From the sequence record PX441839.1: a DNA stretch of 64,000 nucleotides; one strand, given 5' to 3'. Both the position numbers and the translations under genes were made by a program. Within the stretch, counting starts at the first letter, position 1. The number at the start of each line of letters is the position of its first letter. Shown in pieces: positions 1 to 64,000 of the stretch. This DNA is from a phage. The notes below the pieces were generated by a model, which saw only the letters and a list, made by a program, of their open reading frames with translations, made no database searches and was not told where the DNA came from.

Positions 1-573
1 GCAAGGTCTTACCGTAAAGGGACTAACCTGAATGTTGTTCTTAATGACCTTATTTCTGATCTTAAGTTGCCGAAGGGGAGGGTTGTAAATTTCTCCGGTC
101 AAACACTTCAACACTCTATGGCATTCTCTGGCACCGCATCACAAAACCTAGAAAATCTGGCGAGAAACACAGGATCTACCTTCTCTGTACAAGATGGGGC
201 GGTATACTGGACAAGAGAGGGTTCCAGATTTGAAAGCACGATGTTTGAGATATCCGAAGATGGCGGGATGGTTGGATCGCCAACACCAAAAAACCCCAAA
301 ACGGGCAAAAGAAGATTGGCACAAAGATCTGGAAAAGAGACCGTTGCCGATGCAAGTGAGAAGAAAAAGGCAGAGGTTAAGGAAGATGCTGGCCTATCTG
401 TGACCACGCTCCTAAACGGAGCTATTCTCCCTGAGTCAACAATATACCTCAAGAGTAGAAGGTACACAGGGTTTTATAAGGTGGTGTCTTTGAGACATAG
501 GGGTGGTTTTGAGTCAGGAGATTGGATCACTGAAATGGATCTTTCAGAAACCCGTGGGGAATTAATTAAGTAA
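1..573 (+). CDS. Tail/baseplate protein, C-terminal fragment (gene starts upstream of the window)
   Basis: Frame 1 is open from nt 1 to the stop at 571-573; sits directly upstream of the baseplate gene set; no specific motif recognised. Confidence 0.4.
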   Translation, partial: ARSYRKGTNLNVVLNDLISDLKLPKGRVVNFSGQTLQHSMAFSGTASQNLENLARNTGSTFSVQDGAVYWTREGSRFESTMFEISEDGGMVGSPTPKNPKTGKRRLAQRSGKETVADASEKKKAEVKEDAGLSVTTLLNGAILPESTIYLKSRRYTGFYKVVSLRHRGGFESGDWITEMDLSETRGELIK

Positions 574-582
574 GGTTACTTT

Positions 583-1230
583 ATGGCTTCCGTAGATCGT
601 TATGATGCTGCATATAATGTGTTTATCAGCAGGTATGTTAGAAACAACCTTCATACAAACATACGTGGAAAGGTTGTTGGGGTAGATTACAGTGGACCAT
701 CAGTAGATGTTCAACCAATGACCTATACCCAATTCCCATCAGGGACAAAAGATTCCTATCCTGTTATTTATGATGTCCCCATTCTCCTTCCTTCTGGGGC
801 AAATGGAAAGGCCAGGTTGACAATGCCTATCAAAGTTGGGGATATAGTTGGCCTGTCGTTTTCAGAGAGAAACGAGAGCGATGTCATGGATATGAACACC
901 CACCAGCTATTCCCAGGTTGGGCAGTGACTCAAATATTCACAGACGGGAACAGGAAACCAATAGACCCTGATAACGTTGTCCTTGAGAACGATAAGTCGA
1001 TTATGACCTATAAGCCAGATGGGACTATGACATTCAAAAACCCTTCTGTCAACATCGAGGCAAAACCAAACGGCCAGGTCTTTGTGAATGGCTGTGAGAT
1101 AACCCCTGACGGAAACGTGATAACCAGGGCTGGTGTGAACCTTAATGAATTTTGGCAGAAATATGTATCTCACGTCCACCCAGGTGTCCAATCAGGCGGG
1201 TCTTCAACTCAGCCAACAACACAAGTTTAA
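583..1230 (+). CDS. Baseplate spike/assembly protein (gpV-like by position and size)
   Basis: 215 aa ORF first in a V-W-J-I-fibre-chaperone-like order; tight spacing to neighbours. Confidence 0.35.
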   Translation: MASVDRYDAAYNVFISRYVRNNLHTNIRGKVVGVDYSGPSVDVQPMTYTQFPSGTKDSYPVIYDVPILLPSGANGKARLTMPIKVGDIVGLSFSERNESDVMDMNTHQLFPGWAVTQIFTDGNRKPIDPDNVVLENDKSIMTYKPDGTMTFKNPSVNIEAKPNGQVFVNGCEITPDGNVITRAGVNLNEFWQKYVSHVHPGVQSGGSSTQPTTQV

Positions 1231-1239
1231 GGAGATTAT

Positions 1240-1764
1240 GTGGCTACAAATTTCGTCGATTTTGCTCTGGACCCTTTGACAGGGGATCTTGATTTCTCAG
1301 GACAGGCTATCAACCTAATTGAGTCCAATCAGTTGTCCCTGAGGCAGAGGCTGTACCTCAGGTTTGCGGTATGGGCAGGAGATTGGTGGTTTGATGAAAC
1401 TTTCGGATTTCCATATAGAGCCTTTATTTCGAAAAAGACCATCAAATCAGTTCTTGACGGCAGAATAAAATCTGAGGTGAGAATGGAACCTGATGTCATG
1501 GAGATATCTGAGTTCCGGTCTGAGATGGACGTTGTCAACAGGACATATCAATGTTTCTTCACTGTCGTTACCCAAGAAGGTATTGAGGTGAATATGGCCT
1601 TTATGGGCCAAGACAACTTCGAATACCCAACACCTCCAGAAAGTAACGTATCTCTGTGTGGTGATGAGGGAGTTGTAATCCAGTTCAAGAATAAACTGTA
1701 CTACTTAATAAACTTCCGTTTACCATCCTATGGTGATGCCACTTGGGTAAATACTTGGAAATAA
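1240..1764 (+). CDS. Baseplate wedge protein (gpW/gp25-like by position)
   Basis: 174 aa ORF between the V-like and J-like genes; followed by a terminator. Confidence 0.35.
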   Translation: MATNFVDFALDPLTGDLDFSGQAINLIESNQLSLRQRLYLRFAVWAGDWWFDETFGFPYRAFISKKTIKSVLDGRIKSEVRMEPDVMEISEFRSEMDVVNRTYQCFFTVVTQEGIEVNMAFMGQDNFEYPTPPESNVSLCGDEGVVIQFKNKLYYLINFRLPSYGDATWVNTWK

Positions 1765-1771
1765 TAATAAA

Positions 1772-1796
1772 GGGAGCTTCGGCTCCCTTTTCTTTT
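1772..1796 (+). terminator. Rho-independent terminator
   Basis: GGGAGC-TTCG-GCTCCC hairpin followed by a T-run. Confidence 0.6.
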
Positions 1797-1858
1797 AATT
1801 CGTATCTGAATATGATAAAATACGACTATCGCCTAATTTAGGAGCACAGGAGGAGACT

Positions 1859-3346
1859 ATGGCTTCCAATTACGGCTTGACAAGCAGCGGATTCAACCTC
1901 CCGGCTCTTGATGACCTGACGGAGGAAACCAAGAAGGCTTTCCGCCAGGCTTTCGGAGAAAACTTCAATACCGGAAGTAACTCAGTTGCTGACAAGCTGA
2001 TCTACATTCTCAACGAGAGAGAATATCAACTTTATCTTTTAATGGCCTCTGTTTATTCTGCTCAAACAATGCAGGGTGCCGAGGGAATCTATCTTGACGA
2101 TTTGCTGGGTAAAAGAGGTATTTACCGCTTAGGCAAAACAAGAAGTACCGGGACAGCAGTTCTTACTGTTGACGCTTCCGTTCCCTACAATATGATCTAT
2201 AACGCTTCCAGTTACAGCATTGACGGTGGAAACTACGAACTGGCAACTGATGTTCAAGTAGCAGGGAACATCATAGCACAGGTGATCAGAGGAACTGATC
2301 TGGTTGTTGGTAATTATAGATTAACAATTCAAAACGTCAATGATCAATCTCAAAGGACAGTGACCCACAACCTCACCGCAACGAGCGGTGCCCCTCTGAC
2401 AGTTTTCTTTAACGTCATAAAAGATTTCATTGTCACAAACACCATTTTGTCCAACCAAGACCGAATTGTCATTGATTCGGTAGAGGGTGCCATCTACATT
2501 GGATACAACACCAGCAAGGAGATGATTGGACTTTCAAGCCGTGTTGATTTCAGAACATCACCGCTGGCAGGGAATAAGACAATCCTTATTGATGTAAGAT
2601 CGGTAGAGCCAGGTGCAATATCACGAGAGGCACACAGTATTAGGTCGATCTCTCCAACCCCTAGTGGTTTTGTTGCTATAGATAACCTGAGTGCATTTAC
2701 CGATGGTTCAGACGTAGAGTCAGATAACGAGTACAAGCTTCGTGGGGCCATGTCCGTTAACTCAGGGAAGGCAACCCGACCTGCTATCCTCTCTGCCCTT
2801 TTGAACGGAGTGGAAGGGATAGAGAAGGTTCGCATATTCAACAACAATACGGATAAGACTAACGCACTAGGTATCCCACCTTATCGCTTTCAGGTTGTTG
2901 TTTATGGTGGCACAACAGAACAGATCAGTCAAGTCCTTTATGATACGATAGCGGCATCTAATAATACCTTTGGTACAACTTTCCACGACATCACTACAGA
3001 GGATGACCAGGTGGAAAGAATATGGCACACAAAGGCATCAGAAAGAAGGTTAGCTATTCGAGTACGCTACAGAGGACGACCGTTGTCTATGACTGAGGAG
3101 ACAGCCATTGCAAACGGGTTGGTCACGATAGTTAACGGATCTAATATCGCAGACACGATCTACAACGTTCAGTTGGTAGGTACAGTAATGAGTTCCACAA
3201 CACCGGGTAGATTCACCCAAGTGTTTGTAGATATTAAGAATAAAGGGGCACCTGATTCGGAATTTGTAAACTCTGACATAACAGCAGGTGTTACCGAGGT
3301 ATTCAACCTTGAACCGGAAGATGTCCAGTTCAGCCAAGTTGTGTAA
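1859..3346 (+). CDS. Baseplate J-like protein
   Basis: 495 aa ORF in the baseplate J position; SD GGAGGAG upstream of the ATG. Confidence 0.45.
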   Translation: MASNYGLTSSGFNLPALDDLTEETKKAFRQAFGENFNTGSNSVADKLIYILNEREYQLYLLMASVYSAQTMQGAEGIYLDDLLGKRGIYRLGKTRSTGTAVLTVDASVPYNMIYNASSYSIDGGNYELATDVQVAGNIIAQVIRGTDLVVGNYRLTIQNVNDQSQRTVTHNLTATSGAPLTVFFNVIKDFIVTNTILSNQDRIVIDSVEGAIYIGYNTSKEMIGLSSRVDFRTSPLAGNKTILIDVRSVEPGAISREAHSIRSISPTPSGFVAIDNLSAFTDGSDVESDNEYKLRGAMSVNSGKATRPAILSALLNGVEGIEKVRIFNNNTDKTNALGIPPYRFQVVVYGGTTEQISQVLYDTIAASNNTFGTTFHDITTEDDQVERIWHTKASERRLAIRVRYRGRPLSMTEETAIANGLVTIVNGSNIADTIYNVQLVGTVMSSTTPGRFTQVFVDIKNKGAPDSEFVNSDITAGVTEVFNLEPEDVQFSQVV

Positions 3347-3354
3347 GGTGAATT

Positions 3355-4005
3355 ATGGCAGAAGAAGTAGATAACGTCACGGTGAAAGACGTTAACCACA
3401 TCCACCCTCTGCCCAATTTCGTCCAAGAGGGTATAGATTACATACCCTCTAATCTTTTCGAAGGAAAAGAAAACTTCCTTAAAACATTGACCATCTTTCT
3501 TGAAAGGCTGGAGAGCATAGATAAGAAGATGGTTGAGATGGCAGAAATGAGGACGATCCTCAATGCCGAAGGGGAGAACCTGGATGAGATAGGCAGACAA
3601 CTGGGGATCTTTAGAAACGGCCTCAACGACCCTGAGTACAGGGCAGTTATCATGATTCTTACAGGTAACAACTCTAAGAGTGGGACCAGAGCCGATATTA
3701 TTGCAACTTTGAAGCAACTATTCGGTGATGAGGGCGTTACAACATACAAGGGTCATAATTACAGGCTGGATATAAATATATTCAACACCTGTATGGAAGT
3801 CACTGACATACTTCCGCAAATATTGGATATGTTGCCCCTTGTCACCCACCTCCGAGTTGTAGAAAACAACGGATATCCTTTTGGGTTTGAGGGCGACAAC
3901 CAATCTTTTGGTTGGTCGTCAGTTTGGGATGAAAGGCCAACAGGCGCGGGTGGAATGGCATCACTGATCTATGTGTCCGATGATGAAGACCCTTTCTTTT
4001 CTTGA
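3355..4005 (+). CDS. Tail protein I-like baseplate component
   Basis: 216 aa ORF immediately after the J-like gene and before the tail fibre gene. Confidence 0.4.
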   Translation: MAEEVDNVTVKDVNHIHPLPNFVQEGIDYIPSNLFEGKENFLKTLTIFLERLESIDKKMVEMAEMRTILNAEGENLDEIGRQLGIFRNGLNDPEYRAVIMILTGNNSKSGTRADIIATLKQLFGDEGVTTYKGHNYRLDINIFNTCMEVTDILPQILDMLPLVTHLRVVENNGYPFGFEGDNQSFGWSSVWDERPTGAGGMASLIYVSDDEDPFFS

Positions 4006-4018
4006 GGAGATTTTATAA

Positions 4019-5509
4019 ATGGCTAAACCACGCAGCCAGCTTGTCGTTTGGGCAAGACAAGATGTTGCTTTGCCAAACACTGGCAGGATCAACAAAGTAA
4101 AACCTATTGATGACCTGTTGAATAAGGGTTATGATAAAGGTCAGAAGCCAGCGGCAGAAGAATTCAACTACATCTTGAACATGTGTACCGATTGGGTACG
4201 ATACATGCACGATGAGAAATTTCCAGAGTTTGAGAGGCAGATAGAAGAGAAGCTTGAAGCCTTCAAAGACGAGATGGAAAAGGAGATGGACAAGGTCCGT
4301 GGGGAAATGGACCAATTGGAAGCCTCTGTTAATAATAAACTGGCGGCTTTTGAATCTTACCTTGTTCCAGTAGGGGCGGTTATTGCTTGGCCCTCTACAA
4401 CAATACCGAAGGGTTGGTTAGAGTGTAACGGACAAGGTTTCAATATTGGTCAGAACCCCCGTCTGTATGCGGCACTCGGAAGAGGTAACGTACCGGATTA
4501 CCGTGGATTGTTCTTGCGAGGATGGGCACACGGTTCTGGTGAATATGATCCTGATGCAGGAAGGACTCTTGGCTCCATTCAGGGTGATGCCATTAGGAAC
4601 ATCACAGGTCGATTCGCTGCTGACCACGGTGAAACATGGATCATTGGTGCCTACAACGAGGGGGCCTTTTATGATGCAGGTGTTGCTGGGTCTGGTGACA
4701 AGGGCGGGAAGGCAAACGAAACCCGTCAGATCCGATTTGATGCCAGTCGTGTTGTACCAACTGCGCCGGAAAACCGACCTAAGAACATCGCAGTAATGTA
4801 CATCATAAAGGCAGATGCTGCAACGGCAACTGGTGGTAATGTCCCAACAGGACTGGAAGTGACACCTGAAACATTTGAGGGCCTTGTAGGTTCTACTTTC
4901 AGAGCCTCTGCTCAAGTTCTTCCAACGAACATGGCTCCTCAGTATCCTGTATCGTGGACCAGTCAAAACCCAGCAGTGGCAACTGTGGACGCCCAAGGTA
5001 ATGTAAGAATTGTTGGTCAGGGGACAACAAGCATTATCGCATCAATATCTTCTGGGATGAACTCTAGGATCTCCATTGTGGGTCACAAACCTCTTACTGG
5101 CCTCTCTATCGCCCAGTTTGAAAATTTAGAGGTCGGTGGGAGCATAAGGACGACTGTAGCAAGAATACCATCTGATTCAACAGAACCCTTAATCTTCTCC
5201 ACTGGCAACACAGGGATCGCCAACGTAACTCAAGATGGGGATGTTGTTGGGGTTGCAGAGGGAACAACTACCATTTCTGCAAGGGGTCGGTTCACAGGGA
5301 TAACTGCCAGAGCAAGCATAACCGTTGTTCCAGAAGAGGTTGTGACAACTGTTGAAGACATTATGCTGGGTATTGAACAGCAAGCTCCAAACGCTGCACC
5401 AAAAGGATGTGTAATAACATACGTCGATGGTGGTGAAAACATGGAGTATGTCAGATATAAGCCCATCCAGAAGAAGGTAAATGGGGTGTGGGTAACTATT
5501 GAGGGTTAA
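4019..5509 (+). CDS. Tail fibre protein with phage tail-collar domain and bacterial Ig-like (Big_2-like) repeats
   Basis: Motif VGAVIAWPSTTIPKGWLECNGQGFNIGQNPRLYAALG matches the tail-collar signature; C-terminal repeats such as PVSWTSQNPAVATVDAQGNVRIVGQGTTSIIAS look like Big_2. Confidence 0.7.
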   Translation: MAKPRSQLVVWARQDVALPNTGRINKVKPIDDLLNKGYDKGQKPAAEEFNYILNMCTDWVRYMHDEKFPEFERQIEEKLEAFKDEMEKEMDKVRGEMDQLEASVNNKLAAFESYLVPVGAVIAWPSTTIPKGWLECNGQGFNIGQNPRLYAALGRGNVPDYRGLFLRGWAHGSGEYDPDAGRTLGSIQGDAIRNITGRFAADHGETWIIGAYNEGAFYDAGVAGSGDKGGKANETRQIRFDASRVVPTAPENRPKNIAVMYIIKADAATATGGNVPTGLEVTPETFEGLVGSTFRASAQVLPTNMAPQYPVSWTSQNPAVATVDAQGNVRIVGQGTTSIIASISSGMNSRISIVGHKPLTGLSIAQFENLEVGGSIRTTVARIPSDSTEPLIFSTGNTGIANVTQDGDVVGVAEGTTTISARGRFTGITARASITVVPEEVVTTVEDIMLGIEQQAPNAAPKGCVITYVDGGENMEYVRYKPIQKKVNGVWVTIEG

Positions 5510-5511
5510 TT

Positions 5512-6027
5512 ATGAAGATGGAAAACTTTGAAGTTTACTCTCCAGAATTTAAAAGGTTTGGAGAGGGCGTCCAATATTTTAGGGATGCAGAAGGAAGAGA
5601 CTTCTATGAGAGTCGTGATCTTTTCACCAAGAAGTATTGCGTGTTCTACGACGAGCATGGGGTTGTAAGGGGTATCTGCAAATCAGTGGAGGTTACGAGG
5701 GGGAACCCTAACGGTCTATCTATTGCAGATCTCAACTCCTTGCCCAGAGGGTTTGAGATGTTCAAGGGTATCTGGAAATTCGACGGAAAGAGGATAATTC
5801 CTTGTGATTTTGACCCTGCCATAACAACCAAGATGCGGAAGGATAAGTTATTCAAAGCTCTTGCCTCACGACTTGCCCCTCTTCAAGATGCTGTTGAATT
5901 GGAGGAAGCCACAGAGGAAGAGACCTTGGAATATAAAAGGCTCCGTTCATTAAGGGTTAAGCTTCTCCGAGTCCCAGATGACGAGTCCCCTAGTAATGTA
6001 GCTTGGGAAGATTTCTCGGGTATTTAA
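5512..6027 (+). CDS. Tail fibre assembly chaperone (Tfa-like)
   Basis: 171 aa ORF directly downstream of the fibre gene; C-terminal LAPLQDAVELEEATEEETLEYKRLR resembles the conserved Tfa C-terminus. Confidence 0.55.
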   Translation: MKMENFEVYSPEFKRFGEGVQYFRDAEGRDFYESRDLFTKKYCVFYDEHGVVRGICKSVEVTRGNPNGLSIADLNSLPRGFEMFKGIWKFDGKRIIPCDFDPAITTKMRKDKLFKALASRLAPLQDAVELEEATEEETLEYKRLRSLRVKLLRVPDDESPSNVAWEDFSGI

Positions 6028-6067
6028 TAGCTGCCAGTGCCGACCCTGTCGGCACATAGGAGATAAA

Positions 6068-6406
6068 ATGATTCTTGATATAATGGCAGTTCTTAAAGCA
6101 CTCTGGGGATTTGCCACTTTTATTTTGTTGGGGATTCTCAAAATTACGTATTCTGACTTCAAAAAGATGCAGGAACGTCAGGACACTCTTGAGAAAGATA
6201 TTATCCGACTCAGGAGTGAGATGGTTACTAAGGACAGTCTTGATGATATTTTTGATCGGAAGATGAAACATATTCAAGACACTATCCAGGATATACGTGG
6301 GGATCTCGCAGACATGCGAGGAGAAACAAAGGACGAGGTTACTGCCTTACGTAATGAAATCAGGACTGTTTTGAATGTAGTTTTGGAGAGAAGCAACAGA
6401 CAATGA
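6068..6406 (+). CDS. Membrane-anchored coiled-coil protein (function unknown)
   Basis: N-terminal hydrophobic segment ALWGFATFILLGILKI followed by charged heptad-like sequence. Confidence 0.4.
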   Translation: MILDIMAVLKALWGFATFILLGILKITYSDFKKMQERQDTLEKDIIRLRSEMVTKDSLDDIFDRKMKHIQDTIQDIRGDLADMRGETKDEVTALRNEIRTVLNVVLERSNRQ

Positions 6407-6864
6407 TATCTTCCCTGTTCTACGGGATGTGCTTCCTGATTGTCCTTATGAACCCTTGCGTTCGTACAAAAATAATGGCGGGGCTATGCCTCGCCTATAT
6501 TGTAATAGAGAATATGATGCTTTGGTACACAATAACCAATGTTATCCATTTCGATATTACCCTTTATCATACCCTCGGGTGGATATTGGATTCAACTCTT
6601 TTGTTTGCAGTGGGTTGTGTTTTAAGAGGAAAGAGGCAGATCCTCATCATAGCTTCCGCAATACCCCTTATGGTGTCTCAAGTGTTAGCAATCCAATATC
6701 CTTCTATGTTCCCACCTGATGTATACCAGTGGGTAATTAAAGATGCTCACATGTATTTTATTGAGATGTTTATCTTCGCTCATTCTTGGAAAGACAACAC
6801 AGTAAAAGAGTGGTTAAAGACAGGAACAGTGTTGGGCCTTGTTGTTGCTGCACATTTAGTTTGA
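6403..6864 (+). CDS. Multi-pass membrane protein (function unknown)
   Basis: 153 aa with about four hydrophobic segments; start overlaps the upstream stop. Confidence 0.4.
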   Translation: MISSLFYGMCFLIVLMNPCVRTKIMAGLCLAYIVIENMMLWYTITNVIHFDITLYHTLGWILDSTLLFAVGCVLRGKRQILIIASAIPLMVSQVLAIQYPSMFPPDVYQWVIKDAHMYFIEMFIFAHSWKDNTVKEWLKTGTVLGLVVAAHLV

Positions 6865-6883
6865 TTGATATTACAGGTGGTAT

Positions 6884-7156
6884 ATGTTAAAATTCCTAAA
6901 GGACTTGATCCGGTCCACAACCGACCCTGCCAAGGCTTCACATACAAAGCTTTGGTCGAATATCGGTATGGCTTCAATGACTGCGGTGTTTCTCTGGTAT
7001 GGTTTCAAAGGAACCCTCCCTGAGTGGTATTTGTGGGTTTATGCCCCTTCCGTTGCTGCACCACAGTTATTTAGCAAACTGATCGCCCTTCGTTGGGGAA
7101 TAAACCCCAACCAGAAGAATACAGAAGATGAATTAAAAGGAGATCCTCGTGGCTGA
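6884..7156 (+). CDS. Small membrane protein (function unknown)
   Basis: 90 aa with two hydrophobic segments; stop overlaps the start of the long fibre gene. Confidence 0.35.
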   Translation: MLKFLKDLIRSTTDPAKASHTKLWSNIGMASMTAVFLWYGFKGTLPEWYLWVYAPSVAAPQLFSKLIALRWGINPNQKNTEDELKGDPRG

Positions 7157-10100
7157 TGATATTATTCAACTGATCAGTGCAGAAGCTGACGCCGCTGTTG
7201 ACCAAATCATTGAAGACTCTGTAAGGCTTCATAAAGTTGTAAATGGAACTGGAGTTGAGACAGTTGTAACAGAAGATGGTAGCATAATCCCTTCTGTTCG
7301 AAAAGCCCTGATTGACAACTTGTATTTTAAGACCCCTCCAATTCCTTGGAGACAAGGAACACAGGTAAGAGAGTTTAACCAACTTTATTCCTTTACCGAT
7401 GTAAACGGAAAAGCCACTTGGTGGTATGCACCAGGAGCTACAAACAGTTCACCAGTGACGCAAGGTGATCAGCCAGCTACGGATACAAGATGGAGAGTGT
7501 TCTTAGATGCTGGGAATATGGATGGGATCTATGCTCCGATCCTGTCTCCAGATTTCAAGGGAAATCCGAGAGTACCCACCCCTGCGGAAGGTGATGAGAG
7601 CACCTCAATTGCAAACACACTGTGGACAAAAAATGCGATAGCAAAAGCTATTGACATTGCACTTCCTAACTGGGATGATGCAATTTTTAACAACATCACT
7701 GTTAAAAATAATTCGGTGCTCAATAATCTCAGAGCAGACGGGCAGGTAACTTTTACTGGTCCGAAGGTCGATGCTGTTGATTCAGAGTTCAACCTTAAAA
7801 AGATCAATCTCGTCGGGGAAGATGCAGAAATAAATTTCCTTTGGTCTGATGGATCAGGTTACAGAACAAACCTGACACCCAACAAGATCTTCACTGCGGA
7901 AATGACGGCAAACAGGGTCAAAGGTTCGTATGTTGAATCAGGAGAACCTCGTGCTGTTGGAACAACTATGCGTGGGCATGGAGAGGCAATCTTTGATACT
8001 GTGCATATCTCAAAAAACGAAAGACAGCCAGTGGATGCAGACACATTATCTGTCACTGGGATAACCCGTGTTCAAAACCTCATTGTAGAGGGAGAGGCAG
8101 TAGGGATCAAGTCTAACGTAGATGGAACAACCATCGCACCGAGCAACATAAACAATGATGGGCATATTAATACCAAATCCCTGTATGTCTCCGAAGAGAC
8201 TCAATTGGATGGTATTACAAGGATCGGTGATGTAGAATTCTTAGGGACTGTCAAGGGACTTGATATGAATATCGAGTTCGACGAGATGAACCTTAAGAGT
8301 TTAAATGTCGCAGAATCCCTTGTTGTTGGTGGACAAACAACAATGTCTGCCGCTGTTATCGGAGATGTTGTTTTCACTGGATCTGTGGCGGGTATCGTAT
8401 TGCCACCTGCCAATGTCGATGGACAGGAAATAAAACCTGCCTCTGTTGAGACAGAAACTCTCGATGTGTTGGGAGAGACCGTTCTTGAGAACCTGACAGT
8501 AAATGGAACGGTGACTGGCATTGACATGTCTGTAGATGGAACAGACATATCCCCATCAAATGTTACGACAGGAAACTTAACCGTTAATGGACAGCTTACC
8601 ATGAACGGGGCTATCCAAATTAACAATATTGATGGTGACTCTGTCAAGACGAAAACGTTAGAGGTCTCCAACTTAGCAACTGTTCAGAATCTGACTGTTC
8701 CAGAGGAAGGGACTATAACGGGTTTTGGAAAGGTTGTCAATGAGCAAGATATCCTTCCAAACTCTGTCTCTGTAAAAGAGGGGTTGTCTGTAGGAGGAAC
8801 TACTAACCTGAGAGATGTGAACATCTCTGGGAAAGTAACTGGACTCAATCCCGATTTCGGGCCTGGTTCAACGATTACCTCTGACACGGTAAATGCTAAA
8901 ACGGTAAATGCTGATACTGTCAATGCAACTACTTCCAGGACTGGGAACATAACGGTTACTGGAAGGATCTTAGATGCAGAAGGAAATGATTTTGCTCTCC
9001 GTGTAAGTCCAGAACAGATTGGTGAAGCTATCAAGGTTCTTGATATCCAGCCAAAAACCATTGTTACTAAAGTCAGTGATGAGGATAAAGGATCTGTAAC
9101 CACAGGTACAATCACGGCTGATAATGGAAACATTGGAACTTTAGGGACCAGCAACCTCACCATGCAAAATGGTACGGTAAACGGATCTTTGAAGGTGATG
9201 GGAGAGATCCTGGACAAGGATGGAAACCCTGTTGCAATTATGGACATTCCGAGCATGATTGCTGGGAAGGACATCGCACCGAAGGACGTTAGATCCTCTG
9301 GCTCTGTAACTGCCGCTGTGGACCTTACCGTCAATGGAAAGGCCAAGGTAGGTGGAACCTTAGAAACAGGCTCTGTGACCGTTACAGGAGGTCTCAGCAC
9401 AACAGGCAGTGTCACTGTAACTGAGCAGCTATCTGTTCTTGGCAACGCTGTTGTTTCTGGAAGTCTACAGTCAACAGGTGCGGACATTGGAGGAACGACC
9501 TCTGTTGACAATCTGATTGTAGCTGGAACCCTTACAGATGCACAAGGGAACCCAATTGGATCTGTCGAGTCAATCACAGGGAAGGATATCAATCCTCGTG
9601 CTGTAACTGCAACTGGTAATATTTCCACAACAGGGACTATTACCGGACAGTCTGGTAGAGTAGATGAATCATTCACTGTAGGAACTGACCTTGGGGTTTC
9701 AGGTAAGTTGTCAGCAGGAGAGACAACACTTGGAGTCACAAAAACATCTTCTCTGGAAACAGGTCCAATAAAGACATCTGGAATATCTGTCCTTGAGGGT
9801 AGTATTTCGACAGGCAAAGCTGTGACTGTAGGAACTGACCTTACTGTAACAGACAATGCCGTCATCGGTCATGTAGATATGGATTTTGACGGTGATCGGT
9901 TGAAGGTTGTGGGGAACCAACGGGTAGAGGGGAACCTGTATGTAACTGGAAACATCAACGGGAACGTAGATATTTCTGGGCAGGATATTAACCCGAGATC
10001 TGTAACTGCCTCTGGTAATATTTCGGTTGCAGGTACAATTAGCTCCGACATTGGAGATTTCAACTCTGTCGAGATTGGTGTTTCTGGAACTGCGGTTGGC

Positions 10101-10637
10101 CTCAGGGTCCTCAATAATGCAACTTTTGCTGGAGATCTCACTGTCTCAGGAAAGGTCAATGCAACTATTGACCAATCCGAGCAAGATGTAGTGACAAAGA
10201 ACCTGCAAACTGGTAATATAACTGCAACGGCTATAACTGCTGGAAGTTTAAATGTTACTGGTGCTCTTAAGGCCCCGACTTCGGATGTTGAGGCAAACAG
10301 TGTCACTGCAAACAAGTTCATGGTCACACCTCAAGAAAGAACGCTAGATACTGGGGCATTTATCCCTGATGGAACAACCAATATCTACAATATTGTATTG
10401 ACACAGAATACAAGAATTGAGGCCCCTAGTCAACTTATTCAAGGTGGCAAGGGTGGTTCTATCATTATCTACTTGAACCAGGATGCAACTGGTGGTAGGG
10501 AGGTAACATTCTCCACAGAGTATCAAGCTCTTAATGATGGTGAAATAAATATGAACCCTAGTGGTGTTACTGTGGTCCAGTTGATGTATTCTGGACATGG
10601 AAGCATCATTGATACACTTATCCTTCCTAGAGTGTAA
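7149..10637 (+). CDS. Long tail fibre protein
   Basis: 1162 aa with many short G/T/V/N-rich beta-strand-like repeats (e.g. repeated TVNA at KTVNADTVNATT); fibre-like composition. Confidence 0.6.
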   Translation: MADDIIQLISAEADAAVDQIIEDSVRLHKVVNGTGVETVVTEDGSIIPSVRKALIDNLYFKTPPIPWRQGTQVREFNQLYSFTDVNGKATWWYAPGATNSSPVTQGDQPATDTRWRVFLDAGNMDGIYAPILSPDFKGNPRVPTPAEGDESTSIANTLWTKNAIAKAIDIALPNWDDAIFNNITVKNNSVLNNLRADGQVTFTGPKVDAVDSEFNLKKINLVGEDAEINFLWSDGSGYRTNLTPNKIFTAEMTANRVKGSYVESGEPRAVGTTMRGHGEAIFDTVHISKNERQPVDADTLSVTGITRVQNLIVEGEAVGIKSNVDGTTIAPSNINNDGHINTKSLYVSEETQLDGITRIGDVEFLGTVKGLDMNIEFDEMNLKSLNVAESLVVGGQTTMSAAVIGDVVFTGSVAGIVLPPANVDGQEIKPASVETETLDVLGETVLENLTVNGTVTGIDMSVDGTDISPSNVTTGNLTVNGQLTMNGAIQINNIDGDSVKTKTLEVSNLATVQNLTVPEEGTITGFGKVVNEQDILPNSVSVKEGLSVGGTTNLRDVNISGKVTGLNPDFGPGSTITSDTVNAKTVNADTVNATTSRTGNITVTGRILDAEGNDFALRVSPEQIGEAIKVLDIQPKTIVTKVSDEDKGSVTTGTITADNGNIGTLGTSNLTMQNGTVNGSLKVMGEILDKDGNPVAIMDIPSMIAGKDIAPKDVRSSGSVTAAVDLTVNGKAKVGGTLETGSVTVTGGLSTTGSVTVTEQLSVLGNAVVSGSLQSTGADIGGTTSVDNLIVAGTLTDAQGNPIGSVESITGKDINPRAVTATGNISTTGTITGQSGRVDESFTVGTDLGVSGKLSAGETTLGVTKTSSLETGPIKTSGISVLEGSISTGKAVTVGTDLTVTDNAVIGHVDMDFDGDRLKVVGNQRVEGNLYVTGNINGNVDISGQDINPRSVTASGNISVAGTISSDIGDFNSVEIGVSGTAVGLRVLNNATFAGDLTVSGKVNATIDQSEQDVVTKNLQTGNITATAITAGSLNVTGALKAPTSDVEANSVTANKFMVTPQERTLDTGAFIPDGTTNIYNIVLTQNTRIEAPSQLIQGGKGGSIIIYLNQDATGGREVTFSTEYQALNDGEINMNPSGVTVVQLMYSGHGSIIDTLILPRV

Positions 10638-10646
10638 TGTAAACAA

Positions 10647-10676
10647 TAGCCCCTACTAAGGGGCTATTTTACTTTT
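10647..10676 (+). terminator. Rho-independent terminator
   Basis: TAGCCCC-TACTAA-GGGGCTA hairpin followed by TTTT. Confidence 0.6.
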
Positions 10677-10687
10677 GAGGAGACAAA

Positions 10688-13186
10688 ATGATACCTTTCC
10701 CATTATTAGGTGGAAAATCACCAACTCCACCACCGCCACTTCCAAAGGGCGTTTCTGGGTACTCAGGAACTACCTACATAGGTGAAGATGGTGAAACTTG
10801 GTCTTGGAACAGGCAACTGGAGAGATGGATTAAAAAAGATCCGTTTCCAGTTGACGAAGGGCATCCTGAACACTTCATGGTGGGGCCTGCAAAGATAGGC
10901 ACAGATGGTTCTTTCCGATACTTCAATACTGTAACCAACGCTTGGGAAGATGTTCCTAACGGGAGCACCTTGGGGATGGTCCCTCTGACCCTGACAGATG
11001 AAGGCGTAAACATAGGGACATCGGTATTTGTAGAGTATCCCATTTATCAATCCGCTGGGTATGCCGTAGGTCTTGGAGGGTTCGCAAGACTGCTTGGGAC
11101 GGAGGTACTGGGAAGACCAGATCTTATGGACCTGTACCTTATAGGAAGAAGAGGGGATTTCTTTTCACCTTCTCCTGCAAACCCTGACTCCACCAACGCA
11201 ATTCTCGTAATTCGAAATGTTAAAAGGGATAGGGTGTGGAATACTTACCTGAACATGGTTGTGGAAACAAGTGATGGGGAGATGTGGGCTTGGGGAATGA
11301 ACTTCTATAATCAGTACGGCCCTTGGATAAGAAGCGGAGTAACAAGTTCCAGTCAACCACACATGAAGATAAACCCATTCTCTAAAATATCTGATTTTCC
11401 AGTACCACCTGAGAAAATAAAAGATATCTTCCCCGGTGTAACAATGGTCATAGTTGCAGACACTGACGGGAAATTCTGGTCCAAAGGGATTAACATTGGT
11501 CAGTTTAACGATATTGATGACCAAATTAGGACAGCCTGGGTAGAGATACCCGCAGATAGGTTCCCAGGGTTTAAAAAGTTTTATCGGAGTCTTAACGGAA
11601 CAGGTGCCGCCAATGATCTTGCTTACACCAACTGCGTTTGGTATTTGACAGATACAGGGATAAGACATTTTGGAAATGTGTATGGAGTGATGGACGGTTC
11701 CCCACTTGTATCTGCAACAACTAGGGATCTCCCTGACAGTAAAGTTCACTCAGCCCCTGTAGGATTGCCTGAAAGGAATGATGAGCCTAAAATAGTGAGT
11801 TTTTCACTGGCCAGATCTTCTGACTATATCCTTATTGCTGTTTGGTATGATGACCCCGAAGAGATGTATGTTGCCTATCCTACTTCTGGACTTATTTGGG
11901 ACCACGCAGATGGAGTAACGTATGGGAGGAGATTCAATAAATCCTCAGCCCCTGTAGGGAAGCATAGGAACCCCATACTGGACTTCAATAAAGAGGCCAC
12001 CCTTATAACGGGGTTTGATGGAAAATTCTATGCTTCTGGGACCCCAAGTGTAAATAACGGGCTATACTCAAGAACCAGCCCAACCACTTTTATCGACCAG
12101 AAGATGCCATCCTCTCTCGTTTATCAGGTTGAGCTATCCGACTCTGTAAACGGAAAAACTCAACTGTTGAGAAATGATAGGCGTTCTTTAATGATAGCCG
12201 ACCTTTCGGGAGGAAGCAACTACTTTGGAAATGGAACTTTCTGGAAACCAACTGCAACGATTAAGTGGCCTGACTATCCAGACGCAATTCCAATAGTGTT
12301 CAAGAATGATGGTGTCACTATCTCGGGATCTGCTGAAAGGGTAGATACGTTTTGGGGGTGGAATGTTAGCAACTACAACACTGTCAGCAGTACAGCCGGA
12401 GACCAGTACGGTGCTCCCAGTGGGGATGCTGTGCATGTCTCAGGGGAAGGGCACCTTACAATCTGGAAAGATGATAGCAGTATCCTTGTTGGTGGTTACA
12501 ACATAGGTGGAGTGTTTGGTGCTTTTAACCAGTGGAAGCAACCACAAGGTGCTGGAAGGTGGGTAGGCACAGTAAGAGAGTCTTTTACTGGCACATCGAC
12601 AGTAAGCTGCGGAACCACTATTGCTTGGGATGGAAAAGATCATTACATATTTGGCAAAAACTACTGGGATGTTGCAAACGGACAACCAGTAATAAAGTTC
12701 AGTTCCTCTGCACCTGTAAAATGGAACAGTAAACAGGGATACCCGAACCTCCCTAATTTTATAAAATGGATTCCTGCAATTATGGGATATTCTGATGACG
12801 AGGGTTCTTTGCAACAACCCTTCTTTATGTATCGGGGTACTGACGGTCTGTTTTATGCTGCGGGTAGCAATACAACAGGTGCCTTGGCGACAGGGACCCC
12901 ACCTGAGACAAGGGATGAGCAAAGATGGACTTTTGAGGTAATGAAGGGATCTGAGGTGTTTGTTGGTAAAAATGTTAAGGTTTACCACGGACACGGAAAT
13001 ACCTCTTGTTTGTTGTTCGCTTGCGAGGGAAAGGTGTACGGTGTTGGATTACCTAACAGTATGAAATGGAATGACACCGGAACCATCCCTGACCCGTTCT
13101 TCCCTGGTTTCAACAGAAGGCTTAATGAAATCACCTACCTGATGGATTTGCCGGATGTTATCTATACCCGACCAATAGAAGAATAA
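10688..13186 (+). CDS. Putative distal fibre / receptor-binding protein
   Basis: 832 aa ORF last in the fibre module, proline-rich N-terminus, W/G/N-rich body; assignment by context only. Confidence 0.35.
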   Translation: MIPFPLLGGKSPTPPPPLPKGVSGYSGTTYIGEDGETWSWNRQLERWIKKDPFPVDEGHPEHFMVGPAKIGTDGSFRYFNTVTNAWEDVPNGSTLGMVPLTLTDEGVNIGTSVFVEYPIYQSAGYAVGLGGFARLLGTEVLGRPDLMDLYLIGRRGDFFSPSPANPDSTNAILVIRNVKRDRVWNTYLNMVVETSDGEMWAWGMNFYNQYGPWIRSGVTSSSQPHMKINPFSKISDFPVPPEKIKDIFPGVTMVIVADTDGKFWSKGINIGQFNDIDDQIRTAWVEIPADRFPGFKKFYRSLNGTGAANDLAYTNCVWYLTDTGIRHFGNVYGVMDGSPLVSATTRDLPDSKVHSAPVGLPERNDEPKIVSFSLARSSDYILIAVWYDDPEEMYVAYPTSGLIWDHADGVTYGRRFNKSSAPVGKHRNPILDFNKEATLITGFDGKFYASGTPSVNNGLYSRTSPTTFIDQKMPSSLVYQVELSDSVNGKTQLLRNDRRSLMIADLSGGSNYFGNGTFWKPTATIKWPDYPDAIPIVFKNDGVTISGSAERVDTFWGWNVSNYNTVSSTAGDQYGAPSGDAVHVSGEGHLTIWKDDSSILVGGYNIGGVFGAFNQWKQPQGAGRWVGTVRESFTGTSTVSCGTTIAWDGKDHYIFGKNYWDVANGQPVIKFSSSAPVKWNSKQGYPNLPNFIKWIPAIMGYSDDEGSLQQPFFMYRGTDGLFYAAGSNTTGALATGTPPETRDEQRWTFEVMKGSEVFVGKNVKVYHGHGNTSCLLFACEGKVYGVGLPNSMKWNDTGTIPDPFFPGFNRRLNEITYLMDLPDVIYTRPIEE

Positions 13187-13194
13187 CAACCAAT

Positions 13195-13226
13195 AAAAAG
13201 GCTCCCGAATGGGAGCCTTTTCTTTT
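13195..13226. terminator. Bidirectional terminator between convergent transcription units
   Basis: GGCTCCC-GAAT-GGGAGCC hairpin flanked by an A-run and a T-run; lies between the last plus-strand fibre gene and the last minus-strand gene. Confidence 0.6.
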
Positions 13227-13231
13227 ATGTA

Positions 13232-14431
13232 TTACAGGACATAAATCACGTGGTTAGGATATTGAAGCCCTACCGGAGCGAAGGGGATGTCATCATCGAA
13301 ATCCATAACATCTGGGGTGTAGTCCAGATGACCATCATCGCTTACCGGAACTTGAGGATTAGTATCCTGAGGTTTTTGTTCCAGTTGAGGTTCAGGGGCT
13401 TTTTCTGGAGACGCGTCTTTCCGAACAAGGTCTTCTGTCGCATTGATGAATCGGAAGGTTGTTTCCACATTCTCAATAAACTGATCAATACCTTCTTGAC
13501 TGTGTCGAGCAGCCAAGATACCGGATTGGCCCAGACGAGCACCAAACGCATAATCATCCATACCTTTGAACTCTTCCCGCAGCTTGGCCTTGATGGTATC
13601 CATAGCTTTCAGAACCTGCACCACAATAATTTGCTGATCGACGATAGCTGCATTTGGGAACATTGCATCTGTGATAGTCAGTGCGTTGCCTAAACGAATC
13701 GGCAAGTCATCCTTTCCACCTTTACGGGAACCACCTGCACCACCTGCACCTTTTGGACCATAAGCCTTGAAAGCACTGATTGAACCATCAGCCGCCCGCT
13801 GACCAGCCAAACGACCACCCTCTTGGATCTGGGAGAGTTGCTCGTCTGACAGCTTAACGGTAACATCGCCATTATCTGTCTTCACTACAACGTCTGAGCC
13901 GCTCACAGAGACGATTTCTCCGTAAACCTTAGTGGTTGCACCACCTGCACCTTGAGAGCCTCCCTGAGGTGTCTGAGAGCCTTGCGGAGCTACATCTCGA
14001 GCACCAGATGCATCGGTAATTTTAATTTTGTTCTTTTTACCCTCGGTGGAGGTTCGTTCATTACCCTCTCGGTCTTTGTAATATTTAACCTGCACTGGTA
14101 GACGAATCTTCATGCCTGGTTTAAGGCTTACATATTTGTCACCTTCTTTGATCTGGAACTGATCTTCGTATTTCAAGTTCTTAACTTCACCTTCTCCAAA
14201 AGAGATCCAAGCTGAATCTTCACCTTCTTTCAACAGGATAGAATAGCGATGGGTAGACTTGATAGTCTTACCTGCATTTGGACCCTTGTTGATGTGGGTG
14301 ATTTTAGGACTACCGTCCTCATTGATACGTTTGATATTGATACGTTCAATTGTTCCAGCGGCGACGTGTACAGTCACATCATTAACAGCATCATAAACAG
14401 AGTTAACAACTTGAATTTTAACTTCGGACAT
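13232..14431 (-). CDS. SSB-like protein carrying an internal copy of the bacterial SSB C-terminal tail
   Basis: 399 aa; G-rich low-complexity middle; near the C-terminus the peptide MDFDDDIPF matches the E. coli SSB tail but is followed by 15 further residues. Confidence 0.4.
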   Translation of the reverse strand: MSEVKIQVVNSVYDAVNDVTVHVAAGTIERINIKRINEDGSPKITHINKGPNAGKTIKSTHRYSILLKEGEDSAWISFGEGEVKNLKYEDQFQIKEGDKYVSLKPGMKIRLPVQVKYYKDREGNERTSTEGKKNKIKITDASGARDVAPQGSQTPQGGSQGAGGATTKVYGEIVSVSGSDVVVKTDNGDVTVKLSDEQLSQIQEGGRLAGQRAADGSISAFKAYGPKGAGGAGGSRKGGKDDLPIRLGNALTITDAMFPNAAIVDQQIIVVQVLKAMDTIKAKLREEFKGMDDYAFGARLGQSGILAARHSQEGIDQFIENVETTFRFINATEDLVRKDASPEKAPEPQLEQKPQDTNPQVPVSDDGHLDYTPDVMDFDDDIPFAPVGLQYPNHVIYVL

Positions 14432-14504
14432 TTATTTCTCCTTCGGAATTAAGCCTCGTTTGAGGCCGGAACAACATATTATCACAAATACTTAGATTTG
14501 CAAC

Positions 14505-14897
14505 TTACAAGTAGACACGTTGGACTTCTTTGTCTGCCTTTTCGAACATCATGTTTGCCATGTTAATATCCTTGATCACCACCTCTGTAATCTCGTCCGG
14601 ACGAAAAGCCTTAAGTGACCGTTTAAAGATGATAGTCGGATCTTCACATGGATCACCTGATGTGTCAAACAATTTCACCAGCATCTTAACAGGAACTTGA
14701 CAAGACACCTTTCCCCCATAGTTGATTGCATACGCTGCGCCGACCTCTGCCTGACGGTCTCCCAGTTCATACACCAAATTCAGGTTTACATATTTACAAC
14801 CTTGACCTGCCGTTATGTTCTTTGTTGCAGAGATGCAGTTCCAACCTGGTTCAATAAAGGTGTTGTCAAAAATGCTCATGGTGAAATCTCCTTTCAT
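14505..14897 (-). CDS. Hypothetical protein
   Basis: 130 aa ORF in a same-strand gene series. Confidence 0.4.
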   Translation of the reverse strand: MKGDFTMSIFDNTFIEPGWNCISATKNITAGQGCKYVNLNLVYELGDRQAEVGAAYAINYGGKVSCQVPVKMLVKLFDTSGDPCEDPTIIFKRSLKAFRPDEITEVVIKDINMANMMFEKADKEVQRVYL

Positions 14898-14944
14898 TAA
14901 GTTATGGGTCTATTATATAAGACCCACCTCAATTAAGTCAACAC

Positions 14945-15301
14945 TTAAATACTTTTCTCAAAGCCTTCCGCTTGGAAGTAGGCTGTTTTCTCAGAGGTCT
15001 CAATTGAGAAACTTACCTGGGACAGTTCAGCAGCCAAGTGAGCAGCAATCTGTTTTGCCATGTGGACAATCATACCTTCTTCTTTTGGGAAGCGAGGGTA
15101 CTGGATAAGTCGCACAGTAAACCCCTTTTCCATCCCTCCCGTATAGATATAGTCAGTTTTAGTAAGCTGAATACATCCTCGCTCCGCATGGGTAAGGTAC
15201 TTCCTAAGAATATGACGAGCAAAGTCAATATCCCCTGCCATGTGGATCGTCACATAGAATGTTTTCTCGGTTGCCTTTTGAACGAAATTTACATTAGCCA
15301 C
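14945..15301 (-). CDS. Hypothetical protein
   Basis: 118 aa ORF, tight spacing. Confidence 0.4.
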   Translation of the reverse strand: MANVNFVQKATEKTFYVTIHMAGDIDFARHILRKYLTHAERGCIQLTKTDYIYTGGMEKGFTVRLIQYPRFPKEEGMIVHMAKQIAAHLAAELSQVSFSIETSEKTAYFQAEGFEKSI

Positions 15302-15685
15302 TTATTTTCTCCCCTTCTTACGGTGATAAACTCCACGTTTGGACAGAGGAATTTCCTCTGCATCTCTTCCATCAACACCATCTTCACCAGGTTCACCTTG
15401 AGGACCCATTGGACCTGCTGGTCCCATTGGCCCCATAGGTCCTACAGGTCCAGTGACAACACGAATGTCTTTAGGTTTGTACAGAGAATAACCCAAGCAT
15501 CCAAACCAACCGATAAGTGTAATTACGCTCGGAGGCAAAAGGAAGAAGATAACAGTAAAGACAGAGATCATCCACTTATTCCTGTGATCCTTCTTCCATG
15601 CGATAATTATTGGGGAAAAACTAATTGCCAATAAAATTAACAGAAAAACAAGACCGAGAGTGATGGCAGCTTCTGCAATTATCAT
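15302..15685 (-). CDS. Membrane protein with collagen-like G-X-Y repeat
   Basis: N-terminal hydrophobic segments, then GPVGPMGPMGPAGPMGPQGEPGEDG. Confidence 0.45.
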   Translation of the reverse strand: MIIAEAAITLGLVFLLILLAISFSPIIIAWKKDHRNKWMISVFTVIFFLLPPSVITLIGWFGCLGYSLYKPKDIRVVTGPVGPMGPMGPAGPMGPQGEPGEDGVDGRDAEEIPLSKRGVYHRKKGRK

Positions 15686-15999
15686 TAACGAAGACCCTCT
15701 TTGATTTTAAGTTCAATCAACCCTGCATCCAGGGTATACATGTATCCAGTGTTATCCCGAAAGTAACAAAGGACTCCCTTGGGTTCGGATTTTCTTACTA
15801 TGACCCGACCCCTTTGATAACCAGGTTGTGTTTCACAAACCTTGTACAGTTCCTGAATACGGGAAGGCAGAATAGTATGAGAATTCTTGTACTTATCCTC
15901 ACCTTCTTCCAGACACCCTGTCAAAAGTACAGAGCACAGTAGTGCAATAATTAACTTTTTCATGCGCAGAATGCCGCCACAATTAGTGAAAAGGGCCAC
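15685..15999 (-). CDS. Putative lipoprotein
   Basis: Signal peptide MKKLIIALLCSVLLTGC with lipobox LTGC. Confidence 0.5.
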   Translation of the reverse strand: MALFTNCGGILRMKKLIIALLCSVLLTGCLEEGEDKYKNSHTILPSRIQELYKVCETQPGYQRGRVIVRKSEPKGVLCYFRDNTGYMYTLDAGLIELKIKEGLR

Positions 16000-16138
16000 A
16001 CGATCCCGAAAATTACAGAGGGTCCTTTGTCAATTCTGCAAAATCGACGATAGAATAGTCGCCCTGCTCCAACACTGATCAGGATATAGAGTAAAGATAC
16101 AAGTAACTCAAGTGCATATAATGTTAAAAAATTCATAA

Positions 16139-16516
16139 TCAGATTCCTTTTCTTTCTCTGCGTTTACGGCGGATATCCTCTTCAACCTCTACCTCAGCCT
16201 TGTCGATAATCTCGTATACGGACGGAACTGATTCAGATGGGGAAAACATCTTGTGCAGGTTCCTGACCATCATTACCAACTTCCCCCTTACCTTGAAATC
16301 ATATCTCCAAGATCTAAAGTGGAAGCAATCATGACGCCATTGGAACATATAGCATATCTCTTTTGCACGGTTACGAGTAACACCCAGTAAGTTTGCAAAC
16401 TCTCCATGAGGATCTCCATTTGGATCTCCAAGAATATATGCTGTTGCCCAATGCTTCTTCGCCAAGTTGTACTCTTCAACCGTCATGTTTACTTTCGTGT
16501 TCATATTGCCCTCCAA
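16139..16516 (-). CDS. Hypothetical protein
   Basis: 125 aa ORF. Confidence 0.4.
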   Translation of the reverse strand: MEGNMNTKVNMTVEEYNLAKKHWATAYILGDPNGDPHGEFANLLGVTRNRAKEICYMFQWRHDCFHFRSWRYDFKVRGKLVMMVRNLHKMFSPSESVPSVYEIIDKAEVEVEEDIRRKRRERKGI

Positions 16517-16568
16517 GATACTCTACTCCAAGATTATGGGGAGTATAACGCCCCTTGTCAACAATTAC

Positions 16569-17165
16569 TTAATCACAACTGCAAGATGACCCTGAGTCAC
16601 AGGAAGAATAGCTGTCTGAACCACCGTAGCTGGACGAAGAACTATACGATGAAGTGTAGTTGCAATTGTCATCACTGCGGTAAGAACTTGAACCAGACGT
16701 CACGATTGCAGTGGAAATACCTGCAACGGTGGCGATATTCAAAATATCATCACTATCCTGGTGAACTGGACGAGATGGACTTGAAACCGACATTGGACGA
16801 CCATTTGATCGTGACCGCTTAATGAACTCTTTCTTCGCCTTAGGTGGTAATTTACGACCTTTGGCGTAAGCTGGGAGTTCAACTTCTTTCAGTTTATCAT
16901 TCAGAGTCTTACCCTGTTTAATTACAACTTTGGAATCATCCTGTACGATCTCCGCGACCTTGACAGTGTTCTCTTTGGTATTGACTGCTGTGACCACCTC
17001 TTTGTCACCCAGAGGCTTGTCGATAGGTTTGGTTCCCACTTCAACCATTCGAACATTAACATTGGTAGGTTGTTTACTGATGTATTCATCAACCTTCACT
17101 TCGTCAATTTCAACCTTGGAGGAAGAGAACAGACCTTTAAACCAAGATACCAGCTTCTTAAACAT
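16569..17165 (-). CDS. Hypothetical protein with Ser/Cys-rich C-terminus
   Basis: 198 aa; C-terminal SSYSSSSSYGGSDSYSSCDSGSSCSCD. Confidence 0.4.
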   Translation of the reverse strand: MFKKLVSWFKGLFSSSKVEIDEVKVDEYISKQPTNVNVRMVEVGTKPIDKPLGDKEVVTAVNTKENTVKVAEIVQDDSKVVIKQGKTLNDKLKEVELPAYAKGRKLPPKAKKEFIKRSRSNGRPMSVSSPSRPVHQDSDDILNIATVAGISTAIVTSGSSSYRSDDNCNYTSSYSSSSSYGGSDSYSSCDSGSSCSCD

Positions 17166-17175
17166 ATTGTTTCTC

Positions 17176-17397
17176 CTATTCGCTAATGACTACTAGTTGA
17201 GTAATTCCGATCAGACCTGCACTAAACAGATCGTCAATTGCAGCTTGCCCGTCAAGACCTTCTTCATAACATTCTTTGAGGGTATCATTGTCAAGCAGCC
17301 ATTTGTTTGCCACGTCCTCTGACGTGAAGACCAAATCTTGCTGACCAATATCCCATTCAGACCAAATAGAGTACATTATTTTGCACTCCCGTTCCAC
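17176..17397 (-). CDS. Hypothetical acidic protein
   Basis: 73 aa ORF. Confidence 0.35.
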   Translation of the reverse strand: MERECKIMYSIWSEWDIGQQDLVFTSEDVANKWLLDNDTLKECYEEGLDGQAAIDDLFSAGLIGITQLVVISE

Positions 17398-17570
17398 ACT
17401 GCGTCCACAACACCCTTGAGTCCAACACTATCTACAGCTTGGATAAGCTCAACAGCGCCCCAAATCATCACACCAATACCTACAACGGTCATCGCAAAAA
17501 CAATACCGATACCGATCTTGATTGCATTTTTTGTCCGGTTAAAGGATTTGTTGAAATCTGAACTAATCAT
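17376..17570 (-). CDS. Small membrane protein
   Basis: 64 aa, central hydrophobic stretch IGIGIVFAMTVVGIGVMIWGAV. Confidence 0.35.
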   Translation of the reverse strand: MISSDFNKSFNRTKNAIKIGIGIVFAMTVVGIGVMIWGAVELIQAVDSVGLKGVVDAVWNGSAK

Positions 17571-17900
17571 TTAATATCTCCCATTATCAAATTCATTTCT
17601 TGCCCATTGGACTGCCTTTATGAGCACATCTCCGTGACAAGGTTGCGGTGAGCAGAAGCAGACTAGGTCTTTGCCCTCCAACTCAAGAAGATCACCAATT
17701 GTTATTCTACCTTCTTTTATCTGAGTCCACAACCACTTTCTGTATCTTTCGATTGTGGCCCCTCTCGGCTCATCATTTGACAATTTGAAAGGGTTGGCAA
17801 ATCTCGATTGGAGTAGCCCGAAGTGGGGCATTCTCCTCCCGATATAAACTGCATTCTCTGGTATGACCTTCCCTAAGTGGTAGAAGTTCAATACCTTCAT
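17571..17900 (-). CDS. DUF4326-like protein
   Basis: C-terminal LVCFCSPQPCHGDVL motif as I recall for DUF4326; start moved to the internal ATG (MKVLNF) because the longer ORF overlaps the upstream gene. Confidence 0.35.
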   Translation of the reverse strand: MKVLNFYHLGKVIPENAVYIGRRMPHFGLLQSRFANPFKLSNDEPRGATIERYRKWLWTQIKEGRITIGDLLELEGKDLVCFCSPQPCHGDVLIKAVQWARNEFDNGRY

Positions 17901-17901
17901 A

Positions 17902-18180
17902 TTACTTACCTTCACGGTCCTTGTCAATAATTTTCTGTGCCAGATCGGATAGCTTGTTGCCAATGAATGGCATCTTGTCCAGCAATTTTGTGGATTTTCT
18001 CTCCAGATCATAAAATAGGTCAGTGGCCTTGTCGAAGATCCATCCTCCAAACTTACCGATATAAACAAAGACAAGGGCCAGTGTCCTATGGGGATTAATA
18101 ACCAGCAAGGCAAAGAGTAAACCTGCCATCTTACTGTGGAATTTGACCTCTTTCCAAAAATGTTTTAACTTAGTCACCAT
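17902..18180 (-). CDS. Small membrane protein
   Basis: Hydrophobic segment LLFALLVINP...LALVFVYIG; start uncertain. Confidence 0.3.
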   Translation of the reverse strand: MVTKLKHFWKEVKFHSKMAGLLFALLVINPHRTLALVFVYIGKFGGWIFDKATDLFYDLERKSTKLLDKMPFIGNKLSDLAQKIIDKDREGK

Positions 18181-18571
18181 ATAGTTGAGTCTCCGGAATA
18201 ATATCTTCAATAGAGTCGTCCCAAACAACACAGCCATAATGTCGGTACGGGTTCTCTCCGTAAGTGTTTGGCGACACCCAAACTTTGTTTATGTCTGCTG
18301 TAACAAGGTTTCCCTTATCTACGTGCATGTAGAAGTGACGGTAAACGGGGATTGGGGTGATTTCCCCTTTCCCGCTATCACAGCACCAAACTTGATGCTC
18401 TTTCAGTTCAACGGGATCTTCATCTTCGTCAATGGACAGTTGTAGGTCAGGGTAGAATCGTAAAATTCGCATTTCTGCATCTTCTACGGACAACCCATCC
18501 AATGAGTTCAGAAACTCCTCGAAATCATCCATTGCTTTTTCATTAATGGATGGACACTGTTCACTCATCAT
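18170..18571 (-). CDS. Hypothetical protein
   Basis: ORF with internal ATG start chosen to limit overlap. Confidence 0.35.
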   Translation of the reverse strand: MMSEQCPSINEKAMDDFEEFLNSLDGLSVEDAEMRILRFYPDLQLSIDEDEDPVELKEHQVWCCDSGKGEITPIPVYRHFYMHVDKGNLVTADINKVWVSPNTYGENPYRHYGCVVWDDSIEDIIPETQLYGD

Positions 18572-19001
18572 CTTCTTCCTTGCTCCCCTCGACCTTCGTG
18601 AATGAATACTCTGTACGTACAACCTCTTTGGAGGTCATGTTTACATAGTAGGCGTACTCCATCCAGTCAATCTCTTCTGGATTGCCGTGTTTTCCGCCGC
18701 CGTACCAATATGTCCAAGATACCCAACCGAACGGTGTTTCACGGGCAACTTGATCACTTTCATAATGGCGACTCATTTCTGGGAGAAGATTGGTTACAAT
18801 TCCTGAGCTTCGGAAATCGTATTGAACTTCCCACAGGCTATCTCCATCCACACCCTCAAACTCATTATCTTCAACCTTATCCCAGAGTTCGGCAATAGCT
18901 TCTTGGTTCATATTACGGATATCTTCCCGTGATACAATACCCTCTAAAACCTCTGCAAGAATTTCTGCACGGATTGCGTATTCAGCGGTAACTTTACTCA
19001 T
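18561..19001 (-). CDS. Hypothetical acidic protein
   Basis: 146 aa ORF. Confidence 0.4.
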   Translation of the reverse strand: MSKVTAEYAIRAEILAEVLEGIVSREDIRNMNQEAIAELWDKVEDNEFEGVDGDSLWEVQYDFRSSGIVTNLLPEMSRHYESDQVARETPFGWVSWTYWYGGGKHGNPEEIDWMEYAYYVNMTSKEVVRTEYSFTKVEGSKEEDDE

Positions 19002-19014
19002 TTTATCTCCTCAA

Positions 19015-19236
19015 TTAAAAGTCAAACTGCTTTGTCAACTTCGCCATAGATTTCTTGTATGAGGGGTGCAGTCGATAATTACACCCCTTCTCCACACACC
19101 AGTCGCTCGCCTTGTTTCTAAGAGCAATTAAGCCGCACCAAGCGCAAACTTGCTTACCTGCATTTTTGTCCAGATAGAAGTGGTGACGCTCGTAATGGTA
19201 TTCTTCCTTCTGGCTCTTGTCAATCTTTTTTACCAT
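19015..19236 (-). CDS. Small Cys-containing protein (possible zinc binding)
   Basis: 73 aa with CAWCG and CVEKGC. Confidence 0.35.
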   Translation of the reverse strand: MVKKIDKSQKEEYHYERHHFYLDKNAGKQVCAWCGLIALRNKASDWCVEKGCNYRLHPSYKKSMAKLTKQFDF

Positions 19237-19919
19237 CCGAATTTCTCCGTTGGAAGGTAAACCTGTTGTTGGTTACGAAGAACCAAGCGTAGGTCTGTTT
19301 GAGGCTCAAGGTAGTCCGTCTCGGTCACACGAATAAGGTATCGCCAACCTGGAGCACGGGCTTGCTGTGCCGTGTGGATTTCCCACCAATCCCATTCAAC
19401 AACCTGACCATCAGGTGCGTTGTAAGCGTCAATAAACCCTTGCTGTTCCATCTCTGCGACTTGAGAACTTATACCCGCATAAAGGTTTGGAACATCAACG
19501 TTAAGGTTCAAGTTACGACTGTGGATAAACTTCGTAGGGCAATCCCCACCCACAACCAAAAGATGATACCTCGGCGAAGATGCTTGCTCCTGCATGTGGA
19601 TATTGGGTTCACCTTTTGCAGGGGACATCTTTCCACCACGAGGGACACCATCCGTATGCCAACCAGGGATGGCGGGAATCATACCCGGCATGAGCATATG
19701 GGTCTTTACGTCCACCACAATATGTTTTCGATCACCGTGCAGATTCATGGCTTGTAATGCTGCTCTTGTTAAGTCCCCTCCGAAACGAAAGGCGTCATCA
19801 AAAGATGCATTCCAAAGACCTTGTGTGTTCTTAATATCATCCTGTGAGGGTTTTTCAATTTTGTTTCCGAATTTTACTACACCACGGTTAAATTTCATCT
19901 TTTCCTCCAAATATCGCAC
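19230..19919 (-). CDS. Possible 2OG-Fe(II) dioxygenase-like protein
   Basis: HxD-type motif in GWHTDG with later His residues (EIHTAQ); weak motif-only call. Confidence 0.3.
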   Translation of the reverse strand: MRYLEEKMKFNRGVVKFGNKIEKPSQDDIKNTQGLWNASFDDAFRFGGDLTRAALQAMNLHGDRKHIVVDVKTHMLMPGMIPAIPGWHTDGVPRGGKMSPAKGEPNIHMQEQASSPRYHLLVVGGDCPTKFIHSRNLNLNVDVPNLYAGISSQVAEMEQQGFIDAYNAPDGQVVEWDWWEIHTAQQARAPGWRYLIRVTETDYLEPQTDLRLVLRNQQQVYLPTEKFGW

Positions 19920-20121
19920 AAGCTAGTGATTTATCTATGTGGCCCATTACATTGTGGCCTTCTTTCTTTAAGCATTTGCTGCATATTCTGTAGATATTAG
20001 ACTCTTTTGACGAAGGTGTCAAGTGGGCAGGTGTGTCATGCTCCCTTACAAAATGGACAACTTCGGTTATATGCCATTGGTGGCTACATACTTTTTTCTT
20101 TTGACGTTTAAAGGGCCACAT
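19888..20121 (-). CDS. Small Cys/His-rich protein
   Basis: CSHQWH and CSKC motifs; start ambiguous. Confidence 0.3.
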   Translation of the reverse strand: MWPFKRQKKKVCSHQWHITEVVHFVREHDTPAHLTPSSKESNIYRICSKCLKKEGHNVMGHIDKSLACAIFGGKDEI

Positions 20122-20122
20122 A

Positions 20123-20308
20123 TTAACCACCTATCAACTTAAAGCTGCCATATACAGACGTTTCGAAGACAACCTGAGTTTGAACACCCTCATCGTTGAT
20201 TACTTCAACCATCTTCTTGTTTGGAGACATGACGAGGATCTTGTATTCCTTACCAGTTGTGAATAATCCCCAATCTGCATAGTGGCTGTTGGTGCATAAA
20301 AGCTTCAT
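20123..20308 (-). CDS. Hypothetical small protein
   Basis: 61 aa ORF. Confidence 0.3.
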   Translation of the reverse strand: MKLLCTNSHYADWGLFTTGKEYKILVMSPNKKMVEVINDEGVQTQVVFETSVYGSFKLIGG

Positions 20309-20312
20309 ATTC

Positions 20313-20531
20313 TTATACTCCTGGAGGTAAAGTTACGCCGCCTACGCTACGGCAGTTTCCCATACACTGGGTATTTGAACGTGCCAGTTGTTCTTCCAGT
20401 TCGTCATTCTTGTGCTGTTGGTACGCCATGAATTGTAACATTTCCCACATCTTGTCCATTAGGTGGTCTTTCTTTAAAGTCTTCCAGTATTTACGGAAGG
20501 CCACTTCATCCTCTTTGGTTAATGGTTTCAT
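20313..20531 (-). CDS. Hypothetical small protein
   Basis: 72 aa ORF. Confidence 0.35.
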   Translation of the reverse strand: MKPLTKEDEVAFRKYWKTLKKDHLMDKMWEMLQFMAYQQHKNDELEEQLARSNTQCMGNCRSVGGVTLPPGV

Positions 20532-20610
20532 TTGTTATCCCTCTTTCGTTTGGTATGGGATCATTATGAGGGTTCTGAGCAAGGAAGTCAACACCTTTCT
20601 GCAAATAAAA

Positions 20611-20630
20611 AGGCCACCCGAAGGTGGCCT
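20611..20630. terminator. Hairpin terminator (A-run and T-run flanked)
   Basis: AGGCCACC-CGAA-GGTGGCCT perfect 8-bp stem. Confidence 0.55.
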
Positions 20631-20635
20631 TAATT

Positions 20636-21028
20636 TTATTCCAGTTCTGCCAATTGTTTGCGGATTTCTTCCGGAGTTAATTTCTGTAACTCACGGGCCT
20701 CTGCATCTGCCAATTGCTGCAACAGAGCTTCACGCTTCTGTCGTTTTGCCGTTTCTTCCTGCTGTTTGGCAATCTCCTCTTTGCGGACCTTGATCACATG
20801 TTTAACAATTTCCATCGCCAGTTCAAGGCGTTCGTCCACAGAAGTCTTGTCATCAACAAAAGATTTTTCCCCTGCGGCCTTGATTTGCTTGTCAACAGAT
20901 ACTGCGATGGAGTTCAGGCTAACATTGTTACCTTTCAGCGGAAGTTGCCATAAATCTTCAACGGTGATCAGGCCACGCTGGGTTTCAAAACGCAGTTTTG
21001 CACGGGATGCTTTTTCAAAAATAGACAT
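20636..21028 (-). CDS. Coiled-coil protein
   Basis: 130 aa, charged heptad-like sequence (EEIAKQQEETAKRQKREALLQQLADAEARELQKL). Confidence 0.4.
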   Translation of the reverse strand: MSIFEKASRAKLRFETQRGLITVEDLWQLPLKGNNVSLNSIAVSVDKQIKAAGEKSFVDDKTSVDERLELAMEIVKHVIKVRKEEIAKQQEETAKRQKREALLQQLADAEARELQKLTPEEIRKQLAELE

Positions 21029-21092
21029 ATTTGTTCTCCTCAGTAATAAGTGATTTCGTGTTAATTATGGGGCCTTTCGGCCCCGTTGTCAA

Positions 21093-23111
21093 TTAAAATT
21101 TAATTTTCAGTGTTCGGGTGAAAGAACCAGACACTTTCACAGTAACTTCGTTTCGCACGGTATCCGAGAAACCAATACCTGCCAACTGACGATCAGACTT
21201 GGCAACCTTCATCTTAGCTGCAAGGTGTTCAAACACCTTACCGTGATCTTTAGCCAAATCGTTACGAAGATACTCATTATAGAATCCACGAGTACCCTCT
21301 GGATTGGCACAGCCCTCAAGGATGAAGAACATGTGCTTGTTTCCTACTCCTTGACCATCCCAATGGTTAGGAGAGTTCATCACCATAGAAACTTTCTGGA
21401 ACTGCTCTGTGGCGATACCCCACACTTCCTTGGACTGCTTGGTGCTGCCAATGGAGTCAAGAACCTTGATCCCGTGGATTCGAGAATACTCGAACGACAA
21501 CACCTTGACAGAACCTTTCTCACTTACAGCCTTGTCATAAACAAACTGTGTGGAGTTTCCACGGAAATCCAGTTCAACAACAAAACCTTCACGGTCACGA
21601 AGACGTTTGTTAAAGTTTTGAACCTCTACGCGATACACACCCTCAACCATACGGTTCATGTTAGGCCATGTAATGTTCTCAACCGGATTGAAAGCATCAG
21701 ATTCTCCGTATGCGTTCATATCGACATCCAGTTCAGCACCCGTGTTACCAAAACGGTTGCCAAAGTACACACGATTCCCGTTAGGTTCAATCAGGTACAG
21801 GTCAAGGTCATCTGGGTTAAACCACGACAGAGATACACGCAGTTCACCAGAAACACTACCACCCGCCGCCTTTACACGTTCCTTGATAGAGTCTGTAACT
21901 TCACCATTGTATGACCAAGAGAAGTTGTTATCCCATTTCAGCATATTAGGTGCATCTGGGTATACAGGTGCCACTAACGTCATCAGATTTGGAACATGAC
22001 GGTTTTCTACCAGAACTTCCAGAGCCTCTGCTTTAGGCAGGACGTTGGAAATAAAGTCTGCAATGCTGATCTCTTCTGCCTTGGCAGGTCCAGCCTTGGG
22101 CTTCTTAGCCGTGGCTAACAGGTCATCAAATGCATTCATCGCCTTCTTAGCTGAACGATCTGCAAACAGAACGTTATTGATAGTCAGGTCTTCTGCAACA
22201 GCATATCGACGAGGCAGTGAATCCATCATGCCCAACTCTTCAACTTTTTCCTGAGCCTTCTTGATCATGGCTTCTGTAACCAGCGCTGTCGGACGCTTAT
22301 AGTTTGCCGGGGCCATTACATTTTCCCAACGCTTAACCGCAGTTTCCAGATCCATGCCGTCAGAAAGATCTTGCAGCAGTGTACCTACCGCAGTGTTTCG
22401 GAACTTACCGAAAGCACCAAGTTCTTTACTCTTGGTCCATAAGAACGCATCACGGGACTCATCATTGTCGATATTATCAAACTCACGTTTGATTGCAACA
22501 AACTTCTCCAGTGTACCTTTGGCTTCATTGCCACGATACAGGGAGTTCTGAGCAATTAGTTCTAAAGCGGTTTCAGCAGAATCTGTGGTCAGTTCTTTCA
22601 GAGAACGTTCCAGAACTTGCTTGTTTCCACGGCTATCGTTTAACTTGGTCGGGATCTTGTCACCTCGCTCAACGTACTGGGACGGGAGAACCGCATGGAA
22701 GTGATTGAAGATGATAGTCTTCTCGTCACCAGCGCCTAAAATAACAGACCGCTCAGTACCAACCTTCGCCTGGAAGTGCAGAAACTCGTCAGTTACCTTT
22801 GCAGACTTAATAACATCCGCCATGGTATCAACCACCACCTGGTAGTAGCTTGGTACGGAGATGTCCCAAATAGTTACCATCTTGCCATCAACGAAAGTTA
22901 CAACTCGACCAAGGTCACGAATAAACTGCTTGCAGCAGTTGCAATCATATTCACGTCGCTCTTTGTAGATCAGGTTGGTTCCTTCTGGGAAAGAATCCAG
23001 GTAGGTGTTCCAAACAAGATCCTTATCCAAGGCCACCTCAAACAGGCCCGTCTTAGCCATCTTGGAAAGTTGTTTCTGCATTGCTGTTACAAAACCGTGG
23101 AAGTTGCTCAT
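21093..23111 (-). CDS. Large hypothetical protein (672 aa)
   Basis: Long uninterrupted ORF, no motif recognised; hairpin GGGGCC-TTTC-GGCCCC just downstream. Confidence 0.45.
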   Translation of the reverse strand: MSNFHGFVTAMQKQLSKMAKTGLFEVALDKDLVWNTYLDSFPEGTNLIYKERREYDCNCCKQFIRDLGRVVTFVDGKMVTIWDISVPSYYQVVVDTMADVIKSAKVTDEFLHFQAKVGTERSVILGAGDEKTIIFNHFHAVLPSQYVERGDKIPTKLNDSRGNKQVLERSLKELTTDSAETALELIAQNSLYRGNEAKGTLEKFVAIKREFDNIDNDESRDAFLWTKSKELGAFGKFRNTAVGTLLQDLSDGMDLETAVKRWENVMAPANYKRPTALVTEAMIKKAQEKVEELGMMDSLPRRYAVAEDLTINNVLFADRSAKKAMNAFDDLLATAKKPKAGPAKAEEISIADFISNVLPKAEALEVLVENRHVPNLMTLVAPVYPDAPNMLKWDNNFSWSYNGEVTDSIKERVKAAGGSVSGELRVSLSWFNPDDLDLYLIEPNGNRVYFGNRFGNTGAELDVDMNAYGESDAFNPVENITWPNMNRMVEGVYRVEVQNFNKRLRDREGFVVELDFRGNSTQFVYDKAVSEKGSVKVLSFEYSRIHGIKVLDSIGSTKQSKEVWGIATEQFQKVSMVMNSPNHWDGQGVGNKHMFFILEGCANPEGTRGFYNEYLRNDLAKDHGKVFEHLAAKMKVAKSDRQLAGIGFSDTVRNEVTVKVSGSFTRTLKIKF

Positions 23112-23141
23112 GTATATCTCCTTTGTAATTGGTTTCAGGTA

Positions 23142-23456
23142 TTACTTAATTGTGATAAAGTTTACTTTATTTTCTGCCAGGATGTCAATACGTAATTGAC
23201 GTTCATTTTCACGATAGTCGTCTATAATCTTATCCAACCTCTCTTTTTCCTCCTCATATTTTTCAGGAGGAAGTACACGGATTATGCTTTCAGCACGGTA
23301 ATAGCTGTAATCATTTACCTTTACTGACCCATCCCCTTGAAGAAATCCCTTGCTGACCCTGTATTTTGGAAAAAGGTCATACTTAACAATCGCCGTAACT
23401 GGCATTCCAAGTTCCCCCATCTTACACCACCTTTCTCTCCATATAAGCTTTAGCAA
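23142..23456 (-). CDS. Hypothetical protein
   Basis: 104 aa ORF. Confidence 0.35.
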   Translation of the reverse strand: MLKLIWRERWCKMGELGMPVTAIVKYDLFPKYRVSKGFLQGDGSVKVNDYSYYRAESIIRVLPPEKYEEEKERLDKIIDDYRENERQLRIDILAENKVNFITIK

Positions 23457-23661
23457 CTTGAATCCCTAATCGCTCCTGCGGGGTAGCTTCTTTGAAGCCT
23501 TCCCCCATCATTTTACGAAGTTGATACTGAGTCATTGCAGATTTAATGGTCTCTTCGTAACACTCGATTTCAACTGTAAACTTGACGATTTTCTTATCAG
23601 TCATGTTGGCCCCCTTTGTGCTTCGATGGGTGTATATTACCAGCTTTGATCTTGAAGTCAA
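23422..23661 (-). CDS. Hypothetical protein
   Basis: 79 aa ORF. Confidence 0.35.
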   Translation of the reverse strand: MTSRSKLVIYTHRSTKGANMTDKKIVKFTVEIECYEETIKSAMTQYQLRKMMGEGFKEATPQERLGIQVAKAYMERKVV

Positions 23662-23676
23662 CAGTTTTATGCAATA

Positions 23677-23702
23677 AAAAACCGCCCCGAAGGGCGGTTT
23701 TA
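23677..23702 (-). terminator. Rho-independent terminator closing the paralog array
   Basis: AACCGCCC-CGAA-GGGCGGTT hairpin with flanking A/T runs, directly after the stop at 23704. Confidence 0.6.
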
Positions 23703-23703
23703 A

Positions 23704-24825
23704 TTAATCTACACTTGCACTTATTTCAGTCGCAAGTCTAAAGCTCCCTTCGACCAAGCCAGGGATCTCCTCAACATTGTTAATTACAACATTTGACACT
23801 CTGACAGGAGGAGAACTCGGCAGGTAATCCTCCACCTTGCTTGCCACAACATCACCGTTTGTGTTTTTGACCACCAGTTTCGAGGCAGATCTTGATGTAG
23901 TGGTTGGAGCCTTTGTGTACGTTGTAACCTGAACAGCTTTTATCTGTTGACCACCTGGTGCTCTCCAGCTTGGGGACAGGGCTACAATTGGTGCCTTCCC
24001 TACAGTTTCAGATGCCAATGAATTCACAGCAGGGGAGTTCATAGCCCTCCCCATTGTATTTGAACCCCCATAGACGATATCTGAAATTGTTTGTGTCGTT
24101 CCTCCAGAGAAGCTACCTATGTCAGTGACACTTTGTGTTGTTCTTGTTATTTGGGGTTCACCCAAGAACTCAAAATTCCCTTCTTCATTGTATGCAGTAT
24201 ACATCCTTCCAAACATTAGTGGGTTAACAGTGTCGCCAAAGGCAACTCCATCGTACAAAGCACCAGAGAACCCTATGAAAAGTCCAGTCCCAACTGGCAT
24301 ACGCTCTGCGAAAGTGTAAGGACCAAGCGGCCCTGCCGGGGCATCTCCGTTGAGTGAGTTCCATGTCTCAAAGCTATCTTCACTGACCTTTCTTATACAC
24401 ACCTCCATGTAGTTATAACCAGGGGTGTACGATGATCGCATCAGGACTGTAGATGGGTCAACCCCATTGAACTGGTTTGTAAGTATCCCCGTCCGGAGGA
24501 ATCCTCTATTAAAGGGGAAGAATACCCGATACCCGAAGGTAAAGGTGGCATTCACTGGAGCTTCAAGAAGTATCTTCCTGACATCTATGGTGAACCCACC
24601 ATAATCTCCAGTGGAGCTTGTAAACCTGATTGCGAACACGGGGGATGATCCTCCACTCTGGGAGGCGGTCATAAGGGACCCCGGCAAGGTAGGTGATTTT
24701 ATCATAGATATTGACACACCGAGCTTTTTTGACAGGTACTCCTCAAGACCCTTTTCATAATCGTTGCTGGAATTATATGCGAATGGTGTCATATCCAAAA
24801 AATCTGTAAATCCGAGTATTGCCAT
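23704..24825 (-). CDS. Array paralog C (about 373 aa, possible lectin-like beta-sandwich)
   Basis: Shares diverged blocks with paralogs A and B (Y-x-A-[FY]-N-x-E-G; GDVVASK near the C-terminus); ATG with AAGGAG SD; overlaps the stop of micro-ORF C. Confidence 0.5.
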   Translation of the reverse strand: MAILGFTDFLDMTPFAYNSSNDYEKGLEEYLSKKLGVSISMIKSPTLPGSLMTASQSGGSSPVFAIRFTSSTGDYGGFTIDVRKILLEAPVNATFTFGYRVFFPFNRGFLRTGILTNQFNGVDPSTVLMRSSYTPGYNYMEVCIRKVSEDSFETWNSLNGDAPAGPLGPYTFAERMPVGTGLFIGFSGALYDGVAFGDTVNPLMFGRMYTAYNEEGNFEFLGEPQITRTTQSVTDIGSFSGGTTQTISDIVYGGSNTMGRAMNSPAVNSLASETVGKAPIVALSPSWRAPGGQQIKAVQVTTYTKAPTTTSRSASKLVVKNTNGDVVASKVEDYLPSSPPVRVSNVVINNVEEIPGLVEGSFRLATEISASVD

Positions 24826-24827
24826 AA

Positions 24828-25025
24828 TCACTCCTTAATTGGTGATGTTAAGACTTCTGTTACCACGAGTAGCGTGTTCTGTGCCAACTCAGGTTGAAGG
24901 AGAACCTCTGTGACCACAATGCCGACATTGGCAGAAAATTGTGGTGTAATAAGAACCTCTGTTGTCACTAAATAGACGTTGGAAAACATTGCCTGTTCCC
25001 CAACGGCGGTCATGATTTCAATCAT
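24828..25025 (-). CDS. Micro-ORF C: conserved N-module plus three 17-aa tandem repeats
   Basis: MIEIMTAVG..., then VTTEVLITPQFSANVGI / VVTEVLLQPELAQNTLL / VVTEVLTSPIKE; start overlaps the stop of paralog B (ATGA). Confidence 0.5.
   Translation of the reverse strand: MIEIMTAVGEQAMFSNVYLVTTEVLITPQFSANVGIVVTEVLLQPELAQNTLLVVTEVLTSPIKE
24831..24968 (-). repeat. Three tandem 51-bp (17-codon) repeats inside micro-ORF C
   Basis: Repeated AGAACCTCTGT(T/G)... units visible on the plus strand. Confidence 0.6.
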
Positions 25026-26089
25026 ACATCCACAACCCTCTCGCTGGAAGCAACGAACGAAAGACCTGCCAACTGGTCCCTTCCTGAAAGTGGAATAGTC
25101 ACCTTGCTAACCCCACGGGCGTAATCTTGACTATCGTTCTTTATGCTTTTCGATTTCAAAAGCTCACCATCAGAACTTACTATCTGAGATGTGATATCCA
25201 CAGACTTGCCTTGTACACTTGATCTTCCAACTAGTGTAGAGCTAACCGCAGCAATCTTCACAGAAGGGTCAAGAGTTGAAAGATTAGCTTTTGCCACTGC
25301 TGGGTTTACTAGGGTTGTTGGACCCAGCAATCCTCCCAAGTGATTATAGTTTAATCTGTTGGTAAGTGTTGCCTCCCCGTTTGGGTTATCACCTCCAGAT
25401 ACCAGTGTGTTTGGTAATGTTCTTACCGAGCAAGTTCCCAAACGCTCCTCAAGACCTTCCTTGTTGAATGCCCAATATTGGTCCATAAATGTTACCTCCA
25501 CTTGAGTGGTTGGTAACTTATTGGTGGTAAGAGGGGACCAATTATACCCAGTGCCTATTACCATTTGCTGGGGAAGAGAGTTTACAGAATCGTTTTGCAA
25601 GACAGTGCCGTCAACCCAAGCCCTTAGTCGATATGAGGTTGCAGAAACTTTACTTACTTCAAGCTCCACGTACACTGATCTTTCTGATCCCGAGTACCTC
25701 TGCATAGGGTAATCCAAAACTGCTGCCAAAGATCCAGAGGTAAACCCTCCCAACCTTAGGTCTGCGGTCATATATTCTTGGGGGATGATTACTCGGCTTC
25801 CGACCGTAAGGGTATCGCCAACATCCACAATCCAAGGCCCAATCGACGTCACAGTTGCTGCGTATGATGTCATCGTCGGAAAGAATGACACCTTATTTTG
25901 ACCAACGGTTCCGTACATGGTGCCGGATGAAATGTAGTAATCGAATCTACCTCCGTTTGAACCCACAGGGGTTTTTGGAATACAAGCGGCATTTAATGTT
26001 TGTAGCAGCAGGAGCGCATCGTTACCTTGTATTTGCCCCTTGTTAGGGAATTCCCTGAGGGAACCGAACCCATTGATGTGAAAAATCAT
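25022..26089 (-). CDS. Array paralog B (about 355 aa)
   Basis: Conserved blocks IVDVGDTLTVG, YWAFNKEGLEERLG, VGRSSVQG shared with paralog A; start overlaps micro-ORF B stop. Confidence 0.5.
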   Translation of the reverse strand: MIFHINGFGSLREFPNKGQIQGNDALLLLQTLNAACIPKTPVGSNGGRFDYYISSGTMYGTVGQNKVSFFPTMTSYAATVTSIGPWIVDVGDTLTVGSRVIIPQEYMTADLRLGGFTSGSLAAVLDYPMQRYSGSERSVYVELEVSKVSATSYRLRAWVDGTVLQNDSVNSLPQQMVIGTGYNWSPLTTNKLPTTQVEVTFMDQYWAFNKEGLEERLGTCSVRTLPNTLVSGGDNPNGEATLTNRLNYNHLGGLLGPTTLVNPAVAKANLSTLDPSVKIAAVSSTLVGRSSVQGKSVDITSQIVSSDGELLKSKSIKNDSQDYARGVSKVTIPLSGRDQLAGLSFVASSERVVDV

Positions 26090-26094
26090 ACAAC

Positions 26095-26286
26095 TCACCC
26101 CACAGTATAAAGATATTCTTGAACAAAAGCCGCTGAGTTAATCTCTGACGGGACATAATACAGATATTCTTGAACAAAAGCAACAGTATCTGTATTTGTT
26201 GGGGAGTAGTACAGGTACTCCTGAACAAAAGTCACAATCTCAGGATTAATGGCTCCACTTCCAGAGGCTGTCATCATCTCCAACAT
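26095..26286 (-). CDS. Micro-ORF B: conserved N-module plus three 17-aa tandem repeats
   Basis: MLEMMTASG..., then VQEYLYYSPTNTDTVAF / VQEYLYYVPSEINSAAF / VQEYLYTVG. Confidence 0.5.
   Translation of the reverse strand: MLEMMTASGSGAINPEIVTFVQEYLYYSPTNTDTVAFVQEYLYYVPSEINSAAFVQEYLYTVG
26098..26226 (-). repeat. Three tandem 51-bp repeats inside micro-ORF B
   Basis: Repeated GATATTCTTGAACAAAAGC-like units on the plus strand. Confidence 0.6.
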
Positions 26287-26302
26287 AGCATTACCTCAAT
26301 AA

Positions 26303-26320
26303 GACGCCCCGAAGGGCGTG
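26303..26320 (-). other. Inter-cassette RNA hairpin
   Basis: ACGCCC-CGAA-GGGCGT between paralog A stop and micro-ORF B start; only a weak T-run follows, so attenuator or processing site rather than full terminator. Confidence 0.35.
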
Positions 26321-26324
26321 TGAC

Positions 26325-27377
26325 TTAAACATTCGGTTCTTTTTCCCTTGAAGATACGAAACTGTAGTTTGTAAGTTCAGACATTGGTTTATCACTCACA
26401 TCCAAAACTGTTTCACAGAAACCTCCACGATAATCAGGGGTTACAGATTCCTTTGTGGTTGAGGATACTACCTTTCCAGTGTGATCCAGAATCTGACTGG
26501 TCACCGGAGCAGGAACTCCCGTTACCGACGACTTACCTACAGTTGTCATCTTAAAAGCCTTAATCCTTAGGTTAGGGTTCGGGCTTGGCATATTCACCTT
26601 TTGTACCATAGGGTCGCGAAGGGTTATCGGGTCCTGAGACCCTTTCGAGAGATCCCAATTAACCCTTGCGGTCCCCCAAGTGGACCCACCAGGGTTTTCA
26701 CTTCCTGCCGTTAATGTTCTTGGGACTTGGGTCACGGTTGCTCTCCCAATTCTCTCATCCCTTCCCTCAGTATTAAATGCAAAATAGATATCTTGGAAAT
26801 AAAAACTCCCCGCTGGGTTGGTGTTGGATTTCCAAAGAACACTTGTTCCAATAGCACCATAGTTGAACAGTTCCGACCCTTGACCCGCTTTCCTCAAAAG
26901 ACCGTTTACCCACATCTCGTAAGTGTATGGGTAATCAGGATGATCTGTTTTTCTAACTACCATCTCCACATACGGATTAGCTGTCCTATCTGTGTGGTCA
27001 CAAACCATGGTTAATGACGACAGATACCCATTTGAAAATCCACCAACCGCAGGTAATGAATTTGCGTGAGTAGATGTCATACCCAATCCACAACCAACCG
27101 TCAAAGCGTCCCCAACATCAATAATTATGGATGGGAGGTGAATATTCAAACATCCGATCCCTGATGGACCCAATACGTTCATTGACAACCTGTTGGTCCC
27201 AGGTAAAGATAGATTAGGGCTAGAACTCTGGTATGCATAATTTGCAAAAGTTGCACCTTGCTTTGGGCTTTGTGGGTGCCCGTACCGCAGAGAAGTTAAA
27301 ACGGTTTGGATATCGTTAGTGCTTACCAAGTTAGTTAATGGCTCCCACACAGAAAACCCCTGAATTCCGATAATCAT
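26325..27377 (-). CDS. Array paralog A (350 aa, possible lectin-like beta-sandwich)
   Basis: IIDVGDALTVG, YFAFNTEGRDERIG, VGKSSVTG blocks; SD AGAGGAAAG; ATG overlaps micro-ORF A stop (ATGA). Confidence 0.5.
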   Translation of the reverse strand: MIIGIQGFSVWEPLTNLVSTNDIQTVLTSLRYGHPQSPKQGATFANYAYQSSSPNLSLPGTNRLSMNVLGPSGIGCLNIHLPSIIIDVGDALTVGCGLGMTSTHANSLPAVGGFSNGYLSSLTMVCDHTDRTANPYVEMVVRKTDHPDYPYTYEMWVNGLLRKAGQGSELFNYGAIGTSVLWKSNTNPAGSFYFQDIYFAFNTEGRDERIGRATVTQVPRTLTAGSENPGGSTWGTARVNWDLSKGSQDPITLRDPMVQKVNMPSPNPNLRIKAFKMTTVGKSSVTGVPAPVTSQILDHTGKVVSSTTKESVTPDYRGGFCETVLDVSDKPMSELTNYSFVSSREKEPNV

Positions 27378-27574
27378 ACACTTTCCTCTATAACGTATAA
27401 ATATTCCGGCATTAAACCTATCGTACTTACATCGGGAATGATGGAGTACAAGTATTCCGGCATAATGCCTATAAGATTTACCTCTGGGGCCAGAATATAA
27501 AGATATTCCGGCATAAGACCTATGACCTCAACTGGGGCCTTTCTTACCCCTGATGCCGTCATCAATTCTATCAT
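27374..27574 (-). CDS. Micro-ORF A: conserved N-module plus three 17-aa tandem repeats
   Basis: MIELMTASGVRKAPVEVI, then GLMPEYLYILAPEVNLI / GIMPEYLYSIIPDVSTI / GLMPEYLYVIEESV. Confidence 0.5.
   Translation of the reverse strand: MIELMTASGVRKAPVEVIGLMPEYLYILAPEVNLIGIMPEYLYSIIPDVSTIGLMPEYLYVIEESV
27377..27520 (-). repeat. Three tandem 51-bp repeats inside micro-ORF A
   Basis: Repeated (A/G)ATATTCCGGCAT(T/A)A... units on the plus strand. Confidence 0.6.
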
Positions 27575-27586
27575 ACATACCCCCGA

Positions 27587-28426
27587 TTACACTTTTCTTG
27601 CATTGCTGGGAAATTCTCGTTTCTCCGTATCACCCCATATGATCCTTACAGCAGATGCACCTGGGGCATTTGAAGATCCGTGTCCAGACCCACCTCCGAA
27701 GTTTCCTCCTCGTCTACCACTCTGGTCTTCGCCTCCAGACCCACCTCTTGCACTTGTGGGGATTTGACCACCCCTGCCCCCTGCACCATTGACACCTACT
27801 CCGTAAATACCCACTCCACCACCGCCACCTGAGTTTTCACCAGATGACCCTGAGAAGTAATATCCTACAGATCCTCCACCCCCACCACCTTCCCCGCTAC
27901 CTCCAGCGGAGTAATTTGTAGAAGGGGGGTATGCATTACCTCCGTCCCCTCCCTTTCCTATATACCCTGCTGCACCTCCAGCGCCAGCACATCTTTTCCT
28001 GTCATTGGCGGAGGAGTTACTCCCTCCAGCACCACCTTTGTTTATTACCGCACCACCCATATCAGGATACGATCCTGTGTAAGGTTCCGGTCCAGAACCA
28101 AACCCTGCGACAACCAGCGGAGTTCCATCCCGAAAAAGTCCAACAACAGTTGTCCCATCATCGCTGCCTCTTGTGTGGACCTGTAGAGTCTCCCCAGGTA
28201 GCACAGGTATGTGGTTTCTCCATACTAGGTCTCCCCCAGCACCACCTCTACGTGGGAGAGGATCTGTTTGAGGCATCCCTCCTTGACCGACACACACTAC
28301 GCTAATATCTTCCACATTGTTTGGAACAACCCACAACTTAGGTGCAGTAGTGAGGGAAGTGTACTCCACATTCCCTAGTTTAACTGGAGCTTTAGTTTTT
28401 ACCGTCGCTGTCATTAATTCTAACAT
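27587..28426 (-). CDS. Glycine-rich protein with fused N-module
   Basis: Starts MLELMTATVKTKAPVKLGNVEY (resembles the micro-ORF N-module), followed by long GGxGG low-complexity tracts; start moved to the internal ATG that carries the shared motif. Confidence 0.45.
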   Translation of the reverse strand: MLELMTATVKTKAPVKLGNVEYTSLTTAPKLWVVPNNVEDISVVCVGQGGMPQTDPLPRRGGAGGDLVWRNHIPVLPGETLQVHTRGSDDGTTVVGLFRDGTPLVVAGFGSGPEPYTGSYPDMGGAVINKGGAGGSNSSANDRKRCAGAGGAAGYIGKGGDGGNAYPPSTNYSAGGSGEGGGGGGSVGYYFSGSSGENSGGGGGVGIYGVGVNGAGGRGGQIPTSARGGSGGEDQSGRRGGNFGGGSGHGSSNAPGASAVRIIWGDTEKREFPSNARKV

Positions 28427-28451
28427 AACTTTCCTCTTTAAGATACTAATT

Positions 28452-28709
28452 CTAGAACGGGTCTCCATCCAAGATCGGTATTAGCTGTACCGTTAATCTT
28501 CCCACCGAAGATATTCCCAGTAGACTAGGAGATACCTCTGCGTGGAACATGTTATTTTGGTACATTGTGAATTCAGTCGATAGTGAGTACCTGCCGTAAA
28601 TTGGAGGGTTAAAGTCCGTAGTTGGCAAAGTCAGAAGTGTCATAAGTACCTCTCTAAAATTCAATGCAATTGGATCGCTGTTTATAAAACCATAAAGTCT
28701 TCCTTCCAA
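28452..28709 (-). CDS. Hypothetical small protein
   Basis: 85 aa ORF inside the array; contains an EVLMTLLTL stretch. Confidence 0.3.
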   Translation of the reverse strand: MEGRLYGFINSDPIALNFREVLMTLLTLPTTDFNPPIYGRYSLSTEFTMYQNNMFHAEVSPSLLGISSVGRLTVQLIPILDGDPF

Positions 28710-28842
28710 ATTACCACAATTTCAAGCATTATTTACCCTCTGTGTTGCATGGAAGGATCTTTATTGATCCTCGACGTACCGCAGGATTCTTATCACTCCT
28801 TGCACACTGTTGTCGGGTACTGGTGAGTATAGCCTAGGTATC

Positions 28843-29379
28843 TCAAGTATATATAAACTCCCCTGTAAAGTTTACATCCGTGTATATTCCACGAAACGGA
28901 GATACAATCTTCATCAACCCGCTTACAGGGTCTAAGTACACAAAATTAGTAACCGTATATCCTAAGTAACTGGAGTAAGAGTTACTGGTGTGGTTATTCC
29001 TTGAAACCGAAATATATTGATTATAAGTAACAGTTACTGTTTTCGTTATAAGGACGGTAGAATTAGTCCGCAGCAGGGCTTGGTACGTACCATACGAAGG
29101 TGAGGCATGTTGCGCTACCAGATACCACCAAGAGTCGTAAGTTACCGAAGTTCCGTATGGGCTTCCCCACATCCTCCCGTCTGTTGAGTACACTTTCCCG
29201 ACATCATACGCCATAGTTTGGGCCGGAGCAGTGACCTCGGGTATCCAAGACCCTGCCGCCTGATTGTCAGGGATACGGAGTATTCCCCTTTGTTGGTCTA
29301 GCCATTTTAGAAACACAGGATAGGTCATGGGGCCCTCGATTGGGGCGGATGCCCCTGATACCGACAGTAACTCAAGCAT
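28843..29379 (-). CDS. Array family member with fused N-module (about 179 aa)
   Basis: Starts MLELLSVSGASAPIEG; the longer ORF-track start lies inside the upstream terminator hairpin, so the internal ATG with a GGAGAG SD was chosen. Confidence 0.4.
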   Translation of the reverse strand: MLELLSVSGASAPIEGPMTYPVFLKWLDQQRGILRIPDNQAAGSWIPEVTAPAQTMAYDVGKVYSTDGRMWGSPYGTSVTYDSWWYLVAQHASPSYGTYQALLRTNSTVLITKTVTVTYNQYISVSRNNHTSNSYSSYLGYTVTNFVYLDPVSGLMKIVSPFRGIYTDVNFTGEFIYT

Positions 29380-29397
29380 AAATCTCTCCAATATTTG

Positions 29398-29422
29398 AAA
29401 GGGGCCGAAGCCCCTTTTTTCT
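29398..29422. terminator. Hairpin terminator between the polymerase gene and the paralog array
   Basis: GGGGCC-GAAG-CCCC hairpin flanked by AAA and TTTTTT. Confidence 0.55.
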
Positions 29423-29501
29423 TTGTACAGAGGGTATTTTAACACGGACGCTTTGAATTATCCACAAGGTATAAAACCACCCCATAGAACAAGCGCATAA
29501 C

Positions 29502-29801
29502 TCAGTGACATTGCCCCCAATTAAGTCCTGTCAGATACTCACCTGTGATATGTACAGGTGCCTTCATCATCTTAGCTGCTTGTTCAACGCAACGAACAAC
29601 CATTTCACCGACAGGGCAGTAGATGATAGTGAATATTCCATTCTCATCGGGGTCGCACTTAAACTTACCTTCCTTGACACAATGACCATCCAGAACCATA
29701 CGCTTCTTGAGGCAATCCTCAACAAAAGCTTTTGCTTCGACTTCATTGTCAAACTTCCATTCCTTCTTGAACTTATTTGGAACTTCAAGCTGGTATTCAT
29801 C
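29502..29801 (-). CDS. DNA polymerase (family A), exon 2
   Basis: Translation begins DEYQLEV (motif C region) and ends ...LNWGQCH, resembling the T7 gp5 C-terminus; a TAA lies in frame just upstream, so this cannot be a continuous extension. Confidence 0.55.
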   Translation of the reverse strand, partial: DEYQLEVPNKFKKEWKFDNEVEAKAFVEDCLKKRMVLDGHCVKEGKFKCDPDENGIFTIIYCPVGEMVVRCVEQAAKMMKAPVHITGEYLTGLNWGQCH

Positions 29802-30631
29802 CAAAGTTTAGCAGGTTCGTTAATCCTGCCCACACCATTACGTGTTGCCATACGGTTTCCCGTAGGATCGGACTATATCACCACCCTTTTCAGGGTGCTC
29901 CCCATTTCGACGCCACTTGGTCGCCTACGCCTCTCGGCTAGTCTCTGAACGTTAAGACCACGTATACTTCTCGGAAATATGCTTCCACTGCCGACGCTGC
30001 TTAATGGCTCGTACTGTTGCATAGGGGAATCCCATGTCGCGTACCTCTGCCTGGCTCATTCCGCTTTCAAGAAGCTGGCAAATGGTCATCACTTCGTCTT
30101 CTGTGAGGGCACTATTAGCATTGTTGATACCTTCCGCGCTGCGACAGTTGTGGCGATAGGCGTTCTCTATGTTTTTGCCTCTCGTAACCCACTGTAGGTT
30201 GTCTTTGTGGTTATTCCTTTTATCGGGCCACTTGTGATCAACCTCTGGAAGATTGTTCGGATTGGGAACAAAACATTCTGCCACCAAAACATGGACCGCC
30301 TTTGTCGTCGCCTTTTTGTTAAGGTAAAGACTGACAATTGCATACCCTCTTCCATTATCAACATGCTTCATAGGTTTACCTCGACGACCTATAATGGTCC
30401 CGTCCTCGTAAACTTTATATCCGAAATAGTCTTTGTACTCCACGTAGTCCTCTTCGCTGCTGATTAACATAGCTGCACTTTAGTTTATTATTAACCCAGT
30501 GTCAACCTTAGCCTTCCAGCAATTAAAGGAGTTTTCGATGTAGGTTGCCCTACAAAGCCACAATGTTACTTATGGTAATAGATAATACGACGAACTCCCT
30601 CGTCATACCATCCCTTCTTGACCAGTTGCCA
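29802..30631 (-). mobile_element. Group I intron in the DNA polymerase gene (boundaries approximate, about +/-6 nt)
   Basis: On the transcribed strand: P-like AATTGCTGGAAGG, R-like GTTCAGAGACTAGCC, S-like GATATAGTCC, terminal G before exon 2; contains an HNH ORF. Confidence 0.55.
29952..30470 (-). CDS. HNH homing endonuclease (intron-encoded)
   Basis: VHVLVAECFVPNPNNLPEVDHKWPDKRNNHKDNLQWVT His-Me finger signature; paralog of the ORF in the second intron. Confidence 0.65.
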   Translation of the reverse strand: MLISSEEDYVEYKDYFGYKVYEDGTIIGRRGKPMKHVDNGRGYAIVSLYLNKKATTKAVHVLVAECFVPNPNNLPEVDHKWPDKRNNHKDNLQWVTRGKNIENAYRHNCRSAEGINNANSALTEDEVMTICQLLESGMSQAEVRDMGFPYATVRAIKQRRQWKHISEKYTWS

Positions 30632-32899
30632 GTGAAGCAAGATTCCAACCAGGTCAAATAGTGCTGCACCACCATTCTGCTGAAATGCGTTCAACAGGGA
30701 GTGCTTTGAACGAGTCCAAATCTTACGCCCATCCAAACCATAGATGAATCTTTTCCCTGTCGCTTCCCAGAATTTCTCCAGCGCTTCTTTACGACCTTTT
30801 AATCCGATGTTGCTATCCCAGAATGCGTTGATTACATCCTGTGCCTTATCTACTGTGATTCCAAGCATGGATGCAATCTTGGGTGCCTGAGCGCCGTACA
30901 TGATTCCATACGTGATACTCTTTCCCTCGCCACGAGAAACCTTCTTCCCCGCTGCCTTTGTGTATGCCTCTGCGTTTCGGGTGTGGGCGTCCCCCGACTC
31001 CATGATTTCAAGGTAAGCGCCACCATCGAACTCATACGCACCCCAAGCCGCAATCATACCTTCCAGGTTAGAACCATCAATACCCACTTGGTACTTACCC
31101 TTTGGTGCTCGCCAAAGGGAACGCATCTCATAACCAAACAACACCTTCGGATCAGGCTTAGGCATGTTTGCGCAGATCGTGTGCTTACGACGCCCAGTGT
31201 TGGTAATCCCTGAGAACCTTGCTGGTAATCGACCATCAATCTTCAAGCGTGGGTGGTTAAGAAGTCCAGTATCAACCTTATCCTCTTTCAGTGGATCAAG
31301 GACAGATCGTCGGTTACGTGCAGATAACCACTGAACAATGCCTTTAGCCATCGCACCATCCACCTTTTCCAAGTTTGGGCACAATCCCTGCTGGTCTTTC
31401 AACTGAGGGCTTGTTGGCAATGCACGGGCCTTCTTACGGAAGAATTTGAACATCTTCTCCTTGTCTGCCCACTGCTTAGGGGTAATGTGCAAGTTCTTAA
31501 GGATAAGATCACGATATTCTGTCTGATCTAGTTGCTCAATATACTCCCGCACAATTGCATCAACTTCACCATCCGGACGTTGCTTTTTAAACTGGTCCTT
31601 TGTTGCATCCTTTGTACGCCAAATTGTTGGAATCCAACCCGCATCTCGGATGAGGAACTTCTTAACATCATCCTGGTTACCGATACGCATCGGAATCATT
31701 ATATCTGGCATGGTCTTATTCTTCAAGTCCGCCAAAGCCCGTGCCATATCCTCTGGAGGTAGTGGCTCCAGTGTGGATTGTTTTTCGTTCTGACTACGAA
31801 TGAACTGAGGCATTTGATCCTCATCTTCCACCCCGTGGTCATTACAGTATTTAATAGCCGCAGCCGTAAGTGAACCATCTGCCTTAAATGCTTTAGCCGG
31901 AGGCCCCTTGAAATCAAGGGCTTCCCAATTAATATTGTATCCTAACTTCTCCAGCCATTTCCAACCTGTGCCGGACAATGTCCCGTCACCCTTGAAAGGT
32001 TTGGATGGGAAAGTTGGTTGTGCGGATTTAGCCATCTCTTTCTTCGGAAGCTGAGGCTCAACCTCTTCCTCAATCTTCTTCATGAAGGCATCAACCGTAT
32101 CGCGGAGTTTCAGCGCCGCCTCTATGTCAAAATCAACACCTTGGATTTCTTGCTCAATCATCAGGTAATCGGTAAGCATACCTCGACGAAGAGAGTCTTT
32201 CCAGTTGATCATTTTATATTTTGTTGGGACACGCTCATCTTTAAACATGAAGCGTTTATCATCTGGGTACGCATCGCAGGTGATTTCCTTCATAAGGGCG
32301 TCCCACACCTTTTCGTTGATGATAACGTCCTCAATGATACGGTCACAATACTTCCACAACGGGAGTCCACGCCAATCATCAATGGCGACTTTCAGGTTGG
32401 CTACTCTCATACCCCATGCTTCCAGACCATGAGGGCCAACAGGTTTCATCTTTCCTGTGACAGGGTTTTTAACCATTTCTGGGCAACCCTTCGGCAATGG
32501 GCGGTCAGGGTAGAGTGTACGAGACATAGACAAGGAGTCAAACAGGTTAACCTGTTTTCCATTGATCGTTCCCATGCACTTAGGATCGGCAAACATATCG
32601 TATTGTGTACCGAACAGCTTCTTGAACAGACGTAAGTCATATCCAAACAAGTTGTGAATAACAATGCTACTAGGGACTTCTGTGAACCATCTATTAAGGT
32701 CAGAGAAGTTCATTACATGCAGATTGAATCCCTTCGCATTAACGAAGTTCAAAGCCTCTTGATAACCCTCTCGCGCTGGGTCCATGAAGAGATACCAGTT
32801 ATCCTTTTTGTACTCCTTGAAGAGGATGCAGTGAGCATGTAAGTTCTCCTCGTCAAGTAAACCAGATGCTTCCGCATCACCTACCCATAAACCTTTCAT
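30632..32899 (-). CDS. DNA polymerase (family A, T7 gp5-like), exon 1
   Basis: Exo I GDAEASGL; motif A IDGSNLEGMIAA; motif B RGEGKSITYGIMYGA; the ORF-track C-terminal 21 codons (30566-30631) are interpreted as intron read-through. Confidence 0.75.
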
Positions 32900-32955
32900 C
32901 TTGTTCTCCTTTTCTCATACCTTCTGGTAAGATAACCCATTCCCCATAAAAGATC

Positions 32956-32976
32956 AAGCCCAGCTTTCACTGGGCT
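32956..32976 (-). other. Hairpin upstream of the polymerase gene (terminator or attenuator)
   Basis: AGCCCAG-CTTTCA-CTGGGCT followed by a T-run on the minus strand. Confidence 0.4.
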
Positions 32977-32982
32977 TCTGTA

Positions 32983-33318
32983 TTAAGGTACAACCTGCAT
33001 ATGGTTAGAATCGCAACCATCGTACCAGTGGTCAAAGAAAATCTTCACTGTGTCATCCCAGGCGAAAACATTCGCACGTTTTAACTCCTCGTTGAACTCC
33101 TTAATAAGTTCATGTGGATTGAAGGATTCAAAAGAGAAATCATAGCTCTCTTCATCACGTTTGATAAAAAGAATCATGTTCCCATCGTAGTTCAATTTCA
33201 GGTTCGATTCAATTTCTTCCAGCCACTCTTGCAGGTCGATATGCTCAGAATTTTCATAGCCACCTACCGGAATAGCCATCTCTGCCATCACGCCGAAAGT
33301 TATACGTTGATTACTCAT
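32983..33318 (-). CDS. Hypothetical protein
   Basis: 111 aa ORF. Confidence 0.4.
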   Translation of the reverse strand: MSNQRITFGVMAEMAIPVGGYENSEHIDLQEWLEEIESNLKLNYDGNMILFIKRDEESYDFSFESFNPHELIKEFNEELKRANVFAWDDTVKIFFDHWYDGCDSNHMQVVP

Positions 33319-33578
33319 TTCTTATTTCCTCCCCAAATTTCAAAAGATGGTTCCCAGCACAAAGAGATCTTACAAGAATAGATCAGTTTGTTGTCCTCAT
33401 CGTACAGTTCACAATTAACATCACCCTCCTTCCAACTTTCCCAACCATCGTGGTAATCTCGATAATCAGCAGCGGCCTGTTGAGCAATTGATTCCAGATC
33501 CCATTCATCCTCTAAGTCAAAAATGGTCATATCTGGAGCGAAGGTGTACTCGTAACCTTGAATAACATACTTAATCAT
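33315..33578 (-). CDS. Hypothetical protein
   Basis: 87 aa ORF, overlapping stop/start. Confidence 0.4.
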   Translation of the reverse strand: MIKYVIQGYEYTFAPDMTIFDLEDEWDLESIAQQAAADYRDYHDGWESWKEGDVNCELYDEDNKLIYSCKISLCWEPSFEIWGGNKK

Positions 33579-33844
33579 TAATACTCTCCTCTCAGAAGGC
33601 CATCTTTGTCAGGGAAGGTGGCACCATCACCACCTTCAAACATTCCGTCCAGGTCTGCGATTACAAGAGCACCCTGCTCACCTGACTGAACAAACCGTAG
33701 AGATCCTGAATAAGAACCACCACCAAAAATTTGGATACCTAGGGCCTGAGCTTGTCGCCCGTAACGGGACAGACCTTTTGCAATACGCTCAACTTCTTTT
33801 GGATCTAAACCTGCTGCTTCACACTCATCAACATTCGCGTACAT
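33578..33844 (-). CDS. Hypothetical protein
   Basis: 88 aa ORF. Confidence 0.35.
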   Translation of the reverse strand: MYANVDECEAAGLDPKEVERIAKGLSRYGRQAQALGIQIFGGGSYSGSLRFVQSGEQGALVIADLDGMFEGGDGATFPDKDGLLRGEY

Positions 33845-34212
33845 TATTTCTCCAGATATTCCAAGCGAGGGTATTTTTTACCTGCGTAGGTTTCGACATT
33901 ACCACACTTGTTACAGGTATGTGGGTACTTTATCGGGCTGGACAGAAGTGCATCTCCACGAGACTCCATTTCCCCACCGCATTCGCAATACATGTGGATA
34001 AAGTAAGGTTTTGCCTCTACTCGCCGTTCACCCTTTGTCGGCTTAGGATCTGTGGCCCTCATGTTCCATTGTTCTTGGAGATAATCAAATCCGTGTTCTG
34101 TTCTTTTCTGACAGCCGCAGTTCCCACATTCGGCAACGTACCGATCAGAGTACCTTTTCTCCTCATATGTGTATGCTTCACTCCCGCAGAACGGACAAGG
34201 TTTAAAGTTCAT
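33844..34212 (-). CDS. Double zinc-ribbon protein, Lar-like (possible restriction alleviation)
   Basis: N-terminal PCPFCGSEAY...CGNCGC and a second CECGG...CNKCG pair; the CPFCG start is reminiscent of Lar-family proteins. Confidence 0.35.
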   Translation of the reverse strand: MNFKPCPFCGSEAYTYEEKRYSDRYVAECGNCGCQKRTEHGFDYLQEQWNMRATDPKPTKGERRVEAKPYFIHMYCECGGEMESRGDALLSSPIKYPHTCNKCGNVETYAGKKYPRLEYLEK

Positions 34213-34654
34213 TATCGACCTCCAGACTTAACTCAACCATAGCTTTCTGCCCTGTTGCGCCATAATAAAAAACTTGGAAACTGTCGAAAGTGTAATAAAT
34301 ATCCCACATATCAGGATCTGTAGGCCAGCACTCGATCAATTTACCGCTGTCCCATTCATCCCCTACCCACTCATCATAACCCTCAACATTTTTGTAGTGC
34401 TTGCTCCCACTTTTCCCATTCGGGTATTCTGCCAAGCAACGTAAGAGGAAATTAACAAAACGTTTAAGGTCCTTTTCCCCTTCAAATACAAACACTTCAT
34501 TTTTGTAACCGTCTGCATCACCAATCATCCAGCGAGCTTCAACCGTGTAGACATTGAAGTGTTCCAGAGGGACAAGTCCGGTAATGTTAAGATCTTTGAC
34601 CTTGTAGGTTTTTGTGTCTCGAAACTCTTGAGTTACAAACGTTTTCTTTATCAT
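34202..34654 (-). CDS. Hypothetical protein
   Basis: 150 aa ORF. Confidence 0.4.
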   Translation of the reverse strand: MIKKTFVTQEFRDTKTYKVKDLNITGLVPLEHFNVYTVEARWMIGDADGYKNEVFVFEGEKDLKRFVNFLLRCLAEYPNGKSGSKHYKNVEGYDEWVGDEWDSGKLIECWPTDPDMWDIYYTFDSFQVFYYGATGQKAMVELSLEVDNEL

Positions 34655-34663
34655 AGTGTTTCC

Positions 34664-35377
34664 TTATTGGTTGTGTAGGAAAACTGCCTTTGCCAAACCC
34701 CTTGGGGTAAGGGAGCGTATCAGTTTTGTACGTGCCGATTTACCACCTAACTTATTATGCTGCTCAGAATATCCCTGTGCGACACCGACAGGCGACTTCA
34801 CTGGCATCTTGAACCCTTTCCCCGTCCAAAGGCATGTCTTCTTAGGATAAGCGTCACGAGCCTTAATGTACTCAGGGAAAAATGGATTCACATCATCCTC
34901 CGGTAAGTAACCACCATACTCATATGGGTGGAACTGGTAGTCAGATTTTCTCCATTTTGTTGCCAAAACACTTACAGGGTTTTCTATCATGTAAGGGCAG
35001 TCGAAAACAAACTCTGCCAAGTATGCCGGAATTTTTGCAGTACGTACAGCATTTATTTGGAAAAATGGATCTTTTGCTGCTTTTCTTTTAAAGTGGGCTG
35101 CACCGCTCACCGCCATATCTGTGCAGGGAGGGAAGGCAAAGATAATATCTGGGTTTGGGATTCCCAAACTTTCAACATTCTCTGCCCACTCCATGTCAAT
35201 CCACGCATCCACATACGTCACGTTCGGGTGATTAACTCTTACATTATCATACAATCCGTGGTCAGCCTCCTTAGCGTTGAAGCAGAAGCACAGGTGACCA
35301 GCTTTTGCCCAATCAAAGACCATTGCCCCAGATCCATCAAACAAAGACCAAACAACCTTTTTAGACATGCTTTTCAA
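34664..35377 (-). CDS. DNA (cytosine-5)-methyltransferase, small
   Basis: Motif I LFDGSGAM (FxGxG), motif IV FPPC (catalytic PC), motif VI ENP in canonical order. Confidence 0.55.
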   Translation of the reverse strand: MKSMSKKVVWSLFDGSGAMVFDWAKAGHLCFCFNAKEADHGLYDNVRVNHPNVTYVDAWIDMEWAENVESLGIPNPDIIFAFPPCTDMAVSGAAHFKRKAAKDPFFQINAVRTAKIPAYLAEFVFDCPYMIENPVSVLATKWRKSDYQFHPYEYGGYLPEDDVNPFFPEYIKARDAYPKKTCLWTGKGFKMPVKSPVGVAQGYSEQHNKLGGKSARTKLIRSLTPRGLAKAVFLHNQ

Positions 35378-35738
35378 ACCCCAAGGTGGTTACCAATTGC
35401 TCGTAATCCCAAGTATCCAGGTATGCTTTCTCTCCATGTTTGGCAAAACCTCGCCACTTATTGGTTCGATACAGGAACCAAAGTTGTTTCGCAACATTCT
35501 TATCATCAACATACCCCAGCAGAAATGCCCAACGGTGGGTTGGAATGAGGCCAACAGCAATACGATTAAGTTCGTCCCATTGGTTTGTTTTCACATTAAA
35601 AACCCAAAGTCGTTTCCTGATCACCTCTTTACTTTTCAGGAGGTCACGTAAATGTTCTGCACGTTTAATCATTGTGTCGTGTACATTCGCGGCACGGATC
35701 AGTGTGTTTTTGTTAACTTCGATCAAGGTGTTACTCAT
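35361..35738 (-). CDS. Hypothetical protein
   Basis: ORF with internal start chosen to limit overlap. Confidence 0.35.
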   Translation of the reverse strand: MSNTLIEVNKNTLIRAANVHDTMIKRAEHLRDLLKSKEVIRKRLWVFNVKTNQWDELNRIAVGLIPTHRWAFLLGYVDDKNVAKQLWFLYRTNKWRGFAKHGEKAYLDTWDYEQLVTTLGFEKHV

Positions 35739-35979
35739 GTTCTTCCTCCTCCGCAATCTCACCAATGGCAACAAACTGATCATGGTCAAGAGATACCCAT
35801 GCACCAAGGATTCCGTTGTGTACCCAGAAGGTGAACATGTCACCGCTTTCGTCTACGGCGCAGTAATTTACACCATCTTCGTCCTCGTATTCATTAATTA
35901 CTTCAAGGAAGGACCCTACCCGTAAGACATTACTTAACGTTACCTTTATTTTCACCTTTGCCTCCAAAATCATGTTCAA
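35731..35979 (-). CDS. Hypothetical acidic protein
   Basis: 82 aa ORF. Confidence 0.35.
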   Translation of the reverse strand: MNMILEAKVKIKVTLSNVLRVGSFLEVINEYEDEDGVNYCAVDESGDMFTFWVHNGILGAWVSLDHDQFVAIGEIAEEEEHE

Positions 35980-35988
35980 GTTTAATGA

Positions 35989-36246
35989 TTATACTATCTT
36001 GTCACCAATGATGCAAGGAACATACACAGACCCGCCATTACTGTTGGTAATCTTTACTTTTGGGGATGAGGTCATCAAAATATCCTCCTCATCCACCCCA
36101 AACCAGTCTTCACCATATTCCAGTAAGGCATTCAGTGTGCGAATTACGTAGATAGCTTCCTCTGTACCACAATCGTAGAGATCCTCTTCACTCTCTTGTC
36201 GTTCAATGGCAGTACGTTTGTCCAGTTTCACAAAATAACGGCTCAT
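35989..36246 (-). CDS. Hypothetical protein
   Basis: 85 aa ORF. Confidence 0.35.
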   Translation of the reverse strand: MSRYFVKLDKRTAIERQESEEDLYDCGTEEAIYVIRTLNALLEYGEDWFGVDEEDILMTSSPKVKITNSNGGSVYVPCIIGDKIV

Positions 36247-36449
36247 TTCTTTTTCCTCTTTGATTCAACTTTTGGTTCCACTAGTCGGGCTTGGTAAGAA
36301 TGAGGTGTGACGTACCGCCATGTTTTCTTTAAGTGTTCAACAAGTTCTTTCAGGTTTTCTTCGTCGGTGGCCCAACCCAAGGTTAGGGCAGGATCACCTA
36401 CCGACATCTGGCACTTGACATACCAACGGGTAACTGTAGGATGTTTCAT
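36243..36449 (-). CDS. Hypothetical protein
   Basis: 68 aa ORF. Confidence 0.35.
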   Translation of the reverse strand: MKHPTVTRWYVKCQMSVGDPALTLGWATDEENLKELVEHLKKTWRYVTPHSYQARLVEPKVESKRKKK

Positions 36450-36700
36450 TTCATTACCTCCAGAAAGGATTTAAACTCTTCAACATTCCGTTTGTGTACA
36501 ATTTGGGGCCAGTTTTTAAGAATATCTCGAAACTTTACATAGCGTTCTCGGAATCCAACCACCCCTCCAATACATAACAGGGTTACCCCTTCAACACCGA
36601 CAAAAGTTACAACTTCCACAATCTTGGAGTTATCATACCCACGATTAACAACGAGATCCCCGATCTCAAAGTCAACATTTTCATTTGATGAATAGTTCAT
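36446..36700 (-). CDS. Hypothetical protein
   Basis: 84 aa ORF. Confidence 0.35.
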   Translation of the reverse strand: MNYSSNENVDFEIGDLVVNRGYDNSKIVEVVTFVGVEGVTLLCIGGVVGFRERYVKFRDILKNWPQIVHKRNVEEFKSFLEVMK

Positions 36701-36761
36701 TTTGTCCTCTCCTTATTTGATAGGGTAAGTATAAGTGAGATTTTGCCCCATGTCAAATGAA

Positions 36762-36780
36762 AAAAGGCCCCCGAAGGGAC
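36762..36780. terminator. Hairpin terminator after the primase-helicase gene
   Basis: Imperfect GGCCCC-CGAA-GGGACC hairpin flanked by A-run and T-run, immediately 3' of the stop at 36788. Confidence 0.45.
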
Positions 36781-36787
36781 CTTTTAT

Positions 36788-37258
36788 TTAGAAAGGTGGT
36801 TGGTCATCCCAATCACTGTCGTCTTCCACAACCTCAGGTGTGACTTTAGATTCTTCCGGTTTGGAATCCTCTTTAATCTCCATCTGCTGTGGTTCAATGT
36901 CATCTTCATCATCAGGGATATCGTCTTCCTTGAGATCAGATAGACCTTTCTCCGAGTTCTCTTGTGATAATGGCTGCATTTTACCAACAGCCTTCTCAAC
37001 ATAATGTTCAGAACTTGGATCATCTTCTGGATGAATCGCATACCACTCTCGAAGAGTTTCATATGGACTGTCCAAGAAGCCTTCTGGCGGTTCTAAGTAA
37101 TCACCTGTGTCAATATCATAGAACACAGGGAACTTCCCGCTACGCCCGTGCTTACGGTCATCTAGAATTACAAACCAAGAGGTATTTCGCTCTTTCATTG
37201 GCAACTCTGGATCTTTGTTACGCTCAATACCCACCATAAAATAAGTGTTCTTTTTGTC
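36788..37258 (-). CDS. Primase-helicase (T7 gp4-like), exon 2
   Basis: Begins DKKNTYFMVGIERNK...DDRKHGRSG...YDIDTGDYLEP (helicase C-terminal motifs) and ends in an acidic tail DDSDWDDQPPF with terminal Phe, as in T7 gp4. Confidence 0.55.
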   Translation of the reverse strand, partial: DKKNTYFMVGIERNKDPELPMKERNTSWFVILDDRKHGRSGKFPVFYDIDTGDYLEPPEGFLDSPYETLREWYAIHPEDDPSSEHYVEKAVGKMQPLSQENSEKGLSDLKEDDIPDDEDDIEPQQMEIKEDSKPEESKVTPEVVEDDSDWDDQPPF

Positions 37259-38123
37259 CAGTGGGTTCGCTACTCCCACCCGGTGCGATTCCTGGCACCC
37301 GCCTACACTTTCGTGCAGGAACAGACTATATCATCACCTTTCGGTGCTCTCCGCTTCGGGACCGCTTGGCCCTAACGCCTTTCGGCTAGTCGTTGAGGTT
37401 TTTGCACGTTCTGGGTACATCTTCCAAGAATACAAGTCCCCGACCTCTTTCCAATCCCTTCGGGAGCGGATATTGAGGACTGCTGACCTTGTTACAGGTA
37501 ATCCACTATTATCGACAATCTTCTGCGCTGACCAACCCTCAGAAAGAAGCCTACAAATTTTGTGAACCTCTGCCTCTGTGACTTTGGACCTGTAATGATC
37601 CTCTCCCCTCTTTGGAAGCTTATTGGCAATAGAGTGCTCAAGATTTTGCCTACCAGTGACCCATTCCAGGTCATCTTTGTGGTTAAATTCCTTGCCTCTT
37701 TTATGATTAACTTCGGGTAAGTTCAGCGGGTTTGGAATATAAGTCTTAGCTACCAACCTGTGAACATACTCGGGCGTTCTCTTACCTTTAAGTATCACAT
37801 TGACAAAATAATACCCTGTACTCTTGTTTCGAATGTTCTTCAAAAATTTATTTGTGAACAAACTAAATACCTTGCCATCTTCTGTTACAAGATATTTACT
37901 ACCCTCTTCTATTGGTATCATGTTTCCCCCTTCTTTATTCTAACAAAAGGGTATAATACACAAAAGAATTTGAATATGCAACTTACCTGCTGATTACCCA
38001 ATCCTCTGTCTTTTCAAACATTCACGCCCACCCTTACGGGTCACGTTGTAGTGCCAGAGGCTCTAAGGGCTTCCCAGCAATTCAAAGAGTTTTACATGCG
38101 CTAAATCAACGCATCATCGCACG
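37259..38123 (-). mobile_element. Group I intron in the primase-helicase gene (boundaries approximate)
   Basis: P-like AATTGCTGGGAAG, R-like CAACGACTAGCC, S-like GATGATATAGTCTG on the transcribed strand; core clearly related to the polymerase intron; contains an HNH ORF. Confidence 0.5.
37334..37921 (-). CDS. HNH homing endonuclease (intron-encoded)
   Basis: YVHRLVAKTYIPNPLNLPEVNHKRGKEFNHKDDLEWVT; paralog of the ORF at 29952-30470. Confidence 0.65.
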   Translation of the reverse strand: MIPIEEGSKYLVTEDGKVFSLFTNKFLKNIRNKSTGYYFVNVILKGKRTPEYVHRLVAKTYIPNPLNLPEVNHKRGKEFNHKDDLEWVTGRQNLEHSIANKLPKRGEDHYRSKVTEAEVHKICRLLSEGWSAQKIVDNSGLPVTRSAVLNIRSRRDWKEVGDLYSWKMYPERAKTSTTSRKALGPSGPEAESTER

Positions 38124-39644
38124 AGAACCTGCAAACTGTGCCGACTGAACCTGACCACCAAATTCATGGGGTTTTCCAGATTCCGGTTTGTTCAAGTGAC
38201 AGAAACAATAATATGTGAAACCTAAGTCCTTTGCAAGGATAGAGATCTCATCTGAAAATCGTTCCAGTTCTGTGTTAGCATCACCTGGTGACATACCTTG
38301 CACAAGTCGAGTAATTGGGTCGATAATAATATCTTCACAACCCTCCACCAAGACTGCGTGGCGGATTGCACCCTTCACCTCGTCCCATACTGCACGACCA
38401 TAGTTGGAATAATAAATGATCTTATCGCCAACATAATCTGTAGCTTGGATTAGTTCTTCATGCTTGAAGTATCCACGTTGTCCTTCAAAGATTTCGTTAC
38501 CCCAAACATCTCGGTAAGTCCCATCTTCCTGAGGGATCATTACCTTTTCTGCGTTAATGAAGTCCTTGTGGTAAATTTTACCTGCAACCTTCTTACAAGT
38601 GATGTCGTTCTCTTCTTCAAACTTAAAGATACCGACTTTCTTCTTGTCTTTTTCAATGATGTGCTCGACAAGTTGGTTAACAAACTCGGACTTACCGATC
38701 TTAACACCTGCACCAAGGAAGTATCCCTCTCCTTTACGACGACCCAGTGTCAACTTGGTCATGGTAGGCCAAGGCCATGATTTACCAAGTTTTGGAATCT
38801 CGTGCGCTTTGTCTCGAAATTGTGCATACGTAGAGAAACCTTCTGGTACATAGTCCTTTGGCTTCATTGCTGCCCAGAATAATTGGTCAGCCATTCCCTT
38901 GATGTACATGTCGCATGGGTCCATGTCCTCTGGGATGTCAACAACCTTCATCTGAGGAATTACTGAGTAAACCGCTGCAACAGCATCCTTACCTTTCATA
39001 ATCCCCTTGGCCTTTTCTGCCTCCGTTGCACGATCAGCATCAAAAGCTACAATAATCTCTTCAAACTTGTTCAGAAGCTTGTAGTTGTTCTTCTGAGCTA
39101 GGTTCTGCACGGCATTAGATGTGCCGTTGGAAATTGAGACCACCGTGAAGTTTGGTTTACGTGCATTTCCATCCTTAGATTTATACTTTTCTCGGAGAAC
39201 CTGCCACAACACTGCCGCATCGTACTCGCCCTCCGTGATAAAAATCATGCGACGTGAGGATTTATTTGCACCCTCCAGACCAAACAGGTCACAAGCGACA
39301 GATTGGAAACCAATCGTACTAAAGTGGCCCTTCTGTTGCTTAGGAATGGTCAGATCTCGCTTCTTAAAGCCGACGATCTTACCCTCCAGTGTGTAGGGAA
39401 AATAGTGCGCCTCTGGTGTCATCCCATCCTTGGCAGACAGCTTAGTCCTGATTCCAAAGCGCTCTGCCGTCTTCTGATCGATACCTCGCTCAGGGATGGC
39501 TTTAAATGGGTAAGTTTTTACATCTTCTACTGTTTCTTCAACCTTGTTCATACGACCACCCCCTACTGAACGAGATACCGATGCCTTCGGGTTCTTGTAC
39601 CCCGTCTTATAACCACCAAACAGACCTTCACCTAATGTGCTCAC
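38124..39644 (-). CDS. Primase-helicase (T7 gp4-like), exon 1
   Basis: TOPRIM FITEGEYDA; Walker A GAGVKIGKSEF; H3-like CHLNKPESGKPHEFGG; last few ORF-track codons (38106-38123) interpreted as intron read-through. Confidence 0.7.
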
Positions 39645-39804
39645 TCACCAATCTCCTTTACCATCGTTGCTACAAAAATGGTGTTTCCGTTACCATTTAT
39701 ACCAACAGTGACCGGACCTGCGAGTTTGTAACCGTATCCGTACCACTTCTCGATAGTATCTTCAAGGACCTGCATGTTGGTGTAATTTAACAGTTTCACT
39801 TCCA

Positions 39805-40080
39805 TCAAAAACCTCCAGTTTCCTCGTTAAATGCACGATTTATTTGTGCATCACGAATTTGGGCCGAGATCTCAGAATAGATTACCTGCTCTGGAATGTC
39901 AACAAGGATCTTCTCTCCTTCGTCGAACACCTCAACAGAGATAATGTCGAGATAATCGCTGGCATCCCAATCCGATTGAGGATTCTTAATACCCTTGTGG
40001 AGCATAAACTCTACTTCAACAATGATCTCTTTAGCCATGTCTACGTTGAAATATGGAAAATCAATAGTTACTGTACGCAT
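39805..40080 (-). CDS. Hypothetical protein
   Basis: 91 aa ORF. Confidence 0.35.
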   Translation of the reverse strand: MRTVTIDFPYFNVDMAKEIIVEVEFMLHKGIKNPQSDWDASDYLDIISVEVFDEGEKILVDIPEQVIYSEISAQIRDAQINRAFNEETGGF

Positions 40081-40101
40081 TGTTTGCTCCTTCTTTTATT
40101 A

Positions 40102-40293
40102 TCACTTCTTTCCAGAAATCTGATCTTCTTTTACTTGGGTCTTCACACCATCAGGCATTTCCACGAGGTACGCATTGCAGGAGAGGTATTCCTGTTGCAT
40201 CAAAACCTTCCCGTTTCCACGTAAATCCCACTTCATGGGGCCTTGGTCAAAAACAACCACCTCATTAATTTCGTACTTGAAAGTATTCTTCAT
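40102..40293 (-). CDS. Hypothetical protein
   Basis: 63 aa ORF. Confidence 0.3.
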   Translation of the reverse strand: MKNTFKYEINEVVVFDQGPMKWDLRGNGKVLMQQEYLSCNAYLVEMPDGVKTQVKEDQISGKK

Positions 40294-40564
40294 CTGTAAT
40301 CACCTCGGTTAGCATTTCAAATCCATCTTTTTCAAGATAGAACTTCATACTGGCCTTATCCACAGGCATTATTAGCCACATTTCGTCATTTTTGCAACAA
40401 TACAGGTTTATGCCGTAACCCAGGTCACAAGCCCGATCAAATCCATTCTGTGTTTTTCTTACTTTGCACCGCACATTCTTAACCATTACTCCACCTCCAA
40501 ATATTTCTTCAATGTTTTGGCAATATGGGTTCTGAGTTGTTGGGTCTTCCCATACGTTACGCAA
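40265..40564 (-). CDS. Hypothetical protein
   Basis: 99 aa ORF. Confidence 0.35.
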   Translation of the reverse strand: MRNVWEDPTTQNPYCQNIEEIFGGGVMVKNVRCKVRKTQNGFDRACDLGYGINLYCCKNDEMWLIMPVDKASMKFYLEKDGFEMLTEVITDEEYFQVRN

Positions 40565-40740
40565 ACTTCCCGAATGTCATTCACCATTTGGTTAAAGAGG
40601 TGGGGTTTGATCTTAGTACCACCTCTGGAACACTCAAGCTCCTCAAGCGTCTCAATCGCCTTCTGAGCGATATCTGTCATTTGCCTAGGGTTATCATGGG
40701 CTGCGTCTTCAAAACGCTCCCAGAGGCGGTACGCTTTCAT
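40486..40740 (-). CDS. Hypothetical protein
   Basis: 84 aa ORF. Confidence 0.35.
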   Translation of the reverse strand: MKAYRLWERFEDAAHDNPRQMTDIAQKAIETLEELECSRGGTKIKPHLFNQMVNDIREVCVTYGKTQQLRTHIAKTLKKYLEVE

Positions 40741-40916
40741 TTACTCACCTTTCTCCTTGCGTTCTTCGAGAAGACTGTGAATTTCGTTCTCGTAGATAAT
40801 TTGGTGACGGTATTCTTCCGCTAAACGGGCGGTGTTGGCAACCGCCAAGTCACGAAGACTTAGCAGTTGACGCGTTGTCAGGTTGTTTAGCTCTTTGCTG
40901 AAATCAATAACTTCCA

Positions 40917-41156
40917 TTATTTACCTACCTTAGTGATCTCTTCTTCCGTAAGAATGTACAGGCGAGAGTACAGTTTCTCAGAGAACTCCTCCCCCGCAGT
41001 GTCATAAATTTCCACGAGGGTTACATCGTAAACAATACCCTCACCATCCTCGGTAACACGTTCACCACGAATATACGCAGTGCCATGCCAATAATCGGAC
41101 CCCCAAGTGGTCTTTTCATTGAAGTGTACGAAATCACCGCTCTTGTACTTACTCAT
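40917..41156 (-). CDS. Hypothetical protein
   Basis: 79 aa ORF. Confidence 0.35.
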   Translation of the reverse strand: MSKYKSGDFVHFNEKTTWGSDYWHGTAYIRGERVTEDGEGIVYDVTLVEIYDTAGEEFSEKLYSRLYILTEEEITKVGK

Positions 41157-41158
41157 AA

Positions 41159-42571
41159 TTAACCTCCAAAAATTTGTGGGAATGTTCTTTTATAAAAATC
41201 AGCCACTTGCTGGTCAACAATAATATCTTTCACCCGCAACGGCTTAGACAAACGCAGACCCTCTACACTTCGGGCACGAGACAGCATAACATATGTCTGA
41301 CCTGCTGTAAATGCCCCGTATCCAAGGTCAATATTAACCTTGTCTAAGGTTAACCCTTGACTCTTGTGTCCGGTAATAGCATAACCCAGTTTGAGTGGAA
41401 ACTGCAAGAACTTTCCGATCTCCTTATCCACAAGGCGGGTTGCCTCTACCTTCTTCTTGACGGTTTTCTTTGTCCCGTCAGGCATATCAACTTCCTCTTC
41501 CACCTCTTTCCAATAGGTCTCTGGAACCTGAATGTTGTTTTTCCACTCATTTCTTCCCAGCGTCACAGGGACACCGTCTACATTAACAACTACGAATGTA
41601 CGGGCAATACGGGATACAATTCCAACAGTCCCATTAACATATTGTGGCTCACCCTCCCCCTCTTTGGGGTTGTGGTTTACAGTAATCATTACCTTTAGCC
41701 CAACCTTCAAGCTTAAGGTTTCCTGTACCGGACGGTCAGGGAACTCTCCACTAATATGAGCTTGGAACTCATGAGCCTCTGCCTTAATTTTGGCAAACTC
41801 ACGAGCATTGATTGCCTCTGCCATCTTGTTTGTTGTGGTCAAGGTAACAGCATCCGCAAGAGGCGCTTTCCCAAAGCAACAGTTCTTATTGAGGAACTCT
41901 ACAGCTTCGTTTAAGTTCTTACCAACACGGATGTTGTTCAGATGGTTAGCATACACAGGGTCTGCCTGTCGGTGAACCTTCGGCAGATAGCAGTTCGTAA
42001 AGTTTAAAGAGTTCCATACATCACTTTCGAAAGGGATCTCATCTCCATATAGGCGACGGAATTCCGCAATTTCGTTACGAACCAGAACAGGCTTAATCTG
42101 GAACCCATCCCCAAAAGCGATGACCTGTAGGCCACCAAATGGCTTGTTAACTTTCCGATGGTGTCGGAGTTTCATATCCATCTCTTTCAACTTATCTCTC
42201 CGCACCATAGAGATCTCATCGATAACAAGAGCTTCTAGGGCATCGGAGGATAACAGCATCGCCGCCTTCCGAGATTTCGCCTTGTAGTCCTCGTCTGTCG
42301 TGATGCCAAAAGTAAGTCCAAAAGCCTTGTGGCAAGACATCCCCGCAATATTAAGTGCAGCAATCCCCGTTGGGGCAACGAACAAAAAACTCTCCCCAAA
42401 GAACTCCCTGAGAGACGAGATCATCATACTTTTACCAGAACCACCTGGTCCAGTGATGAACACATTCTCCCCTGCCATAATAGCTTCCATCCCTGCATCA
42501 TTTCCGATTACTGTTTTACTCACCAATATACTCCTCGATTTCGTCAGGGTAAAGGACGTATGTCTTTCCAT
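41159..42571 (-). CDS. SF1 DNA helicase, Dda/RecD/Pif1-like
   Basis: Walker A FITGPGGSGKS, Walker B LVIDEISMV, C-terminal VMLSRARS-type motif. Confidence 0.7.
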   Translation of the reverse strand: MERHTSFTLTKSRSILVSKTVIGNDAGMEAIMAGENVFITGPGGSGKSMMISSLREFFGESFLFVAPTGIAALNIAGMSCHKAFGLTFGITTDEDYKAKSRKAAMLLSSDALEALVIDEISMVRRDKLKEMDMKLRHHRKVNKPFGGLQVIAFGDGFQIKPVLVRNEIAEFRRLYGDEIPFESDVWNSLNFTNCYLPKVHRQADPVYANHLNNIRVGKNLNEAVEFLNKNCCFGKAPLADAVTLTTTNKMAEAINAREFAKIKAEAHEFQAHISGEFPDRPVQETLSLKVGLKVMITVNHNPKEGEGEPQYVNGTVGIVSRIARTFVVVNVDGVPVTLGRNEWKNNIQVPETYWKEVEEEVDMPDGTKKTVKKKVEATRLVDKEIGKFLQFPLKLGYAITGHKSQGLTLDKVNIDLGYGAFTAGQTYVMLSRARSVEGLRLSKPLRVKDIIVDQQVADFYKRTFPQIFGG

Positions 42572-42698
42572 CCACTAAGGATTCACATAAGTAACTTTGA
42601 ATGAATCCATCGTGAAAATCTAAAACCTTAAATACATGACCCGCCTTTGGGTGGTCGAGTCTGTCACTATAATCCGCCGTCAGATACACTTTCTTCAT
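42516..42698 (-). CDS. Hypothetical small protein
   Basis: ORF with internal start chosen to avoid overlap with the hydrolase gene. Confidence 0.3.
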   Translation of the reverse strand: MKKVYLTADYSDRLDHPKAGHVFKVLDFHDGFIQSYLCESLVDGKTYVLYPDEIEEYIGE

Positions 42699-43213
42699 TT
42701 TACCCTCTCTTTGTAAAATATGTGGTTTCCGATTATTACTGTTCTTACCATACTGGCTATCCAATAGGGCCTGATCTTCTTTGTATGGTAATGCGTAGAA
42801 CCATTCGTGAAATCATAAGATGAGTATACAGCAGGGTACTTGTGCAATGCAAGAATAAATTTGGATAATTTCTTTGCCTTCTCCCAAGTAGCTTTATCCC
42901 TGATCCGGTAATTCTTGCCGGAGTTTGCCCAAGAGAACTGGGAATCTTGATAAACAACACCTTTTACGGAATCTGGATATCTGTCCTTATCTTTTCTGTT
43001 GAGAGTTACAAAACCAACAGCGAGCATACCTCTCTCACCTTCACCAGATGCCTCTTTAAACATGTTACATGCAAGGGCATTGACTGCATTATCATTCTTC
43101 TTGCAGACGTGGACAACGGGTGGGTTTTTCGGTGCGTTCTCTTTAGCCAAAGCCGAGGCGGTGGATAGAGACAACGTACAGGCCAAAAGAATGGCGGTTA
43201 TCCGCTTCTTCAT
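42695..43213 (-). CDS. Secreted cell-wall hydrolase, SleB/CwlJ (Hydrolase_2)-like
   Basis: Signal peptide MKKRITAILLACTLSLSTASALA; EASGEGERGMLAVGFVTLNR...VKGVVYQDSQFSW matches the Hydrolase_2 pattern. Confidence 0.6.
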   Translation of the reverse strand: MKKRITAILLACTLSLSTASALAKENAPKNPPVVHVCKKNDNAVNALACNMFKEASGEGERGMLAVGFVTLNRKDKDRYPDSVKGVVYQDSQFSWANSGKNYRIRDKATWEKAKKLSKFILALHKYPAVYSSYDFTNGSTHYHTKKIRPYWIASMVRTVIIGNHIFYKERVK

Positions 43214-43271
43214 GAGGACTCCTAAAATAATAAAGGCCCAGTGTACTTAACTGGGCCAGTGTGTCAATAGC

Positions 43272-44690
43272 TTATCGCTTCATTTGTGAAAATAAATATG
43301 TTTTAGCTACCTTCGAGATACGGCTACCAACATCCTTCATAGTTAACCCCGAAGTCTCCAGTGTATCGTACTCCTCCTTGTAGATATCTGAGTTAAGCCA
43401 CTTTAAAAATTCACCAACTTTAGGCCCAAGTTCAACAGGGTCTTCGCCAAATACCTCAGTAAGGGCTTGGTCTAGTCGAGATTTGGTTAAAGCATACTCA
43501 ACAAACTTCTCCACAGACTCCAACTTCTCAGGGTCAACCGTCGCCAGTTTCTTCACCTTTGAAGACGAGTGTTTTTCACCCTTAACCTTAAACCATGTCC
43601 CAGAGTTCTTTGCAAGTTCCTTCTTAAGGGGTTTCCATACAACACCCTCACCAATACCAGTCACCCCAAAGAACTTACCGATGGGACAAGCGTCTTCAAC
43701 CTGGGTGGTGATCTCTACAAGCCGATTTGTTGATTTTTCAGGGTCATTGAAGTCAATAACCTCAGTGAACCAGCCAAAATCCATAGCATTGTAGACCTTT
43801 ATATGCGGTGCAGAGAGAGCCATCATTGAAATTGTATTCGTCCACTTCATCCCTTGATTATCTCGACCAAAAGCCACACCAATAATCATGAATGTTCGCT
43901 CAAGCTCAGATACGGCAACGCCCTTTTGAATGCCCTTCCCCATCCACTCACCAGCAATTTCGATAGGGTATTCTACAGGAATGCCTTTGGATCGTGCAAT
44001 GAACTTTGCTTGCTCAAAAAGGTGCTCTACTTGGACAATCTTCTTAGCGAAGAATTCAGCAAACCCGTTGTTGTCTGACACCAAAGGTAACAGTTTACGC
44101 TCTTTACTTTGGAAAGCGATCTCTCCATCAGCGTACTGAACGAAACTCCCATTTGTTCCGTGGGCCTTTACCGTACCAATGTACACCTCTTTTGCATCCG
44201 AAGGCATAGGTTTACGAATGACGTTTCCATCCTCATCCACACCTCCAAATGTCAGAGTATTCTGAACATTCTTAACAACATTTCGGAATTGACCCGTGGA
44301 GGGGTATTTAATAGCTGATTTGTCCACAGGTTCAGACTGCATAAGGTCATGTTGACCGGATACGATCCGAGATTTTAATTCTTCCCACATTTCAACTAGG
44401 TCTTCACCCGTGACAACCTCTTGAACCTTTTCCCCAACCAACTTGTAGGCGCTGTTACGAGTAATTGCGTACAGTTCACCATCTTTTGCGGCAAATCCGC
44501 AAACATAGGATGTTCGGATATCCGAAGAATCTCGGAATCGATTCCCCATATCCTTTTCCAAATTACCAAAAAGACAAATTGCCTTACTTCCTTTCAATAG
44601 ACCTTCCGTGACAATACCGAAGTCAACACTACCTTCAACACGGAGTTCCCCACAATAGCGACGACCTTCAATAATCTTATCCAATTTCAC
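43272..44690 (-). CDS. ATP-dependent RNA ligase-like nucleotidyltransferase (Rnl2-type motifs) with about 170-aa N-terminal extension
   Basis: Motif I KAHGTN (K-x-H-G-T-N), motif III IAGEWMGKG, motif IV GEGVVWKP, motif V WFKVKGEKH. Confidence 0.55.
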   Translation of the reverse strand: MKLDKIIEGRRYCGELRVEGSVDFGIVTEGLLKGSKAICLFGNLEKDMGNRFRDSSDIRTSYVCGFAAKDGELYAITRNSAYKLVGEKVQEVVTGEDLVEMWEELKSRIVSGQHDLMQSEPVDKSAIKYPSTGQFRNVVKNVQNTLTFGGVDEDGNVIRKPMPSDAKEVYIGTVKAHGTNGSFVQYADGEIAFQSKERKLLPLVSDNNGFAEFFAKKIVQVEHLFEQAKFIARSKGIPVEYPIEIAGEWMGKGIQKGVAVSELERTFMIIGVAFGRDNQGMKWTNTISMMALSAPHIKVYNAMDFGWFTEVIDFNDPEKSTNRLVEITTQVEDACPIGKFFGVTGIGEGVVWKPLKKELAKNSGTWFKVKGEKHSSSKVKKLATVDPEKLESVEKFVEYALTKSRLDQALTEVFGEDPVELGPKVGEFLKWLNSDIYKEEYDTLETSGLTMKDVGSRISKVAKTYLFSQMKR

Positions 44691-45183
44691 TCTCCTTTAA
44701 TACATACACGGTAACATCCCAATGAGATAGATTTTTATCAATCATCTTAGAGATAATTTTCCAATCACCTCCGGCAAGACCTGCACCAAGCTTAGGTAAA
44801 CCCACCCGAAGTTCATTTTTTGGTACGTCCAATAAACGAACCTTTCCGTGAAGAGATGCGTTCATCATTTTTAAAGCCTTGTCTAAGGCATCATAATCAA
44901 GGTCCATCTTCCCCTGTTTACGTAACCACCAACCAAACTGACCGTAGAGGTTGTACACAAGGGTTGCGGATTCGAAGCAAAAAGCCTCTGTTATAGTCCC
45001 TAGCTTACCTTGATCACCCTTCTTTGTGTTTTGATCAACGTAGTAAGCCTCTGGAAATGATTTTGCAATCAAGGGAGCAATCCCAGATTTCATAGTGTTG
45101 AAACAATTGCAGCAGTGAGCGATAACATCCACCTCTTTGTCTTTAGCTGCCTGGATAAGATCACCAACCTTGTATTTTATCAT
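44677..45183 (-). CDS. Macro-domain-like protein
   Basis: VGDLIQAA...VDVIAHCCNCFNTMKSGIAPLIAKSF resembles the macro-domain N-terminal signature; weak motif-level call. Confidence 0.4.
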   Translation of the reverse strand: MIKYKVGDLIQAAKDKEVDVIAHCCNCFNTMKSGIAPLIAKSFPEAYYVDQNTKKGDQGKLGTITEAFCFESATLVYNLYGQFGWWLRKQGKMDLDYDALDKALKMMNASLHGKVRLLDVPKNELRVGLPKLGAGLAGGDWKIISKMIDKNLSHWDVTVYVLKESEIG

Positions 45184-45389
45184 ACCTTGCCCCGAATTTC
45201 CTTAGATGCTTTATCTGCTGCCGAAACAACCTCAGAGAATGATTGCGATACATGAGCAATATCCCCGTCGAGATACTCAATAGTCGTGCAAGGTGCATTA
45301 CCTACCTCATCCGACCAAAAAGATTTAACGAGGTTAACAGGGATGGCAACAGGTGTGTTTGTACGAGCATAATTCAGAACCATAAACAT
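45180..45389 (-). CDS. Hypothetical protein
   Basis: Internal ATG start chosen to limit overlap. Confidence 0.3.
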   Translation of the reverse strand: MFMVLNYARTNTPVAIPVNLVKSFWSDEVGNAPCTTIEYLDGDIAHVSQSFSEVVSAADKASKEIRGKV

Positions 45390-45390
45390 A

Positions 45391-45618
45391 TTAAACAACC
45401 TCCCCACTGATGTGTTTCTTAGCCTCATTGACAAGTCGGAGTGCAGTATCAAAGTCTTGTTGGATCACAATAGCCTCGTCATCATAGGTCTCCACGATAA
45501 CTGCCTTAATCTTATCTCCGTTTGGGCCGTCTACCCAATCCCCCACTAAACGTTTGATGTTACTTGCATCCTCTGCATAAGGGTTCCCGCCATTCAGGTA
45601 GTTAAAAAGTACAAGCAT
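45391..45618 (-). CDS. Hypothetical protein
   Basis: 75 aa ORF. Confidence 0.35.
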   Translation of the reverse strand: MLVLFNYLNGGNPYAEDASNIKRLVGDWVDGPNGDKIKAVIVETYDDEAIVIQQDFDTALRLVNEAKKHISGEVV

Positions 45619-45627
45619 ATTATCTCC

Positions 45628-45819
45628 TCAATAGGTCAATGATTTTATTGCTTCGTTGCAAATAGTATAGATGTCTTTATCGGTTATGCCTGGGAAAATC
45701 CTTTTCATTTCATCAAATAAGGGTTTTTTCTTAAAGAACCTTCCAGATCTAGCCAAAGTTACAAATGTGACTATGACTTCAAAATCATCAAATTTTAAAG
45801 GTACTTCCATATCAGCCAT
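45628..45819 (-). CDS. Hypothetical protein
   Basis: 63 aa ORF. Confidence 0.3.
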   Translation of the reverse strand: MADMEVPLKFDDFEVIVTFVTLARSGRFFKKKPLFDEMKRIFPGITDKDIYTICNEAIKSLTY

Positions 45820-46052
45820 TGTGTAGCCTCCTCATATGAGTTAAATACCTTTGACTCTACGGTAATCCATCCGAGATTATCTATAGCATCTTCCTCATAA
45901 TCTTCCTCGTCTTCGTCCCAAATTTCTTGGACGTCTACAAAGATCTTCCCTTCAAAATTAACGTCGCTACATATCTGAACATCCCCGTGGAGTTTAGCCT
46001 CCACTTTGGAGGCAGTTTCATCAAAAATCTCAAATGCTGTATTATCTGTCAT
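45795..46052 (-). CDS. Hypothetical acidic protein
   Basis: 85 aa ORF. Confidence 0.35.
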   Translation of the reverse strand: MTDNTAFEIFDETASKVEAKLHGDVQICSDVNFEGKIFVDVQEIWDEDEEDYEEDAIDNLGWITVESKVFNSYEEATQWLIWKYL

Positions 46053-46492
46053 AAATCCCCCAAGCTTAATCTTCCACCTTTACGCATCTCAAGAAATGCC
46101 TTGAGATCCCCGAACTTCCCTGTTTTCACTACTCCACTTGGCGCTTTGTTATAGTCCCAGGCTTCCTTCGCCTCCTCGATATCACCAACTCGTTTCTCAA
46201 TCCGCTTTCTTAACTCGTAAGCGGAATATCCTGAACGGATGATTCTGGGCGGTATGTAATTTGAAACAAGATCACCGTTTGGAAGATATCTCCCACTTCC
46301 AACCTTAGTTGTGTGCATCTTGATACAACGGACAACATACTCCTCGAACTCTTTTTTAAACGCCGGATGAATAAGAGCCTCTGGTGCAAAGAAATGAACA
46401 GTTCGGTACTTACCATCCTCGCCTTTGAAGTATTTAACCTCTGGGCGACCGAACTGGACTGTAACATCAAAACCTTCAACTTCAAATCTCAT
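46049..46492 (-). CDS. Hypothetical protein
   Basis: 147 aa ORF. Confidence 0.4.
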   Translation of the reverse strand: MRFEVEGFDVTVQFGRPEVKYFKGEDGKYRTVHFFAPEALIHPAFKKEFEEYVVRCIKMHTTKVGSGRYLPNGDLVSNYIPPRIIRSGYSAYELRKRIEKRVGDIEEAKEAWDYNKAPSGVVKTGKFGDLKAFLEMRKGGRLSLGDL

Positions 46493-46548
46493 CTAAAAAG
46501 TCCTCACTTGTTACAATGAGGACAGATTACATGATCCTTTTTAAGTTG

Positions 46549-46857
46549 TCAACTCAGGAGTTGAATCTTTGGACCTTTTTCTTTATCTTCCTCTCGGATT
46601 CGTTGACGAACGTACTTTTCGATATCTGTTGGTCGCCAAAGTTCCACAATAACAACTTCAAATCGCCCAGGGCATCCTGATTGAATGTTCATAAAACCCT
46701 TCATTTCATTAGCACTTGCCTCATCTGCAAACACCGCCTTGGCCCAAAGAGTGAGTCCTTCTGAGGTCTCACCGAGAGATAAGGAGGGCACATTGTGACC
46801 GTCTTGGGTATCATTGATTGCATACAGCAGCGTAGAACCTAATTCTTTCATGCTCAT
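46549..46857 (-). CDS. Hypothetical protein
   Basis: 102 aa ORF. Confidence 0.4.
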   Translation of the reverse strand: MSMKELGSTLLYAINDTQDGHNVPSLSLGETSEGLTLWAKAVFADEASANEMKGFMNIQSGCPGRFEVVIVELWRPTDIEKYVRQRIREEDKEKGPKIQLLS

Positions 46858-46866
46858 AAACTCTCC

Positions 46867-47199
46867 TTATTCGCCTTTTATTAATTCCAGATCGCTTTCT
46901 GGGATGTAGTAGATACCTTTGCGGTAGAACCACTCATAACCTTTATCACCCTCAGTGATCTCTGCTCCGACAATGGTGAATGTTTTACCGGAGAATTTAT
47001 CTTTCACGACATCTCCAATCTTGAACTTCGCCAAACCTACCTCACGTATACCACGAAGACACTCCCGTGTGGAAATAGCCTCATGCAAGATACCACGAAG
47101 GCGACCTATAGGATAATCAATCACATCATCATCGTCAAAACCGGGATACGTTGTCTCGATCTCTTGAAGAATATCCTCCATTGACAGTCCATCAATCAT
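46867..47199 (-). CDS. Hypothetical protein
   Basis: 110 aa ORF. Confidence 0.4.
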   Translation of the reverse strand: MIDGLSMEDILQEIETTYPGFDDDDVIDYPIGRLRGILHEAISTRECLRGIREVGLAKFKIGDVVKDKFSGKTFTIVGAEITEGDKGYEWFYRKGIYYIPESDLELIKGE

Positions 47200-47914
47200 T
47201 CTTAGGACCCTCTAGCATATCCATGTTACCACCAAGTGACTTGATCCCTGTCCGCACAATCATATTATTAATTGTAGCCTCAACCTCCGCCTGAGCTTTT
47301 GTTACAATGATCTCAGAATTCTCCTTGAACGTTGACAAAGCGTGGGCCGTTGTCTCAGGTAGTCGGCTGTGAAGACGAGACAATTGGCTCAAGACTTTTG
47401 TCAATTCTCCTTTGTTGGCCTTACCTTTAGCGACCAAATCACGAAGTTCATCCAAACCTGTGTTGAAATCCTTTACCAGATCCTTGAGGTTGGCCTCTAT
47501 GTCGATATTTGCCATCTCTTCACTGGTATTCTGATTTTCAATCAGAGGGATGGCTGGTTCACCTTTCACGTAGCGTAGCGTACAAGGCACCCCTCTTCCA
47601 CTGTGACAAGATACCAATGCAGCCCATTGGAAAGATGTCATTTCAATCTCAACGATTGACCCTGTTCTACGTGGCGCTGTGCGATACTCAGGGATTCCGT
47701 ATGCTGTTTCCTCGTAACCGACATCAACCCGAAGACTGATTCGCTCATTGTGCTTAATATCTGACCCAAACATCTCCACATTGCCACCAGAAGGGTGGCT
47801 TACACTAACAATACCATATGCAGGGTGCTCTTGAATAACCCGTGGTGTGGGAAAATCCTCAAATCGAACAGTGGGTCGAGTTCGAGGGTATCTTGCCTGT
47901 TTTTCTTTAGTCAT
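47192..47914 (-). CDS. Hypothetical protein
   Basis: 240 aa ORF. Confidence 0.4.
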   Translation of the reverse strand: MTKEKQARYPRTRPTVRFEDFPTPRVIQEHPAYGIVSVSHPSGGNVEMFGSDIKHNERISLRVDVGYEETAYGIPEYRTAPRRTGSIVEIEMTSFQWAALVSCHSGRGVPCTLRYVKGEPAIPLIENQNTSEEMANIDIEANLKDLVKDFNTGLDELRDLVAKGKANKGELTKVLSQLSRLHSRLPETTAHALSTFKENSEIIVTKAQAEVEATINNMIVRTGIKSLGGNMDMLEGPKND

Positions 47915-47915
47915 A

Positions 47916-48143
47916 TCATTTGCTCCCTAGTCCATAAAATTTATCGAACTGAATGCTCCAAAGGTTTACATACGCCTTTCCACGAGGTCGTAGCTCGTTG
48001 ACATGAGTATCGTAAATCTTACCTTTGAGGCGCATCTCATTGCCATATTTATTAACACAGTAGTGGTTAAAAATGTTCTTGCTGATACTGTTATCCATGC
48101 CAACCTTATCATTTTCACTGAAAAGAATTTGTACTTTAGGCAT
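47916..48143 (-). CDS. Hypothetical protein
   Basis: 75 aa ORF. Confidence 0.35.
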   Translation of the reverse strand: MPKVQILFSENDKVGMDNSISKNIFNHYCVNKYGNEMRLKGKIYDTHVNELRPRGKAYVNLWSIQFDKFYGLGSK

Positions 48144-48352
48144 TAAATATCCTCCACTCGTGCGACATAGTCGCCAGATTTGTTTATTCGTTTAGGTTTC
48201 TCAGAGTTACTTACTCTATACTCAATCGTTACCATAGTCAAACTTTTATTGTATCCAACAACCCTGCCAACTCCCAAACCGTGTCGTTGGAATTCAGAAA
48301 ATACTACCTTGTCTCCGACAAACAACTCAAGACCATTGACATCCTGGATCAT
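48143..48352 (-). CDS. Hypothetical protein
   Basis: 69 aa ORF. Confidence 0.35.
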   Translation of the reverse strand: MIQDVNGLELFVGDKVVFSEFQRHGLGVGRVVGYNKSLTMVTIEYRVSNSEKPKRINKSGDYVARVEDI

Positions 48353-49359
48353 TTCTTTCCTCGCTTCTTAAGTTTGTTGTGTCCATTACCACGGCGAATC
48401 TTCACCTGTTTCCAATCTTTTACTGGCTTTTCCACCTCGGCAATAGCGGAAAATTCATCAATGATATTTTTGCCAATTGGTTTACCAGCCTCCAGCAGTG
48501 CAACTTTATTGTATTTGGACATAAGGGTTTTTACCTTCTCAGAATCTAAAATTTCAACATTAGACAGATCCATGTCCTCTTTCCTCGCACCATACATTGT
48601 TTGGTACATTGCCGTCTTTAATGCAGTTTTTGTCCCAAAGTAAATTTCAACCTTGTACTCAGAAGCCAGCCTAATCAACCTCTTCATTACAGAGTCTATA
48701 TTGTTAATTGAGGATGCACAACCCGGTACTGACTCTACAAAAATAGGTGTCATGGGCCAACCTGTGTACTCAACAGTTGCTTTTGTTCTTTCCAGCATAC
48801 ACTCTAACCTTGTAAATTCATCTGGGTCTTCGACAAGGTCCGTAATTTTGAAAATAACAGGATGCTTGGTGGGAATATCCTGCATACATAGCTTCTCCAG
48901 TTCTTCCCAATCAACGCCGCTCTCCATGTCTAAATACAAATCACCATCCTTTGGGATCGACAATGTCTTTCCAGATGGGGATGTATTAGGGAGATAATTA
49001 TAGTTAAGCCGACCAGTTGGTCTACCGTCCCGTTTTTTAATGAAGTCAGCGTAGAGTTTATCACCATCCTCTAACACCTCATCAAACCAGACAAAACTGT
49101 TTACACCCAACTGATCGGTATCAGAAGTGAACTCAGATCCGGGGGTAGCGATAGCCCTTACATTTTTCAAATGATCACGAAAGAAAGGATCTGGAATAAA
49201 GAATTCCCTGCTTAGAAACATTCTTGATTTATTCTCATCTTCGTGGGTTGAGATGAGGGATTCTTCAAAATCATGACCTTTGGATTTGTAATTCATAAGT
49301 TTTAATTCCTTGTTTTGTTTTGATAAGGGGATATTACTCCCCTTTCTGACTCGTGTCAA
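48349..49359 (-). CDS. Hypothetical protein (336 aa)
   Basis: Long ORF with basic C-terminal tail. Confidence 0.4.
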   Translation of the reverse strand: MTRVRKGSNIPLSKQNKELKLMNYKSKGHDFEESLISTHEDENKSRMFLSREFFIPDPFFRDHLKNVRAIATPGSEFTSDTDQLGVNSFVWFDEVLEDGDKLYADFIKKRDGRPTGRLNYNYLPNTSPSGKTLSIPKDGDLYLDMESGVDWEELEKLCMQDIPTKHPVIFKITDLVEDPDEFTRLECMLERTKATVEYTGWPMTPIFVESVPGCASSINNIDSVMKRLIRLASEYKVEIYFGTKTALKTAMYQTMYGARKEDMDLSNVEILDSEKVKTLMSKYNKVALLEAGKPIGKNIIDEFSAIAEVEKPVKDWKQVKIRRGNGHNKLKKRGKK

Positions 49360-49362
49360 CAG

Positions 49363-49611
49363 CTATTTCATGAATATTTCTACGTGGAGCCAGGCATGAA
49401 TCAAAGTGTCCGCAATTAAATACATCACAAAGGCCATCAAAGGAATGATCAGGATGTCAGCTTTCTTAACTGAGCTTCGTGTTTCCTTTTTGCACAAACC
49501 CCAAGTTGTTTTCAGAATGTGAAATGCATCATAAGCAAACAAAGCAATAGCTGAGATAATGCCCCACATAACCAAGGTAGATACAGAATCAGGTAATGAA
49601 ATAATGGTCAT
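49363..49611 (-). CDS. Small two-TM membrane protein, paralog 1
   Basis: Related to the next gene (shared WGI...ALF...KKETR core). Confidence 0.4.
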   Translation of the reverse strand: MTIISLPDSVSTLVMWGIISAIALFAYDAFHILKTTWGLCKKETRSSVKKADILIIPLMAFVMYLIADTLIHAWLHVEIFMK

Positions 49612-49620
49612 AATTGCCCC

Positions 49621-49851
49621 TTAAAAGTTAATGATTGCTAAAGACTTTAGGATCGCCGCAGGGACGATGAAAATACAAACCACCCGAATCAACATCGCAA
49701 CCAAGGATCTGCGAGACACGCGATGACGGGTCTCCTTCTTCATCAGCCACTTGGTCTTCTTCACGGCATCTCGCATAACGTAGAAAAACAACGCCAAACT
49801 AAGGACAATACCCCATAAGTAAACAATTAAGAACGCCTCAAAAGATGTCAT
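49621..49851 (-). CDS. Small two-TM membrane protein, paralog 2
   Basis: ATG overlaps upstream stop (ATGA); paralog of 49363-49611. Confidence 0.4.
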   Translation of the reverse strand: MTSFEAFLIVYLWGIVLSLALFFYVMRDAVKKTKWLMKKETRHRVSRRSLVAMLIRVVCIFIVPAAILKSLAIINF

Positions 49852-50132
49852 TTCAAATCTTCCTCTGCCCAATATTCATTAAAAGATGGGACATAGTATG
49901 TCCAACATCCGCCAATATTCATCATTCCGACATTTAAAGATTCAAACCACAAAATGTTTGTAATCTGGACAGTAAAGATCTCGCCTGTTTCTGGATGAAC
50001 ACCAGATACAGTTTCTCCAACCTTAAACTTGGGGAGTGGAACACCCATCGAAATCAACTCCTTCTCCCTTGCCACAGGCTCCCTTCCGAAAATAGCCGAC
50101 AGGGAGGAGTCTTTAATTTCAAAACTTGTCAC
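49848..50132 (-). CDS. Hypothetical protein
   Basis: GTG start with AAGGAGG SD. Confidence 0.35.
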   Translation of the reverse strand: MTSFEIKDSSLSAIFGREPVAREKELISMGVPLPKFKVGETVSGVHPETGEIFTVQITNILWFESLNVGMMNIGGCWTYYVPSFNEYWAEEDLK

Positions 50133-50133
50133 T

Positions 50134-50364
50134 TTAAACCTCCTTGAAAGATGCAAAGATGTGAGTAGGTTTACCGTTTGGGCCGTTTCCACCACCCATT
50201 ACGTAACTGCCATCCTCCATTTTCTCCACGTATGCAACATCTTCGTCGTCTCCGATTACCGACCACATATTAAAAGAAGGCATGAAGTTACCACGGTAAA
50301 ACTTACCAACCGTGAAGTCAACAGCTTCACTTCTTGATTCTACGCACATTAAATTCTTGTCCAT
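50134..50364 (-). CDS. Hypothetical protein
   Basis: 76 aa ORF. Confidence 0.35.
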   Translation of the reverse strand: MDKNLMCVESRSEAVDFTVGKFYRGNFMPSFNMWSVIGDDEDVAYVEKMEDGSYVMGGGNGPNGKPTHIFASFKEV

Positions 50365-50365
50365 A

Positions 50366-51286
50366 TCATACCACCTTTTTCAAATTCTTAACCAGGTCTG
50401 CAACTGACAATCCAGTTGTTGTCACCAACTCATTAAGGGCATGAGCAGCCTTTTCTTCGGCAAACTTGAGATTACCTGCCTCAATTGCCTTGGATTTGTC
50501 CATAATAACTGGAGACATGTTCTCTGTCAACTCCTTACCAGTGATAAAGCAACGCTTCGCTCGATATGCCGCCTTGAAATGAGCAAAGGAGATTGTAATC
50601 TCGTGATTATGCTTTGCCAAGAAGCGCAGTAGTCCCGCATATCTCTCAGCAATGATCACATCATCAGGAACAGAATTAACAATAACCTTCTCTTTAGGTG
50701 TGGCAGACTCCTGGTCCTCGACCACCTTTTCAACTTCCACCTTGTGATCCCCTAATCCATGTAATGTAATAGTTTCTTTTTCTTCGTTACGAATTTCCAC
50801 AAGTTCACCCTCTTCGTTGATTGCATATTCAAAATCTGGAATATATTTAGTTTTCAGGTATTCCATGTGTTCTGGAGACATATGCTCAAACATGGCTTTT
50901 ACGTATCTTTGCTCACCAGCCTGGATCGTTGCCTTTCGATCAACCTTATCGATAAGCTGGTCCTTGAGTTGATTAACCCGTTGTATGGCAACACAGACAT
51001 TGCCACGGACATAGCCCTTTTTATCATCGATCCTTTCAAGTGTTGGGTGCTCAGACTGATGGATACTCCCAACAGGGAATGGAAGATCAGTGTAGTCGCA
51101 ATTCCCTCTACCACAGAGCTTTTCTGCCAACATTTTTATGTCAGAGAGAGTGAGCGTAAATTCCAAGCCCCTGTCGTTTGCCTCTTTTCTTTTACGAGCC
51201 ATTCGGTTACGAAGGTACTCGCCATCTTCTCCGAAGATTTGTACAAAGTGACTTGAGCAGAAATTTTGGTGGTCTAATATTTGCAT
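50366..51286 (-). CDS. Hypothetical protein (306 aa)
   Basis: Long ORF, no confident motif. Confidence 0.4.
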   Translation of the reverse strand: MQILDHQNFCSSHFVQIFGEDGEYLRNRMARKRKEANDRGLEFTLTLSDIKMLAEKLCGRGNCDYTDLPFPVGSIHQSEHPTLERIDDKKGYVRGNVCVAIQRVNQLKDQLIDKVDRKATIQAGEQRYVKAMFEHMSPEHMEYLKTKYIPDFEYAINEEGELVEIRNEEKETITLHGLGDHKVEVEKVVEDQESATPKEKVIVNSVPDDVIIAERYAGLLRFLAKHNHEITISFAHFKAAYRAKRCFITGKELTENMSPVIMDKSKAIEAGNLKFAEEKAAHALNELVTTTGLSVADLVKNLKKVV

Positions 51287-51366
51287 TTTTAAATTACCTT
51301 GTTTGCTTGATGTAGCTATAATACTCCCTGTTTACCCTGTTGTCAACATCTAATTTCCTTCGGGTC

Positions 51367-51876
51367 TCAATTTTCAACTTCCACACCACCCCTTAAGGTT
51401 ACACCAGCCTCTTCAAGGGTTCGGGCAGGGTCTGCATGTCGTCCCGTAAGACCACTGATCAACCGTTCAGTTTTCCTATTCAAAACCTCCCTTACAACCT
51501 CTGGATTGATCTTTGGCATACACTCTCGGCGCAGACGTTTAGATTCTTCGTAAGCATCATCAAGAACACCTTGGATTTTCTTTTCAACTTCCAAGGAATC
51601 CATAGCATCTTTACACACGCAAGTGTGTCCAACAACATCATAATCCCCGTGATAAATGTATGGTTGCAGAGGGAGACCCCTGTTTCCACAGTACGCACAA
51701 ATAGGGGTTCCTCCGTCCATAATCATCAGAGTCTTTTTGGCACCACATTGGGAGTTCCAGTGATAACGGAAGTCTTCTTTTCCACAGTATCCGAAGCGGA
51801 AGTAATCTTTTGCACGGTCGTCAACATACTCTGGATAATTTTTCATATTTGTTCCTCTCGTCATTTGATTCAGCAA
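51367..51876 (-). CDS. Cys-rich (possible zinc-binding) protein, first gene of the leftward unit
   Basis: CAYCG...HTCVCKD motifs; directly downstream of a consensus promoter. Confidence 0.4.
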   Translation of the reverse strand: MLNQMTRGTNMKNYPEYVDDRAKDYFRFGYCGKEDFRYHWNSQCGAKKTLMIMDGGTPICAYCGNRGLPLQPYIYHGDYDVVGHTCVCKDAMDSLEVEKKIQGVLDDAYEESKRLRRECMPKINPEVVREVLNRKTERLISGLTGRHADPARTLEEAGVTLRGGVEVEN

Positions 51877-51904
51877 TACTAATCTATACCTTGCCGCATG
51901 TCAA
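51876..51904 (-). promoter_or_regulatory. Sigma70-like promoter for the leftward operon
   Basis: On the minus strand: TTGACA, 17-nt spacer, TAGTAT. Confidence 0.5.
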
Positions 51905-51928
51905 ACAATATTTTAAAGCTTAAGTGTA

Positions 51929-51957
51929 TTGACACCTTAAGAATATTGTACAATAAT
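51929..51957 (+). promoter_or_regulatory. Sigma70-like promoter for the rightward island (divergent from the previous one)
   Basis: TTGACA, 17-nt spacer, AATAAT; AAGGAG SD and ATG follow at 51975-51988. Confidence 0.45.
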
Positions 51958-51985
51958 GTCGTCACACAAACACAAGGAGAAACAG

Positions 51986-52543
51986 ATGAATAAATTATCG
52001 CCAGAAAAACAACTTGCCCTTATGATTAAACTTGCAGCAGATGGGCATCTTGACCAGTTCGACAAAGGGGGTCGTCCTTATGTTCTTCACGTATTAAAGG
52101 TTATGCATTATCTCAAAGAGAAGAGTGACGATGAGCTTAATTGCATTGCGGTAGGACATGATTTACTAGAGGATACCTTGATGGACATGTTCACTCTACA
52201 AAATCTGGGATTCTCTGTCCGAGTTATCGATGGGATTGTACGTCTTACGAAGGTTTCATCTGATAATGATGTTTCCTACATGTATCGGGTCCTGGATAGT
52301 TTCGATGCTTGTCGCGTCAAGTTGGCAGATCTGCGACACAATACAGATATTCGCCGTTTGAAAGGTGTCCGAGAAAAAGACTTGAAACGTATGGCAAAGT
52401 ATCATAAAATGCACCTCAGCATCAGTGAGATGATCAAGTGGTATGAAGAAAACAACTTGAAAAATTACACTTACCCTGGGGATTACTTTACAGAAAAAGA
52501 TGAGAAAATTGAGGAGATTATGAATGCGTATAAGGGTGGTTAA
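51986..52543 (+). CDS. Small alarmone hydrolase (RelA/SpoT-type HD domain)
   Basis: GRPYVLHVLKV..., IAVGHDLLEDT and VKLADLRHN match the SpoT/Mesh1 hydrolase signature; start set to the ATG with a proper SD because the upstream ATG lies in the -10 box. Confidence 0.7.
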   Translation: MNKLSPEKQLALMIKLAADGHLDQFDKGGRPYVLHVLKVMHYLKEKSDDELNCIAVGHDLLEDTLMDMFTLQNLGFSVRVIDGIVRLTKVSSDNDVSYMYRVLDSFDACRVKLADLRHNTDIRRLKGVREKDLKRMAKYHKMHLSISEMIKWYEENNLKNYTYPGDYFTEKDEKIEEIMNAYKGG

Positions 52544-52677
52544 TGGACCGGAGGGGAGTCGGTTTTCTCCTGAGGTTTTGTACGAGGTTTACAACTTCTT
52601 TCCGGGGTTGAACAAAGCTTTCGTATTCGACGATAGTTCAGAGTCATATTTTCTTTGGGAATTGGAGTGGAGGGAAG

Positions 52678-52866
52678 ATGAAGGTTGAATTTGCAAAAAC
52701 ATCCGGTGGGTACTTGTCTGATGTAATCCATACAACTCCTGACTGGATTTGCCCCCGTAAAGGTGAGATTATTCATCTTAACGATAAAAACTGGAGTGTG
52801 GAACAAGTTTTCCATGAAATTGAAAGAAATTCCTTAATCATTTACGTTGAGGCTTGCTATGGGTAA
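52678..52866 (+). CDS. Hypothetical small protein
   Basis: 62 aa ORF with SD. Confidence 0.3.
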   Translation: MKVEFAKTSGGYLSDVIHTTPDWICPRKGEIIHLNDKNWSVEQVFHEIERNSLIIYVEACYG

Positions 52867-53392
52867 AATTACACACAGTTTTCAGTCGAAGTTTAGCTCC
52901 TATGTTGGAAAATTGAACTCTTGGGCACATCTGTGCGATGTTGGTGAGGATAAGGAGATACCAGAGGGCAAGGTGAAAATCACCTCCTTAGGTTGTCGGT
53001 TTGACAAGGTAGAACCAAAAGAGGTGTACTCGATCTGGGCGCTTCTTGATGCAACAGTCCCTGGTTGGAAGGGTGATTACCAGTTTGAATACTCGAGGGA
53101 TGAATTCCTAACCTGCTCTTGTGGTCATGGCGGGTGTGCTGGATACTTCAATGGTATACGTATCCACAAGAAAAAGAAAGCTTATCGGTTGACGGGTAAA
53201 AAGAAAGACGGTTATACTAAAGGTGTTGTTGGGACAGGGCATCAGGTGGTGTATCTGTCCCGTGAAGAGGTGGAATCAGTCCGAGATGAGTTCTTAGATA
53301 TGTTTAAAAAGGACCTGAATGGTATTTTCCAAATCAACGATATGTTCATCACTGGGGCATATGGCCTTAAACGTTGGGGGACCAAGAAGTGA
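52859..53392 (+). CDS. Cys-rich hypothetical protein
   Basis: CSCGHGGCAGY motif; internal ATG with GAGG SD. Confidence 0.4.
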   Translation: MGKITHSFQSKFSSYVGKLNSWAHLCDVGEDKEIPEGKVKITSLGCRFDKVEPKEVYSIWALLDATVPGWKGDYQFEYSRDEFLTCSCGHGGCAGYFNGIRIHKKKKAYRLTGKKKDGYTKGVVGTGHQVVYLSREEVESVRDEFLDMFKKDLNGIFQINDMFITGAYGLKRWGTKK

Positions 53393-54000
53393 AGCGTACC
53401 AAAAACATCAACAAATCTCGTTTTCGAAAATCTTTTACAGGTGCGGCGGTTGCAGTGGCATTGACGTTCTCCTTGTCTGCTTGTGAACAGGCAGATGAGA
53501 CAGTAAAATTCTACCAGAATGCAGAGGAGTGTGTCACTGGTGGAAATCCCGCTGAAACATGTAAATTGGCAGAAGAACAAGCAAAAAAGGTTGCTACAGA
53601 GACGGCCCCTCGGTTTGCGACACTTGAGGATTGCCGAGCCGAATTTGGAGACATGTGTCAAAACAATAGTTCAGGGGGGAATTCGGATTCCCCGTGGATG
53701 CCCTTGATGATGGGGTATATGCTTGGAAACATGATGAGCAATAACGGTAGCAACCACTACTACCACAACAGTTCCCCGATGTATAAGTCAAAATCAGGGA
53801 AGTGGATGGACAATAAGTTCAGGAGTTATAATGTAACACCTGGTAAAACGTTTAAAGTTACAAAGTCAGCGATCAATCCAAAGGCACAGGCACCAAAGAG
53901 TACAATCAGTGGAAGCAAAAAGTCATCTTCCTCTTTTAAGTCAACCACAACAACTCGGGGTGGTTTCGGTAGTTCAGTTGGCCGCAGCAGCGGCGGATAA
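53389..54000 (+). CDS. Putative lipoprotein (Ser/Asn/Gly-rich)
   Basis: GTG start overlapping the upstream stop; signal-like AAVAVALTFSLSAC with lipobox LSAC. Confidence 0.45.
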   Translation: MKRTKNINKSRFRKSFTGAAVAVALTFSLSACEQADETVKFYQNAEECVTGGNPAETCKLAEEQAKKVATETAPRFATLEDCRAEFGDMCQNNSSGGNSDSPWMPLMMGYMLGNMMSNNGSNHYYHNSSPMYKSKSGKWMDNKFRSYNVTPGKTFKVTKSAINPKAQAPKSTISGSKKSSSSFKSTTTTRGGFGSSVGRSSGG

Positions 54001-54013
54001 TTTGGAGGTTTTT

Positions 54014-54331
54014 GTGAAAAAGATTCAAGTAAATAATGTTTTGGCACCTCAGACGATTCTGGTTCTGGTTCAGAAAAATGTCGGTAAGTCAAATACATAT
54101 ACAACACTTTACCGTTCAAGTGAAAATAAGATTAGCCATAATGTTAAAAATTATTGGGGGAATGGGTGGGACTCATCATTTTCTAAATTCTTTGTACAAA
54201 ACTGGCATGAACATTGGCTACCAGTGGATATTTCGAATGAGAAGTTTACTCATGTATCTATCGTTCGACCAAATGACAAAACCCGCAAAATTAAGCGTTG
54301 GATTAAAAATGCAGCAAAACGATTAAAATGA
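54014..54331 (+). CDS. Hypothetical basic protein
   Basis: GTG start 5 nt after a GGAGG SD. Confidence 0.35.
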   Translation: MKKIQVNNVLAPQTILVLVQKNVGKSNTYTTLYRSSENKISHNVKNYWGNGWDSSFSKFFVQNWHEHWLPVDISNEKFTHVSIVRPNDKTRKIKRWIKNAAKRLK

Positions 54332-54389
54332 GTTGACTTGACTAAAAGGGGCGTGTAAAGTGCCCCTGTTATTTCAATAAGGAGAAGAT

Positions 54390-55610
54390 ATGACAATCAA
54401 AACATATGAACGAGTATCGCAGAGCGTATTTAAAAAACGAATTAACATCCGTCAAATGTACGATATGATGCTTCTTGGTAAAATGATCGGTAAGACTGTG
54501 TTCTTCTACGGCGGCGCTGGCCTTGGTAAGTCTCAAAAGATGCGCCAAGTAGCGGATATTTTGTTTCCGCACCGAATTGGGGATAACCTTGTCGATGTCC
54601 GGTTGTCCGATAAGGAACCCCAAGATATTGCAGGGATTCAGATCCCGATTGAACTGCCAGATGGGACTGCTCGCACCGTTTATGCTGTCCCTGACTTTTG
54701 GCCCACAGATCCAGATTGGGAAGGGATCATCTTTTTAGATGAACTTCCTAATGCTGGTCCGGCAACCCAGCAAAGTTCTTACCAAGTTGTTTTGGATCAT
54801 ATTGCGGGTAGTCATGTGTTCCCGAAGGGTGCTATTTACGCTGGGGCAGGGAACCGAGACTCTGACAATGGTAACACTCATGAGATCCTCGGTCCTTTAG
54901 TTAACCGAATGATGATGTGTGAGATTGATTATGACTTGGATATCTGGATCGAGGATTTTGCAATCCCTTTCCGAATCCACCCGATGGTTATTGGATTCTT
55001 AAAGAACTTTCCACATCATTTCTACACAGGTGATGTTGAAAACCGATCAACAGTCGTATTTGCCTCACCTCGTCAGTGGGAAACAGTCTCTAAGATTCTG
55101 TTTTGCCTGGATGAAAAACTGATCAGTACAGAGATTGCAGAGATCGCCATCTGCGGTTCAGTTGGAGAGGGCCTTGATACTGAGCTTCTGGCATACTATA
55201 AGAGAGCTAAGACTCTACCTGACTTGGAGGATATTTTCTCCGGTAAAGTTACCAAGCACAAGATCCCTCATGAGGATATGGATCTGGTGTATGTTCTGTC
55301 TCAGATTTCTATCCGTAAGATCGAAGATGAGATTATGAATAATAACATGTCAGATGAAGATGTTATTGAACGTGTTGGCAACTTCTTGACCTTCATGTAC
55401 GAAAACTACGGAAAGGAAAACAGAGATACCGTGATGGCAATGATCACCTCTCTCTTCCGAGCACCGACAGGGCAAACTCCAGTTCTTCAAATGAACCCTC
55501 GTCGCAGTAAAATGGGGCCGCTTCTCCGCAAGCGTACTCCAACAATGATGAAGGTGGTAATGGACTACATGACCCGTTACGGTTCAATCATGGCGGACTT
55601 TGAAAAGTAA
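54390..55610 (+). CDS. AAA+ ATPase (MoxR/CobS-like)
   Basis: Walker A GGAGLGKSQ, Walker B IIFLDELPNA, sensor-1-like AGAGN. Confidence 0.6.
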   Translation: MTIKTYERVSQSVFKKRINIRQMYDMMLLGKMIGKTVFFYGGAGLGKSQKMRQVADILFPHRIGDNLVDVRLSDKEPQDIAGIQIPIELPDGTARTVYAVPDFWPTDPDWEGIIFLDELPNAGPATQQSSYQVVLDHIAGSHVFPKGAIYAGAGNRDSDNGNTHEILGPLVNRMMMCEIDYDLDIWIEDFAIPFRIHPMVIGFLKNFPHHFYTGDVENRSTVVFASPRQWETVSKILFCLDEKLISTEIAEIAICGSVGEGLDTELLAYYKRAKTLPDLEDIFSGKVTKHKIPHEDMDLVYVLSQISIRKIEDEIMNNNMSDEDVIERVGNFLTFMYENYGKENRDTVMAMITSLFRAPTGQTPVLQMNPRRSKMGPLLRKRTPTMMKVVMDYMTRYGSIMADFEK

Positions 55611-55613
55611 TTG

Positions 55614-55641
55614 TTGACTTTGATTAATTGGCTATTAGAAT
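55614..55641 (+). promoter_or_regulatory. Possible sigma70-like promoter
   Basis: TTGACT, 16-nt spacer, TAGAAT, followed by a hairpin and T-run. Confidence 0.3.
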
Positions 55642-55683
55642 AGGGGTGTCCGAAAGGGCATCCCTTTTTTATTTGGAGGATAT

Positions 55684-57237
55684 ATGGATTTTGAAAGTAT
55701 CATGAGTGATGAAGAACTTACCCTTGCGAACAGTGTCGATGATGAGGCTAGGAAACTTCTAGAGGCAGCTAGTCTACAGCTTATGCGTTATCGACCTTTC
55801 TACGGCACTCTGCTTGCGTCTATGCCTGTGAAAAGGGCAACAGAGTGGTTGTCCACTATGGCAACAGACGGGAGGAACCTGTACTACTCTCCTGAGTTTA
55901 TCGCTGGTATGACTCCAGAGAGAAAACAAGCAGTTTTTAAAAGAATTGACTATCTACAAACAGATCCTAAAAAGAACAAGGAGTTGAAAACTTATATTGA
56001 TGTTTTCTACAGAAGAAAGACTGCAAGAGAGGTTTGCTTTGTGTTGCAACATGAAGTAAGGCACGTTGTTGCAGACCATGCTACTCGTGGCAGAGGTTTT
56101 GATCACAAAACTTACAACTGTGCAGCAGACCATTATATCAATACCGATTTGATCATTGTCCATTCCAAATCCAGTGATATTGGTCAAGCTTGGTTTCCCC
56201 TTGGCAGCAAAACAAAATGGGATCTGGACAAAGAGTGGGGATTCATGCACTACGCCCTCGCTGATTTTCGATTCCACGGTATGCATACGGAAGAGATTTA
56301 CGACATACTCAAGAAAGAGGACCAAGTAAAACTTATGGGCCTCAAAGGGGCAGACCAACACCAGGGTTCGAATGGGAAGATGGGTACTGAAAACCAAGAT
56401 CGTGCCAGTGATGAAGGAGATGGTGGGGAGGAACAAAAAGAAGGTGAATTGGGACAAGGTGACGTATCAGATGCATTGGGTATTGATGTCCATGCACAAC
56501 CTACCTGCTCCAGTGAACAAAAACAGGCCAATGATACAGTGATGAGACAGGCCATAGAGAATGCTGTCAAAGCTGCTGGGGCAGGTGCTCCTCCAGAGGC
56601 CCGTGAGTTCGTAGAGGAAGCAGGGAAGCCTAAAATAAATTACCTAAGGCTGATTCGTAGAACAGTCGAAAGAATGATGAAAGAGCACCTTTCTTATCGA
56701 CGACCAGCAAGACGTAGTTTTGGTCTTACGAAAGCATTGCGTCGTGGAGGGTACATTCCACGCAACCAGAGCGTCATCCTGCCTGGGAAGATTAAGGGTA
56801 AGACAATCCGCTGTCATATCGGTTTTGACGTCTCAGGATCGTTTACAGACGACCTGCTGGCACCAACAAGGAGGGAGATCTCCGGTCTGTGTGGACTTTA
56901 CGAAGACTTTGAGGTAACATTGTTTTGTTGGTCAACAAAGGTTGGCAACTTGGTTCGCTACACAAAGGATAACTTCCGAGCTATCAAGGATTACAAGATC
57001 CAAACAACGGGAGGGACTGATGTTAGATGTGTGTTCAATAAGCTAGATGAGTTGAAAGAACCAATTGATCAGGTGATCATCTACACTGATGGTGTGTTCG
57101 GTGATGTTTCCAAAGAGAAAGATTGGGCCAAGAAGTATGGTAACAAGACGCTTTGGGTGATCATCGACCGAGGTCGGAAGAAAGAATGGAAAGCTCCATT
57201 CGGTAAAGTTATTATGTTTGACAAATACTTAAAGTAA
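55684..57237 (+). CDS. vWA-domain protein with N-terminal HExxH region (partner of the AAA+ ATPase)
   Basis: HEVRH zinc-peptidase-like motif in the N-terminal half; MIDAS-like DVSGS in IGFDVSGSF in the C-terminal half. Confidence 0.5.
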   Translation: MDFESIMSDEELTLANSVDDEARKLLEAASLQLMRYRPFYGTLLASMPVKRATEWLSTMATDGRNLYYSPEFIAGMTPERKQAVFKRIDYLQTDPKKNKELKTYIDVFYRRKTAREVCFVLQHEVRHVVADHATRGRGFDHKTYNCAADHYINTDLIIVHSKSSDIGQAWFPLGSKTKWDLDKEWGFMHYALADFRFHGMHTEEIYDILKKEDQVKLMGLKGADQHQGSNGKMGTENQDRASDEGDGGEEQKEGELGQGDVSDALGIDVHAQPTCSSEQKQANDTVMRQAIENAVKAAGAGAPPEAREFVEEAGKPKINYLRLIRRTVERMMKEHLSYRRPARRSFGLTKALRRGGYIPRNQSVILPGKIKGKTIRCHIGFDVSGSFTDDLLAPTRREISGLCGLYEDFEVTLFCWSTKVGNLVRYTKDNFRAIKDYKIQTTGGTDVRCVFNKLDELKEPIDQVIIYTDGVFGDVSKEKDWAKKYGNKTLWVIIDRGRKKEWKAPFGKVIMFDKYLK

Positions 57238-57245
57238 GGGGTTTT

Positions 57246-57629
57246 ATGCTTCAATACAGCCACAAATTGGATGTAGGTAAGATTGGAACTTGTTTATCTG
57301 TATACGCCCTCACGGAGGAGGGCAATATCCACATGACTTACAGTGTTACCCTCAATGGTAAAGGGTTTAAGATAGATCGGTGGTACGAGGATGACCCGAG
57401 CCAAATCACAGAGGTTTGTGATTTTGATTCCTTCCTGTACCCGGATCGTATCGAAGACGGTGAAGTGGACATGGTGATCATGTTGATGGGTTCCAACATA
57501 AAAACTGATCGTTTGATTATCGATCTGTGTTCAATGTTGTGCGCTCAGTATGCGGCAGGGCATAGTGAAGAAGCCTTGTTTAAAACTGTCAATGATTCGA
57601 TTAAATATTGGTCAGAATCTGGAGACTGA
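57246..57629 (+). CDS. Hypothetical protein
   Basis: 127 aa ORF. Confidence 0.4.
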   Translation: MLQYSHKLDVGKIGTCLSVYALTEEGNIHMTYSVTLNGKGFKIDRWYEDDPSQITEVCDFDSFLYPDRIEDGEVDMVIMLMGSNIKTDRLIIDLCSMLCAQYAAGHSEEALFKTVNDSIKYWSESGD

Positions 57630-57794
57630 TGCATGTGCCCCGAAAGGCACACAATACTTATATTAAGATCTATAAACACTCACACTCCATCCGTCGTTTA
57701 CCGTGTTTATTAATGATCTTATAAAAACTTCGTTACACTCACCCATTCGGGCTTCGGTTTTTATAGTCTTTTTAAAGATCTTTATGAATTGTGG

Positions 57795-57823
57795 TTGACA
57801 ACCACATTGGTTATGATTACTAT
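57795..57823 (+). promoter_or_regulatory. Sigma70-like promoter
   Basis: TTGACA, 17-nt spacer, TACTAT; TAGGAG SD and ATG follow. Confidence 0.5.
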
Positions 57824-57852
57824 TGTATCAAAGAAAAGCATAGGAGATTGAA

Positions 57853-57951
57853 ATGGAAATTTTTATGTTGGTATCAGCTATGTTCTTGGTATGTTTGATT
57901 GATGAATTGTACTACAATGTTCGTAAGAATCCCTTCGGATGTTGGGAATAA
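57853..57951 (+). CDS. Micro-ORF (32 aa, hydrophobic)
   Basis: SD TAGGAG; MEIFMLVSAMFLVCLIDELYYNVRKNPFGCWE. Confidence 0.35.
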   Translation: MEIFMLVSAMFLVCLIDELYYNVRKNPFGCWE

Positions 57952-58058
57952 TGGACAGCTATGTCAAGATGTATGTTGGGATCATGTTGTTTGGTATGAT
58001 CCTGATGGGACTAGGTATGTTGGGTAAGTTTATAATTTGGATTATGGGGGTGTTATGA
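57951..58058 (+). CDS. Micro-ORF (35 aa, transmembrane-like)
   Basis: Start overlaps upstream stop (TAATG); MDSYVKMYVGIMLFGMILMGLGMLGKFIIWIMGVL. Confidence 0.35.
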   Translation: MDSYVKMYVGIMLFGMILMGLGMLGKFIIWIMGVL

Positions 58059-58180
58059 AGATCACGGTTACAAATATGAAGTGGTGGGCCTTAGCTCAAG
58101 TAGCGAATGACCATGTTGGTGGTGATAACAAGCGAGCACCCGCTCAAGTTTATGTGTGGGGACGAGGTAAGGTGGTATGA
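58055..58180 (+). CDS. Micro-ORF (41 aa)
   Basis: ATGA overlap with upstream stop. Confidence 0.3.
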   Translation: MKITVTNMKWWALAQVANDHVGGDNKRAPAQVYVWGRGKVV

Positions 58181-58356
58181 TTAAGAAGATCTCTTACCTG
58201 CGGTGGCAGATGTGGGAACTTATTTATAAGTTCACTTACTGGCTGTTCGCAGAGCACCCTGTCACATGGGGAGTTAAGCACAGTAGGAATATGGCATACA
58301 CTAAGTATTGTTTACCAAATCGAGGTGGGAAATGGAAGGGTATTTTCAAAAAGTAA
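58177..58356 (+). CDS. Micro-ORF (59 aa)
   Basis: ATGA overlap with upstream stop. Confidence 0.3.
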   Translation: MIKKISYLRWQMWELIYKFTYWLFAEHPVTWGVKHSRNMAYTKYCLPNRGGKWKGIFKK

Positions 58357-58571
58357 AGTGCATCGAATCTGACACTTGGATGTTTACAGAGGGATTCTTG
58401 TACCTGGCCCGAAAATCATTCTGGGGTGACGATTGGGAGATCTTGTCAGACGATGATGGTAAGTGCATAGATAATCCGTGGTACGCCCGTGGGGATGCTG
58501 ATGGCAAGCTTATTTTCATCCTAGGTGAGGATGATCTTAAATTCGAGGTTGTTAATGCAGAAGCTAACTAA
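58332..58571 (+). CDS. Hypothetical protein
   Basis: ATG with GAGGTGGG SD. Confidence 0.35.
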   Translation: MEGYFQKVKCIESDTWMFTEGFLYLARKSFWGDDWEILSDDDGKCIDNPWYARGDADGKLIFILGEDDLKFEVVNAEAN

Positions 58572-58800
58572 GGCAGAAGAAAAGTGGATTCGTGACTTAC
58601 AAAAGGTCATTGATCGATGCCCTTCTGATAGGCTGGGTTTCTACACTATAGGTGATCCCATGATAGGGATCTACAATCTAGAGTTCTTAGATAAGATCTC
58701 CGACATGAAGGGAGACCTTATCAGTATACTTAACCAAAATGGCTGGGGTTTCGATGAGATTATCTACTTCCCTGCCCCTGTTGAAGGAGTTTGTGGCTGA
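58555..58800 (+). CDS. Hypothetical protein
   Basis: Internal ATG overlapping upstream stop. Confidence 0.35.
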   Translation: MQKLTKAEEKWIRDLQKVIDRCPSDRLGFYTIGDPMIGIYNLEFLDKISDMKGDLISILNQNGWGFDEIIYFPAPVEGVCG

Positions 58801-59042
58801 TGATTGATAAAGCATTCATTGTGCAATGTATTAAGAATGACAAGTATATCCCTTCTGAGCCGAAGGAGGAGATTAACTTTAGGGAAGGTGAACGCTACAT
58901 TTGCTTCTGTAACGGTGCCCATTTTGACATCTACAATCCCAACGATGTTGATGGAATGGAGCCGTGGTCTGCCAAGAAGCTGGGTGATGGATACCTGGGT
59001 ATATTTGGGTTCAAGAATGAAGTTCAATTTGAAATTATTTAA
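58800..59042 (+). CDS. Hypothetical protein
   Basis: ATG overlapping upstream stop. Confidence 0.35.
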   Translation: MIDKAFIVQCIKNDKYIPSEPKEEINFREGERYICFCNGAHFDIYNPNDVDGMEPWSAKKLGDGYLGIFGFKNEVQFEII

Positions 59043-59047
59043 TAAAA

Positions 59048-59073
59048 AGGGTTGACTTCGGTCAGCCCTTTTT
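59048..59073 (+). terminator. Rho-independent terminator
   Basis: AGGGTTGAC-TTCG-GTCAGCCCT hairpin followed by a T-run. Confidence 0.55.
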
Positions 59074-59118
59074 GTATTCTATCCTCATCGAAACGAAACA
59101 GAGAAAAGGAAGCATAAA

Positions 59119-59343
59119 ATGAGCATGAAGAAAAAAGCAAATGACCTAGCACGTATTGCAACCCAGAAAGGACACATCGAAGCGGTTCGTCGTTTACAGC
59201 AAGCTTTTGAACTGGAATTACGTGCTGCGGGAGTAAAGGGGCTTAATATCGAACTGGCACAGATCAATGCAGTCATTGGATTCTATGAAGATAAGATCGG
59301 TGGTGAGTATGACAACGCCCTGTTTGAGATGGAGGATCTGTAA
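59119..59343 (+). CDS. Hypothetical protein
   Basis: 74 aa ORF. Confidence 0.4.
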   Translation: MSMKKKANDLARIATQKGHIEAVRRLQQAFELELRAAGVKGLNIELAQINAVIGFYEDKIGGEYDNALFEMEDL

Positions 59344-59489
59344 TGGCTGCTCATCATCCTCTGTAAGTATATCGCCGAGTTTATCGAATATACTTTCATC
59401 AATAATAAAATGTTCCTGAACTATGCCTGTGGGTTAAGTGGTAATTTTAATGGCATTCAACGAAGATAAAACTGCAAATCTGGAGATAA

Positions 59490-59861
59490 ATGATGGTTAA
59501 CATTCCTACCTCTAAGCACCTTGTTCCGCATTACCGTGTAATGACAAGCGACATCCGGTGCTCTTGTGAAGACTCCTGTGATTGTATGCCAGGTATGTAC
59601 TTGACATTAGATGGTCTCCCAGGTTATGGTTCCGCACACTGGACCTATACGGATGAGACTTGCCCCAAAGGTGTGGATACATTTGGCAAAGCATACTGGT
59701 GCTCTTTCTTAGGTTTAGAACCCTTTTGGGCTACGTGTGAGGAGGATGCGGCAGAAACTTTACGGAAACGTCTTGACATGATGGGTATGTGTGCTACAGT
59801 TAACTTTCAAAACACGAAACAGGCGCAGGACGTCATTAATGAACTGGAGAAAAATAAATGA
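59490..59861 (+). CDS. Cys-rich hypothetical protein
   Basis: 123 aa; CSCEDSCDCMPG. Confidence 0.4.
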   Translation: MMVNIPTSKHLVPHYRVMTSDIRCSCEDSCDCMPGMYLTLDGLPGYGSAHWTYTDETCPKGVDTFGKAYWCSFLGLEPFWATCEEDAAETLRKRLDMMGMCATVNFQNTKQAQDVINELEKNK

Positions 59862-60115
59862 ATCATCTTGAAGATATTGAAGAATGTGAAGTTAAATTGA
59901 TTACTCAAAAAGAGGCTGCTAATATTTTGGATATGGCATACGCCCTCAATCGAGCACACCCTCAGCTTCGGGTTGGTCAAAACTTGTGGAACTATATTGA
60001 CGAAGACTTTCCAGAACTGGCTGCTAAGTTCTGCTCAGGGGAGTATGACTTTTTCTACCAGCGCCATGTCCCAACAGTAATCGAAATCTTTTATCAACAT
60101 TATGTGGAGAAATAA
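59858..60115 (+). CDS. Hypothetical protein
   Basis: 85 aa ORF, ATGA overlap. Confidence 0.4.
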   Translation: MNHLEDIEECEVKLITQKEAANILDMAYALNRAHPQLRVGQNLWNYIDEDFPELAAKFCSGEYDFFYQRHVPTVIEIFYQHYVEK

Positions 60116-60349
60116 ATGAATATCAACAAACTTCTGACAACCGCCGATAAACTACTCACTCACGAATCTGTTATCCGTGTATGCAAGGAGGATGGTCGAA
60201 TTGCAGAGGCAACTGTGATGCAGCACATCACTGATGAACTGTCTTGGGATTTCACTTACTCAATTCGAGACCTGGATCTTGAGAATCCAGAGAAGTTCCT
60301 TGACTTCTATGCCGCTGTTAAAGACTATGTTCTGAAAGAAAACAACTAA
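60116..60349 (+). CDS. Hypothetical protein
   Basis: 77 aa ORF. Confidence 0.4.
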   Translation: MNINKLLTTADKLLTHESVIRVCKEDGRIAEATVMQHITDELSWDFTYSIRDLDLENPEKFLDFYAAVKDYVLKENN

Positions 60350-60358
60350 GGACTCGAT

Positions 60359-60631
60359 ATGGATTTTAAAATTAAGACCGTAACCAAAACTGGAACTCTT
60401 GTGTTTAGCCCTCAAGATGATACGTGGGATGACAACACGGAAGAAGAATTAATGGAACTCTTCAAGGAGTCATTTCCAAATCTCACTCTTGTGAACGATG
60501 ACAGCTTGTGGTTCCAATTTGAGATCGTTGATGAAGGTTGTTCCCGACCAGAATACATGACGGCAGCTTGCCAAGAACTGGTTAGTATTGCGGAATCGAA
60601 ATTCAACTTGAAGCTGGATACAGTATTTTAA
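60359..60631 (+). CDS. Hypothetical acidic protein
   Basis: 90 aa ORF. Confidence 0.4.
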   Translation: MDFKIKTVTKTGTLVFSPQDDTWDDNTEEELMELFKESFPNLTLVNDDSLWFQFEIVDEGCSRPEYMTAACQELVSIAESKFNLKLDTVF

Positions 60632-60636
60632 AAATA

Positions 60637-60655
60637 AGGGGCCTAGGAAGGCCCC
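60637..60655 (+). terminator. Hairpin, probable terminator
   Basis: AGGGGCC-TAGGA-AGGCCCCT; weak T-run. Confidence 0.4.
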
Positions 60656-60735
60656 TGTTGCGTTTAAACGACACAACCCTTAACATCGTACCAGATGACC
60701 AGAAAGTCTCTCAGAATTGATTACAGGAGCTTACA

Positions 60736-61539
60736 GTGACAACACCAAAAGGACCAGATATTTTACCAATACACGCATATGGGGTGGAGGAGTACAACCC
60801 AAGCCATAGTGATACCCGACCAGAGTTACCTGACCTACCATCATTCTGTGATAAGGTTAGTGAAGCAATGAATGAGATCTCCGATGGAAATCCAGATGAA
60901 GCCATTAGGATACTGGCAGACTTACGATCAGACATGTCTTATTTTAGCATGGCACCAATCGTAGAGCATATGGATCAGAGCGAAGATGTTATTGCCAAAT
61001 TTGCCCTGACCTACCATGAAATAAGACAAAGCCTCCTCGGAGTTGCCACCTATGAGGAAAATGCCCAGGCCCTTATGGATGTGCTGGAAGATATCGATGA
61101 GAGCATTACCGATGTTGAGCCTTCTACTGTGTGGGGAGACAAAATAAAGGAGTACGTGGGGTACGGAGTCAAGGGGTTCTTCGACAGCTTCCCCTACCTT
61201 TCTAAAAGGACTTTTTATTACAACCCTTATCTTAAGGCGTACATGGCAAAGGTTAATCTCCCTGATTCCCAAACCATATGGATTAAGGTTATGGGCGGTG
61301 GTGTTGTAATGAATACCGACAGTGGGACTATGACAATAACTGGCAGAGAGGTTATGTTCTCATCAATAAGCAGAGAATCAGTTAAGTACACGGATAAGCA
61401 ATTGAAAGAGATGTTTGAAACATCCATGTGGGATGCCAGCGAAGACGAACTTATGATGTTTAAGATGGTTTACCCTGAACACCACAGTGATATTTTAGAT
61501 TTACTGAGGGCTTGGCGCGGAAAAGAAAATACGAATTGA
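60736..61539 (+). CDS. Hypothetical acidic protein (267 aa)
   Basis: GTG start with AGGAG SD. Confidence 0.4.
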   Translation: MTTPKGPDILPIHAYGVEEYNPSHSDTRPELPDLPSFCDKVSEAMNEISDGNPDEAIRILADLRSDMSYFSMAPIVEHMDQSEDVIAKFALTYHEIRQSLLGVATYEENAQALMDVLEDIDESITDVEPSTVWGDKIKEYVGYGVKGFFDSFPYLSKRTFYYNPYLKAYMAKVNLPDSQTIWIKVMGGGVVMNTDSGTMTITGREVMFSSISRESVKYTDKQLKEMFETSMWDASEDELMMFKMVYPEHHSDILDLLRAWRGKENTN

Positions 61540-61627
61540 GATATTTTTGCAGGATATTTGGATTGATATTTGGGTTCAATTCTCAGATTGAAATTCGATT
61601 TGAGATTTTATTTTAGATTTTTACATA

Positions 61628-61647
61628 TGGGCTTCGGCCCCCTTTTT
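61628..61647 (+). terminator. Short hairpin terminator
   Basis: GGGC-TTCG-GCCC followed by CCTTTTT. Confidence 0.4.
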
Positions 61648-61788
61648 CACATTTGTTGAACAACTTGGAGGTCATACGGAACGATTGGTAGGCGTCAGTG
61701 ATAATTAAGTACAACATTTCACACATTAAGTGCAGAATATTGGCATAACTCACAATATATCACACATAACTTCGTTAACGTATGTTCA

Positions 61789-61975
61789 AAAATTTTGGAA
61801 CTCGATCACTTTTTTAAAATCCAAATCGTATTCGTCAGTGAGGGAATGAGTTGGGTACAGAGGTAAAATTTTGAGAACCGGAGCACTTTTTTAAATCTGA
61901 GATCGTATTCAAAATCCAGATACAGAGTGAAAAATTTGAGAACTAGAGAGCTTTTTTAAAATCCAAATCGTATTC
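61789..61975. repeat. Three imperfect ~47-bp direct repeats (iteron-like)
   Basis: Units near 61789-61834, 61863-61910, 61929-61975, each ending CTTTTTTAAAATCCAAATCGTATTC or a close variant, spaced about 66-74 bp. Confidence 0.6.
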
Positions 61976-62305
61976 TTTTCTAAGTTGTTAAGCACAATTT
62001 TATAGTGGAGTCAATGTGTTTTTAAAATCTTCACAAAAGGTTTAGATGGGAGTGATTATCGTTTAGAAAGGTAAATAAGAATCATTATCATTTGCAGGAT
62101 AGCGGGCACCCCCGGTGTTTTGTACTCCGGTTTCAATGTTCCCGCTATGTGTATAATATACCCTGGACCGTTACCGCTTGCAAGTGTCTTTACATTTATT
62201 TACAAAACTATTTAAGACGAACTACCGGCGATCAACCTTCGGTGCGCCTCCGCTACCTTAGCCCCGCCTTTACGCCGTGGGGTGGCGTTCCTAACCTTTG
62301 AAAAT

Positions 62306-62334
62306 AGTATAGCCAGGCTTGCGCCCGGCGTCAA
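62306..62334 (-). promoter_or_regulatory. Sigma70-like promoter firing leftward into the non-coding/repeat region
   Basis: On the minus strand: TTGACG, 17-nt spacer, TATACT; no ORF downstream. Confidence 0.45.
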
Positions 62335-62337
62335 TAG

Positions 62338-62646
62338 TTATTTTTCCAATTCCCTTAAATAATCCACCACGCCAAACCAATAAGAGATTAACAACGGTTT
62401 AAGTTTAAATTGTTCCTTCCGTGCCAGATAAACAACCTTTACACATTTTTCGTCGGCGTCGATCCTACCCTGGCGGCGCGGGCTGTTGTAAGTTACATCT
62501 TGTATTTTGTGAAGATCTAAGATCTCGCTTACGGTTAAACCTGTTTCCCTTGCCACCTGGTGAACGGTTCCACCTTGCCAACCTAAAGCAGCCATCAATA
62601 GTTCGGTATTGGTTTTCATGTTCCTGTTTCCTTTGTTTGCTTTCAT
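62338..62646 (-). CDS. Small putative DNA-binding regulator (possibly leaderless)
   Basis: MKANKGNRNMKTNTELLMAALGWQGGTVHQVARETGLTVSEI... with HTH-like stretch; ATG lies about 7 nt after the -10 box (alternative start at 62619 with SD). Confidence 0.35.
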   Translation of the reverse strand: MKANKGNRNMKTNTELLMAALGWQGGTVHQVARETGLTVSEILDLHKIQDVTYNSPRRQGRIDADEKCVKVVYLARKEQFKLKPLLISYWFGVVDYLRELEK

Positions 62647-62653
62647 TGCGTAC

Positions 62654-62682
62654 ATAATACCCCCATATAAAAAGGATTGCAA
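62654..62682 (-). promoter_or_regulatory. Sigma70-like promoter (divergent partner)
   Basis: On the minus strand: TTGCAA, 17-nt spacer, TATTAT. Confidence 0.45.
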
Positions 62683-62706
62683 GTAAAAATATTTTATATT
62701 TAGGTA

Positions 62707-62735
62707 TTGACTTGTAAAGGTCAATGATTGATAAT
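62707..62735 (+). promoter_or_regulatory. Sigma70-like promoter with overlapping inverted repeat
   Basis: TTGACT, 17-nt spacer, GATAAT; TTGAC-n8-GTCAA inverted repeat overlaps the -35. Confidence 0.45.
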
Positions 62736-62767
62736 GGCACCACGTTAACAAAACAGGTGATAAAGAT

Positions 62768-63094
62768 ATGCTACAAACTAAATATTATATTGAAGGTATC
62801 CAGGCGGCGCATAACGGCGCGGGGCGTTTCTGCCGTTATCGTAAACCTGAGAACGTAGAACAATGGCAAGCTGGTTATGATAGTGTTGAACGATCCCACA
62901 TGGTGATCCGATTCAACAGCAAGCCAATGGGTAAGCCGCTTACAGCGTACCAGGAGCGCCCCGATCCTGTCTATATGGGGACGCTAAGACAGTGCCAGGA
63001 TCGCGCCGTGTCTTTATCCCTTGCTGACCGTTCGGCATTTTTTGAAGTGTACACAAAAGACGGCGATTTGTACCGATACGAAAGCAAGATCTGA
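62768..63094 (+). CDS. Hypothetical protein with Rmf-like N-terminal motif
   Basis: GIQAAHNGAGRFCRYRKPENVEQWQAGY loosely resembles the ribosome modulation factor core (GYQAG...CPY...QW..GW); weak. Confidence 0.3.
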   Translation: MLQTKYYIEGIQAAHNGAGRFCRYRKPENVEQWQAGYDSVERSHMVIRFNSKPMGKPLTAYQERPDPVYMGTLRQCQDRAVSLSLADRSAFFEVYTKDGDLYRYESKI

Positions 63095-63110
63095 TTTTAT
63101 TTAAAAGCTA

Positions 63111-63139
63111 TTGACAAGCGCCGCTATCGTCACCATAAT
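63111..63139 (+). promoter_or_regulatory. Sigma70 consensus-like promoter
   Basis: TTGACA, 17-nt spacer, CATAAT; AAGGAG SD and ATG follow. Confidence 0.55.
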
Positions 63140-63168
63140 ACAGACTCAAAAGCAAAGGAGGCCGTAAG

Positions 63169-63408
63169 ATGTTAACCAAAAATCAATTAGTTTCTGCCGT
63201 TAAGGGTACGAATGGCATTAGCCTTGATCAAGTTTACAAGGAGTGTCGGCGATACGGGAAGATCCGACACCTGGAGGATGTAGACCAGTCCGGCACGTTG
63301 GTAACATATGCCTACATTGAATACAAGTATCTTTCTTGGGAGTTCGAACTTGTAAAAGGTGAAGTTTTATCCGTTTCATGGAACAAAGAAAATAACTGGT
63401 CATTCTAA
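63169..63408 (+). CDS. Hypothetical protein
   Basis: 79 aa ORF with AAGGAGG SD. Confidence 0.4.
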   Translation: MLTKNQLVSAVKGTNGISLDQVYKECRRYGKIRHLEDVDQSGTLVTYAYIEYKYLSWEFELVKGEVLSVSWNKENNWSF

Positions 63409-63426
63409 AAATAATTGTTGACGTAT

Positions 63427-63454
63427 CGTTATGACCGTTTATAATAGCGGTCAT
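63427..63454 (+). promoter_or_regulatory. Sigma70 consensus-like promoter with operator-like inverted repeat
   Basis: TTGACG, 16-nt spacer, TATAAT; inverted repeat ATGACCG...CGGTCAT brackets the -10. Confidence 0.55.
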
Positions 63455-63491
63455 AGAGAAACGAAACACAATCCAAACAAAGGAAATAAAA

Positions 63492-63866
63492 ATGAAAAAA
63501 TCTATCATTGCCATTATCGCCGCAGTATCTTTTAATGCCAGTGCTTACACTGTAAACCTGAATGATCTTTCAAGTTGGGAAAACAACATGCGTGATCGCT
63601 TTTCGGTCCCGAATCAAATCAAGAAAAGTCAGGAAGTCTACTGTATCGCAGATCTGACTAATGAGATCACTGGTGAAATCACAAAGGGCAATAGCTTTAA
63701 TCTTTCCGGCCCTTACGAAATGCAGGGCGGGGATCGTGTCTACACTGAGCAGGACGAAACAGGATCAACCGTTGTTTATGTTAACCCTAAAACGGGGCGC
63801 GGTTCCATTTCCATGATGGACAATAGCCAGGTTATTGCAAGCGGAAATATTAAGTGTAAATTTTAA
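63492..63866 (+). CDS. Secreted protein (signal peptide)
   Basis: MKKSIIAIIAAVSFNASA signal-peptide-like N-terminus; Cys near the C-terminus. Confidence 0.45.
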   Translation: MKKSIIAIIAAVSFNASAYTVNLNDLSSWENNMRDRFSVPNQIKKSQEVYCIADLTNEITGEITKGNSFNLSGPYEMQGGDRVYTEQDETGSTVVYVNPKTGRGSISMMDNSQVIASGNIKCKF

Positions 63867-63875
63867 AAATAGTTG

Positions 63876-63904
63876 TTGACACCGATTAGAGAAAGTAATA
63901 TTAT
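63876..63904 (+). promoter_or_regulatory. Sigma70 consensus-like promoter
   Basis: TTGACA, 17-nt spacer, TATTAT; 5' UTR hairpin GGGG-AGTTGTT-CCCC then SD. Confidence 0.5.
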
Positions 63905-63960
63905 TTATCACATAGGGCGGGGAGTTGTTCCCCACCTAAAAACAAAGAGAGTAAATAAAA

Positions 63961-64000
63961 TGGCTAAAGTAACTTTCAAAAAATCTCGCGGCGTATCTTC
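63961..64000 (+). CDS. Start of a CDS running off the window (MAKVTFKKSRGVS...)
   Basis: ATG after an SD-like AGAGAG; open to the window edge. Confidence 0.3.

What the first reader, a model, noticed from the sequence alone, without database searches (positions are those of the whole stretch)
33844..35377. Candidate anti-restriction module: Lar-like zinc-ribbon protein next to a compact C5-cytosine methyltransferase
The methyltransferase has motifs I, IV (catalytic Pro-Cys) and VI in order but is only 237 aa. Two genes upstream is a double CxxC zinc-ribbon protein whose N-terminus (PCPFCG) recalls restriction-alleviation proteins. Together these would protect the phage genome from host restriction.
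Basis: partly seen in the sequence, partly recalled or inferred. Interest (0 to 1): 0.45.

Follow-up and report, generated by a model that had tools for sequence, protein, structure and literature searches.

The report
Phage Dcm-like methylase near Lar-like gene
The phage carries an ordinary member of a widespread, already tested family of small phage cytosine methylases, and two genes further on a small Lar-type zinc-ribbon protein; both probably help against host restriction, but separately rather than as a unit.

Summary
On the minus strand lie a 234-aa (237 from an upstream TTG) C5-cytosine methyltransferase-like gene, a 150-aa gene of unknown function, and a 122-aa zinc-ribbon gene with a Lar-type N-terminus.

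The Lar-like protein passes the Pfam Lar threshold and is 44% identical to E. coli RalR/Lar over 55 residues. It is fused to a second, unrelated 4-Cys zinc ribbon.

The "module" reading is weak. The two genes lie close only in one Vequintavirinae branch (window phage, SSBI34, Certrevirus). They are not close in rV5-type phages, Phapecoctavirus, or 80 other loci. The K42 enzyme works alone.

Verdict: new members of known families, low interest.

The parts
34664..35368 (-). Compact Dcm-like C5-cytosine DNA methyltransferase, 234 aa from the ATG (the mechanical ORF starts at the TTG at 35377, 237 aa). The ATG overlaps the end of the upstream gene by 8 nt.
   Evidence: - phrog_757, E 4.6e-83. Pfam PF00145 scores only 20.2 bits, below the gathering score of 22, over aa 10-119.
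- 53% identity over the full length to the KarlJaspers Bas06 Dcm-like enzyme.
- AF2 pLDDT 92.3, pTM 0.91.
- PPC, ENP and the C-terminal RSLT.RG block are invariant in 48 homologues.
34202..34654 (-). 150-aa protein of unknown function between the two genes. It starts 9 nt after the methyltransferase stop codon and overlaps the Lar-like start by 11 nt.
   Evidence: - phrog_8562 (unknown function), E 2.1e-22. Only a weak sub-threshold Pfam hit, SH3_14.
- One homologue among 5.8 billion proteins.
- Homologous ORFs in SSBI34 (not annotated there) and downstream of the Dcm-like gene in L030-L032.
- The AF2 model is unusable, pLDDT 50.
34048..34209 (-). Lar/RalR-type zinc-ribbon domain (aa 2-55) of the 122-aa protein encoded at 33844..34212.
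   Evidence: - Pfam PF14354, 36.3 bits against a gathering score of 28.6.
- phrog_38103 and phrog_599, 'Lar-like restriction alleviation protein'.
- 44% identity over 55 aa to E. coli K-12 RalR, pairwise E 9e-10.
- Below the TIGR03655 cut-off (36.8 against 39.6) and far below the RalR equivalog cut-off (26 against 113).
33847..34035 (-). Second zinc-ribbon module (aa 60-122; CxC ... P..YPH.C..CG ... YP..EY) fused to the Lar domain.
   Evidence: - phrog_9369, unknown function.
- In the exhaustive search this module mostly matches free-standing 60-70-aa proteins.
- Four Cys are invariant in 41 homologues.
- No Pfam family and no PDB relative.
- In Pectobacterium phage POP15 the two modules are separate neighbouring genes in the opposite order.
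36728..36785 (-). Predicted terminator (36785-36762) followed by a promoter-like site (36756-36728, 11 of 12 matches). This is the likely start of the transcription unit that holds the three genes.
   Evidence: Consensus scan only. Not evidence of function.
32956..32977 (-). Predicted intrinsic terminator, the likely end of the same small-gene cluster, just before the DNA polymerase gene.
   Evidence: Consensus scan only.

Best explanation
The window comes from a Vequintavirinae-type (rV5-like) myovirus. Its closest GenBank relative is Salmonella phage SSBI34.

The methyltransferase gene
- Gene 34664..35368 encodes an orphan, SAM-dependent DNA cytosine-5 methyltransferase of the compact phage 'Dcm-like' family.
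- It has the Rossmann-type catalytic core: motif I FDGSG, a catalytic Cys82 in PPC, and Glu129 in ENP.
- In place of the large target-recognition domain of classical bacterial enzymes it has only a short segment, as DNMT3A/B do.
- By inference from the K42/KarlJaspers homologue and from Pantoea phage AAS23, it methylates the inner cytosine of CCWGG on replicating phage DNA.
- That would make the window's 83 CCWGG sites resistant to EcoRII-type enzymes, whether or not the host has its own Dcm.
- It would also expose the phage to defences that sense this methylation, such as retron Ec86/Eco1.

The Lar-like gene
- Gene 33844..34212 encodes an independent small protein: a Lar/RalR-type zinc ribbon fused to a second zinc ribbon.
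- Its most likely role, by family analogy only, is to blunt type I restriction early in infection.

The arrangement
- Both genes sit, together with about nine other small genes, in a tightly packed, probably co-transcribed accessory cluster between the primase-helicase and DNA polymerase genes.
- Their closeness reflects shared ancestry of that cluster, not functional dependence.

Shown here: gene structure, homology, conserved catalytic residues, predicted fold, and the distribution and linkage of the genes.
Inferred: enzymatic activity, CCWGG specificity, a protective effect, and any activity of the Lar-like protein.
For: Identity of the phage
- 83% nucleotide identity to SSBI34 (Vequintavirinae), collinear over about 26 kb.

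The methyltransferase
- phrog_757, E 4.6e-83.
- 4987 homologous clusters, mostly 225-255 aa, and 1515 phage records.
- 53% identity over the full length to Bas06 KarlJaspers 'Dcm-like C5 cytosine methyltransferase'.
- The K42 enzyme comes from a 711-bp gene in a genome 95.4% identical to Bas06. Expressed alone, it gave 5mC on retron msDNA by LC-MS.
- The retron defence needed the CCTGG site in the msDNA. The enzyme's toxic effect with the retron was lost in the C82A/E128A/K175A/K176A mutant.
- The corresponding residues here are C82, E129, K176 and K177.
- AAS23 gp52, also annotated as a cytosine methyltransferase with no conserved domain, comes from a phage whose virion DNA was reported Dcm-methylated (PMC8004638).
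- CCWGG sites are retained (83 in 64 kb), while many 6-bp palindromes are eliminated.

The Lar-like protein.

Independence of the two genes
- No Lar-like ORF within 6 kb of the Dcm-like gene in 80 IMG/VR loci.
- None in rV5-type nimi or in Phapecoctavirus nieznany.
- None in the two loci whose methyltransferase is closest to this one, L006 and L007.
Against: - No experiment exists on this protein or on any Vequintavirinae homologue that I could find.
- At 53% identity, specificity could differ from K42. The loop at aa 190-205 is divergent and less confidently modelled.
- The protein scores just below the Pfam gathering threshold for PF00145 (20.2 against 22 bits), and only over its N-terminal half.
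- The BASEL study found no simple link between phage methyltransferase genes and resistance to the restriction systems it tested (PMC8594841).
- The founder Lar has been reinterpreted as a DNase toxin, RalR (PMC4041452), so 'restriction alleviation' is an uncertain label for the family.
- Dcm-like and Lar-like genes do lie 1-2 kb apart in Certrevirus CR3 and POP15 as well. A lineage-specific functional link therefore cannot be excluded.
Confidence: 0.72

Rival explanations
1. The methyltransferase, the 150-aa protein and the Lar-like protein form one cooperating anti-restriction module. For example, the Lar-like protein could enhance modification by the compact methyltransferase, as Lar and Ral enhance modification by EcoKI.
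For: - The three genes are packed tightly with overlapping or abutting start and stop codons, and are probably co-transcribed.
- Dcm-like and Lar-like genes lie within 1-2 kb in SSBI34, CR3 and POP15.
- A homologue of the 150-aa gene lies downstream of the Dcm-like gene in L030-L032.
Against: - No Lar-like ORF near the Dcm-like gene in 80 other loci, in rV5-type phages, in Phapecoctavirus, or in the closest methyltransferase relatives L006 and L007.
- The genes in between differ among lineages.
- The K42 Dcm works alone in E. coli.
- The gene next to the KarlJaspers Dcm is unrelated to the 150-aa protein.
- Tight packing is general in this cluster of small genes.
Confidence: 0.08
2. The Lar-like protein is not an anti-restriction factor. 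It is a small zinc-dependent DNA-binding protein or nuclease of the RalR kind, used for host takeover or host DNA damage, or it has another unrelated role.
For: - RalR, the founder of the family, is a non-specific DNase toxin (PMC4041452).
- The window protein is 44% identical to RalR across the RalR core.
- The extra zinc ribbon suggests an added nucleic-acid or protein contact.
Against: - It scores far below the RalR equivalog cut-off, 26 against 113 bits.
- No RalA-type antisense RNA was looked for or seen.
- The classical genetics of Lar (King and Murray 1995, cited in PMC4041452) showed restriction alleviation.
Confidence: 0.2
3. The methyltransferase-like protein installs something other than a methyl group (for example carboxymethyl from Cx-SAM), acts on RNA, or serves chiefly a purpose other than anti-restriction, such as gene regulation or packaging.
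For: - BASEL found no simple link between methyltransferase genes and restriction phenotype.
Against: - LC-MS found 5mC for the K42 homologue.
- AAS23 virion DNA behaves as Dcm-methylated.
Confidence: 0.07
4. The compact protein is the catalytic half of a split C5-methyltransferase of the M.AquI alpha/beta kind, and the downstream 150-aa protein supplies the target-recognition part.
For: - The protein is short, and a co-transcribed gene follows it directly.
- The existence of split enzymes of this kind is recalled from my own knowledge, not from a tool result.
Against: - The C-terminal invariant block (KLGGKS.RTK.IRSLTPRG) already closes the fold, and the model is complete and confident.
- The 150-aa gene is absent next to the gene in KarlJaspers and most other phages.
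- The K42 enzyme is active alone.
Confidence: 0.02

Closest known systems
Phage K42 / KarlJaspers (Bas06) Dcm-like C5-cytosine methyltransferase (Drexlerviridae, Hanrivervirus); Wang et al., Cell Rep 2024; bioRxiv 10.1101/2023.08.16.553469
   Same: - Same length class (236 against 234 aa).
- 53% identity from end to end.
- Same motif order, and the same C82, E128/129 and KK residues.
- Same predicted DNMT3-like compact fold.
- An orphan gene in an early/replication region.
   Different: - A different phage family (a siphovirus of about 51 kb against a myovirus likely around 140 kb).
- The loop at aa 190-205 diverges.
- Activity, CCWGG specificity and retron triggering have not been tested for the window protein.
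Classical bacterial C5-methyltransferases (E. coli Dcm / M.EcoRII, M.HhaI; Pfam PF00145)
   Same: - SAM-dependent Rossmann core with motifs I, IV (Pro-Cys) and VI (Glu-Asn-x).
   Different: - About 100-240 residues shorter.
- No large target-recognition domain.
- ENP instead of ENV, PCT instead of PCQ.
- Below the Pfam gathering score.
- No PDB chain is matched by a sequence profile of the family.
DNMT3A/DNMT3B catalytic domains
   Different: Only 13-15% identity, eukaryotic, regulated by extra domains and by DNMT3L. The similarity is one of fold, not of family history as far as is shown here.
Lar / RalR of the E. coli K-12 Rac prophage (Pfam PF14354, TIGR03655)
   Same: - The N-terminal 55 residues align over the RalR core at 44% identity.
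- They include KPCPFCG, the second Cys pair and the E.WN.R motif.
- The protein passes the Pfam threshold.
   Different: - Twice as long, because a second zinc-ribbon module is fused on.
- Fails the TIGR03655 and RalR equivalog cut-offs.
- Sits in a lytic myovirus, not a lambdoid recombination region.
- No RalA-type antitoxin RNA is known here.
Lar-like genes of Certrevirus phages (CR3 gp064, phiTE, CB7, POP15)
   Same: - Same subfamily and the same helicase-to-polymerase accessory cluster.
- A Dcm-like gene lies 1-2 kb upstream.
   Different: In those phages the Lar module is a free-standing gene of about 50-65 aa. In POP15 the second zinc ribbon is a separate neighbouring gene in the opposite order.

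Membership tests
DNA cytosine-5 methyltransferase superfamily (PF00145 / TIGR00675) | Motif I (F-x-G-x-G, SAM binding), motif IV (catalytic Pro-Cys) and motif VI (Glu-Asn-Val type), in that order | tested here: met
   FDGSG at aa 10-14, PPC at 80-82 and ENP at 129-131. PPC and ENP are invariant in 48 homologues.
DNA cytosine-5 methyltransferase superfamily (PF00145 / TIGR00675) | Score at or above the curated family threshold | tested here: not met
   - PF00145: 20.2 bits against a gathering score of 22, N-terminal half only.
- TIGR00675: 12.7 against 100.65.
- A profile of the family finds no PDB sequence at E up to 1.
DNA cytosine-5 methyltransferase superfamily (PF00145 / TIGR00675) | C5-methyltransferase catalytic-domain fold | tested here: met
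   - AF2 pLDDT 92.3.
- The Foldseek hits with E up to 1e-5 are all DNMT3A/3B chains, best E 2.4e-7.
DNA cytosine-5 methyltransferase superfamily (PF00145 / TIGR00675) | Motifs VIII, IX and X, and a target-recognition domain between VIII and IX | tested here: inconclusive
   An invariant C-terminal block, KLGGKS.RTK.IRSLTPRG, resembles motif IX/X, and KKT (176-178) may stand in for motif VIII. No residue-level structural alignment was available to assign them. The segment in the place of a recognition domain is only about 40-60 residues.
DNA cytosine-5 methyltransferase superfamily (PF00145 / TIGR00675) | Transfer of methyl from SAM to C5 of cytosine in DNA | not testable with these tools
   Shown for the K42 homologue by LC-MS, not for this protein.
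Compact phage Dcm-like methyltransferases (phrog_757; K42/KarlJaspers Dcm) | Full-length homology at about 225-255 aa | tested here: met
   phrog_757, E 4.6e-83, aa 2-236. 53% identity to Bas06 Dcm over 234 of 236 aa, E 2e-86.
Compact phage Dcm-like methyltransferases (phrog_757; K42/KarlJaspers Dcm) | Residues mutated together in the K42 loss-of-function construct (C82, E128, K175, K176) | tested here: met
   They align to C82, E129, K176 and K177 of the window protein. C82, E129 and K176 are invariant in 48 homologues.
Compact phage Dcm-like methyltransferases (phrog_757; K42/KarlJaspers Dcm) | CCWGG specificity | not testable with these tools
   Only indirect evidence. The region at aa 135-190 is well conserved with Bas06, and the window keeps 83 CCWGG sites.
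Lar / RalR restriction-alleviation family (PF14354, TIGR03655, NF007260) | Score at or above the curated thresholds | tested here: inconclusive
   - PF14354: met, 36.3 against 28.6.
- TIGR03655: narrowly not met, 36.8 against 39.6.
- RalR equivalog NF007260: not met, 26 against 113.
So it is a member of the broad Lar domain family, not an orthologue of RalR.
Lar / RalR restriction-alleviation family (PF14354, TIGR03655, NF007260) | Four-Cys zinc ribbon with the KPCPFCG start and the E.WN.R end, alignable to K-12 RalR | tested here: met
   BLASTP against NP_415864 (ralR, b1348): 24 of 55 identical, E 9e-10, covering RalR residues 5-55.
Lar / RalR restriction-alleviation family (PF14354, TIGR03655, NF007260) | Alleviation of type I (EcoKI) restriction, or DNase toxicity countered by an antisense RNA | not testable with these tools
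   No functional data. No search for an antisense RNA was made.
Split (alpha/beta) C5-methyltransferases of the M.AquI kind | A second, co-conserved gene that supplies the recognition domain and motifs IX/X | tested here: not met
   The 150-aa neighbour has no counterpart next to the KarlJaspers gene and is found in only a few lineages. The K42 enzyme is active alone.
DNA C5-carboxymethyltransferases (Cx-SAM dependent; PDB 8yf3) | Use of carboxy-SAM, normally with a CmoA-type Cx-SAM synthase encoded nearby | not tested

The most novel reading that the evidence does not exclude
In this branch of Vequintavirinae, the rare Lar-plus-zinc-ribbon fusion, possibly with the 150-aa protein, could be a partner of the compact methyltransferase. 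The methyltransferase has almost no recognition domain, so a partner might steer or boost its modification of phage DNA. This would parallel the way Lar and Ral enhance modification by EcoKI. It would be a new kind of accessory-factor-assisted orphan methyltransferase.
Probability: 0.04. Interest if true: 0.5.

Novelty: new member of a known kind. Interest (0 to 1): 0.15.

Why it matters
It matters little beyond annotation.

- The result gives a firm, literature-backed name ("Dcm-like C5-cytosine methyltransferase") to a gene that the closest GenBank relative lists as a hypothetical protein.
- It yields two testable predictions: virion DNA of this phage is 5mC-modified at CCWGG, and the phage may trigger retron Ec86/Eco1.
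- It shows that the neighbouring Lar-type gene is a domain fusion.

The wider open point concerns the whole family, not this locus. How does a roughly 230-aa enzyme with a minimal recognition region read a 5-bp site? And how much protection does it give in nature?

Tried and rejected
- **Split methyltransferase (alpha/beta):** rejected.
- **Structure of the 150-aa middle protein:** only two sequences could be supplied. The model had pLDDT 50 and was not used for a fold search.
- **Sequence-profile search of the PDB:** the methyltransferase family gave no hit at E up to 1. The C-terminal zinc ribbon gave only chance-level hits. Pfam has no family for it.
- **PADLOC:** only weak generic methyltransferase hits. 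Nothing for the Lar-like or 150-aa proteins.
- **A second methyltransferase in the window:** there is no homologue of the rV5-type adenine methyltransferase and no DPPY-type motif in ORFs of 120 aa or more.
- **Literature on methylation of rV5-type phage DNA:** nothing useful found.
- **Word-indexed homologue searches for the two small proteins:** only 3 hits and 1 hit. The exhaustive search was needed to see that the 122-aa protein is a fusion.
Full report
**What is there**

The region 33844-35377 holds three minus-strand genes that abut or overlap.
- 34664..35377: 237 aa from a TTG. Homologue N-termini point to the ATG at 35368, giving 234 aa.
- 34202..34654: 150 aa.
- 33844..34212: 122 aa.

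The methyltransferase ATG overlaps the end of the preceding gene. The 150-aa gene starts 9 nt after the methyltransferase stop codon. The 122-aa gene overlaps the 150-aa gene by 11 nt, and its stop codon overlaps the next ATG.

A consensus scan places a terminator and a strong promoter-like site at 36785-36728, and another terminator at 32977-32956. The three genes therefore probably belong to one transcription unit of about eleven small genes, between the primase-helicase and DNA polymerase genes. That is a prediction from consensus matches only.

**Which phage**

The region is 83% identical in DNA to Salmonella phage SSBI34 (Vequintavirinae, 141 kb). No other GenBank phage matches at the megablast level. 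The window is collinear with SSBI34 over about 26 kb. SSBI34 annotates the methyltransferase homologue as a hypothetical protein and does not annotate the 150-aa ORF at all.

**The methyltransferase**

Against general libraries the protein is weak.
- Pfam PF00145: 20.2 bits, just under the gathering score of 22, N-terminal half only.
- TIGR00675: 12.7 against 100.65.
- A family profile finds no PDB sequence.

Against phage families it is unambiguous: phrog_757 'DNA methyltransferase', E 4.6e-83, end to end.

The family is very large.
- 4987 clusters at E up to 0.001, and the 120 best are 219-259 aa long.
- tblastn finds it in 1515 of 50,697 phage records.
- These span Vequintavirus, Phapecoctavirus, Kagunavirus, Drexlerviridae, a P1-like plasmid prophage (D6) and Arthrobacter phages. 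Other groups of about 40-50-kb enterobacterial phages also carry it.

So the short length is the family norm, not a truncation.

An AlphaFold2 model built on 48 homologues is confident (pLDDT 92.3, pTM 0.91).
- Foldseek's best PDB matches are DNMT3A/3B catalytic domains, E about 1e-7.

**Experimental anchor**

The BASEL phage KarlJaspers (Bas06, Hanrivervirus) annotates a 711-bp 'Dcm-like C5 cytosine methyltransferase'. The window protein is 53% identical to it over the whole length (E 2e-86).

The preprint 10.1101/2023.08.16.553469 (published as Wang et al., Cell Rep 2024;43:114857, PMID 39395169) studied phage K42, whose genome is 95.4% identical to Bas06. It reports the following.
- Escape mutants from retron Ec86 all hit the 711-bp dcm gene.
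- Expressing the gene alone is toxic only when the retron is present.
- The msDNA acquires 5mC, by LC-MS.
- Defence against the phage requires the CCTGG site in the msDNA.
- The C82A/E128A/K175A/K176A mutant is inactive.

In the pairwise alignment those residues correspond to C82, E129, K176 and K177 of the window protein. C82, E129 and K176 are invariant across 48 homologues.

A second paper reports on Pantoea phage AAS23 gp52, likewise a cytosine methyltransferase in which BLASTP found no conserved domain. Restriction digests showed that the virion DNA behaves as Dcm-methylated (PMC8004638). Locus L063 has exactly the AAS23 genome length and 55% identity to the window protein. That L063 is AAS23 is my inference.

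Membership in a functional, already characterised enzyme family is therefore well supported. Activity and CCWGG specificity of this particular protein remain inferred.

**Composition**

- The window keeps 83 CCWGG sites. That equals the zero-order expectation and is about 60% of a Markov expectation.
- Several 6-bp palindromes are absent: CTGCAG 0 against 18 expected, GGATCC 0 against 15, AGGCCT 0 against 11, GGTACC 0 against 10.
- This fits a phage that avoids some restriction sites passively and would need another means for CCWGG. It proves nothing on its own.
- No second methyltransferase was detected in the window.

**The Lar-like protein**

- Residues 2-53 match Pfam Lar_restr_allev above threshold (36.3 against 28.6 bits) and two PHROGs named Lar-like.
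- They narrowly miss TIGR03655 (36.8 against 39.6) and are far below the RalR equivalog model (26 against 113).
- Direct comparison with E. coli K-12 RalR (b1348) gives 44% identity over 55 residues, covering the RalR core.
- The exhaustive search of 1.84 billion representatives shows that the protein is a fusion. Residues 1-55 match Lar-type proteins. Residues 60-122 match a separate family of mostly free-standing 60-70-aa proteins.
- That second family has four invariant Cys and a P..YPH.C..CG...YP..EY signature. It has no Pfam family and no solved relative.
- Only SSBI34 and one or two metagenomic proteins share the full architecture.
- In Pectobacterium phage POP15 the two modules are neighbouring separate genes in the opposite order. 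In CR3, phiTE and CB7 the matches cover only the Lar module.

What Lar-type proteins do is itself unsettled. The founder was described genetically as alleviating EcoKI restriction (King and Murray 1995, cited in PMC4041452). It was later described as a non-specific DNase toxin, RalR (PMC4041452).

**Are the genes a module?**

I fetched 80 viral loci carrying the Dcm-like gene with up to 6 kb on each side. I then searched all their ORFs for both halves of the 122-aa protein and for a CPFCG...CxxC pattern.
- No Lar-like gene was found in any of the 80 IMG/VR loci. Apart from the window itself, only the SSBI34 locus gave a match. The other pattern matches look like unrelated Cys-rich, probably HNH-type, proteins.
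- rV5-type phage nimi has the Dcm-like gene directly upstream of primase-helicase, with no Lar.
- Phapecoctavirus nieznany has it next to other genes and a Sir2 gene.
- The two loci with the most similar methyltransferase (L006 and L007, 68-69% identity) also lack a Lar-like neighbour.

Against that, Certrevirus phages CR3 and POP15 do have a Dcm-like gene 1-2 kb upstream of their Lar-like gene, with different genes in between.

The proximity is thus a feature of one branch of Vequintavirinae. Inherited gene order in a variable accessory cluster explains it most simply. The K42 enzyme needs no phage partner, and the gene next to the KarlJaspers dcm is unrelated to the 150-aa protein.

**The 150-aa gene**

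It matches phrog_8562 (unknown function), has one database homologue, and has relatives downstream of the Dcm-like gene in L030-L032. Its structure could not be predicted usefully (pLDDT 50). Its function stays unknown. I see no evidence that it is part of the methyltransferase.

**Mechanism proposed**

- The 234-aa enzyme binds SAM through motif I and the C-terminal block (inferred).
- It flips the target cytosine, attacks C6 with Cys82 and transfers the methyl group to C5. This is the established C5-methyltransferase chemistry, inferred here from the conserved residues and the fold.
- By homology its target is the inner C of CCWGG.
- It would act on newly replicated phage DNA faster than, or in the absence of, host Dcm. 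That would block EcoRII-type cleavage.
- The cost is recognition by methylation-sensing defences such as retron Ec86/Eco1.
- The Lar-like protein would act separately, most likely on type I systems. This last step rests on family analogy only.

**Verdict**

Both genes are new members of known families, and one of those families is already characterised biochemically. Interest is low.

Noticed in passing
window 29802-30571 (minus strand); Rfam hit 29849..30581; homing-endonuclease ORF 29952..30470: The family-A DNA polymerase gene is interrupted by a group I intron (RF00028, 54 bits, above the gathering score of 50). The intron carries a 172-aa ORF with HNH-like motifs that looks like a homing endonuclease (not scanned against Pfam or PHROGs). 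Exon 1 (30566..32899) ends ...IIYYH. Exon 2 (ORF 29502..29804) starts DEYQLEV, so the split falls in the conserved YYHDE stretch, presumably polymerase motif C. SSBI34 lacks the 770-bp insert and has an intact 875-aa polymerase.
   Followed up: partly
window 37247-38109 (minus strand); Rfam hit 37302..38170; homing-endonuclease ORF 37334..37921: The primase-helicase gene has a second 863-bp insert that SSBI34 lacks. It carries a 195-aa ORF that shares motifs with the intron-borne endonuclease-like ORF in the polymerase gene. Its match to the group I intron model is only sub-threshold (23.8 bits, E 0.011). The exons are roughly 38106..39644 and 36788..37279.
   Followed up: partly
whole window: Several 6-bp palindromes are strongly avoided: CTGCAG, GGATCC, AGGCCT, GGTACC, AGTACT, CGTACG and GTCGAC are all absent against 7.5-18 expected. 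The 4-mers CCGG, CATG, CGCG and TATA are under-represented. GATC and CCWGG are retained.
   Followed up: partly
L001 (SSBI34) 13205-13666 and 13667-14326: The GenBank record of SSBI34 leaves the homologue of the 150-aa gene unannotated. It starts the methyltransferase homologue late (219 aa) and calls it a hypothetical protein.
   Followed up: yes
L088 (Pectobacterium phage POP15) 2444-3050; L087 (Cronobacter phage CR3) 3462-3686: The two halves of the window's 122-aa protein occur as separate adjacent genes in POP15, in the reverse order (zinc ribbon first, then Lar). In CR3 only the Lar half was matched. This is a small case of domain fusion and shuffling among phage zinc-ribbon genes.
   Followed up: partly
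window 27587..28468 (minus strand): A 293-aa ORF very rich in glycine, with GGxGG-type runs, lies downstream of the polymerase region. It was not examined.
   Followed up: no
L030 5816-6007: In a 141-kb relative, a 63-aa CxxC...CxxC zinc-ribbon ORF that is not Lar-like lies immediately upstream of, and overlaps, the Dcm-like gene. A Sir2-like ORF lies about 2 kb downstream (named by analogy with the annotated Sir2 gene in the same position in nieznany), as in Phapecoctavirus nieznany.
   Followed up: no

What the first reader, a model, noticed from the sequence alone, without database searches (positions are those of the whole stretch)
36788..39644. Second, related group I intron with paralogous HNH endonuclease splitting the gp4-like primase-helicase
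The primase-helicase ORF stops right after the helicase H3-like motif. The next ORF downstream supplies the missing helicase C-terminal motifs and the acidic tail ending in Phe, as in T7 gp4. Between them lie the same P/R/S-like elements as in the polymerase intron and a paralogous HNH ORF. Proposed junction ...QFAGS | DKKNTYFMVGIERN, with U as last exon nucleotide and G as last intron nucleotide. Two related introns in two essential replication genes suggests intron homing within one genome.
Basis: partly seen in the sequence, partly recalled or inferred. Interest (0 to 1): 0.55.

Follow-up and report, generated by a model that had tools for sequence, protein, structure and literature searches.

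The report
Self-splicing intron splitting phage primase-helicase gene

Summary
The finding is real. The window comes from an rV5-like (Vequintavirinae) phage. Its T7-gp4-like primase-helicase gene, on the minus strand, is split by a group I intron at 38108..37250 (859 nt).

Removing that stretch gives a 1998-nt ORF. It has the same length as the uninterrupted gene of Salmonella phage SSBI34, with 658 of 666 positions identical, and it aligns without a gap to T7 gp4 across the junction.

The true junction is ...SRAMMR|NTYFMVGIERN (ATGATGCGU | ...AAAAAG | AACACU). It lies inside helicase motif H4.

All core helices are present: P1 and P3 to P9, plus P7.1/P7.2 and P9.1/P9.2. Six other introns at the identical site support them with compensatory base changes, as does a large family of phage introns.

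A 195-aa I-HmuI-like HNH gene sits in the P6 loop. It is 40% identical to the HNH gene of the DNA-polymerase intron.

HNH-bearing group I introns that splice are already documented in this phage subfamily, though not in this gene. I therefore class this as a new member of a known kind.

One extra observation is worth noting. A 98.7%-identical tract shared with intron-less SSBI34 is centred on the insertion site, against an ~84% background. It suggests recent endonuclease-linked recombination.

The parts
38109..39644 (-). Exon 1 of the primase-helicase gene (512 codons; Toprim primase domain, helicase motifs H1 to H3 and the first half of H4). Its last 6 nt, AUGCGU (38114..38109), form the 5' strand of P1.
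   Evidence: ORF list. BLASTN against intron-less SSBI34 ends at 38110. Weak, below-cutoff Pfam DnaB_C and Toprim_2 hits. Alignment to T7 gp4.
37250..38108 (-). Group I intron, 859 nt. It starts UGAUUUAGCGCAU and ends ...UGGACAAAAAG (terminal G at 37250). The exon-1 stop codon UGA is its first three bases.
   Evidence: Absent from SSBI34 and phiTE at exactly this point. RF00028 sub-threshold hit. Fold of the ORF-deleted RNA gives the canonical helices. Covariation.
38096..38101 (-). Internal guide sequence GCGCAU. It pairs with exon AUGCGU to form P1, with a U.G pair at the splice site.
   Evidence: Sequence. All seven introns at this site keep exon ...AUGAUGCGU, while intron-less alleles vary (CGA, AGA, AGG, CAA, GAA).
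37985..38089 (-). 5' half of the core. P3 5' strand is CUCUUUG (38089..38083) and P4 is UGCUGG/UCAGCA (38079..38074 with 37993..37988). P5 is GCCC/GGGU and P5a is CCUCUG/CAGAGG, followed by P5b/c and the P6 5' strand GGU (37987..37985).
   Evidence: This stretch is 75-80% identical to the cores of Twort nrdE and many other phage introns.
37334..37921 (-). HNH homing-endonuclease ORF (195 aa) in the P6 loop. Shine-Dalgarno AAGGGGG lies 5 nt upstream. The last ~85 nt run through P6', P7, P7.1, P7.2, P3' and into P8, where the stop UGA lies.
   Evidence: PHROG 59 HNH endonuclease, E = 3e-27. Best solved relative is I-HmuI, 1u3e, E = 3e-6. 67-84% identical orthologues at the same intron site. Catalytic His and Asn columns are invariant.
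37953..37981 (-). Promoter-like element TTGCAT-N17-TATTAT just 3' of the P6 5' strand, upstream of the HNH ORF. A role as an internal promoter is inferred.
   Evidence: Present at the equivalent place in 5 of 7 orthologous introns although the spacers differ. Not flagged by the consensus scan. The ORF's Shine-Dalgarno lies in a predicted hairpin.
37302..37399 (-). 3' catalytic core. P6' is at 37399..37397, the P7 5' strand GACUA at 37391..37387, P7.1 at 37386..37377 and P7.2 at 37372..37359. P3' CGGAGAG is at 37353..37347, P8 at 37346..37335, P7 3' strand UAGUC at 37328..37324 and P9 at 37319..37302.
   Evidence: Model R1 scores 120.5 bits here and 97.2 bits at the polymerase intron, with no other hit in the window. 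Family-wide covariation over 98 distinct sequences.
37250..37299 (-). Peripheral hairpins P9.1 (37299..37282) and P9.2 (37279..37261, loop AGUAGCGAA), followed by the tail UGGACAAAAAG ending in the terminal G.
   Evidence: The P9.2 stem changes GUGGG/CCCAC to AUGAG/CUCAU, GUGAG/CUCAC and GGAGG/CCUCC in orthologues.
36788..37249 (-). Exon 2 (153 codons plus stop). It holds the second half of motif H4 and the region aligned to the DNA-binding loop and arginine finger of T7 gp4. It also holds the acidic C-terminal tail ending in Phe.
36762..36785 (-). Intrinsic-terminator-like hairpin with a U tract directly after the gene.

Best explanation
The element is a mobile, self-splicing group I intron of the phage IA2-like type, defined by P7.1 and P7.2 between P7 and P3'. 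It is inserted in the primase-helicase gene between the codons for R512 and N513, inside helicase motif H4.

**Proposed mechanism**
1. The gene is transcribed as one pre-mRNA.
2. The intron's guide sequence GCGCAU pairs with the last six exon bases AUGCGU to form P1, with a U.G pair at the cleavage site.
3. An external guanosine attacks after U(38109).
4. The freed exon then attacks after the terminal G(37250).
5. The exons join as AUGAUGCGU-AACACU. The mRNA encodes a 665-aa primase-helicase collinear with intron-less homologues.
6. Ribosomes that read unspliced RNA stop at the UGA formed by the first three intron bases.

**Mobility**
The P6 loop carries an I-HmuI-like HNH endonuclease gene. 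It probably has its own promoter, and its ribosome-binding site is sequestered in a hairpin. By analogy with I-HmuI, the enzyme is expected to nick DNA near the insertion site of a co-infecting intron-less relative. Recombinational repair would then copy the intron and neighbouring exon sequence into that relative.

**Shown versus inferred**
- Shown here: the exact boundaries, restoration of the reading frame, the complete core with covariation, an intact and conserved HNH ORF, and patchy presence or absence at one fixed site.
- Inferred: splicing in vivo, endonuclease activity and its cleavage site, and the internal promoter.
For: **Boundaries and reading frame**
- BLASTN against intron-less SSBI34 and phiTE breaks exactly at 38110/37249.
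- The spliced CDS is 1998 nt, the same length as in SSBI34, with 658 of 666 positions identical.
- 21 further intron-less alleles read ...MM[R/Q/E]|[N/S/A].Y.
- The alignment to T7 gp4 runs without a gap across the junction, E = 8e-15.

**RNA structure**
- Full-length RF00028 alignment, sub-threshold.
- The minimum-free-energy fold of the ORF-deleted RNA reproduces P1, P3, P4, P5, P5a, P5b/c, P7.1, P7.2, P8, P9, P9.1 and P9.2.
- RNAalifold on four orthologues finds 17 of 50 pairs with compensatory changes.
- In the five-orthologue alignment, 73 pairs including the P7 pseudoknot are 97.8% canonical. Sixteen pairs change on both sides, 0 of 500 shuffles reach that, and slid controls give 30-45% paired.
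- The 3' core model finds 117 family members. They are 98.5% paired, and 22 of 24 pairs have compensatory changes.
- The U(-1)/U.G pair and the terminal G are present. All intron-bearing alleles have CGU at the junction.

**Same site elsewhere**
- Phage W70, IMG/VR loci L025 and L026, and metagenome contigs L388, L391 and L393 carry an intron at the identical position.

**Endonuclease**
-.

**Precedent**
- HNH introns in the polymerase, terminase, nrdA and nrdB genes of the related phage CB7 splice, as shown by RT-PCR (PMC7344957).

**Recent recombination**
- A 98.7%-identity tract shared with SSBI34 is centred on the insertion site, against an 84% background.
Against: - There are no RNA data, so splicing is inferred.
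- The Rfam score is well below the gathering threshold (23.8 versus 50 bits).
- P10 pairing with the 3' exon is weak or absent.
- The HNH ORF has no Pfam hit at E <= 0.01, although its orthologues are annotated PF13392.
- The ORF runs about 85 nt into the catalytic core, so translation could interfere with folding.
- This copy carries a 1-nt insertion in J7.1/7.2 that extends the ORF by 13 codons.
- Endonuclease activity and target are untested.
- Alignment A4 was fitted to the model, which inflates the counts of paired cells.
Confidence: 0.9

Rival explanations
1. Split gene without splicing. The HNH gene is a free-standing endonuclease that has cut the primase-helicase into two separately translated polypeptides, which may associate. 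The RNA core is a decayed relic.
For: GenBank annotates the W70 locus as separate CDSs. The W70 paper counts the pieces as extra helicases. The Rfam score is sub-threshold.
Against: - Every core helix is intact and kept by compensatory changes across seven orthologues.
- The exon-2 frame has no credible start. Its only in-frame initiator is a GUG inside the P9.2 stem, with no Shine-Dalgarno.
- Exon 1 alone would end in the middle of motif H4 and lack the arginine-finger region.
- All intron-bearing alleles retain the U(-1) needed for P1.
Confidence: 0.04
2. The intron splices but no longer moves. The HNH ORF is inactive or serves another role, and the intron is inherited only vertically.
For: There is no Pfam HNH hit for this copy. 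The residue before the catalytic His is Asn, where I-HmuI has Asp. This copy has a frame-extending indel at the 3' end.
Against: - The ORF is full length and 64-84% identical to orthologues P0001-P0009 (45% to the more distant P0010). The His, Asn and Asn/His columns are invariant, and Asn-His is shared by all orthologues at this site.
- Presence is patchy among close relatives. SSBI34, 84% identical overall, lacks both introns.
- A recombination tract is centred on the site.
Confidence: 0.15
3. The junction is as the first reader proposed (...QFAGS|DKKNTYF).
For: It also places a U before the 5' cut and a G before the 3' cut.
Against: - It would make a protein two residues shorter than every homologue, without the conserved RAMMR.
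- It would leave the exon strand of P1 inside the intron.
- It contradicts the BLASTN breakpoints.
Confidence: 0.01

Closest known systems
HNH-containing group I introns of Vequintavirinae phage CB7 (DNA polymerase, large terminase, NrdA, NrdB; Buttimer et al. 2020, PMC7344957)
   Same: Same phage subfamily and same architecture: a group I intron with an HNH ORF in an essential gene. Splicing was shown by RT-PCR. The window's own polymerase intron matches this CB7 locus across about 43% of the query, in two pieces at 85% identity.
   Different: No primase-helicase intron is listed for CB7 or phiTE, and phiTE's gene is uninterrupted. The insertion site in motif H4 is new relative to that paper.
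Bacillus phage SPO1/SP82 DNA-polymerase intron with I-HmuI/I-HmuII
   Same: A group I intron in a replication gene encoding an HNH endonuclease. I-HmuI (PDB 1u3e) is the only significant solved relative of the ORF here. From my own knowledge, I-HmuI is a nicking enzyme that also favours inheritance of flanking markers.
   Different: Different host gene and different bacterial phylum. Similarity was detected only over ORF residues 9-99, at E = 3e-6. Activity was not tested here.
Self-splicing introns of Staphylococcus phage Twort nrdE (AF485080; Landthaler et al. 2002, cited in PMC7344957)
   Same: The P3-P5 core region is about 77% identical over about 110 nt. The overall core type is the same.
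   Different: Different gene and host. Only the 5' core region is detectably similar at the DNA level.
Phage T4 td, nrdB and sunY introns (subgroup IA2)
   Same: From my own knowledge: P7.1/P7.2 extensions, an ORF looped out of a peripheral helix, an upstream-exon stop codon just inside the intron, and intron ORF expression controlled by an internal promoter and a sequestered ribosome-binding site.
   Different: The T4 ORFs are GIY-YIG (I-TevI, I-TevII) or a defective HNH-type (I-TevIII). There is no detectable DNA similarity to the T4 introns. These comparisons rest on memory and were not computed.
Inteins in DnaB-family helicases and other replication proteins
   Same: Selfish elements that lodge in the most conserved motifs of replication enzymes. 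CB7 has a helicase intein.
   Different: Inteins splice at the protein level. Here an RNA core is present, the upstream frame is closed by a stop codon, and there are no intein motifs.

Membership tests
Group I intron (Rfam RF00028) | Score at or above the family's gathering threshold | tested here: not met
   23.8 bits versus 50. The related polymerase intron reaches 54 bits. The shortfall comes with the 588-nt ORF insert and the extra helices.
Group I intron (Rfam RF00028) | Conserved core: P3-P8 domain, P4-P6 domain, and the P3/P7 pseudoknot | tested here: met
   All helices were located. 73 pairs are 97.8% canonical, and 16 have compensatory changes in five orthologues. The 3' core covaries across 98 distinct family members.
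Group I intron (Rfam RF00028) | U as the last exon base, paired to G of the internal guide in P1; G as the last intron base | tested here: met
   AUGCGU/GCGCAU with a U.G pair, and the intron ends ...AAAAAG. The other reading that keeps the frame (cut after CG, intron ending in A) violates both rules.
Group I intron (Rfam RF00028) | Excision restores an uninterrupted, conserved reading frame | tested here: met
Group I intron (Rfam RF00028) | Guanosine-dependent self-splicing | not testable with these tools
   Needs RT-PCR or an in-vitro splicing assay.
Subgroup IA (IA2-like phage introns) | Two extra hairpins, P7.1 and P7.2, between the 5' strand of P7 and the 3' strand of P3 (criterion recalled from Michel and Westhof 1990) | tested here: met
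   P7.1 is GCC-GAAA-GGC and P7.2 is GGGCC-AAGC-GGUCC. Both covary in the family (helices 2 and 3). No P2 in this copy. Finer subgroup assignment was not tested.
HNH homing endonuclease, I-HmuI-like (Pfam HNH_3, PF13392) | Pfam HNH_3 match above the curated cut-off | tested here: not met
   No hit for this ORF. The polymerase-intron paralogue scores 22.5 versus 24.8. Orthologues P0002 to P0010 carry a precomputed PF13392 hit.
HNH homing endonuclease, I-HmuI-like (Pfam HNH_3, PF13392) | Conserved catalytic motif (His ... Asn ... Asn/His) and homology to a characterised member | tested here: met
   PHROG 59, E = 3e-27. I-HmuI 1u3e, E = 3e-6, aligned over the motif. H73, N80 and N93 are invariant, and N84 and H96 nearly so, in 11 sequences.
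HNH homing endonuclease, I-HmuI-like (Pfam HNH_3, PF13392) | Site-specific nicking or cleavage of the intron-less allele, and homing | not testable with these tools
   Indirect evidence only: patchy distribution at one fixed site and a recombination tract around it.
T7 gp4-like primase-helicase (DnaB/SF4 family) | Toprim primase domain followed by a RecA-type helicase domain with motifs H1 to H4 | tested here: met
   Helicase half versus T7 gp4 structures, E = 8e-15 to 5e-12, covering gp4 residues 298-511. Pfam DnaB_C scores 26.2 bits against a 27-bit cut-off, and Toprim_2 is below its cut-off. Orthologues are annotated DNA primase/helicase.

The most novel reading that the evidence does not exclude
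The exon sequence around this intron may preserve a fresh footprint of endonuclease-driven recombination in nature.

- The window phage and intron-less SSBI34 are about 84% identical across 12 kb. They are 98.7% identical over about 600 nt centred on the insertion site, roughly 130 nt of exon 1 and all of exon 2.
- Three of the ten or so differences in that tract are synonymous changes at -10, -1 and +3 of the insertion site in SSBI34.
- One reading is a recent homing or marker-exclusion event, or an intron loss, followed by target-site changes in the intron-less allele. Those changes would both abolish the U needed for P1 and possibly protect the allele against the HNH enzyme.
- The same intron lineage has colonised at least three sites in replication genes of these phages: the polymerase gene, helicase motif H4 and the helicase P-loop.
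Probability: 0.35. Interest if true: 0.45.

Novelty: new member of a known kind. Interest (0 to 1): 0.3.

Why it matters
**Annotation.** The two ORFs are one gene, and the HNH ORF is intron-encoded. The only isolate genome with the same intron (phage W70) is deposited as separate CDSs. Its paper counts the fragments as additional helicases. That inflates gene counts and apparent replication-module diversity.

**Biology.** The finding adds helicase motif H4 of a T7-gp4-like primase-helicase to the known targets of phage group I introns. The P-loop is a second target, seen in W70 and contig L391. One intron lineage has therefore spread through several replication genes of the rV5-like phages.

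**Experimental use.** The intron-bearing window phage and intron-less SSBI34 have near-identical flanks. The pair could serve as a natural system for measuring homing and marker exclusion.

None of this changes current understanding of group I introns.

Tried and rejected
**Searches that gave nothing useful**
- Pfam on the HNH ORF gave no significant hit. PHROGs and PDB were used instead.
- An exact-sequence look-up of the HNH protein found nothing on record.
They showed only that these core motifs are very widespread. Among the 255 motif hits, the only helicase-site introns were ones already known.
- The sigma-70 consensus scan did not flag the intron-internal TTGCAT-N17-TATTAT element, because the -35 hexamer matches only 3 of 6 positions. 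The element is reported only as a conserved candidate.

**Technical problems**
- MAFFT misplaced the 5' exon of L391, which has a long L1 loop, and shifted P7.2 and P9.2 by a column in some rows. P1 counts are slightly understated as a result.
- Several of my hand-entered strands for the divergent L025 and L026 were out of register. Those two introns are used only qualitatively.

**Alternatives considered and rejected**
- Intein: there is a stop codon at the junction and an RNA core.
- Group II intron: no domain V or reverse-transcriptase ORF, whereas a group I core is present.
- Programmed frameshift or read-through: 859 nt would have to be bypassed.
- Free-standing endonuclease in a truly split gene: see the rival explanations.
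- A further copy of the intron in the window: model R1 finds only the two.
Full report
**What is there**

Genes in this part of the window lie on the minus strand. A 512-codon ORF (39644..38109) with primase and helicase similarity ends at a TGA at 38108..38106. A 195-codon ORF follows (37921..37334). Then comes a frame (37249..36788) that ends ...DWDDQPPF, followed by a terminator-like hairpin.

Rfam finds one group I intron above threshold in the window. It is the DNA-polymerase intron at 29849-30581 (54 bits). With relaxed thresholds Rfam also gives a full-length but weak match at 37302-38170 (23.8 bits; E = 0.0019 in 1.7 kb, 0.071 in the window). The two regions align, and their 3' halves are about 80% identical.

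**Source and intron-less relatives**

The closest records are rV5-like phages (Vequintavirinae). Salmonella phage SSBI34 matches both flanks but lacks the middle. Its primase-helicase is a single 665-aa CDS, as is that of phiTE.

BLASTN breaks at window 38110 and 37249. Joining 39644..38109 to 37249..36788 gives 1998 nt, exactly the SSBI34 length, with 658 of 666 positions identical.

Twenty-one further intron-less alleles from IMG/VR read ...MM[R/Q/E]|[N/S/A].Y.... The joined protein aligns to T7 gp4 without a gap across the junction: FAGSRAMMR|NTYFMVGIERN against LRGSGALRQ|LSDTIIALERN (E = 8e-15).

With gp4 numbering taken from the 6n7i match, the junction falls between Q494 and L495. That is inside motif H4, residues 480-500 (PMC1616965).

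The intron is therefore 38108..37250 (859 nt). The junction is AUGAUGCGU|...AAAAAG|AACACU.

One other cut pair would keep the frame: after CG, with the intron ending in A. It breaks both the U(-1) rule and the terminal-G rule.

**RNA structure**

- The exon bases AUGCGU pair with intron GCGCAU (38101..38096), giving P1 with a U.G pair at the cleavage site. The exon-1 stop codon is the first three intron bases.
- With the ORF removed, the single-sequence minimum-free-energy fold gives P1, P3, P4, P5, P5a, P5b/c, P7.1, P7.2, P8, P9, P9.1 and P9.2. P7 (GACUA/UAGUC) forms the usual pseudoknot with P3. P6 (GGU/ACC) closes the loop that holds the ORF.
- The P7.1 and P7.2 hairpins place the intron with the subgroup IA phage introns. 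That criterion is recalled from the literature.

**Orthologues and covariation**

Six other introns sit at the identical codon boundary:
- phage W70 (L002);
- IMG/VR contigs L025 and L026;
- metagenome contigs L388, L391 and L393, reached through homologues of the HNH protein.

All have exon 1 ending AUGAUGCGU. Intron-less alleles use CGU, CGA, AGA, AGG, CAA or GAA at that codon.

RNAalifold on an automatic alignment of four ORF-deleted introns recovered P1, P3, P4, P5, P5a, P6, P8 and P9. Seventeen of 50 pairs had compensatory changes.

On a five-orthologue alignment I scored a 73-pair structure that includes the P7 pseudoknot:
- 97.8% of cells are canonical pairs;
- 16 pairs have changes on both sides;
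- 0 of 500 shuffles reach this;
- slid controls give 30-45% paired.

A covariance model of the 3' core (P7 to P9), built from three sequences, hits only the two introns in the window. It finds 117 sites in 100 other sources. These are 98.5% paired, and 22 of 24 pairs have compensatory changes. That alignment is fitted to the model, which favours pairing.

The 5' core is 75-80% identical to many phage introns, including the Twort nrdE introns.

**The ORF**

The 195-aa protein matches PHROG 59, HNH endonuclease, at E = 3e-27. It matches I-HmuI (1u3e) over the catalytic motif at E = 3e-6. It has no significant Pfam hit.

It is 40% identical to the polymerase-intron ORF. It is 67% identical to the W70 orthologue and 84% identical to a metagenomic one. 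After the same-site orthologues, the polymerase-intron HNH proteins of this phage subfamily are among its nearest relatives. The paralogy claim therefore holds. The motif His and Asn columns are invariant across 11 sequences.

The ORF lies in the P6 loop, has a strong Shine-Dalgarno, and runs about 85 nt into the core. In most orthologues it stops at a UAG in J7.1/7.2. This copy has one extra U there, so it continues for 13 codons to a UGA in P8.

A TTGCAT-N17-TATTAT element directly after the P6 5' strand is kept in 5 of 7 orthologues. The Shine-Dalgarno lies in a predicted hairpin. I infer separate, regulated expression of the endonuclease, as described for the T4 introns. That comparison rests on my own knowledge.

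**Mobility**

SSBI34 lacks both introns. Phages with and without the helicase intron are intermixed.

Identity between the window and SSBI34 averages 84% (sd 4.5% in 600-column blocks) over 12 kb. It reaches 98.7% over 36769..37249 plus 38109..38237, which is the only such tract.

The tract is not explained by sequence conservation. phiTE is only 77% identical to the window in exon 2, and its C-terminal tail differs in length (693 versus 666 positions including the stop).

Three of the roughly ten differences in the tract are synonymous changes at -10, -1 and +3 of the insertion site. This pattern fits recent recombination focused on the endonuclease target, but its direction cannot be resolved here.

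**Relation to the polymerase intron**

The polymerase intron is 30571..29802 (770 nt), with U(-1) and a terminal G. It is widespread in the subfamily.

The two target sites are unrelated in sequence, and the HNH proteins are only 40% identical. The two introns are therefore old paralogues, not a recent copy made within this genome.

A third site exists. W70 has a 283-nt ORF-less intron of the same family in the P-loop codons (GAG|VKMGKS). Contig L391 has an HNH-bearing intron at the same place.

**Comparison with what is known**

HNH-containing group I introns in replication and nucleotide-metabolism genes are classic phage elements. In this subfamily, splicing has been shown by RT-PCR for polymerase, terminase, nrdA and nrdB introns of phage CB7. 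The primase-helicase gene is not on that list (PMC7344957).

I found no paper describing a group I intron in a phage primase-helicase gene. The W70 paper treats the fragments as extra helicases.

**Verdict**

This is a genuine group I intron with a homing-endonuclease gene. It is a new member of a known kind. The splice junction is corrected, and there is a modestly interesting recombination footprint. Interest 0.3.

Noticed in passing
window 36769..37249 and 38109..38237 (versus L387, SSBI34): This is the only tract of near-identity (98.7% over 600 aligned columns) between the window and SSBI34, against a background of about 84%. It is centred on the helicase-intron insertion site and extends further into exon 2 than into exon 1. 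No comparable peak exists at the polymerase-intron site.
   Followed up: partly
window 38118, 38109, 37247: Within that near-identical tract, intron-less SSBI34 differs by synonymous changes at -10 (GCG/GCA), -1 (CGT/CGA) and +3 (AAC/AAT) of the insertion site. The -1 change removes the U needed for P1. The changes might also alter the endonuclease target.
   Followed up: no
window 29802..30571 (minus strand): Exact boundaries of the DNA-polymerase intron, from comparison with the uninterrupted SSBI34 polymerase gene. It is 770 nt, exon 1 ends ...UAUUACCAU, and the intron ends in G. It has a P2 hairpin that the helicase intron lacks. Its HNH ORF (30470..29952) stops before the core.
   Followed up: partly
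L002 (phage W70) 2140..2422; L391 about 2340..3190: A third insertion site for the same intron family lies inside the Walker A/P-loop codons of the primase-helicase (GAG|VKMGKS). W70 has a 283-nt ORF-less intron there. Metagenome contig L391 has an intron there with a NUMOD4+HNH_3 ORF. Both genomes also carry the motif-H4 intron.
   Followed up: partly
L002 (OP778610.1) CDS W70_65 to W70_68: The GenBank annotation of W70 lists the three exons and the HNH ORF as independent CDSs. The exon-3 CDS starts at an ATG inside the intron core. The published description counts extra helicases in W70 and does not mention introns.
   Followed up: yes
window 37953..37981; orthologues in L388, L391, L393, L025: A TTGCAT/TTGACT-N17-TATTAT/TAATAT/TATAAT element immediately follows the P6 5' strand and lies upstream of the HNH ORF. 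It is conserved in position in 5 of 7 orthologous introns. W70 keeps only the -35-like hexamer.
   Followed up: partly
window 37922..37960: The Shine-Dalgarno of the HNH ORF (AAGGGGG) pairs with an upstream CCCUUUU in a predicted hairpin (z = -2.4). W70 has a different but equivalent stem (GUCCC/GGGAC).
   Followed up: partly
window 37334..37375: One extra U in J7.1/7.2 (GGCGUUAG versus GGCGUAG in orthologues) removes the usual in-frame UAG. The HNH ORF is extended by 13 codons, to a UGA inside P8.
   Followed up: yes
L388 6132..6233; L391 7775..7876: There are further strong matches (67-69 bits) to the 3'-core model a few kb downstream of the primase-helicase in two metagenome contigs. They indicate additional introns of this family in other genes of those phages.
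   Followed up: no
L388 intron, P4 3' strand: The L388 intron has UCAGCC instead of UCAGCA, giving a U.C mismatch at the outer P4 pair. This is the only break in P4 among the orthologues.
   Followed up: no
This intron type is therefore very abundant in environmental phage sequence.
   Followed up: partly

Follow-up and report, generated by a model that had tools for sequence, protein, structure and literature searches.

A predicted Sec-exported SleB-type hydrolase in the replication block of a Vequintavirinae phage, and the loss of its neighbouring two-TMD gene

The hydrolase gene and its neighbourhood

The window, a 64,000-nucleotide (64-kb) stretch of phage DNA from record PX441839.1, is DNA of a Vequintavirinae phage. 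It is collinear with Salmonella phage SSBI34 at about 83% nucleotide identity, the only match to it in the phage collection searched, and its source is a large virulent Salmonella-type phage. The gene of interest encodes a SleB-type (Hydrolase_2) peptidoglycan hydrolase with a predicted export signal and sits in the replication block, with an RNA ligase gene on one side and a PIF1/Dda-like helicase gene on the other. A gene for DNA polymerase I is also present, further along from this neighbourhood. The features to which we refer below are the following.

36788-39644, primase/helicase, in the neighbourhood of the hydrolase gene
41159-42571, PIF1/Dda-like helicase, neighbour of the hydrolase gene
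42516-42698, minus strand, gene for a 60-aa soluble protein (MKKVYLTADY...), from its ORF and sequence; phrog_14198, E=4.4e-12
42695-42712, minus strand, deletion junction, from pairwise alignment with SSBI34
42695-43213, minus strand, predicted exported SleB-type (Hydrolase_2) peptidoglycan hydrolase gene, 172 aa, ATG start, TGA stop
42713-43045, minus strand, Hydrolase_2 catalytic domain (Pfam, residues 57-167; structured domain about 31-172)
43052-43054, minus strand, predicted catalytic Glu54, codon GAG, in the motif FKEASGE, the counterpart of YGESRGE in SleB
43145-43213, minus strand, predicted Sec-type signal peptide, codons 1-23, MKKRITAILLACTLSLSTASALA, which SPase I is predicted to cut after A23 (ALA|KE)
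43219-43223, minus strand, ribosome-binding site AGGAG
43225-43257, minus strand, terminator-like hairpin, GGCCCAGT-loop-ACTGGGCC then TTTATTATTT, from a consensus scan
43240-43267, minus strand, sigma70-like promoter candidate, TTGACA-16 nt-TACACT
43272-44690, RNA ligase, neighbour of the hydrolase gene
44677-45183, macro-domain phosphatase, in the neighbourhood of the hydrolase gene

The start of the 60-aa protein gene overlaps the hydrolase stop (ATGA), and the gene also overlaps the helicase start. Hydropathy analysis of the 60-aa protein found no TM segment, and its homologues in SSBI34 and in a metagenomic outgroup (L012) are placed between a two-TMD gene and the helicase gene; in the ancestral gene order it goes with the helicase. 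That order runs RNA ligase, hydrolase, (two-TMD protein), small protein, PIF1/Dda helicase, and apart from the two-TMD gene the window is collinear in it with SSBI34, F2M1E, CR9 and L012. The hydrolase gene follows the RNA ligase gene and precedes rIIA in rV5-like relatives, and precedes the helicase gene in Certrevirus-like ones; rIIA/rIIB lie directly downstream of it in FV3, Mydovirus and the loci L013 and L014. In every phage group examined, the hydrolase-type gene is found among early/middle DNA-metabolism genes.

The ribosome-binding site, 5 nt upstream of the ATG, is conserved in SSBI34. The terminator-like hairpin lies in the gap that separates the RNA ligase stop from the start of the hydrolase gene; its stem is fully conserved in SSBI34 while its loop varies. 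The promoter candidate overlaps this hairpin, matches the consensus at 10 of 12 positions, and is kept in SSBI34, where the -10 element reads TATACT. Transcription from it is predicted to begin near 43233. The window has several intergenic TTGAC...TAnAnT sites, of which this is one, and we treat it as a candidate only, since promoter-like sites are no commoner in the region than in shuffled sequence. Sigma70-like early/middle promoters have been described in Certrevirus (PMC7344957).

Domain, fold and export signal of the hydrolase

The hydrolase matches the Pfam family Hydrolase_2 (PF07486) over the entire profile (positions 1-100 of 100) with 82.1 bits against a gathering score of 27 (E=4.8e-23), a match far beyond chance. 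In PHROGs it falls into phrog_938, 'endolysin' (E=1.5e-26). An AlphaFold2 model (mean pLDDT 87) is confident for residues 31-172 and of low confidence for residues 1-30, and a Foldseek search with this model returned SleB catalytic domains only (4F55 and 4FET; probability 1.00, target TM 0.75-0.81). These domains, annotated as lytic transglycosylases, are the sole solved relatives by both sequence and fold, and the protein would share their chemistry and act on glycan strands. In a phmmer alignment with 4FET/4F55, Glu54 falls on the Glu of YGESRGE, and E54, R73 and H164 are invariant across 24 aligned homologues. The catalytic groove of Bacillus subtilis SleB is formed by E203, R222, Y278 and H301 (PMC13556211), and, with the numbering shifted by a constant 149, E54 and R73 appear to correspond to E203 and R222. 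Close homologues conserve Cys37 and Cys49 as a pair, which would fit a disulfide formed in the periplasm.

The likeness to the germination-specific cortex-lytic enzymes SleB/CwlJ of Bacillus (4FET, 4F55; TIGR02869) thus extends to the catalytic fold and to the Glu/Arg/His residues of the groove. We rejected true SleB orthology, as the protein scores 52.9 bits against TIGR02869, whose equivalog cutoff is 236.5, and is without the N-terminal PG-binding domain, Hydrolase_2 being its only Pfam domain. Unlike SleB, it has no evident YpeB-type partner, its neighbours being the RNA ligase and helicase genes. Its substrate would also differ: Bacillus SleB requires muramic-delta-lactam (PMC13556211), whereas the host clade is Enterobacteriaceae, with no spore former, and enterobacterial peptidoglycan is without this modification. 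That the enzyme acts on the host wall is therefore a supposition based on its family.

The N-terminus has the three parts of a classical signal peptide: an n-region MKKR (+3), an h-region ITAILLACTLSL and a c-region STASALA, with A-x-A at -3/-1 and predicted cleavage at A23|K24. The same n/h/c arrangement with AXA recurs in nearly all full-length homologues. Of 80 IMG/VR relatives, 76 have a hydrophobic N-terminal segment, as do homologues from T5-like phages, Phapecoctavirus, Justusliebigvirus and Pakpunavirus. The protein is thus predicted to reach the periplasm through Sec and to lose its signal peptide to signal peptidase I, leaving a mature form of 149 aa (17.1 kDa, pI 9.8) that begins with a short Lys/Pro linker (residues 24-33). 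Reading 'LLAC' (Cys12) as a lipobox was rejected: it lies too near the N-terminus, with only 7 hydrophobic residues before the Cys, and in most homologues Cys12 is replaced by Ser, Ala or Val. A SAR (signal-anchor-release) helix would be weakly hydrophobic, rich in Gly, Ala and Ser, and uncleaved, with no signal-peptidase site; the h/c region here is rich in Ala, Ser and Thr, yet the +3 n-region and the conserved A-x-A|K are typical of cleaved signal peptides. A first-pass annotation had described a Hydrolase_2 ORF with a cleavable-looking signal peptide in the replication region; the ORF, its boundaries and its surroundings are as it described them.

The family itself is well represented. Over 98-100% of its length the protein is 91% identical to the 'spore cortex-lytic enzyme' of SSBI34, 50-53% identical to proteins of phiTE and DU_PP_I and 50% identical to that of FV3; IMG/VR holds no match above 46% identity. 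The SleB-like hydrolases of Vequintavirinae (SSBI34 ORF165/QYC52587, CB7_83, CR3_087/CR9_095 and 'SleB' of rV5/FV3) share with it a length of about 167-177 aa, a signal peptide with a single Hydrolase_2 domain, 50-91% full-length identity and the place after the RNA ligase gene. Both the SleB-like gene and its signal peptide have already been described in this subfamily (PMC7344957, PMC8879037). Beyond it, Epseptimavirus TrudiRoth (T5-like), Phapecoctavirus Mt1B1_P17, Justusliebigvirus FKP3 and Pakpunavirus vB_PaeM_B55 encode a Hydrolase_2 domain that stands alone behind an N-terminal signal peptide or membrane anchor, likewise among DNA-metabolism genes and in addition to a canonical endolysin. 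These proteins differ in having only 35-39% identity, other neighbours and no coupled membrane-protein gene, and the N-terminal anchor of the Pakpunavirus protein is uncharged, unlike a classical signal peptide.

Could the protein be a virion-associated lysin that pierces the wall for DNA entry? Hydrolase_2 domains do occur in large internal virion proteins of podoviruses, such as the 1191-aa protein of Agrobacterium phage Atu_ph03; as the Atu_ph03 match lies in that virion protein, we did not accept its 'PPH' as a tested homologue. Virions assemble in the cytoplasm, from which a cleavable Sec signal peptide would remove the protein. The structural module lies at a distance from the gene, a gp25-like baseplate lysozyme is already present in this phage family, and the CB7 paper mentions CB7_83 solely when it treats lysis and not among the 26 virion proteins found by mass spectrometry (PMC7344957). 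We consider a virion role very improbable.

The missing two-TMD gene

In SSBI34, the Certrevirus F2M1E and the metagenomic outgroup, a gene for a protein with two transmembrane helices (the two-TMD gene) lies directly downstream of the hydrolase gene and is translationally coupled to it; it follows the hydrolase gene in CB7 as well. The window differs from all four in having no such gene. The SSBI34 version (ORF L001, 21683-21913, 76 aa) is unannotated in that genome, and pairwise alignment shows that about 205 bp containing it are missing from the window. At the junction, sequence that forms the 3' end of the two-TMD gene in SSBI34 supplies the last three hydrolase codons (R-V-K-stop) and the ATGA stop/start overlap, so that the deletion has left the hydrolase with three final residues that differ from those of its relatives.

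A tblastn search of the whole 64-kb window gave no homologue of the two-TMD protein (best E=1.2). We also scanned every ORF of at least 25 aa from 40.9 to 45.3 kb, on either strand, for hydrophobic segments such as a hidden holin might have. No membrane-protein gene was found in this interval, where hydrophobic ORFs are only short frames embedded in larger genes, and the genes flanking the hydrolase have no hydrophobic segments. The canonical cassette of holin, endolysin and spanin genes is not found at the locus, as neither a holin nor a spanin gene adjoins the hydrolase gene. That no holin-like gene is adjacent, as the first-pass annotation had remarked, is therefore true of the window; comparison with the relatives indicates that this absence is a secondary, lineage-specific loss and not the normal state of the family. 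Nor is the two-TMD gene universal in the group, being frameshifted in CR9 and absent in FV3, L013 and L015. A small membrane protein is encoded downstream in only 7 of 75 IMG/VR relatives of exported Hydrolase_2 proteins, and pairing with such a protein is thus lineage-specific rather than a rule of the family.

The two-TMD protein has been called a holin candidate in the literature (CB7_82). We do not adopt this identity as fact: the protein matches no Pfam holin family, the F2M1E version is without a charged C-terminal tail, and the only PHROGs match is phrog_10205, 'membrane protein'.

Loss of a coupled gene, deleted here and frameshifted in CR9, might suggest that the hydrolase is a decaying remnant that ceased to function when its partner was lost. 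The ORF is intact, all invariant residues are kept, the ribosome-binding site and upstream elements are conserved, and several lineages have no downstream membrane protein at all. In addition, dN/dS against SSBI34 is 0.043 at a dS of about 1.0, indicating strong purifying selection at a synonymous divergence that is already saturating. Decay is hardly credible on these grounds. As the partner is deleted and the hydrolase is under strong purifying selection, its function would instead be independent of the two-TMD protein.

Lysis genes of the relatives and the role of the hydrolase

The authors of the SSBI34 genome saw no second endolysin and held the SleB-like protein responsible for phage release (PMC8879037). 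We find in SSBI34 both a canonical M15 endolysin of the T5-endolysin type, which matches M15_4 peptidases in Pfam (E=6.7e-10) and phrog_465 (E=1.8e-61), and Rz/Rz1 spanins that adjoin the terminase. The published SSBI34 genome thus overlooks both this endolysin and the two-TMD gene. The endolysin and spanin genes lie in a part of the genome outside the window, and neither the M15 endolysin nor Rz/Rz1 has a tblastn match in the 64-kb window better than E=0.16; the M15 query gave one 61% match, in a different phage. By extrapolation from SSBI34, the present phage would carry the M15 endolysin and Rz/Rz1 as well. Elsewhere in the Vequintavirinae, GH19, M15C or lysozyme-like endolysins are encoded besides the SleB-like gene (PMC9862379, PMC11370258, PMC7344957), and every genus examined has a separate canonical endolysin, one of which has been tested in vitro (PMC9862379). 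T5-like Salmonella phages place an M15C endolysin beside the holin and the SleB-domain protein far away (PMC11180984). A paper on the endolysin of Salmonella phage S10 contains nothing on SleB-type enzymes (PMC9677904).

These observations bear on the view, presumed in the SSBI34 paper (PMC8879037), that the hydrolase is the principal endolysin: a lysin exported by Sec without need of a holin, which degrades the wall unaided when infection ends. PHROGs places it in 'endolysin' families, its SSBI34 orthologue was credited with phage release, and relatives couple it to the holin-candidate gene. A part in host lysis has been ascribed to CR3_087 of a Cronobacter phage, and CB7_83 of a Pectobacterium phage, which has a predicted signal peptide, is reported to be toxic when expressed in E. 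coli, the latter given as 'data not shown' (PMC7344957). On the other side stand the unrecognised M15_4 peptidase of SSBI34, the separate endolysin of all Vequintavirinae genera examined, the T5-like arrangement in which the holin adjoins the M15 enzyme and not the SleB-type one, and the position of the gene in the replication block, away from late or lysis genes. We give a principal role a rather poor chance. The first-pass annotation had weighed a secreted endolysin with its lysis partners elsewhere against a peptidoglycan hydrolase of another role. The former suggestion survives in part: predicted export and a muralytic family speak for it, as do the Rz/Rz1 genes located elsewhere in SSBI34, while the M15 endolysin of SSBI34 makes a main-endolysin role unlikely.

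Given the M15 endolysin and Rz/Rz1 of SSBI34, we read the hydrolase as a Sec-exported accessory muralytic enzyme of Vequintavirinae that works alongside the M15 endolysin and spanins, and on balance we hold this reading to be somewhat more likely than not. A precedent in function is Tgl of Staphylococcus Kayvirus, a Sec-secreted additional endolysin that is driven by an early promoter and acts with LysK, and whose toxicity in E. coli is lost once the signal peptide is removed (PMC7150955). In both cases a large virulent myovirus combines a canonical endolysin with a small signal-peptide enzyme of lytic-transglycosylase type, the early promoter of tgl being host-type. Unlike the hydrolase, Tgl is an IsaA/SceD-like transglycosylase rather than a Hydrolase_2 protein, its host is Gram-positive, and it has been tested experimentally. 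Signal-peptide and SAR endolysins (Lys44 of Oenococcus phage fOg44, Lyz of P1, R21 of phage 21, and gp22 of Mu with its releasin) share holin-independent Sec export (PMC9239132, PMC7143992). The small membrane protein beside the hydrolase in relatives could trigger or release the enzyme in the manner of SAR/releasin systems. Those endolysins belong to other catalytic families and are the sole endolysins of their phages, whereas the closest relative of the window has a separate one.

The accessory role might be carried out as follows. The hydrolase would be transcribed with the middle/replication block, a timing that we infer, possibly from its own sigma70-like promoter. As a small basic enzyme with a classical Sec signal peptide it would enter the periplasm and be cut by signal peptidase I after Ala23, and the mature single SleB-fold domain of 149 aa would most likely cleave peptidoglycan glycan strands as a lytic transglycosylase via Glu54. 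With middle-block expression and export, we propose, it would accumulate beside the sacculus before lysis and need no holin. Its cleavage of glycan strands would add to the cleavage of peptide stems by a cytoplasmic M15 endolysin, which would be encoded, with Rz/Rz1, elsewhere in the genome; the hydrolase would in this way contribute to lysis. In most relatives the coupled two-TMD protein probably modulates it as a holin, pinholin or regulator, and in this phage, where the partner is deleted, it would work without the two-TMD protein. A freely active periplasmic hydrolase made before lysis would need some restraint, and we identified none here once the two-TMD partner is gone.

A different possibility is that the protein serves as a periplasmic wall-remodelling factor rather than in terminal lysis, by loosening or reshaping the sacculus, by excluding superinfection through the envelope or as a partner of an rII-type membrane-integrity system. 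The early/middle DNA-metabolism surroundings in every phage group examined would suit such a factor, as would the sigma70-like promoter candidate directly upstream, the direct linkage that Vequintavirus, Mydovirus and metagenomic relatives show to rIIA/rIIB, and strong purifying selection alongside a complete canonical lysis set. Genome position is weak evidence for timing, and the true holin and endolysin of T5 also lie outside its late region. Moreover, Kayvirus Tgl, the one tested analogue with the same layout, is an additional lysis enzyme (PMC7150955). We regard remodelling as unlikely here, with some real chance of being right. In its broader form, the exported Hydrolase_2 proteins of rV5-like, T5-like, phAPEC8-like and PAK_P1-like phages would make up a middle-expressed class of periplasmic wall-remodelling proteins, not lysis enzymes, that condition the sacculus or control superinfection at the envelope, tied to rIIA/rIIB in the rV5-like phages; to this we assign a small chance.

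The first reading had seen the gene correctly; the find itself is largely ordinary, a member that one would expect in a gene family already on record. Genome papers name the gene 'endolysin' or 'spore cortex-lytic enzyme', and we found no functional assay among them. Our comparison corrects the SSBI34 annotation, adding an overlooked M15 endolysin and a two-TMD gene. More broadly, a second, Sec-exported SleB-type hydrolase accompanies a canonical endolysin in many of the large virulent phages that serve, or have been put forward, as therapeutic agents (rV5-like, T5-like, Phapecoctavirus and Pakpunavirus phages among them). What the window adds is a lineage in which the holin candidate has been cleanly deleted and the hydrolase is still under strong purifying selection. 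If a wall-remodelling class does exist, this natural deletion of the partner would show that its essential function is independent of a holin-like trigger.

Genomic setting of the hydrolase gene

The window is ~83% identical to only one record, that of Salmonella phage SSBI34 (Vequintavirinae, 141 kb), and is collinear with its ~66.9-129.2 kb region, comprising baseplate and tail-fibre genes followed by a minus-strand replication block. The first-pass annotation had placed a secreted SleB/CwlJ-type hydrolase in the replication region, and the neighbouring genes agree with this location, with a primase/helicase and DNA polymerase I further along:

42695..43213, minus: hydrolase ORF, intact from ATG to TGA, 172 aa
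5 nt 5' of the hydrolase start, minus: ribosome-binding site AGGAG, present in the window sequence
43272-44690, minus: RNA ligase, upstream neighbour
44677-45183, minus: macro-domain phosphatase, upstream, past the RNA ligase
42516-42698, minus: 60-aa soluble protein, downstream neighbour
41159-42571, minus: PIF1/Dda-like helicase, downstream

The RNA ligase carries an extra N-terminal ~110 aa with weak matches to phrog_16099 and phrog_12555, and its gene overlaps that of the macro-domain 'phosphatase'; immediately 5' of the hydrolase, the two (43272-45183, minus) resemble an RNA repair module. By Pfam and PHROGs the helicase is a PIF1/Dda-like helicase only; its SSBI34 orthologue (20154-21524 of region L001) is annotated 'Ti-type conjugative transfer relaxase'.

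Elsewhere, the window differs from SSBI34 in sequence. Within the DNA polymerase I gene, a Group I catalytic intron (29849-30581, minus; Rfam RF00028, 54 bits, E=6e-11) that SSBI34 lacks coincides with a break in collinearity. The DnaB-type primase/helicase gene (36788-39644, minus) is interrupted by an ~860-bp insertion, leaving an N-part of 512 aa (38106-39644) and a C-part of 163 aa (36788-37279); the insertion is missing in SSBI34, encodes a 195-aa HNH-type endonuclease (37334-37921) and drew no intron call from Rfam at gathering score. Three stretches inside collinear sequence, 10716-12788, 23976-27600 and 28430-29385, have no nucleotide match to SSBI34; they fall where the tail-fibre region ends and in part of the early block, and probably represent variable or exchanged gene cassettes.

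In the 58-bp gap 5' of the hydrolase gene, a terminator-like hairpin and a sigma70-like site, TTGACA-16-TACACT, overlap. SSBI34 keeps the hairpin stem, the -35 element and the ribosome-binding site, with TATACT as its -10, and comparable sigma70-like early/middle promoters are on record for Certrevirus (PMC7344957). As promoter-like matches near the hydrolase are no commoner than in shuffled sequence, the site is a candidate only. The promoter-plus-hairpin arrangement recurs in the window, as intergenic sigma70-like TTGAC...TAnAnT sites with an inverted repeat across the spacer or -10:

43240-43267, minus: sigma70-like site with inverted repeat
14912-14941, minus: sigma70-like site with inverted repeat
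63418-63445, plus: sigma70-like site with inverted repeat
62306-62334, minus: sigma70-like site with inverted repeat

A SleB-like domain behind a signal peptide

The protein belongs to Pfam Hydrolase_2 and to the Vequintavirinae SleB-like orthologous group. Bearing out the Hydrolase_2 signature noted earlier, it matches the whole PF07486 profile (82.1 bits against a gathering score of 27, E=4.8e-23; profile 1-100/100, residues 57-167), and also phrog_938 'endolysin' in PHROGs (E=1.5e-26). A sequence search finds solved relatives only among SleB catalytic domains, namely 4FET and 4F55. From an alignment of 24 homologues, AlphaFold2 gave a model with a mean pLDDT of 87, confident for residues 31-172 and not for 1-30; with it, Foldseek against the PDB returned these two again (probability 1.00, target TM-score 0.75-0.81), with no further match at E<1. 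Glu54 lies in the motif FKEASGE, opposite the Glu of YGESRGE when aligned with SleB, and, like R73 and H164, does not vary across the homologue alignment. The catalytic groove of B. subtilis SleB contains E203, R222, Y278 and H301 (PMC13556211); at a constant offset of 149, E54 and R73 would correspond to E203 and R222.

Identity as SleB proper was ruled out (TIGR02869, 52.9 bits against a cutoff of 236.5); unlike SleB proper, the phage protein has no PG-binding domain and no spore cortex to act on. Phage papers, PMC7344957 among them, repeatedly call the SleB-like protein an 'N-acetylmuramyl-L-alanine amidase', a label at odds with the solved structures of SleB, whose annotation is lytic transglycosylase.

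The N-terminus reads MKKR / ITAILLACTLSL / STASALA, followed after the predicted cleavage point by KENAPKNPP, giving an n-region of +3, a hydrophobic core of 12 residues and an A-x-A site. Nearly every full-length homologue (about 170-177 aa) shares this layout and the ALA/KE junction, and the cleavable-looking signal peptide of the first-pass annotation holds up. A hydrophobic N-terminal segment is also found in T5-like, Phapecoctavirus, Justusliebigvirus and Pakpunavirus homologues and, as scored by a crude hydropathy test, in 76 of 80 relatives on IMG/VR viral contigs; a predicted signal peptide has been published for CB7_83, the orthologue in Pectobacterium phage CB7 (PMC7344957). From its sequence, the precursor would be cleaved to a mature form of 149 aa (17.1 kDa, pI 9.8). 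Cys37 and Cys49 are kept together among close homologues and would fit a periplasmic disulfide. We rejected a lipoprotein reading via Cys12, which is not conserved and is preceded by only seven hydrophobic residues.

With high confidence, then, we predict an exported peptidoglycan-cleaving enzyme. It is unlikely to be a SAR endolysin. Hydrolase_2 does occur within an internal virion protein of Atu_ph03, yet a virion-associated lysin is very improbable here: the signal peptide is of Sec type, the gene lies far from those for structural proteins, and CB7_83 is missing from the discussion of the CB7 virion proteome.

A missing membrane-protein neighbour

As the earlier reading had it, no holin-like gene is adjacent in the window: the proteins flanking the hydrolase have no hydrophobic segment, and other hydrophobic ORFs at 40.9-45.3 kb are only short frames embedded in larger genes. 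Such an absence is atypical of the family. The SSBI34 hydrolase gene is followed by an unannotated ORF of 76 aa and two transmembrane segments (L001 21683-21913, minus), which starts on the hydrolase stop in an ATGA overlap; it and its 65-aa equivalent in the Certrevirus phage F2M1E both match phrog_10205 'membrane protein'. A metagenomic outgroup (hydrolase identity 54-55%) carries genes for the RNA ligase, the hydrolase, a 71-aa two-transmembrane protein, a 62-aa protein and the PIF1 helicase, in that order. The CB7 equivalent, CB7_82, is a class II holin candidate according to the CB7 paper (PMC7344957). Cronobacter phage CR9 appears in the literature as an exception that lacks the gene because a frameshift splits it there: downstream of the orthologue CR9_095 it is present as two overlapping frames (L016 16806-17141, minus), which could reflect a pseudogene or a sequencing error.

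In the window the gene is deleted, with about 205 bp gone relative to SSBI34 and no homologue of its product anywhere in the 64 kb. The lost gene's 3' end now supplies the final three codons and stop of the hydrolase, and this stop overlaps the 60-aa gene at its start. Between the window and SSBI34, dN/dS for the hydrolase is 0.043 (dS ~1.0), which contradicts a decaying remnant, a reading we consider highly implausible; the hydrolase has clearly been kept by selection despite the loss.

In Mydovirus and the metagenomic relative L014, a different small membrane protein and then rIIA/rIIB follow the hydrolase; rIIA follows directly in the rV5-like phage FV3 and metagenomic L013, and a helicase does in another relative, L015. 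Just upstream of the SleB-like gene in the rIIA-linked L013 (2063-2464) and L014 (2102-2455) is a gene for a 117-133-aa protein built from a recurring 'GNV..MSGDV' unit, which recalls bactofilin-type repeats. A non-lytic role in the periplasm would be compatible with the rIIA/rIIB linkage, the gene position and the promoter candidate; we regard it as a lesser possibility, at about one chance in five.

A proposed accessory role in lysis

The SSBI34 paper describes only a baseplate lysozyme and the SleB homologue, which it presumes to release the phage (PMC8879037). This assignment is probably wrong. SSBI34 also encodes a 136-aa Peptidase_M15_4 protein (L002 14896-15306, minus; Pfam E=6.7e-10; phrog_465 'endolysin' E=1.8e-61), labelled hypothetical in MZ520832, and an Rz/Rz1 pair (phrog_4297, phrog_1267) adjoining the large terminase; both loci fall outside the part matched by the window. 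In other Vequintavirinae too the endolysin is a distinct protein, of GH19, M15C or lysozyme-like type, and one such enzyme has been tested in vitro (PMC9862379, PMC11370258, PMC7344957). T5-like Salmonella phages carry an M15C endolysin beside a holin and a SleB-domain protein far away (PMC11180984), and Phapecoctavirus a GH24 lysozyme and a Hydrolase_2 protein (PMC10793346). The pattern is the same throughout, with the exported Hydrolase_2 protein as an additional wall hydrolase beside a canonical enzyme. Both the pattern and the M15 gene of the closest relative argue against the hydrolase as principal endolysin, which we think improbable, and it falls outside the definition of a lysis-cassette endolysin.

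Among the window's tail-fibre genes, a 90-aa protein (6884-7156, plus; phrog_1322 'membrane protein', 96% identical in SSBI34) contains two hydrophobic segments, ends in a charged C-terminal tail and is a possible holin candidate for a phage group without an identified holin.

We favour, with moderate confidence and at somewhat better than even chances, an accessory role in lysis. The precursor would be exported by Sec and cut after A23, and the mature enzyme would cleave glycan strands as a lytic transglycosylase, like SleB; it may build up in the periplasm while infection is still under way and, at lysis, complement the M15 peptidase. Kayvirus Tgl offers the best functional precedent: a transglycosylase-type enzyme with a signal peptide, encoded by a large virulent myovirus, it is host-secreted, can be transcribed from an early host-type promoter and works with the major endolysin after membrane perturbation (PMC7150955). 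Tgl is toxic in E. coli unless its signal peptide is removed (PMC7150955), and CB7_83 is alike in its reported toxicity there ('data not shown'; PMC7344957).

The gene, its signal peptide, its Vequintavirinae-wide conservation and a possible holin partner are already published. New here are a further species-level member of the SleB-like group and two amendments to how SSBI34 is annotated (the 76-aa two-transmembrane ORF and the Peptidase_M15_4 endolysin); the SSBI34 publication undercounts that phage's wall hydrolases. Also new is a partner gene naturally and cleanly deleted while purifying selection on the hydrolase continues.
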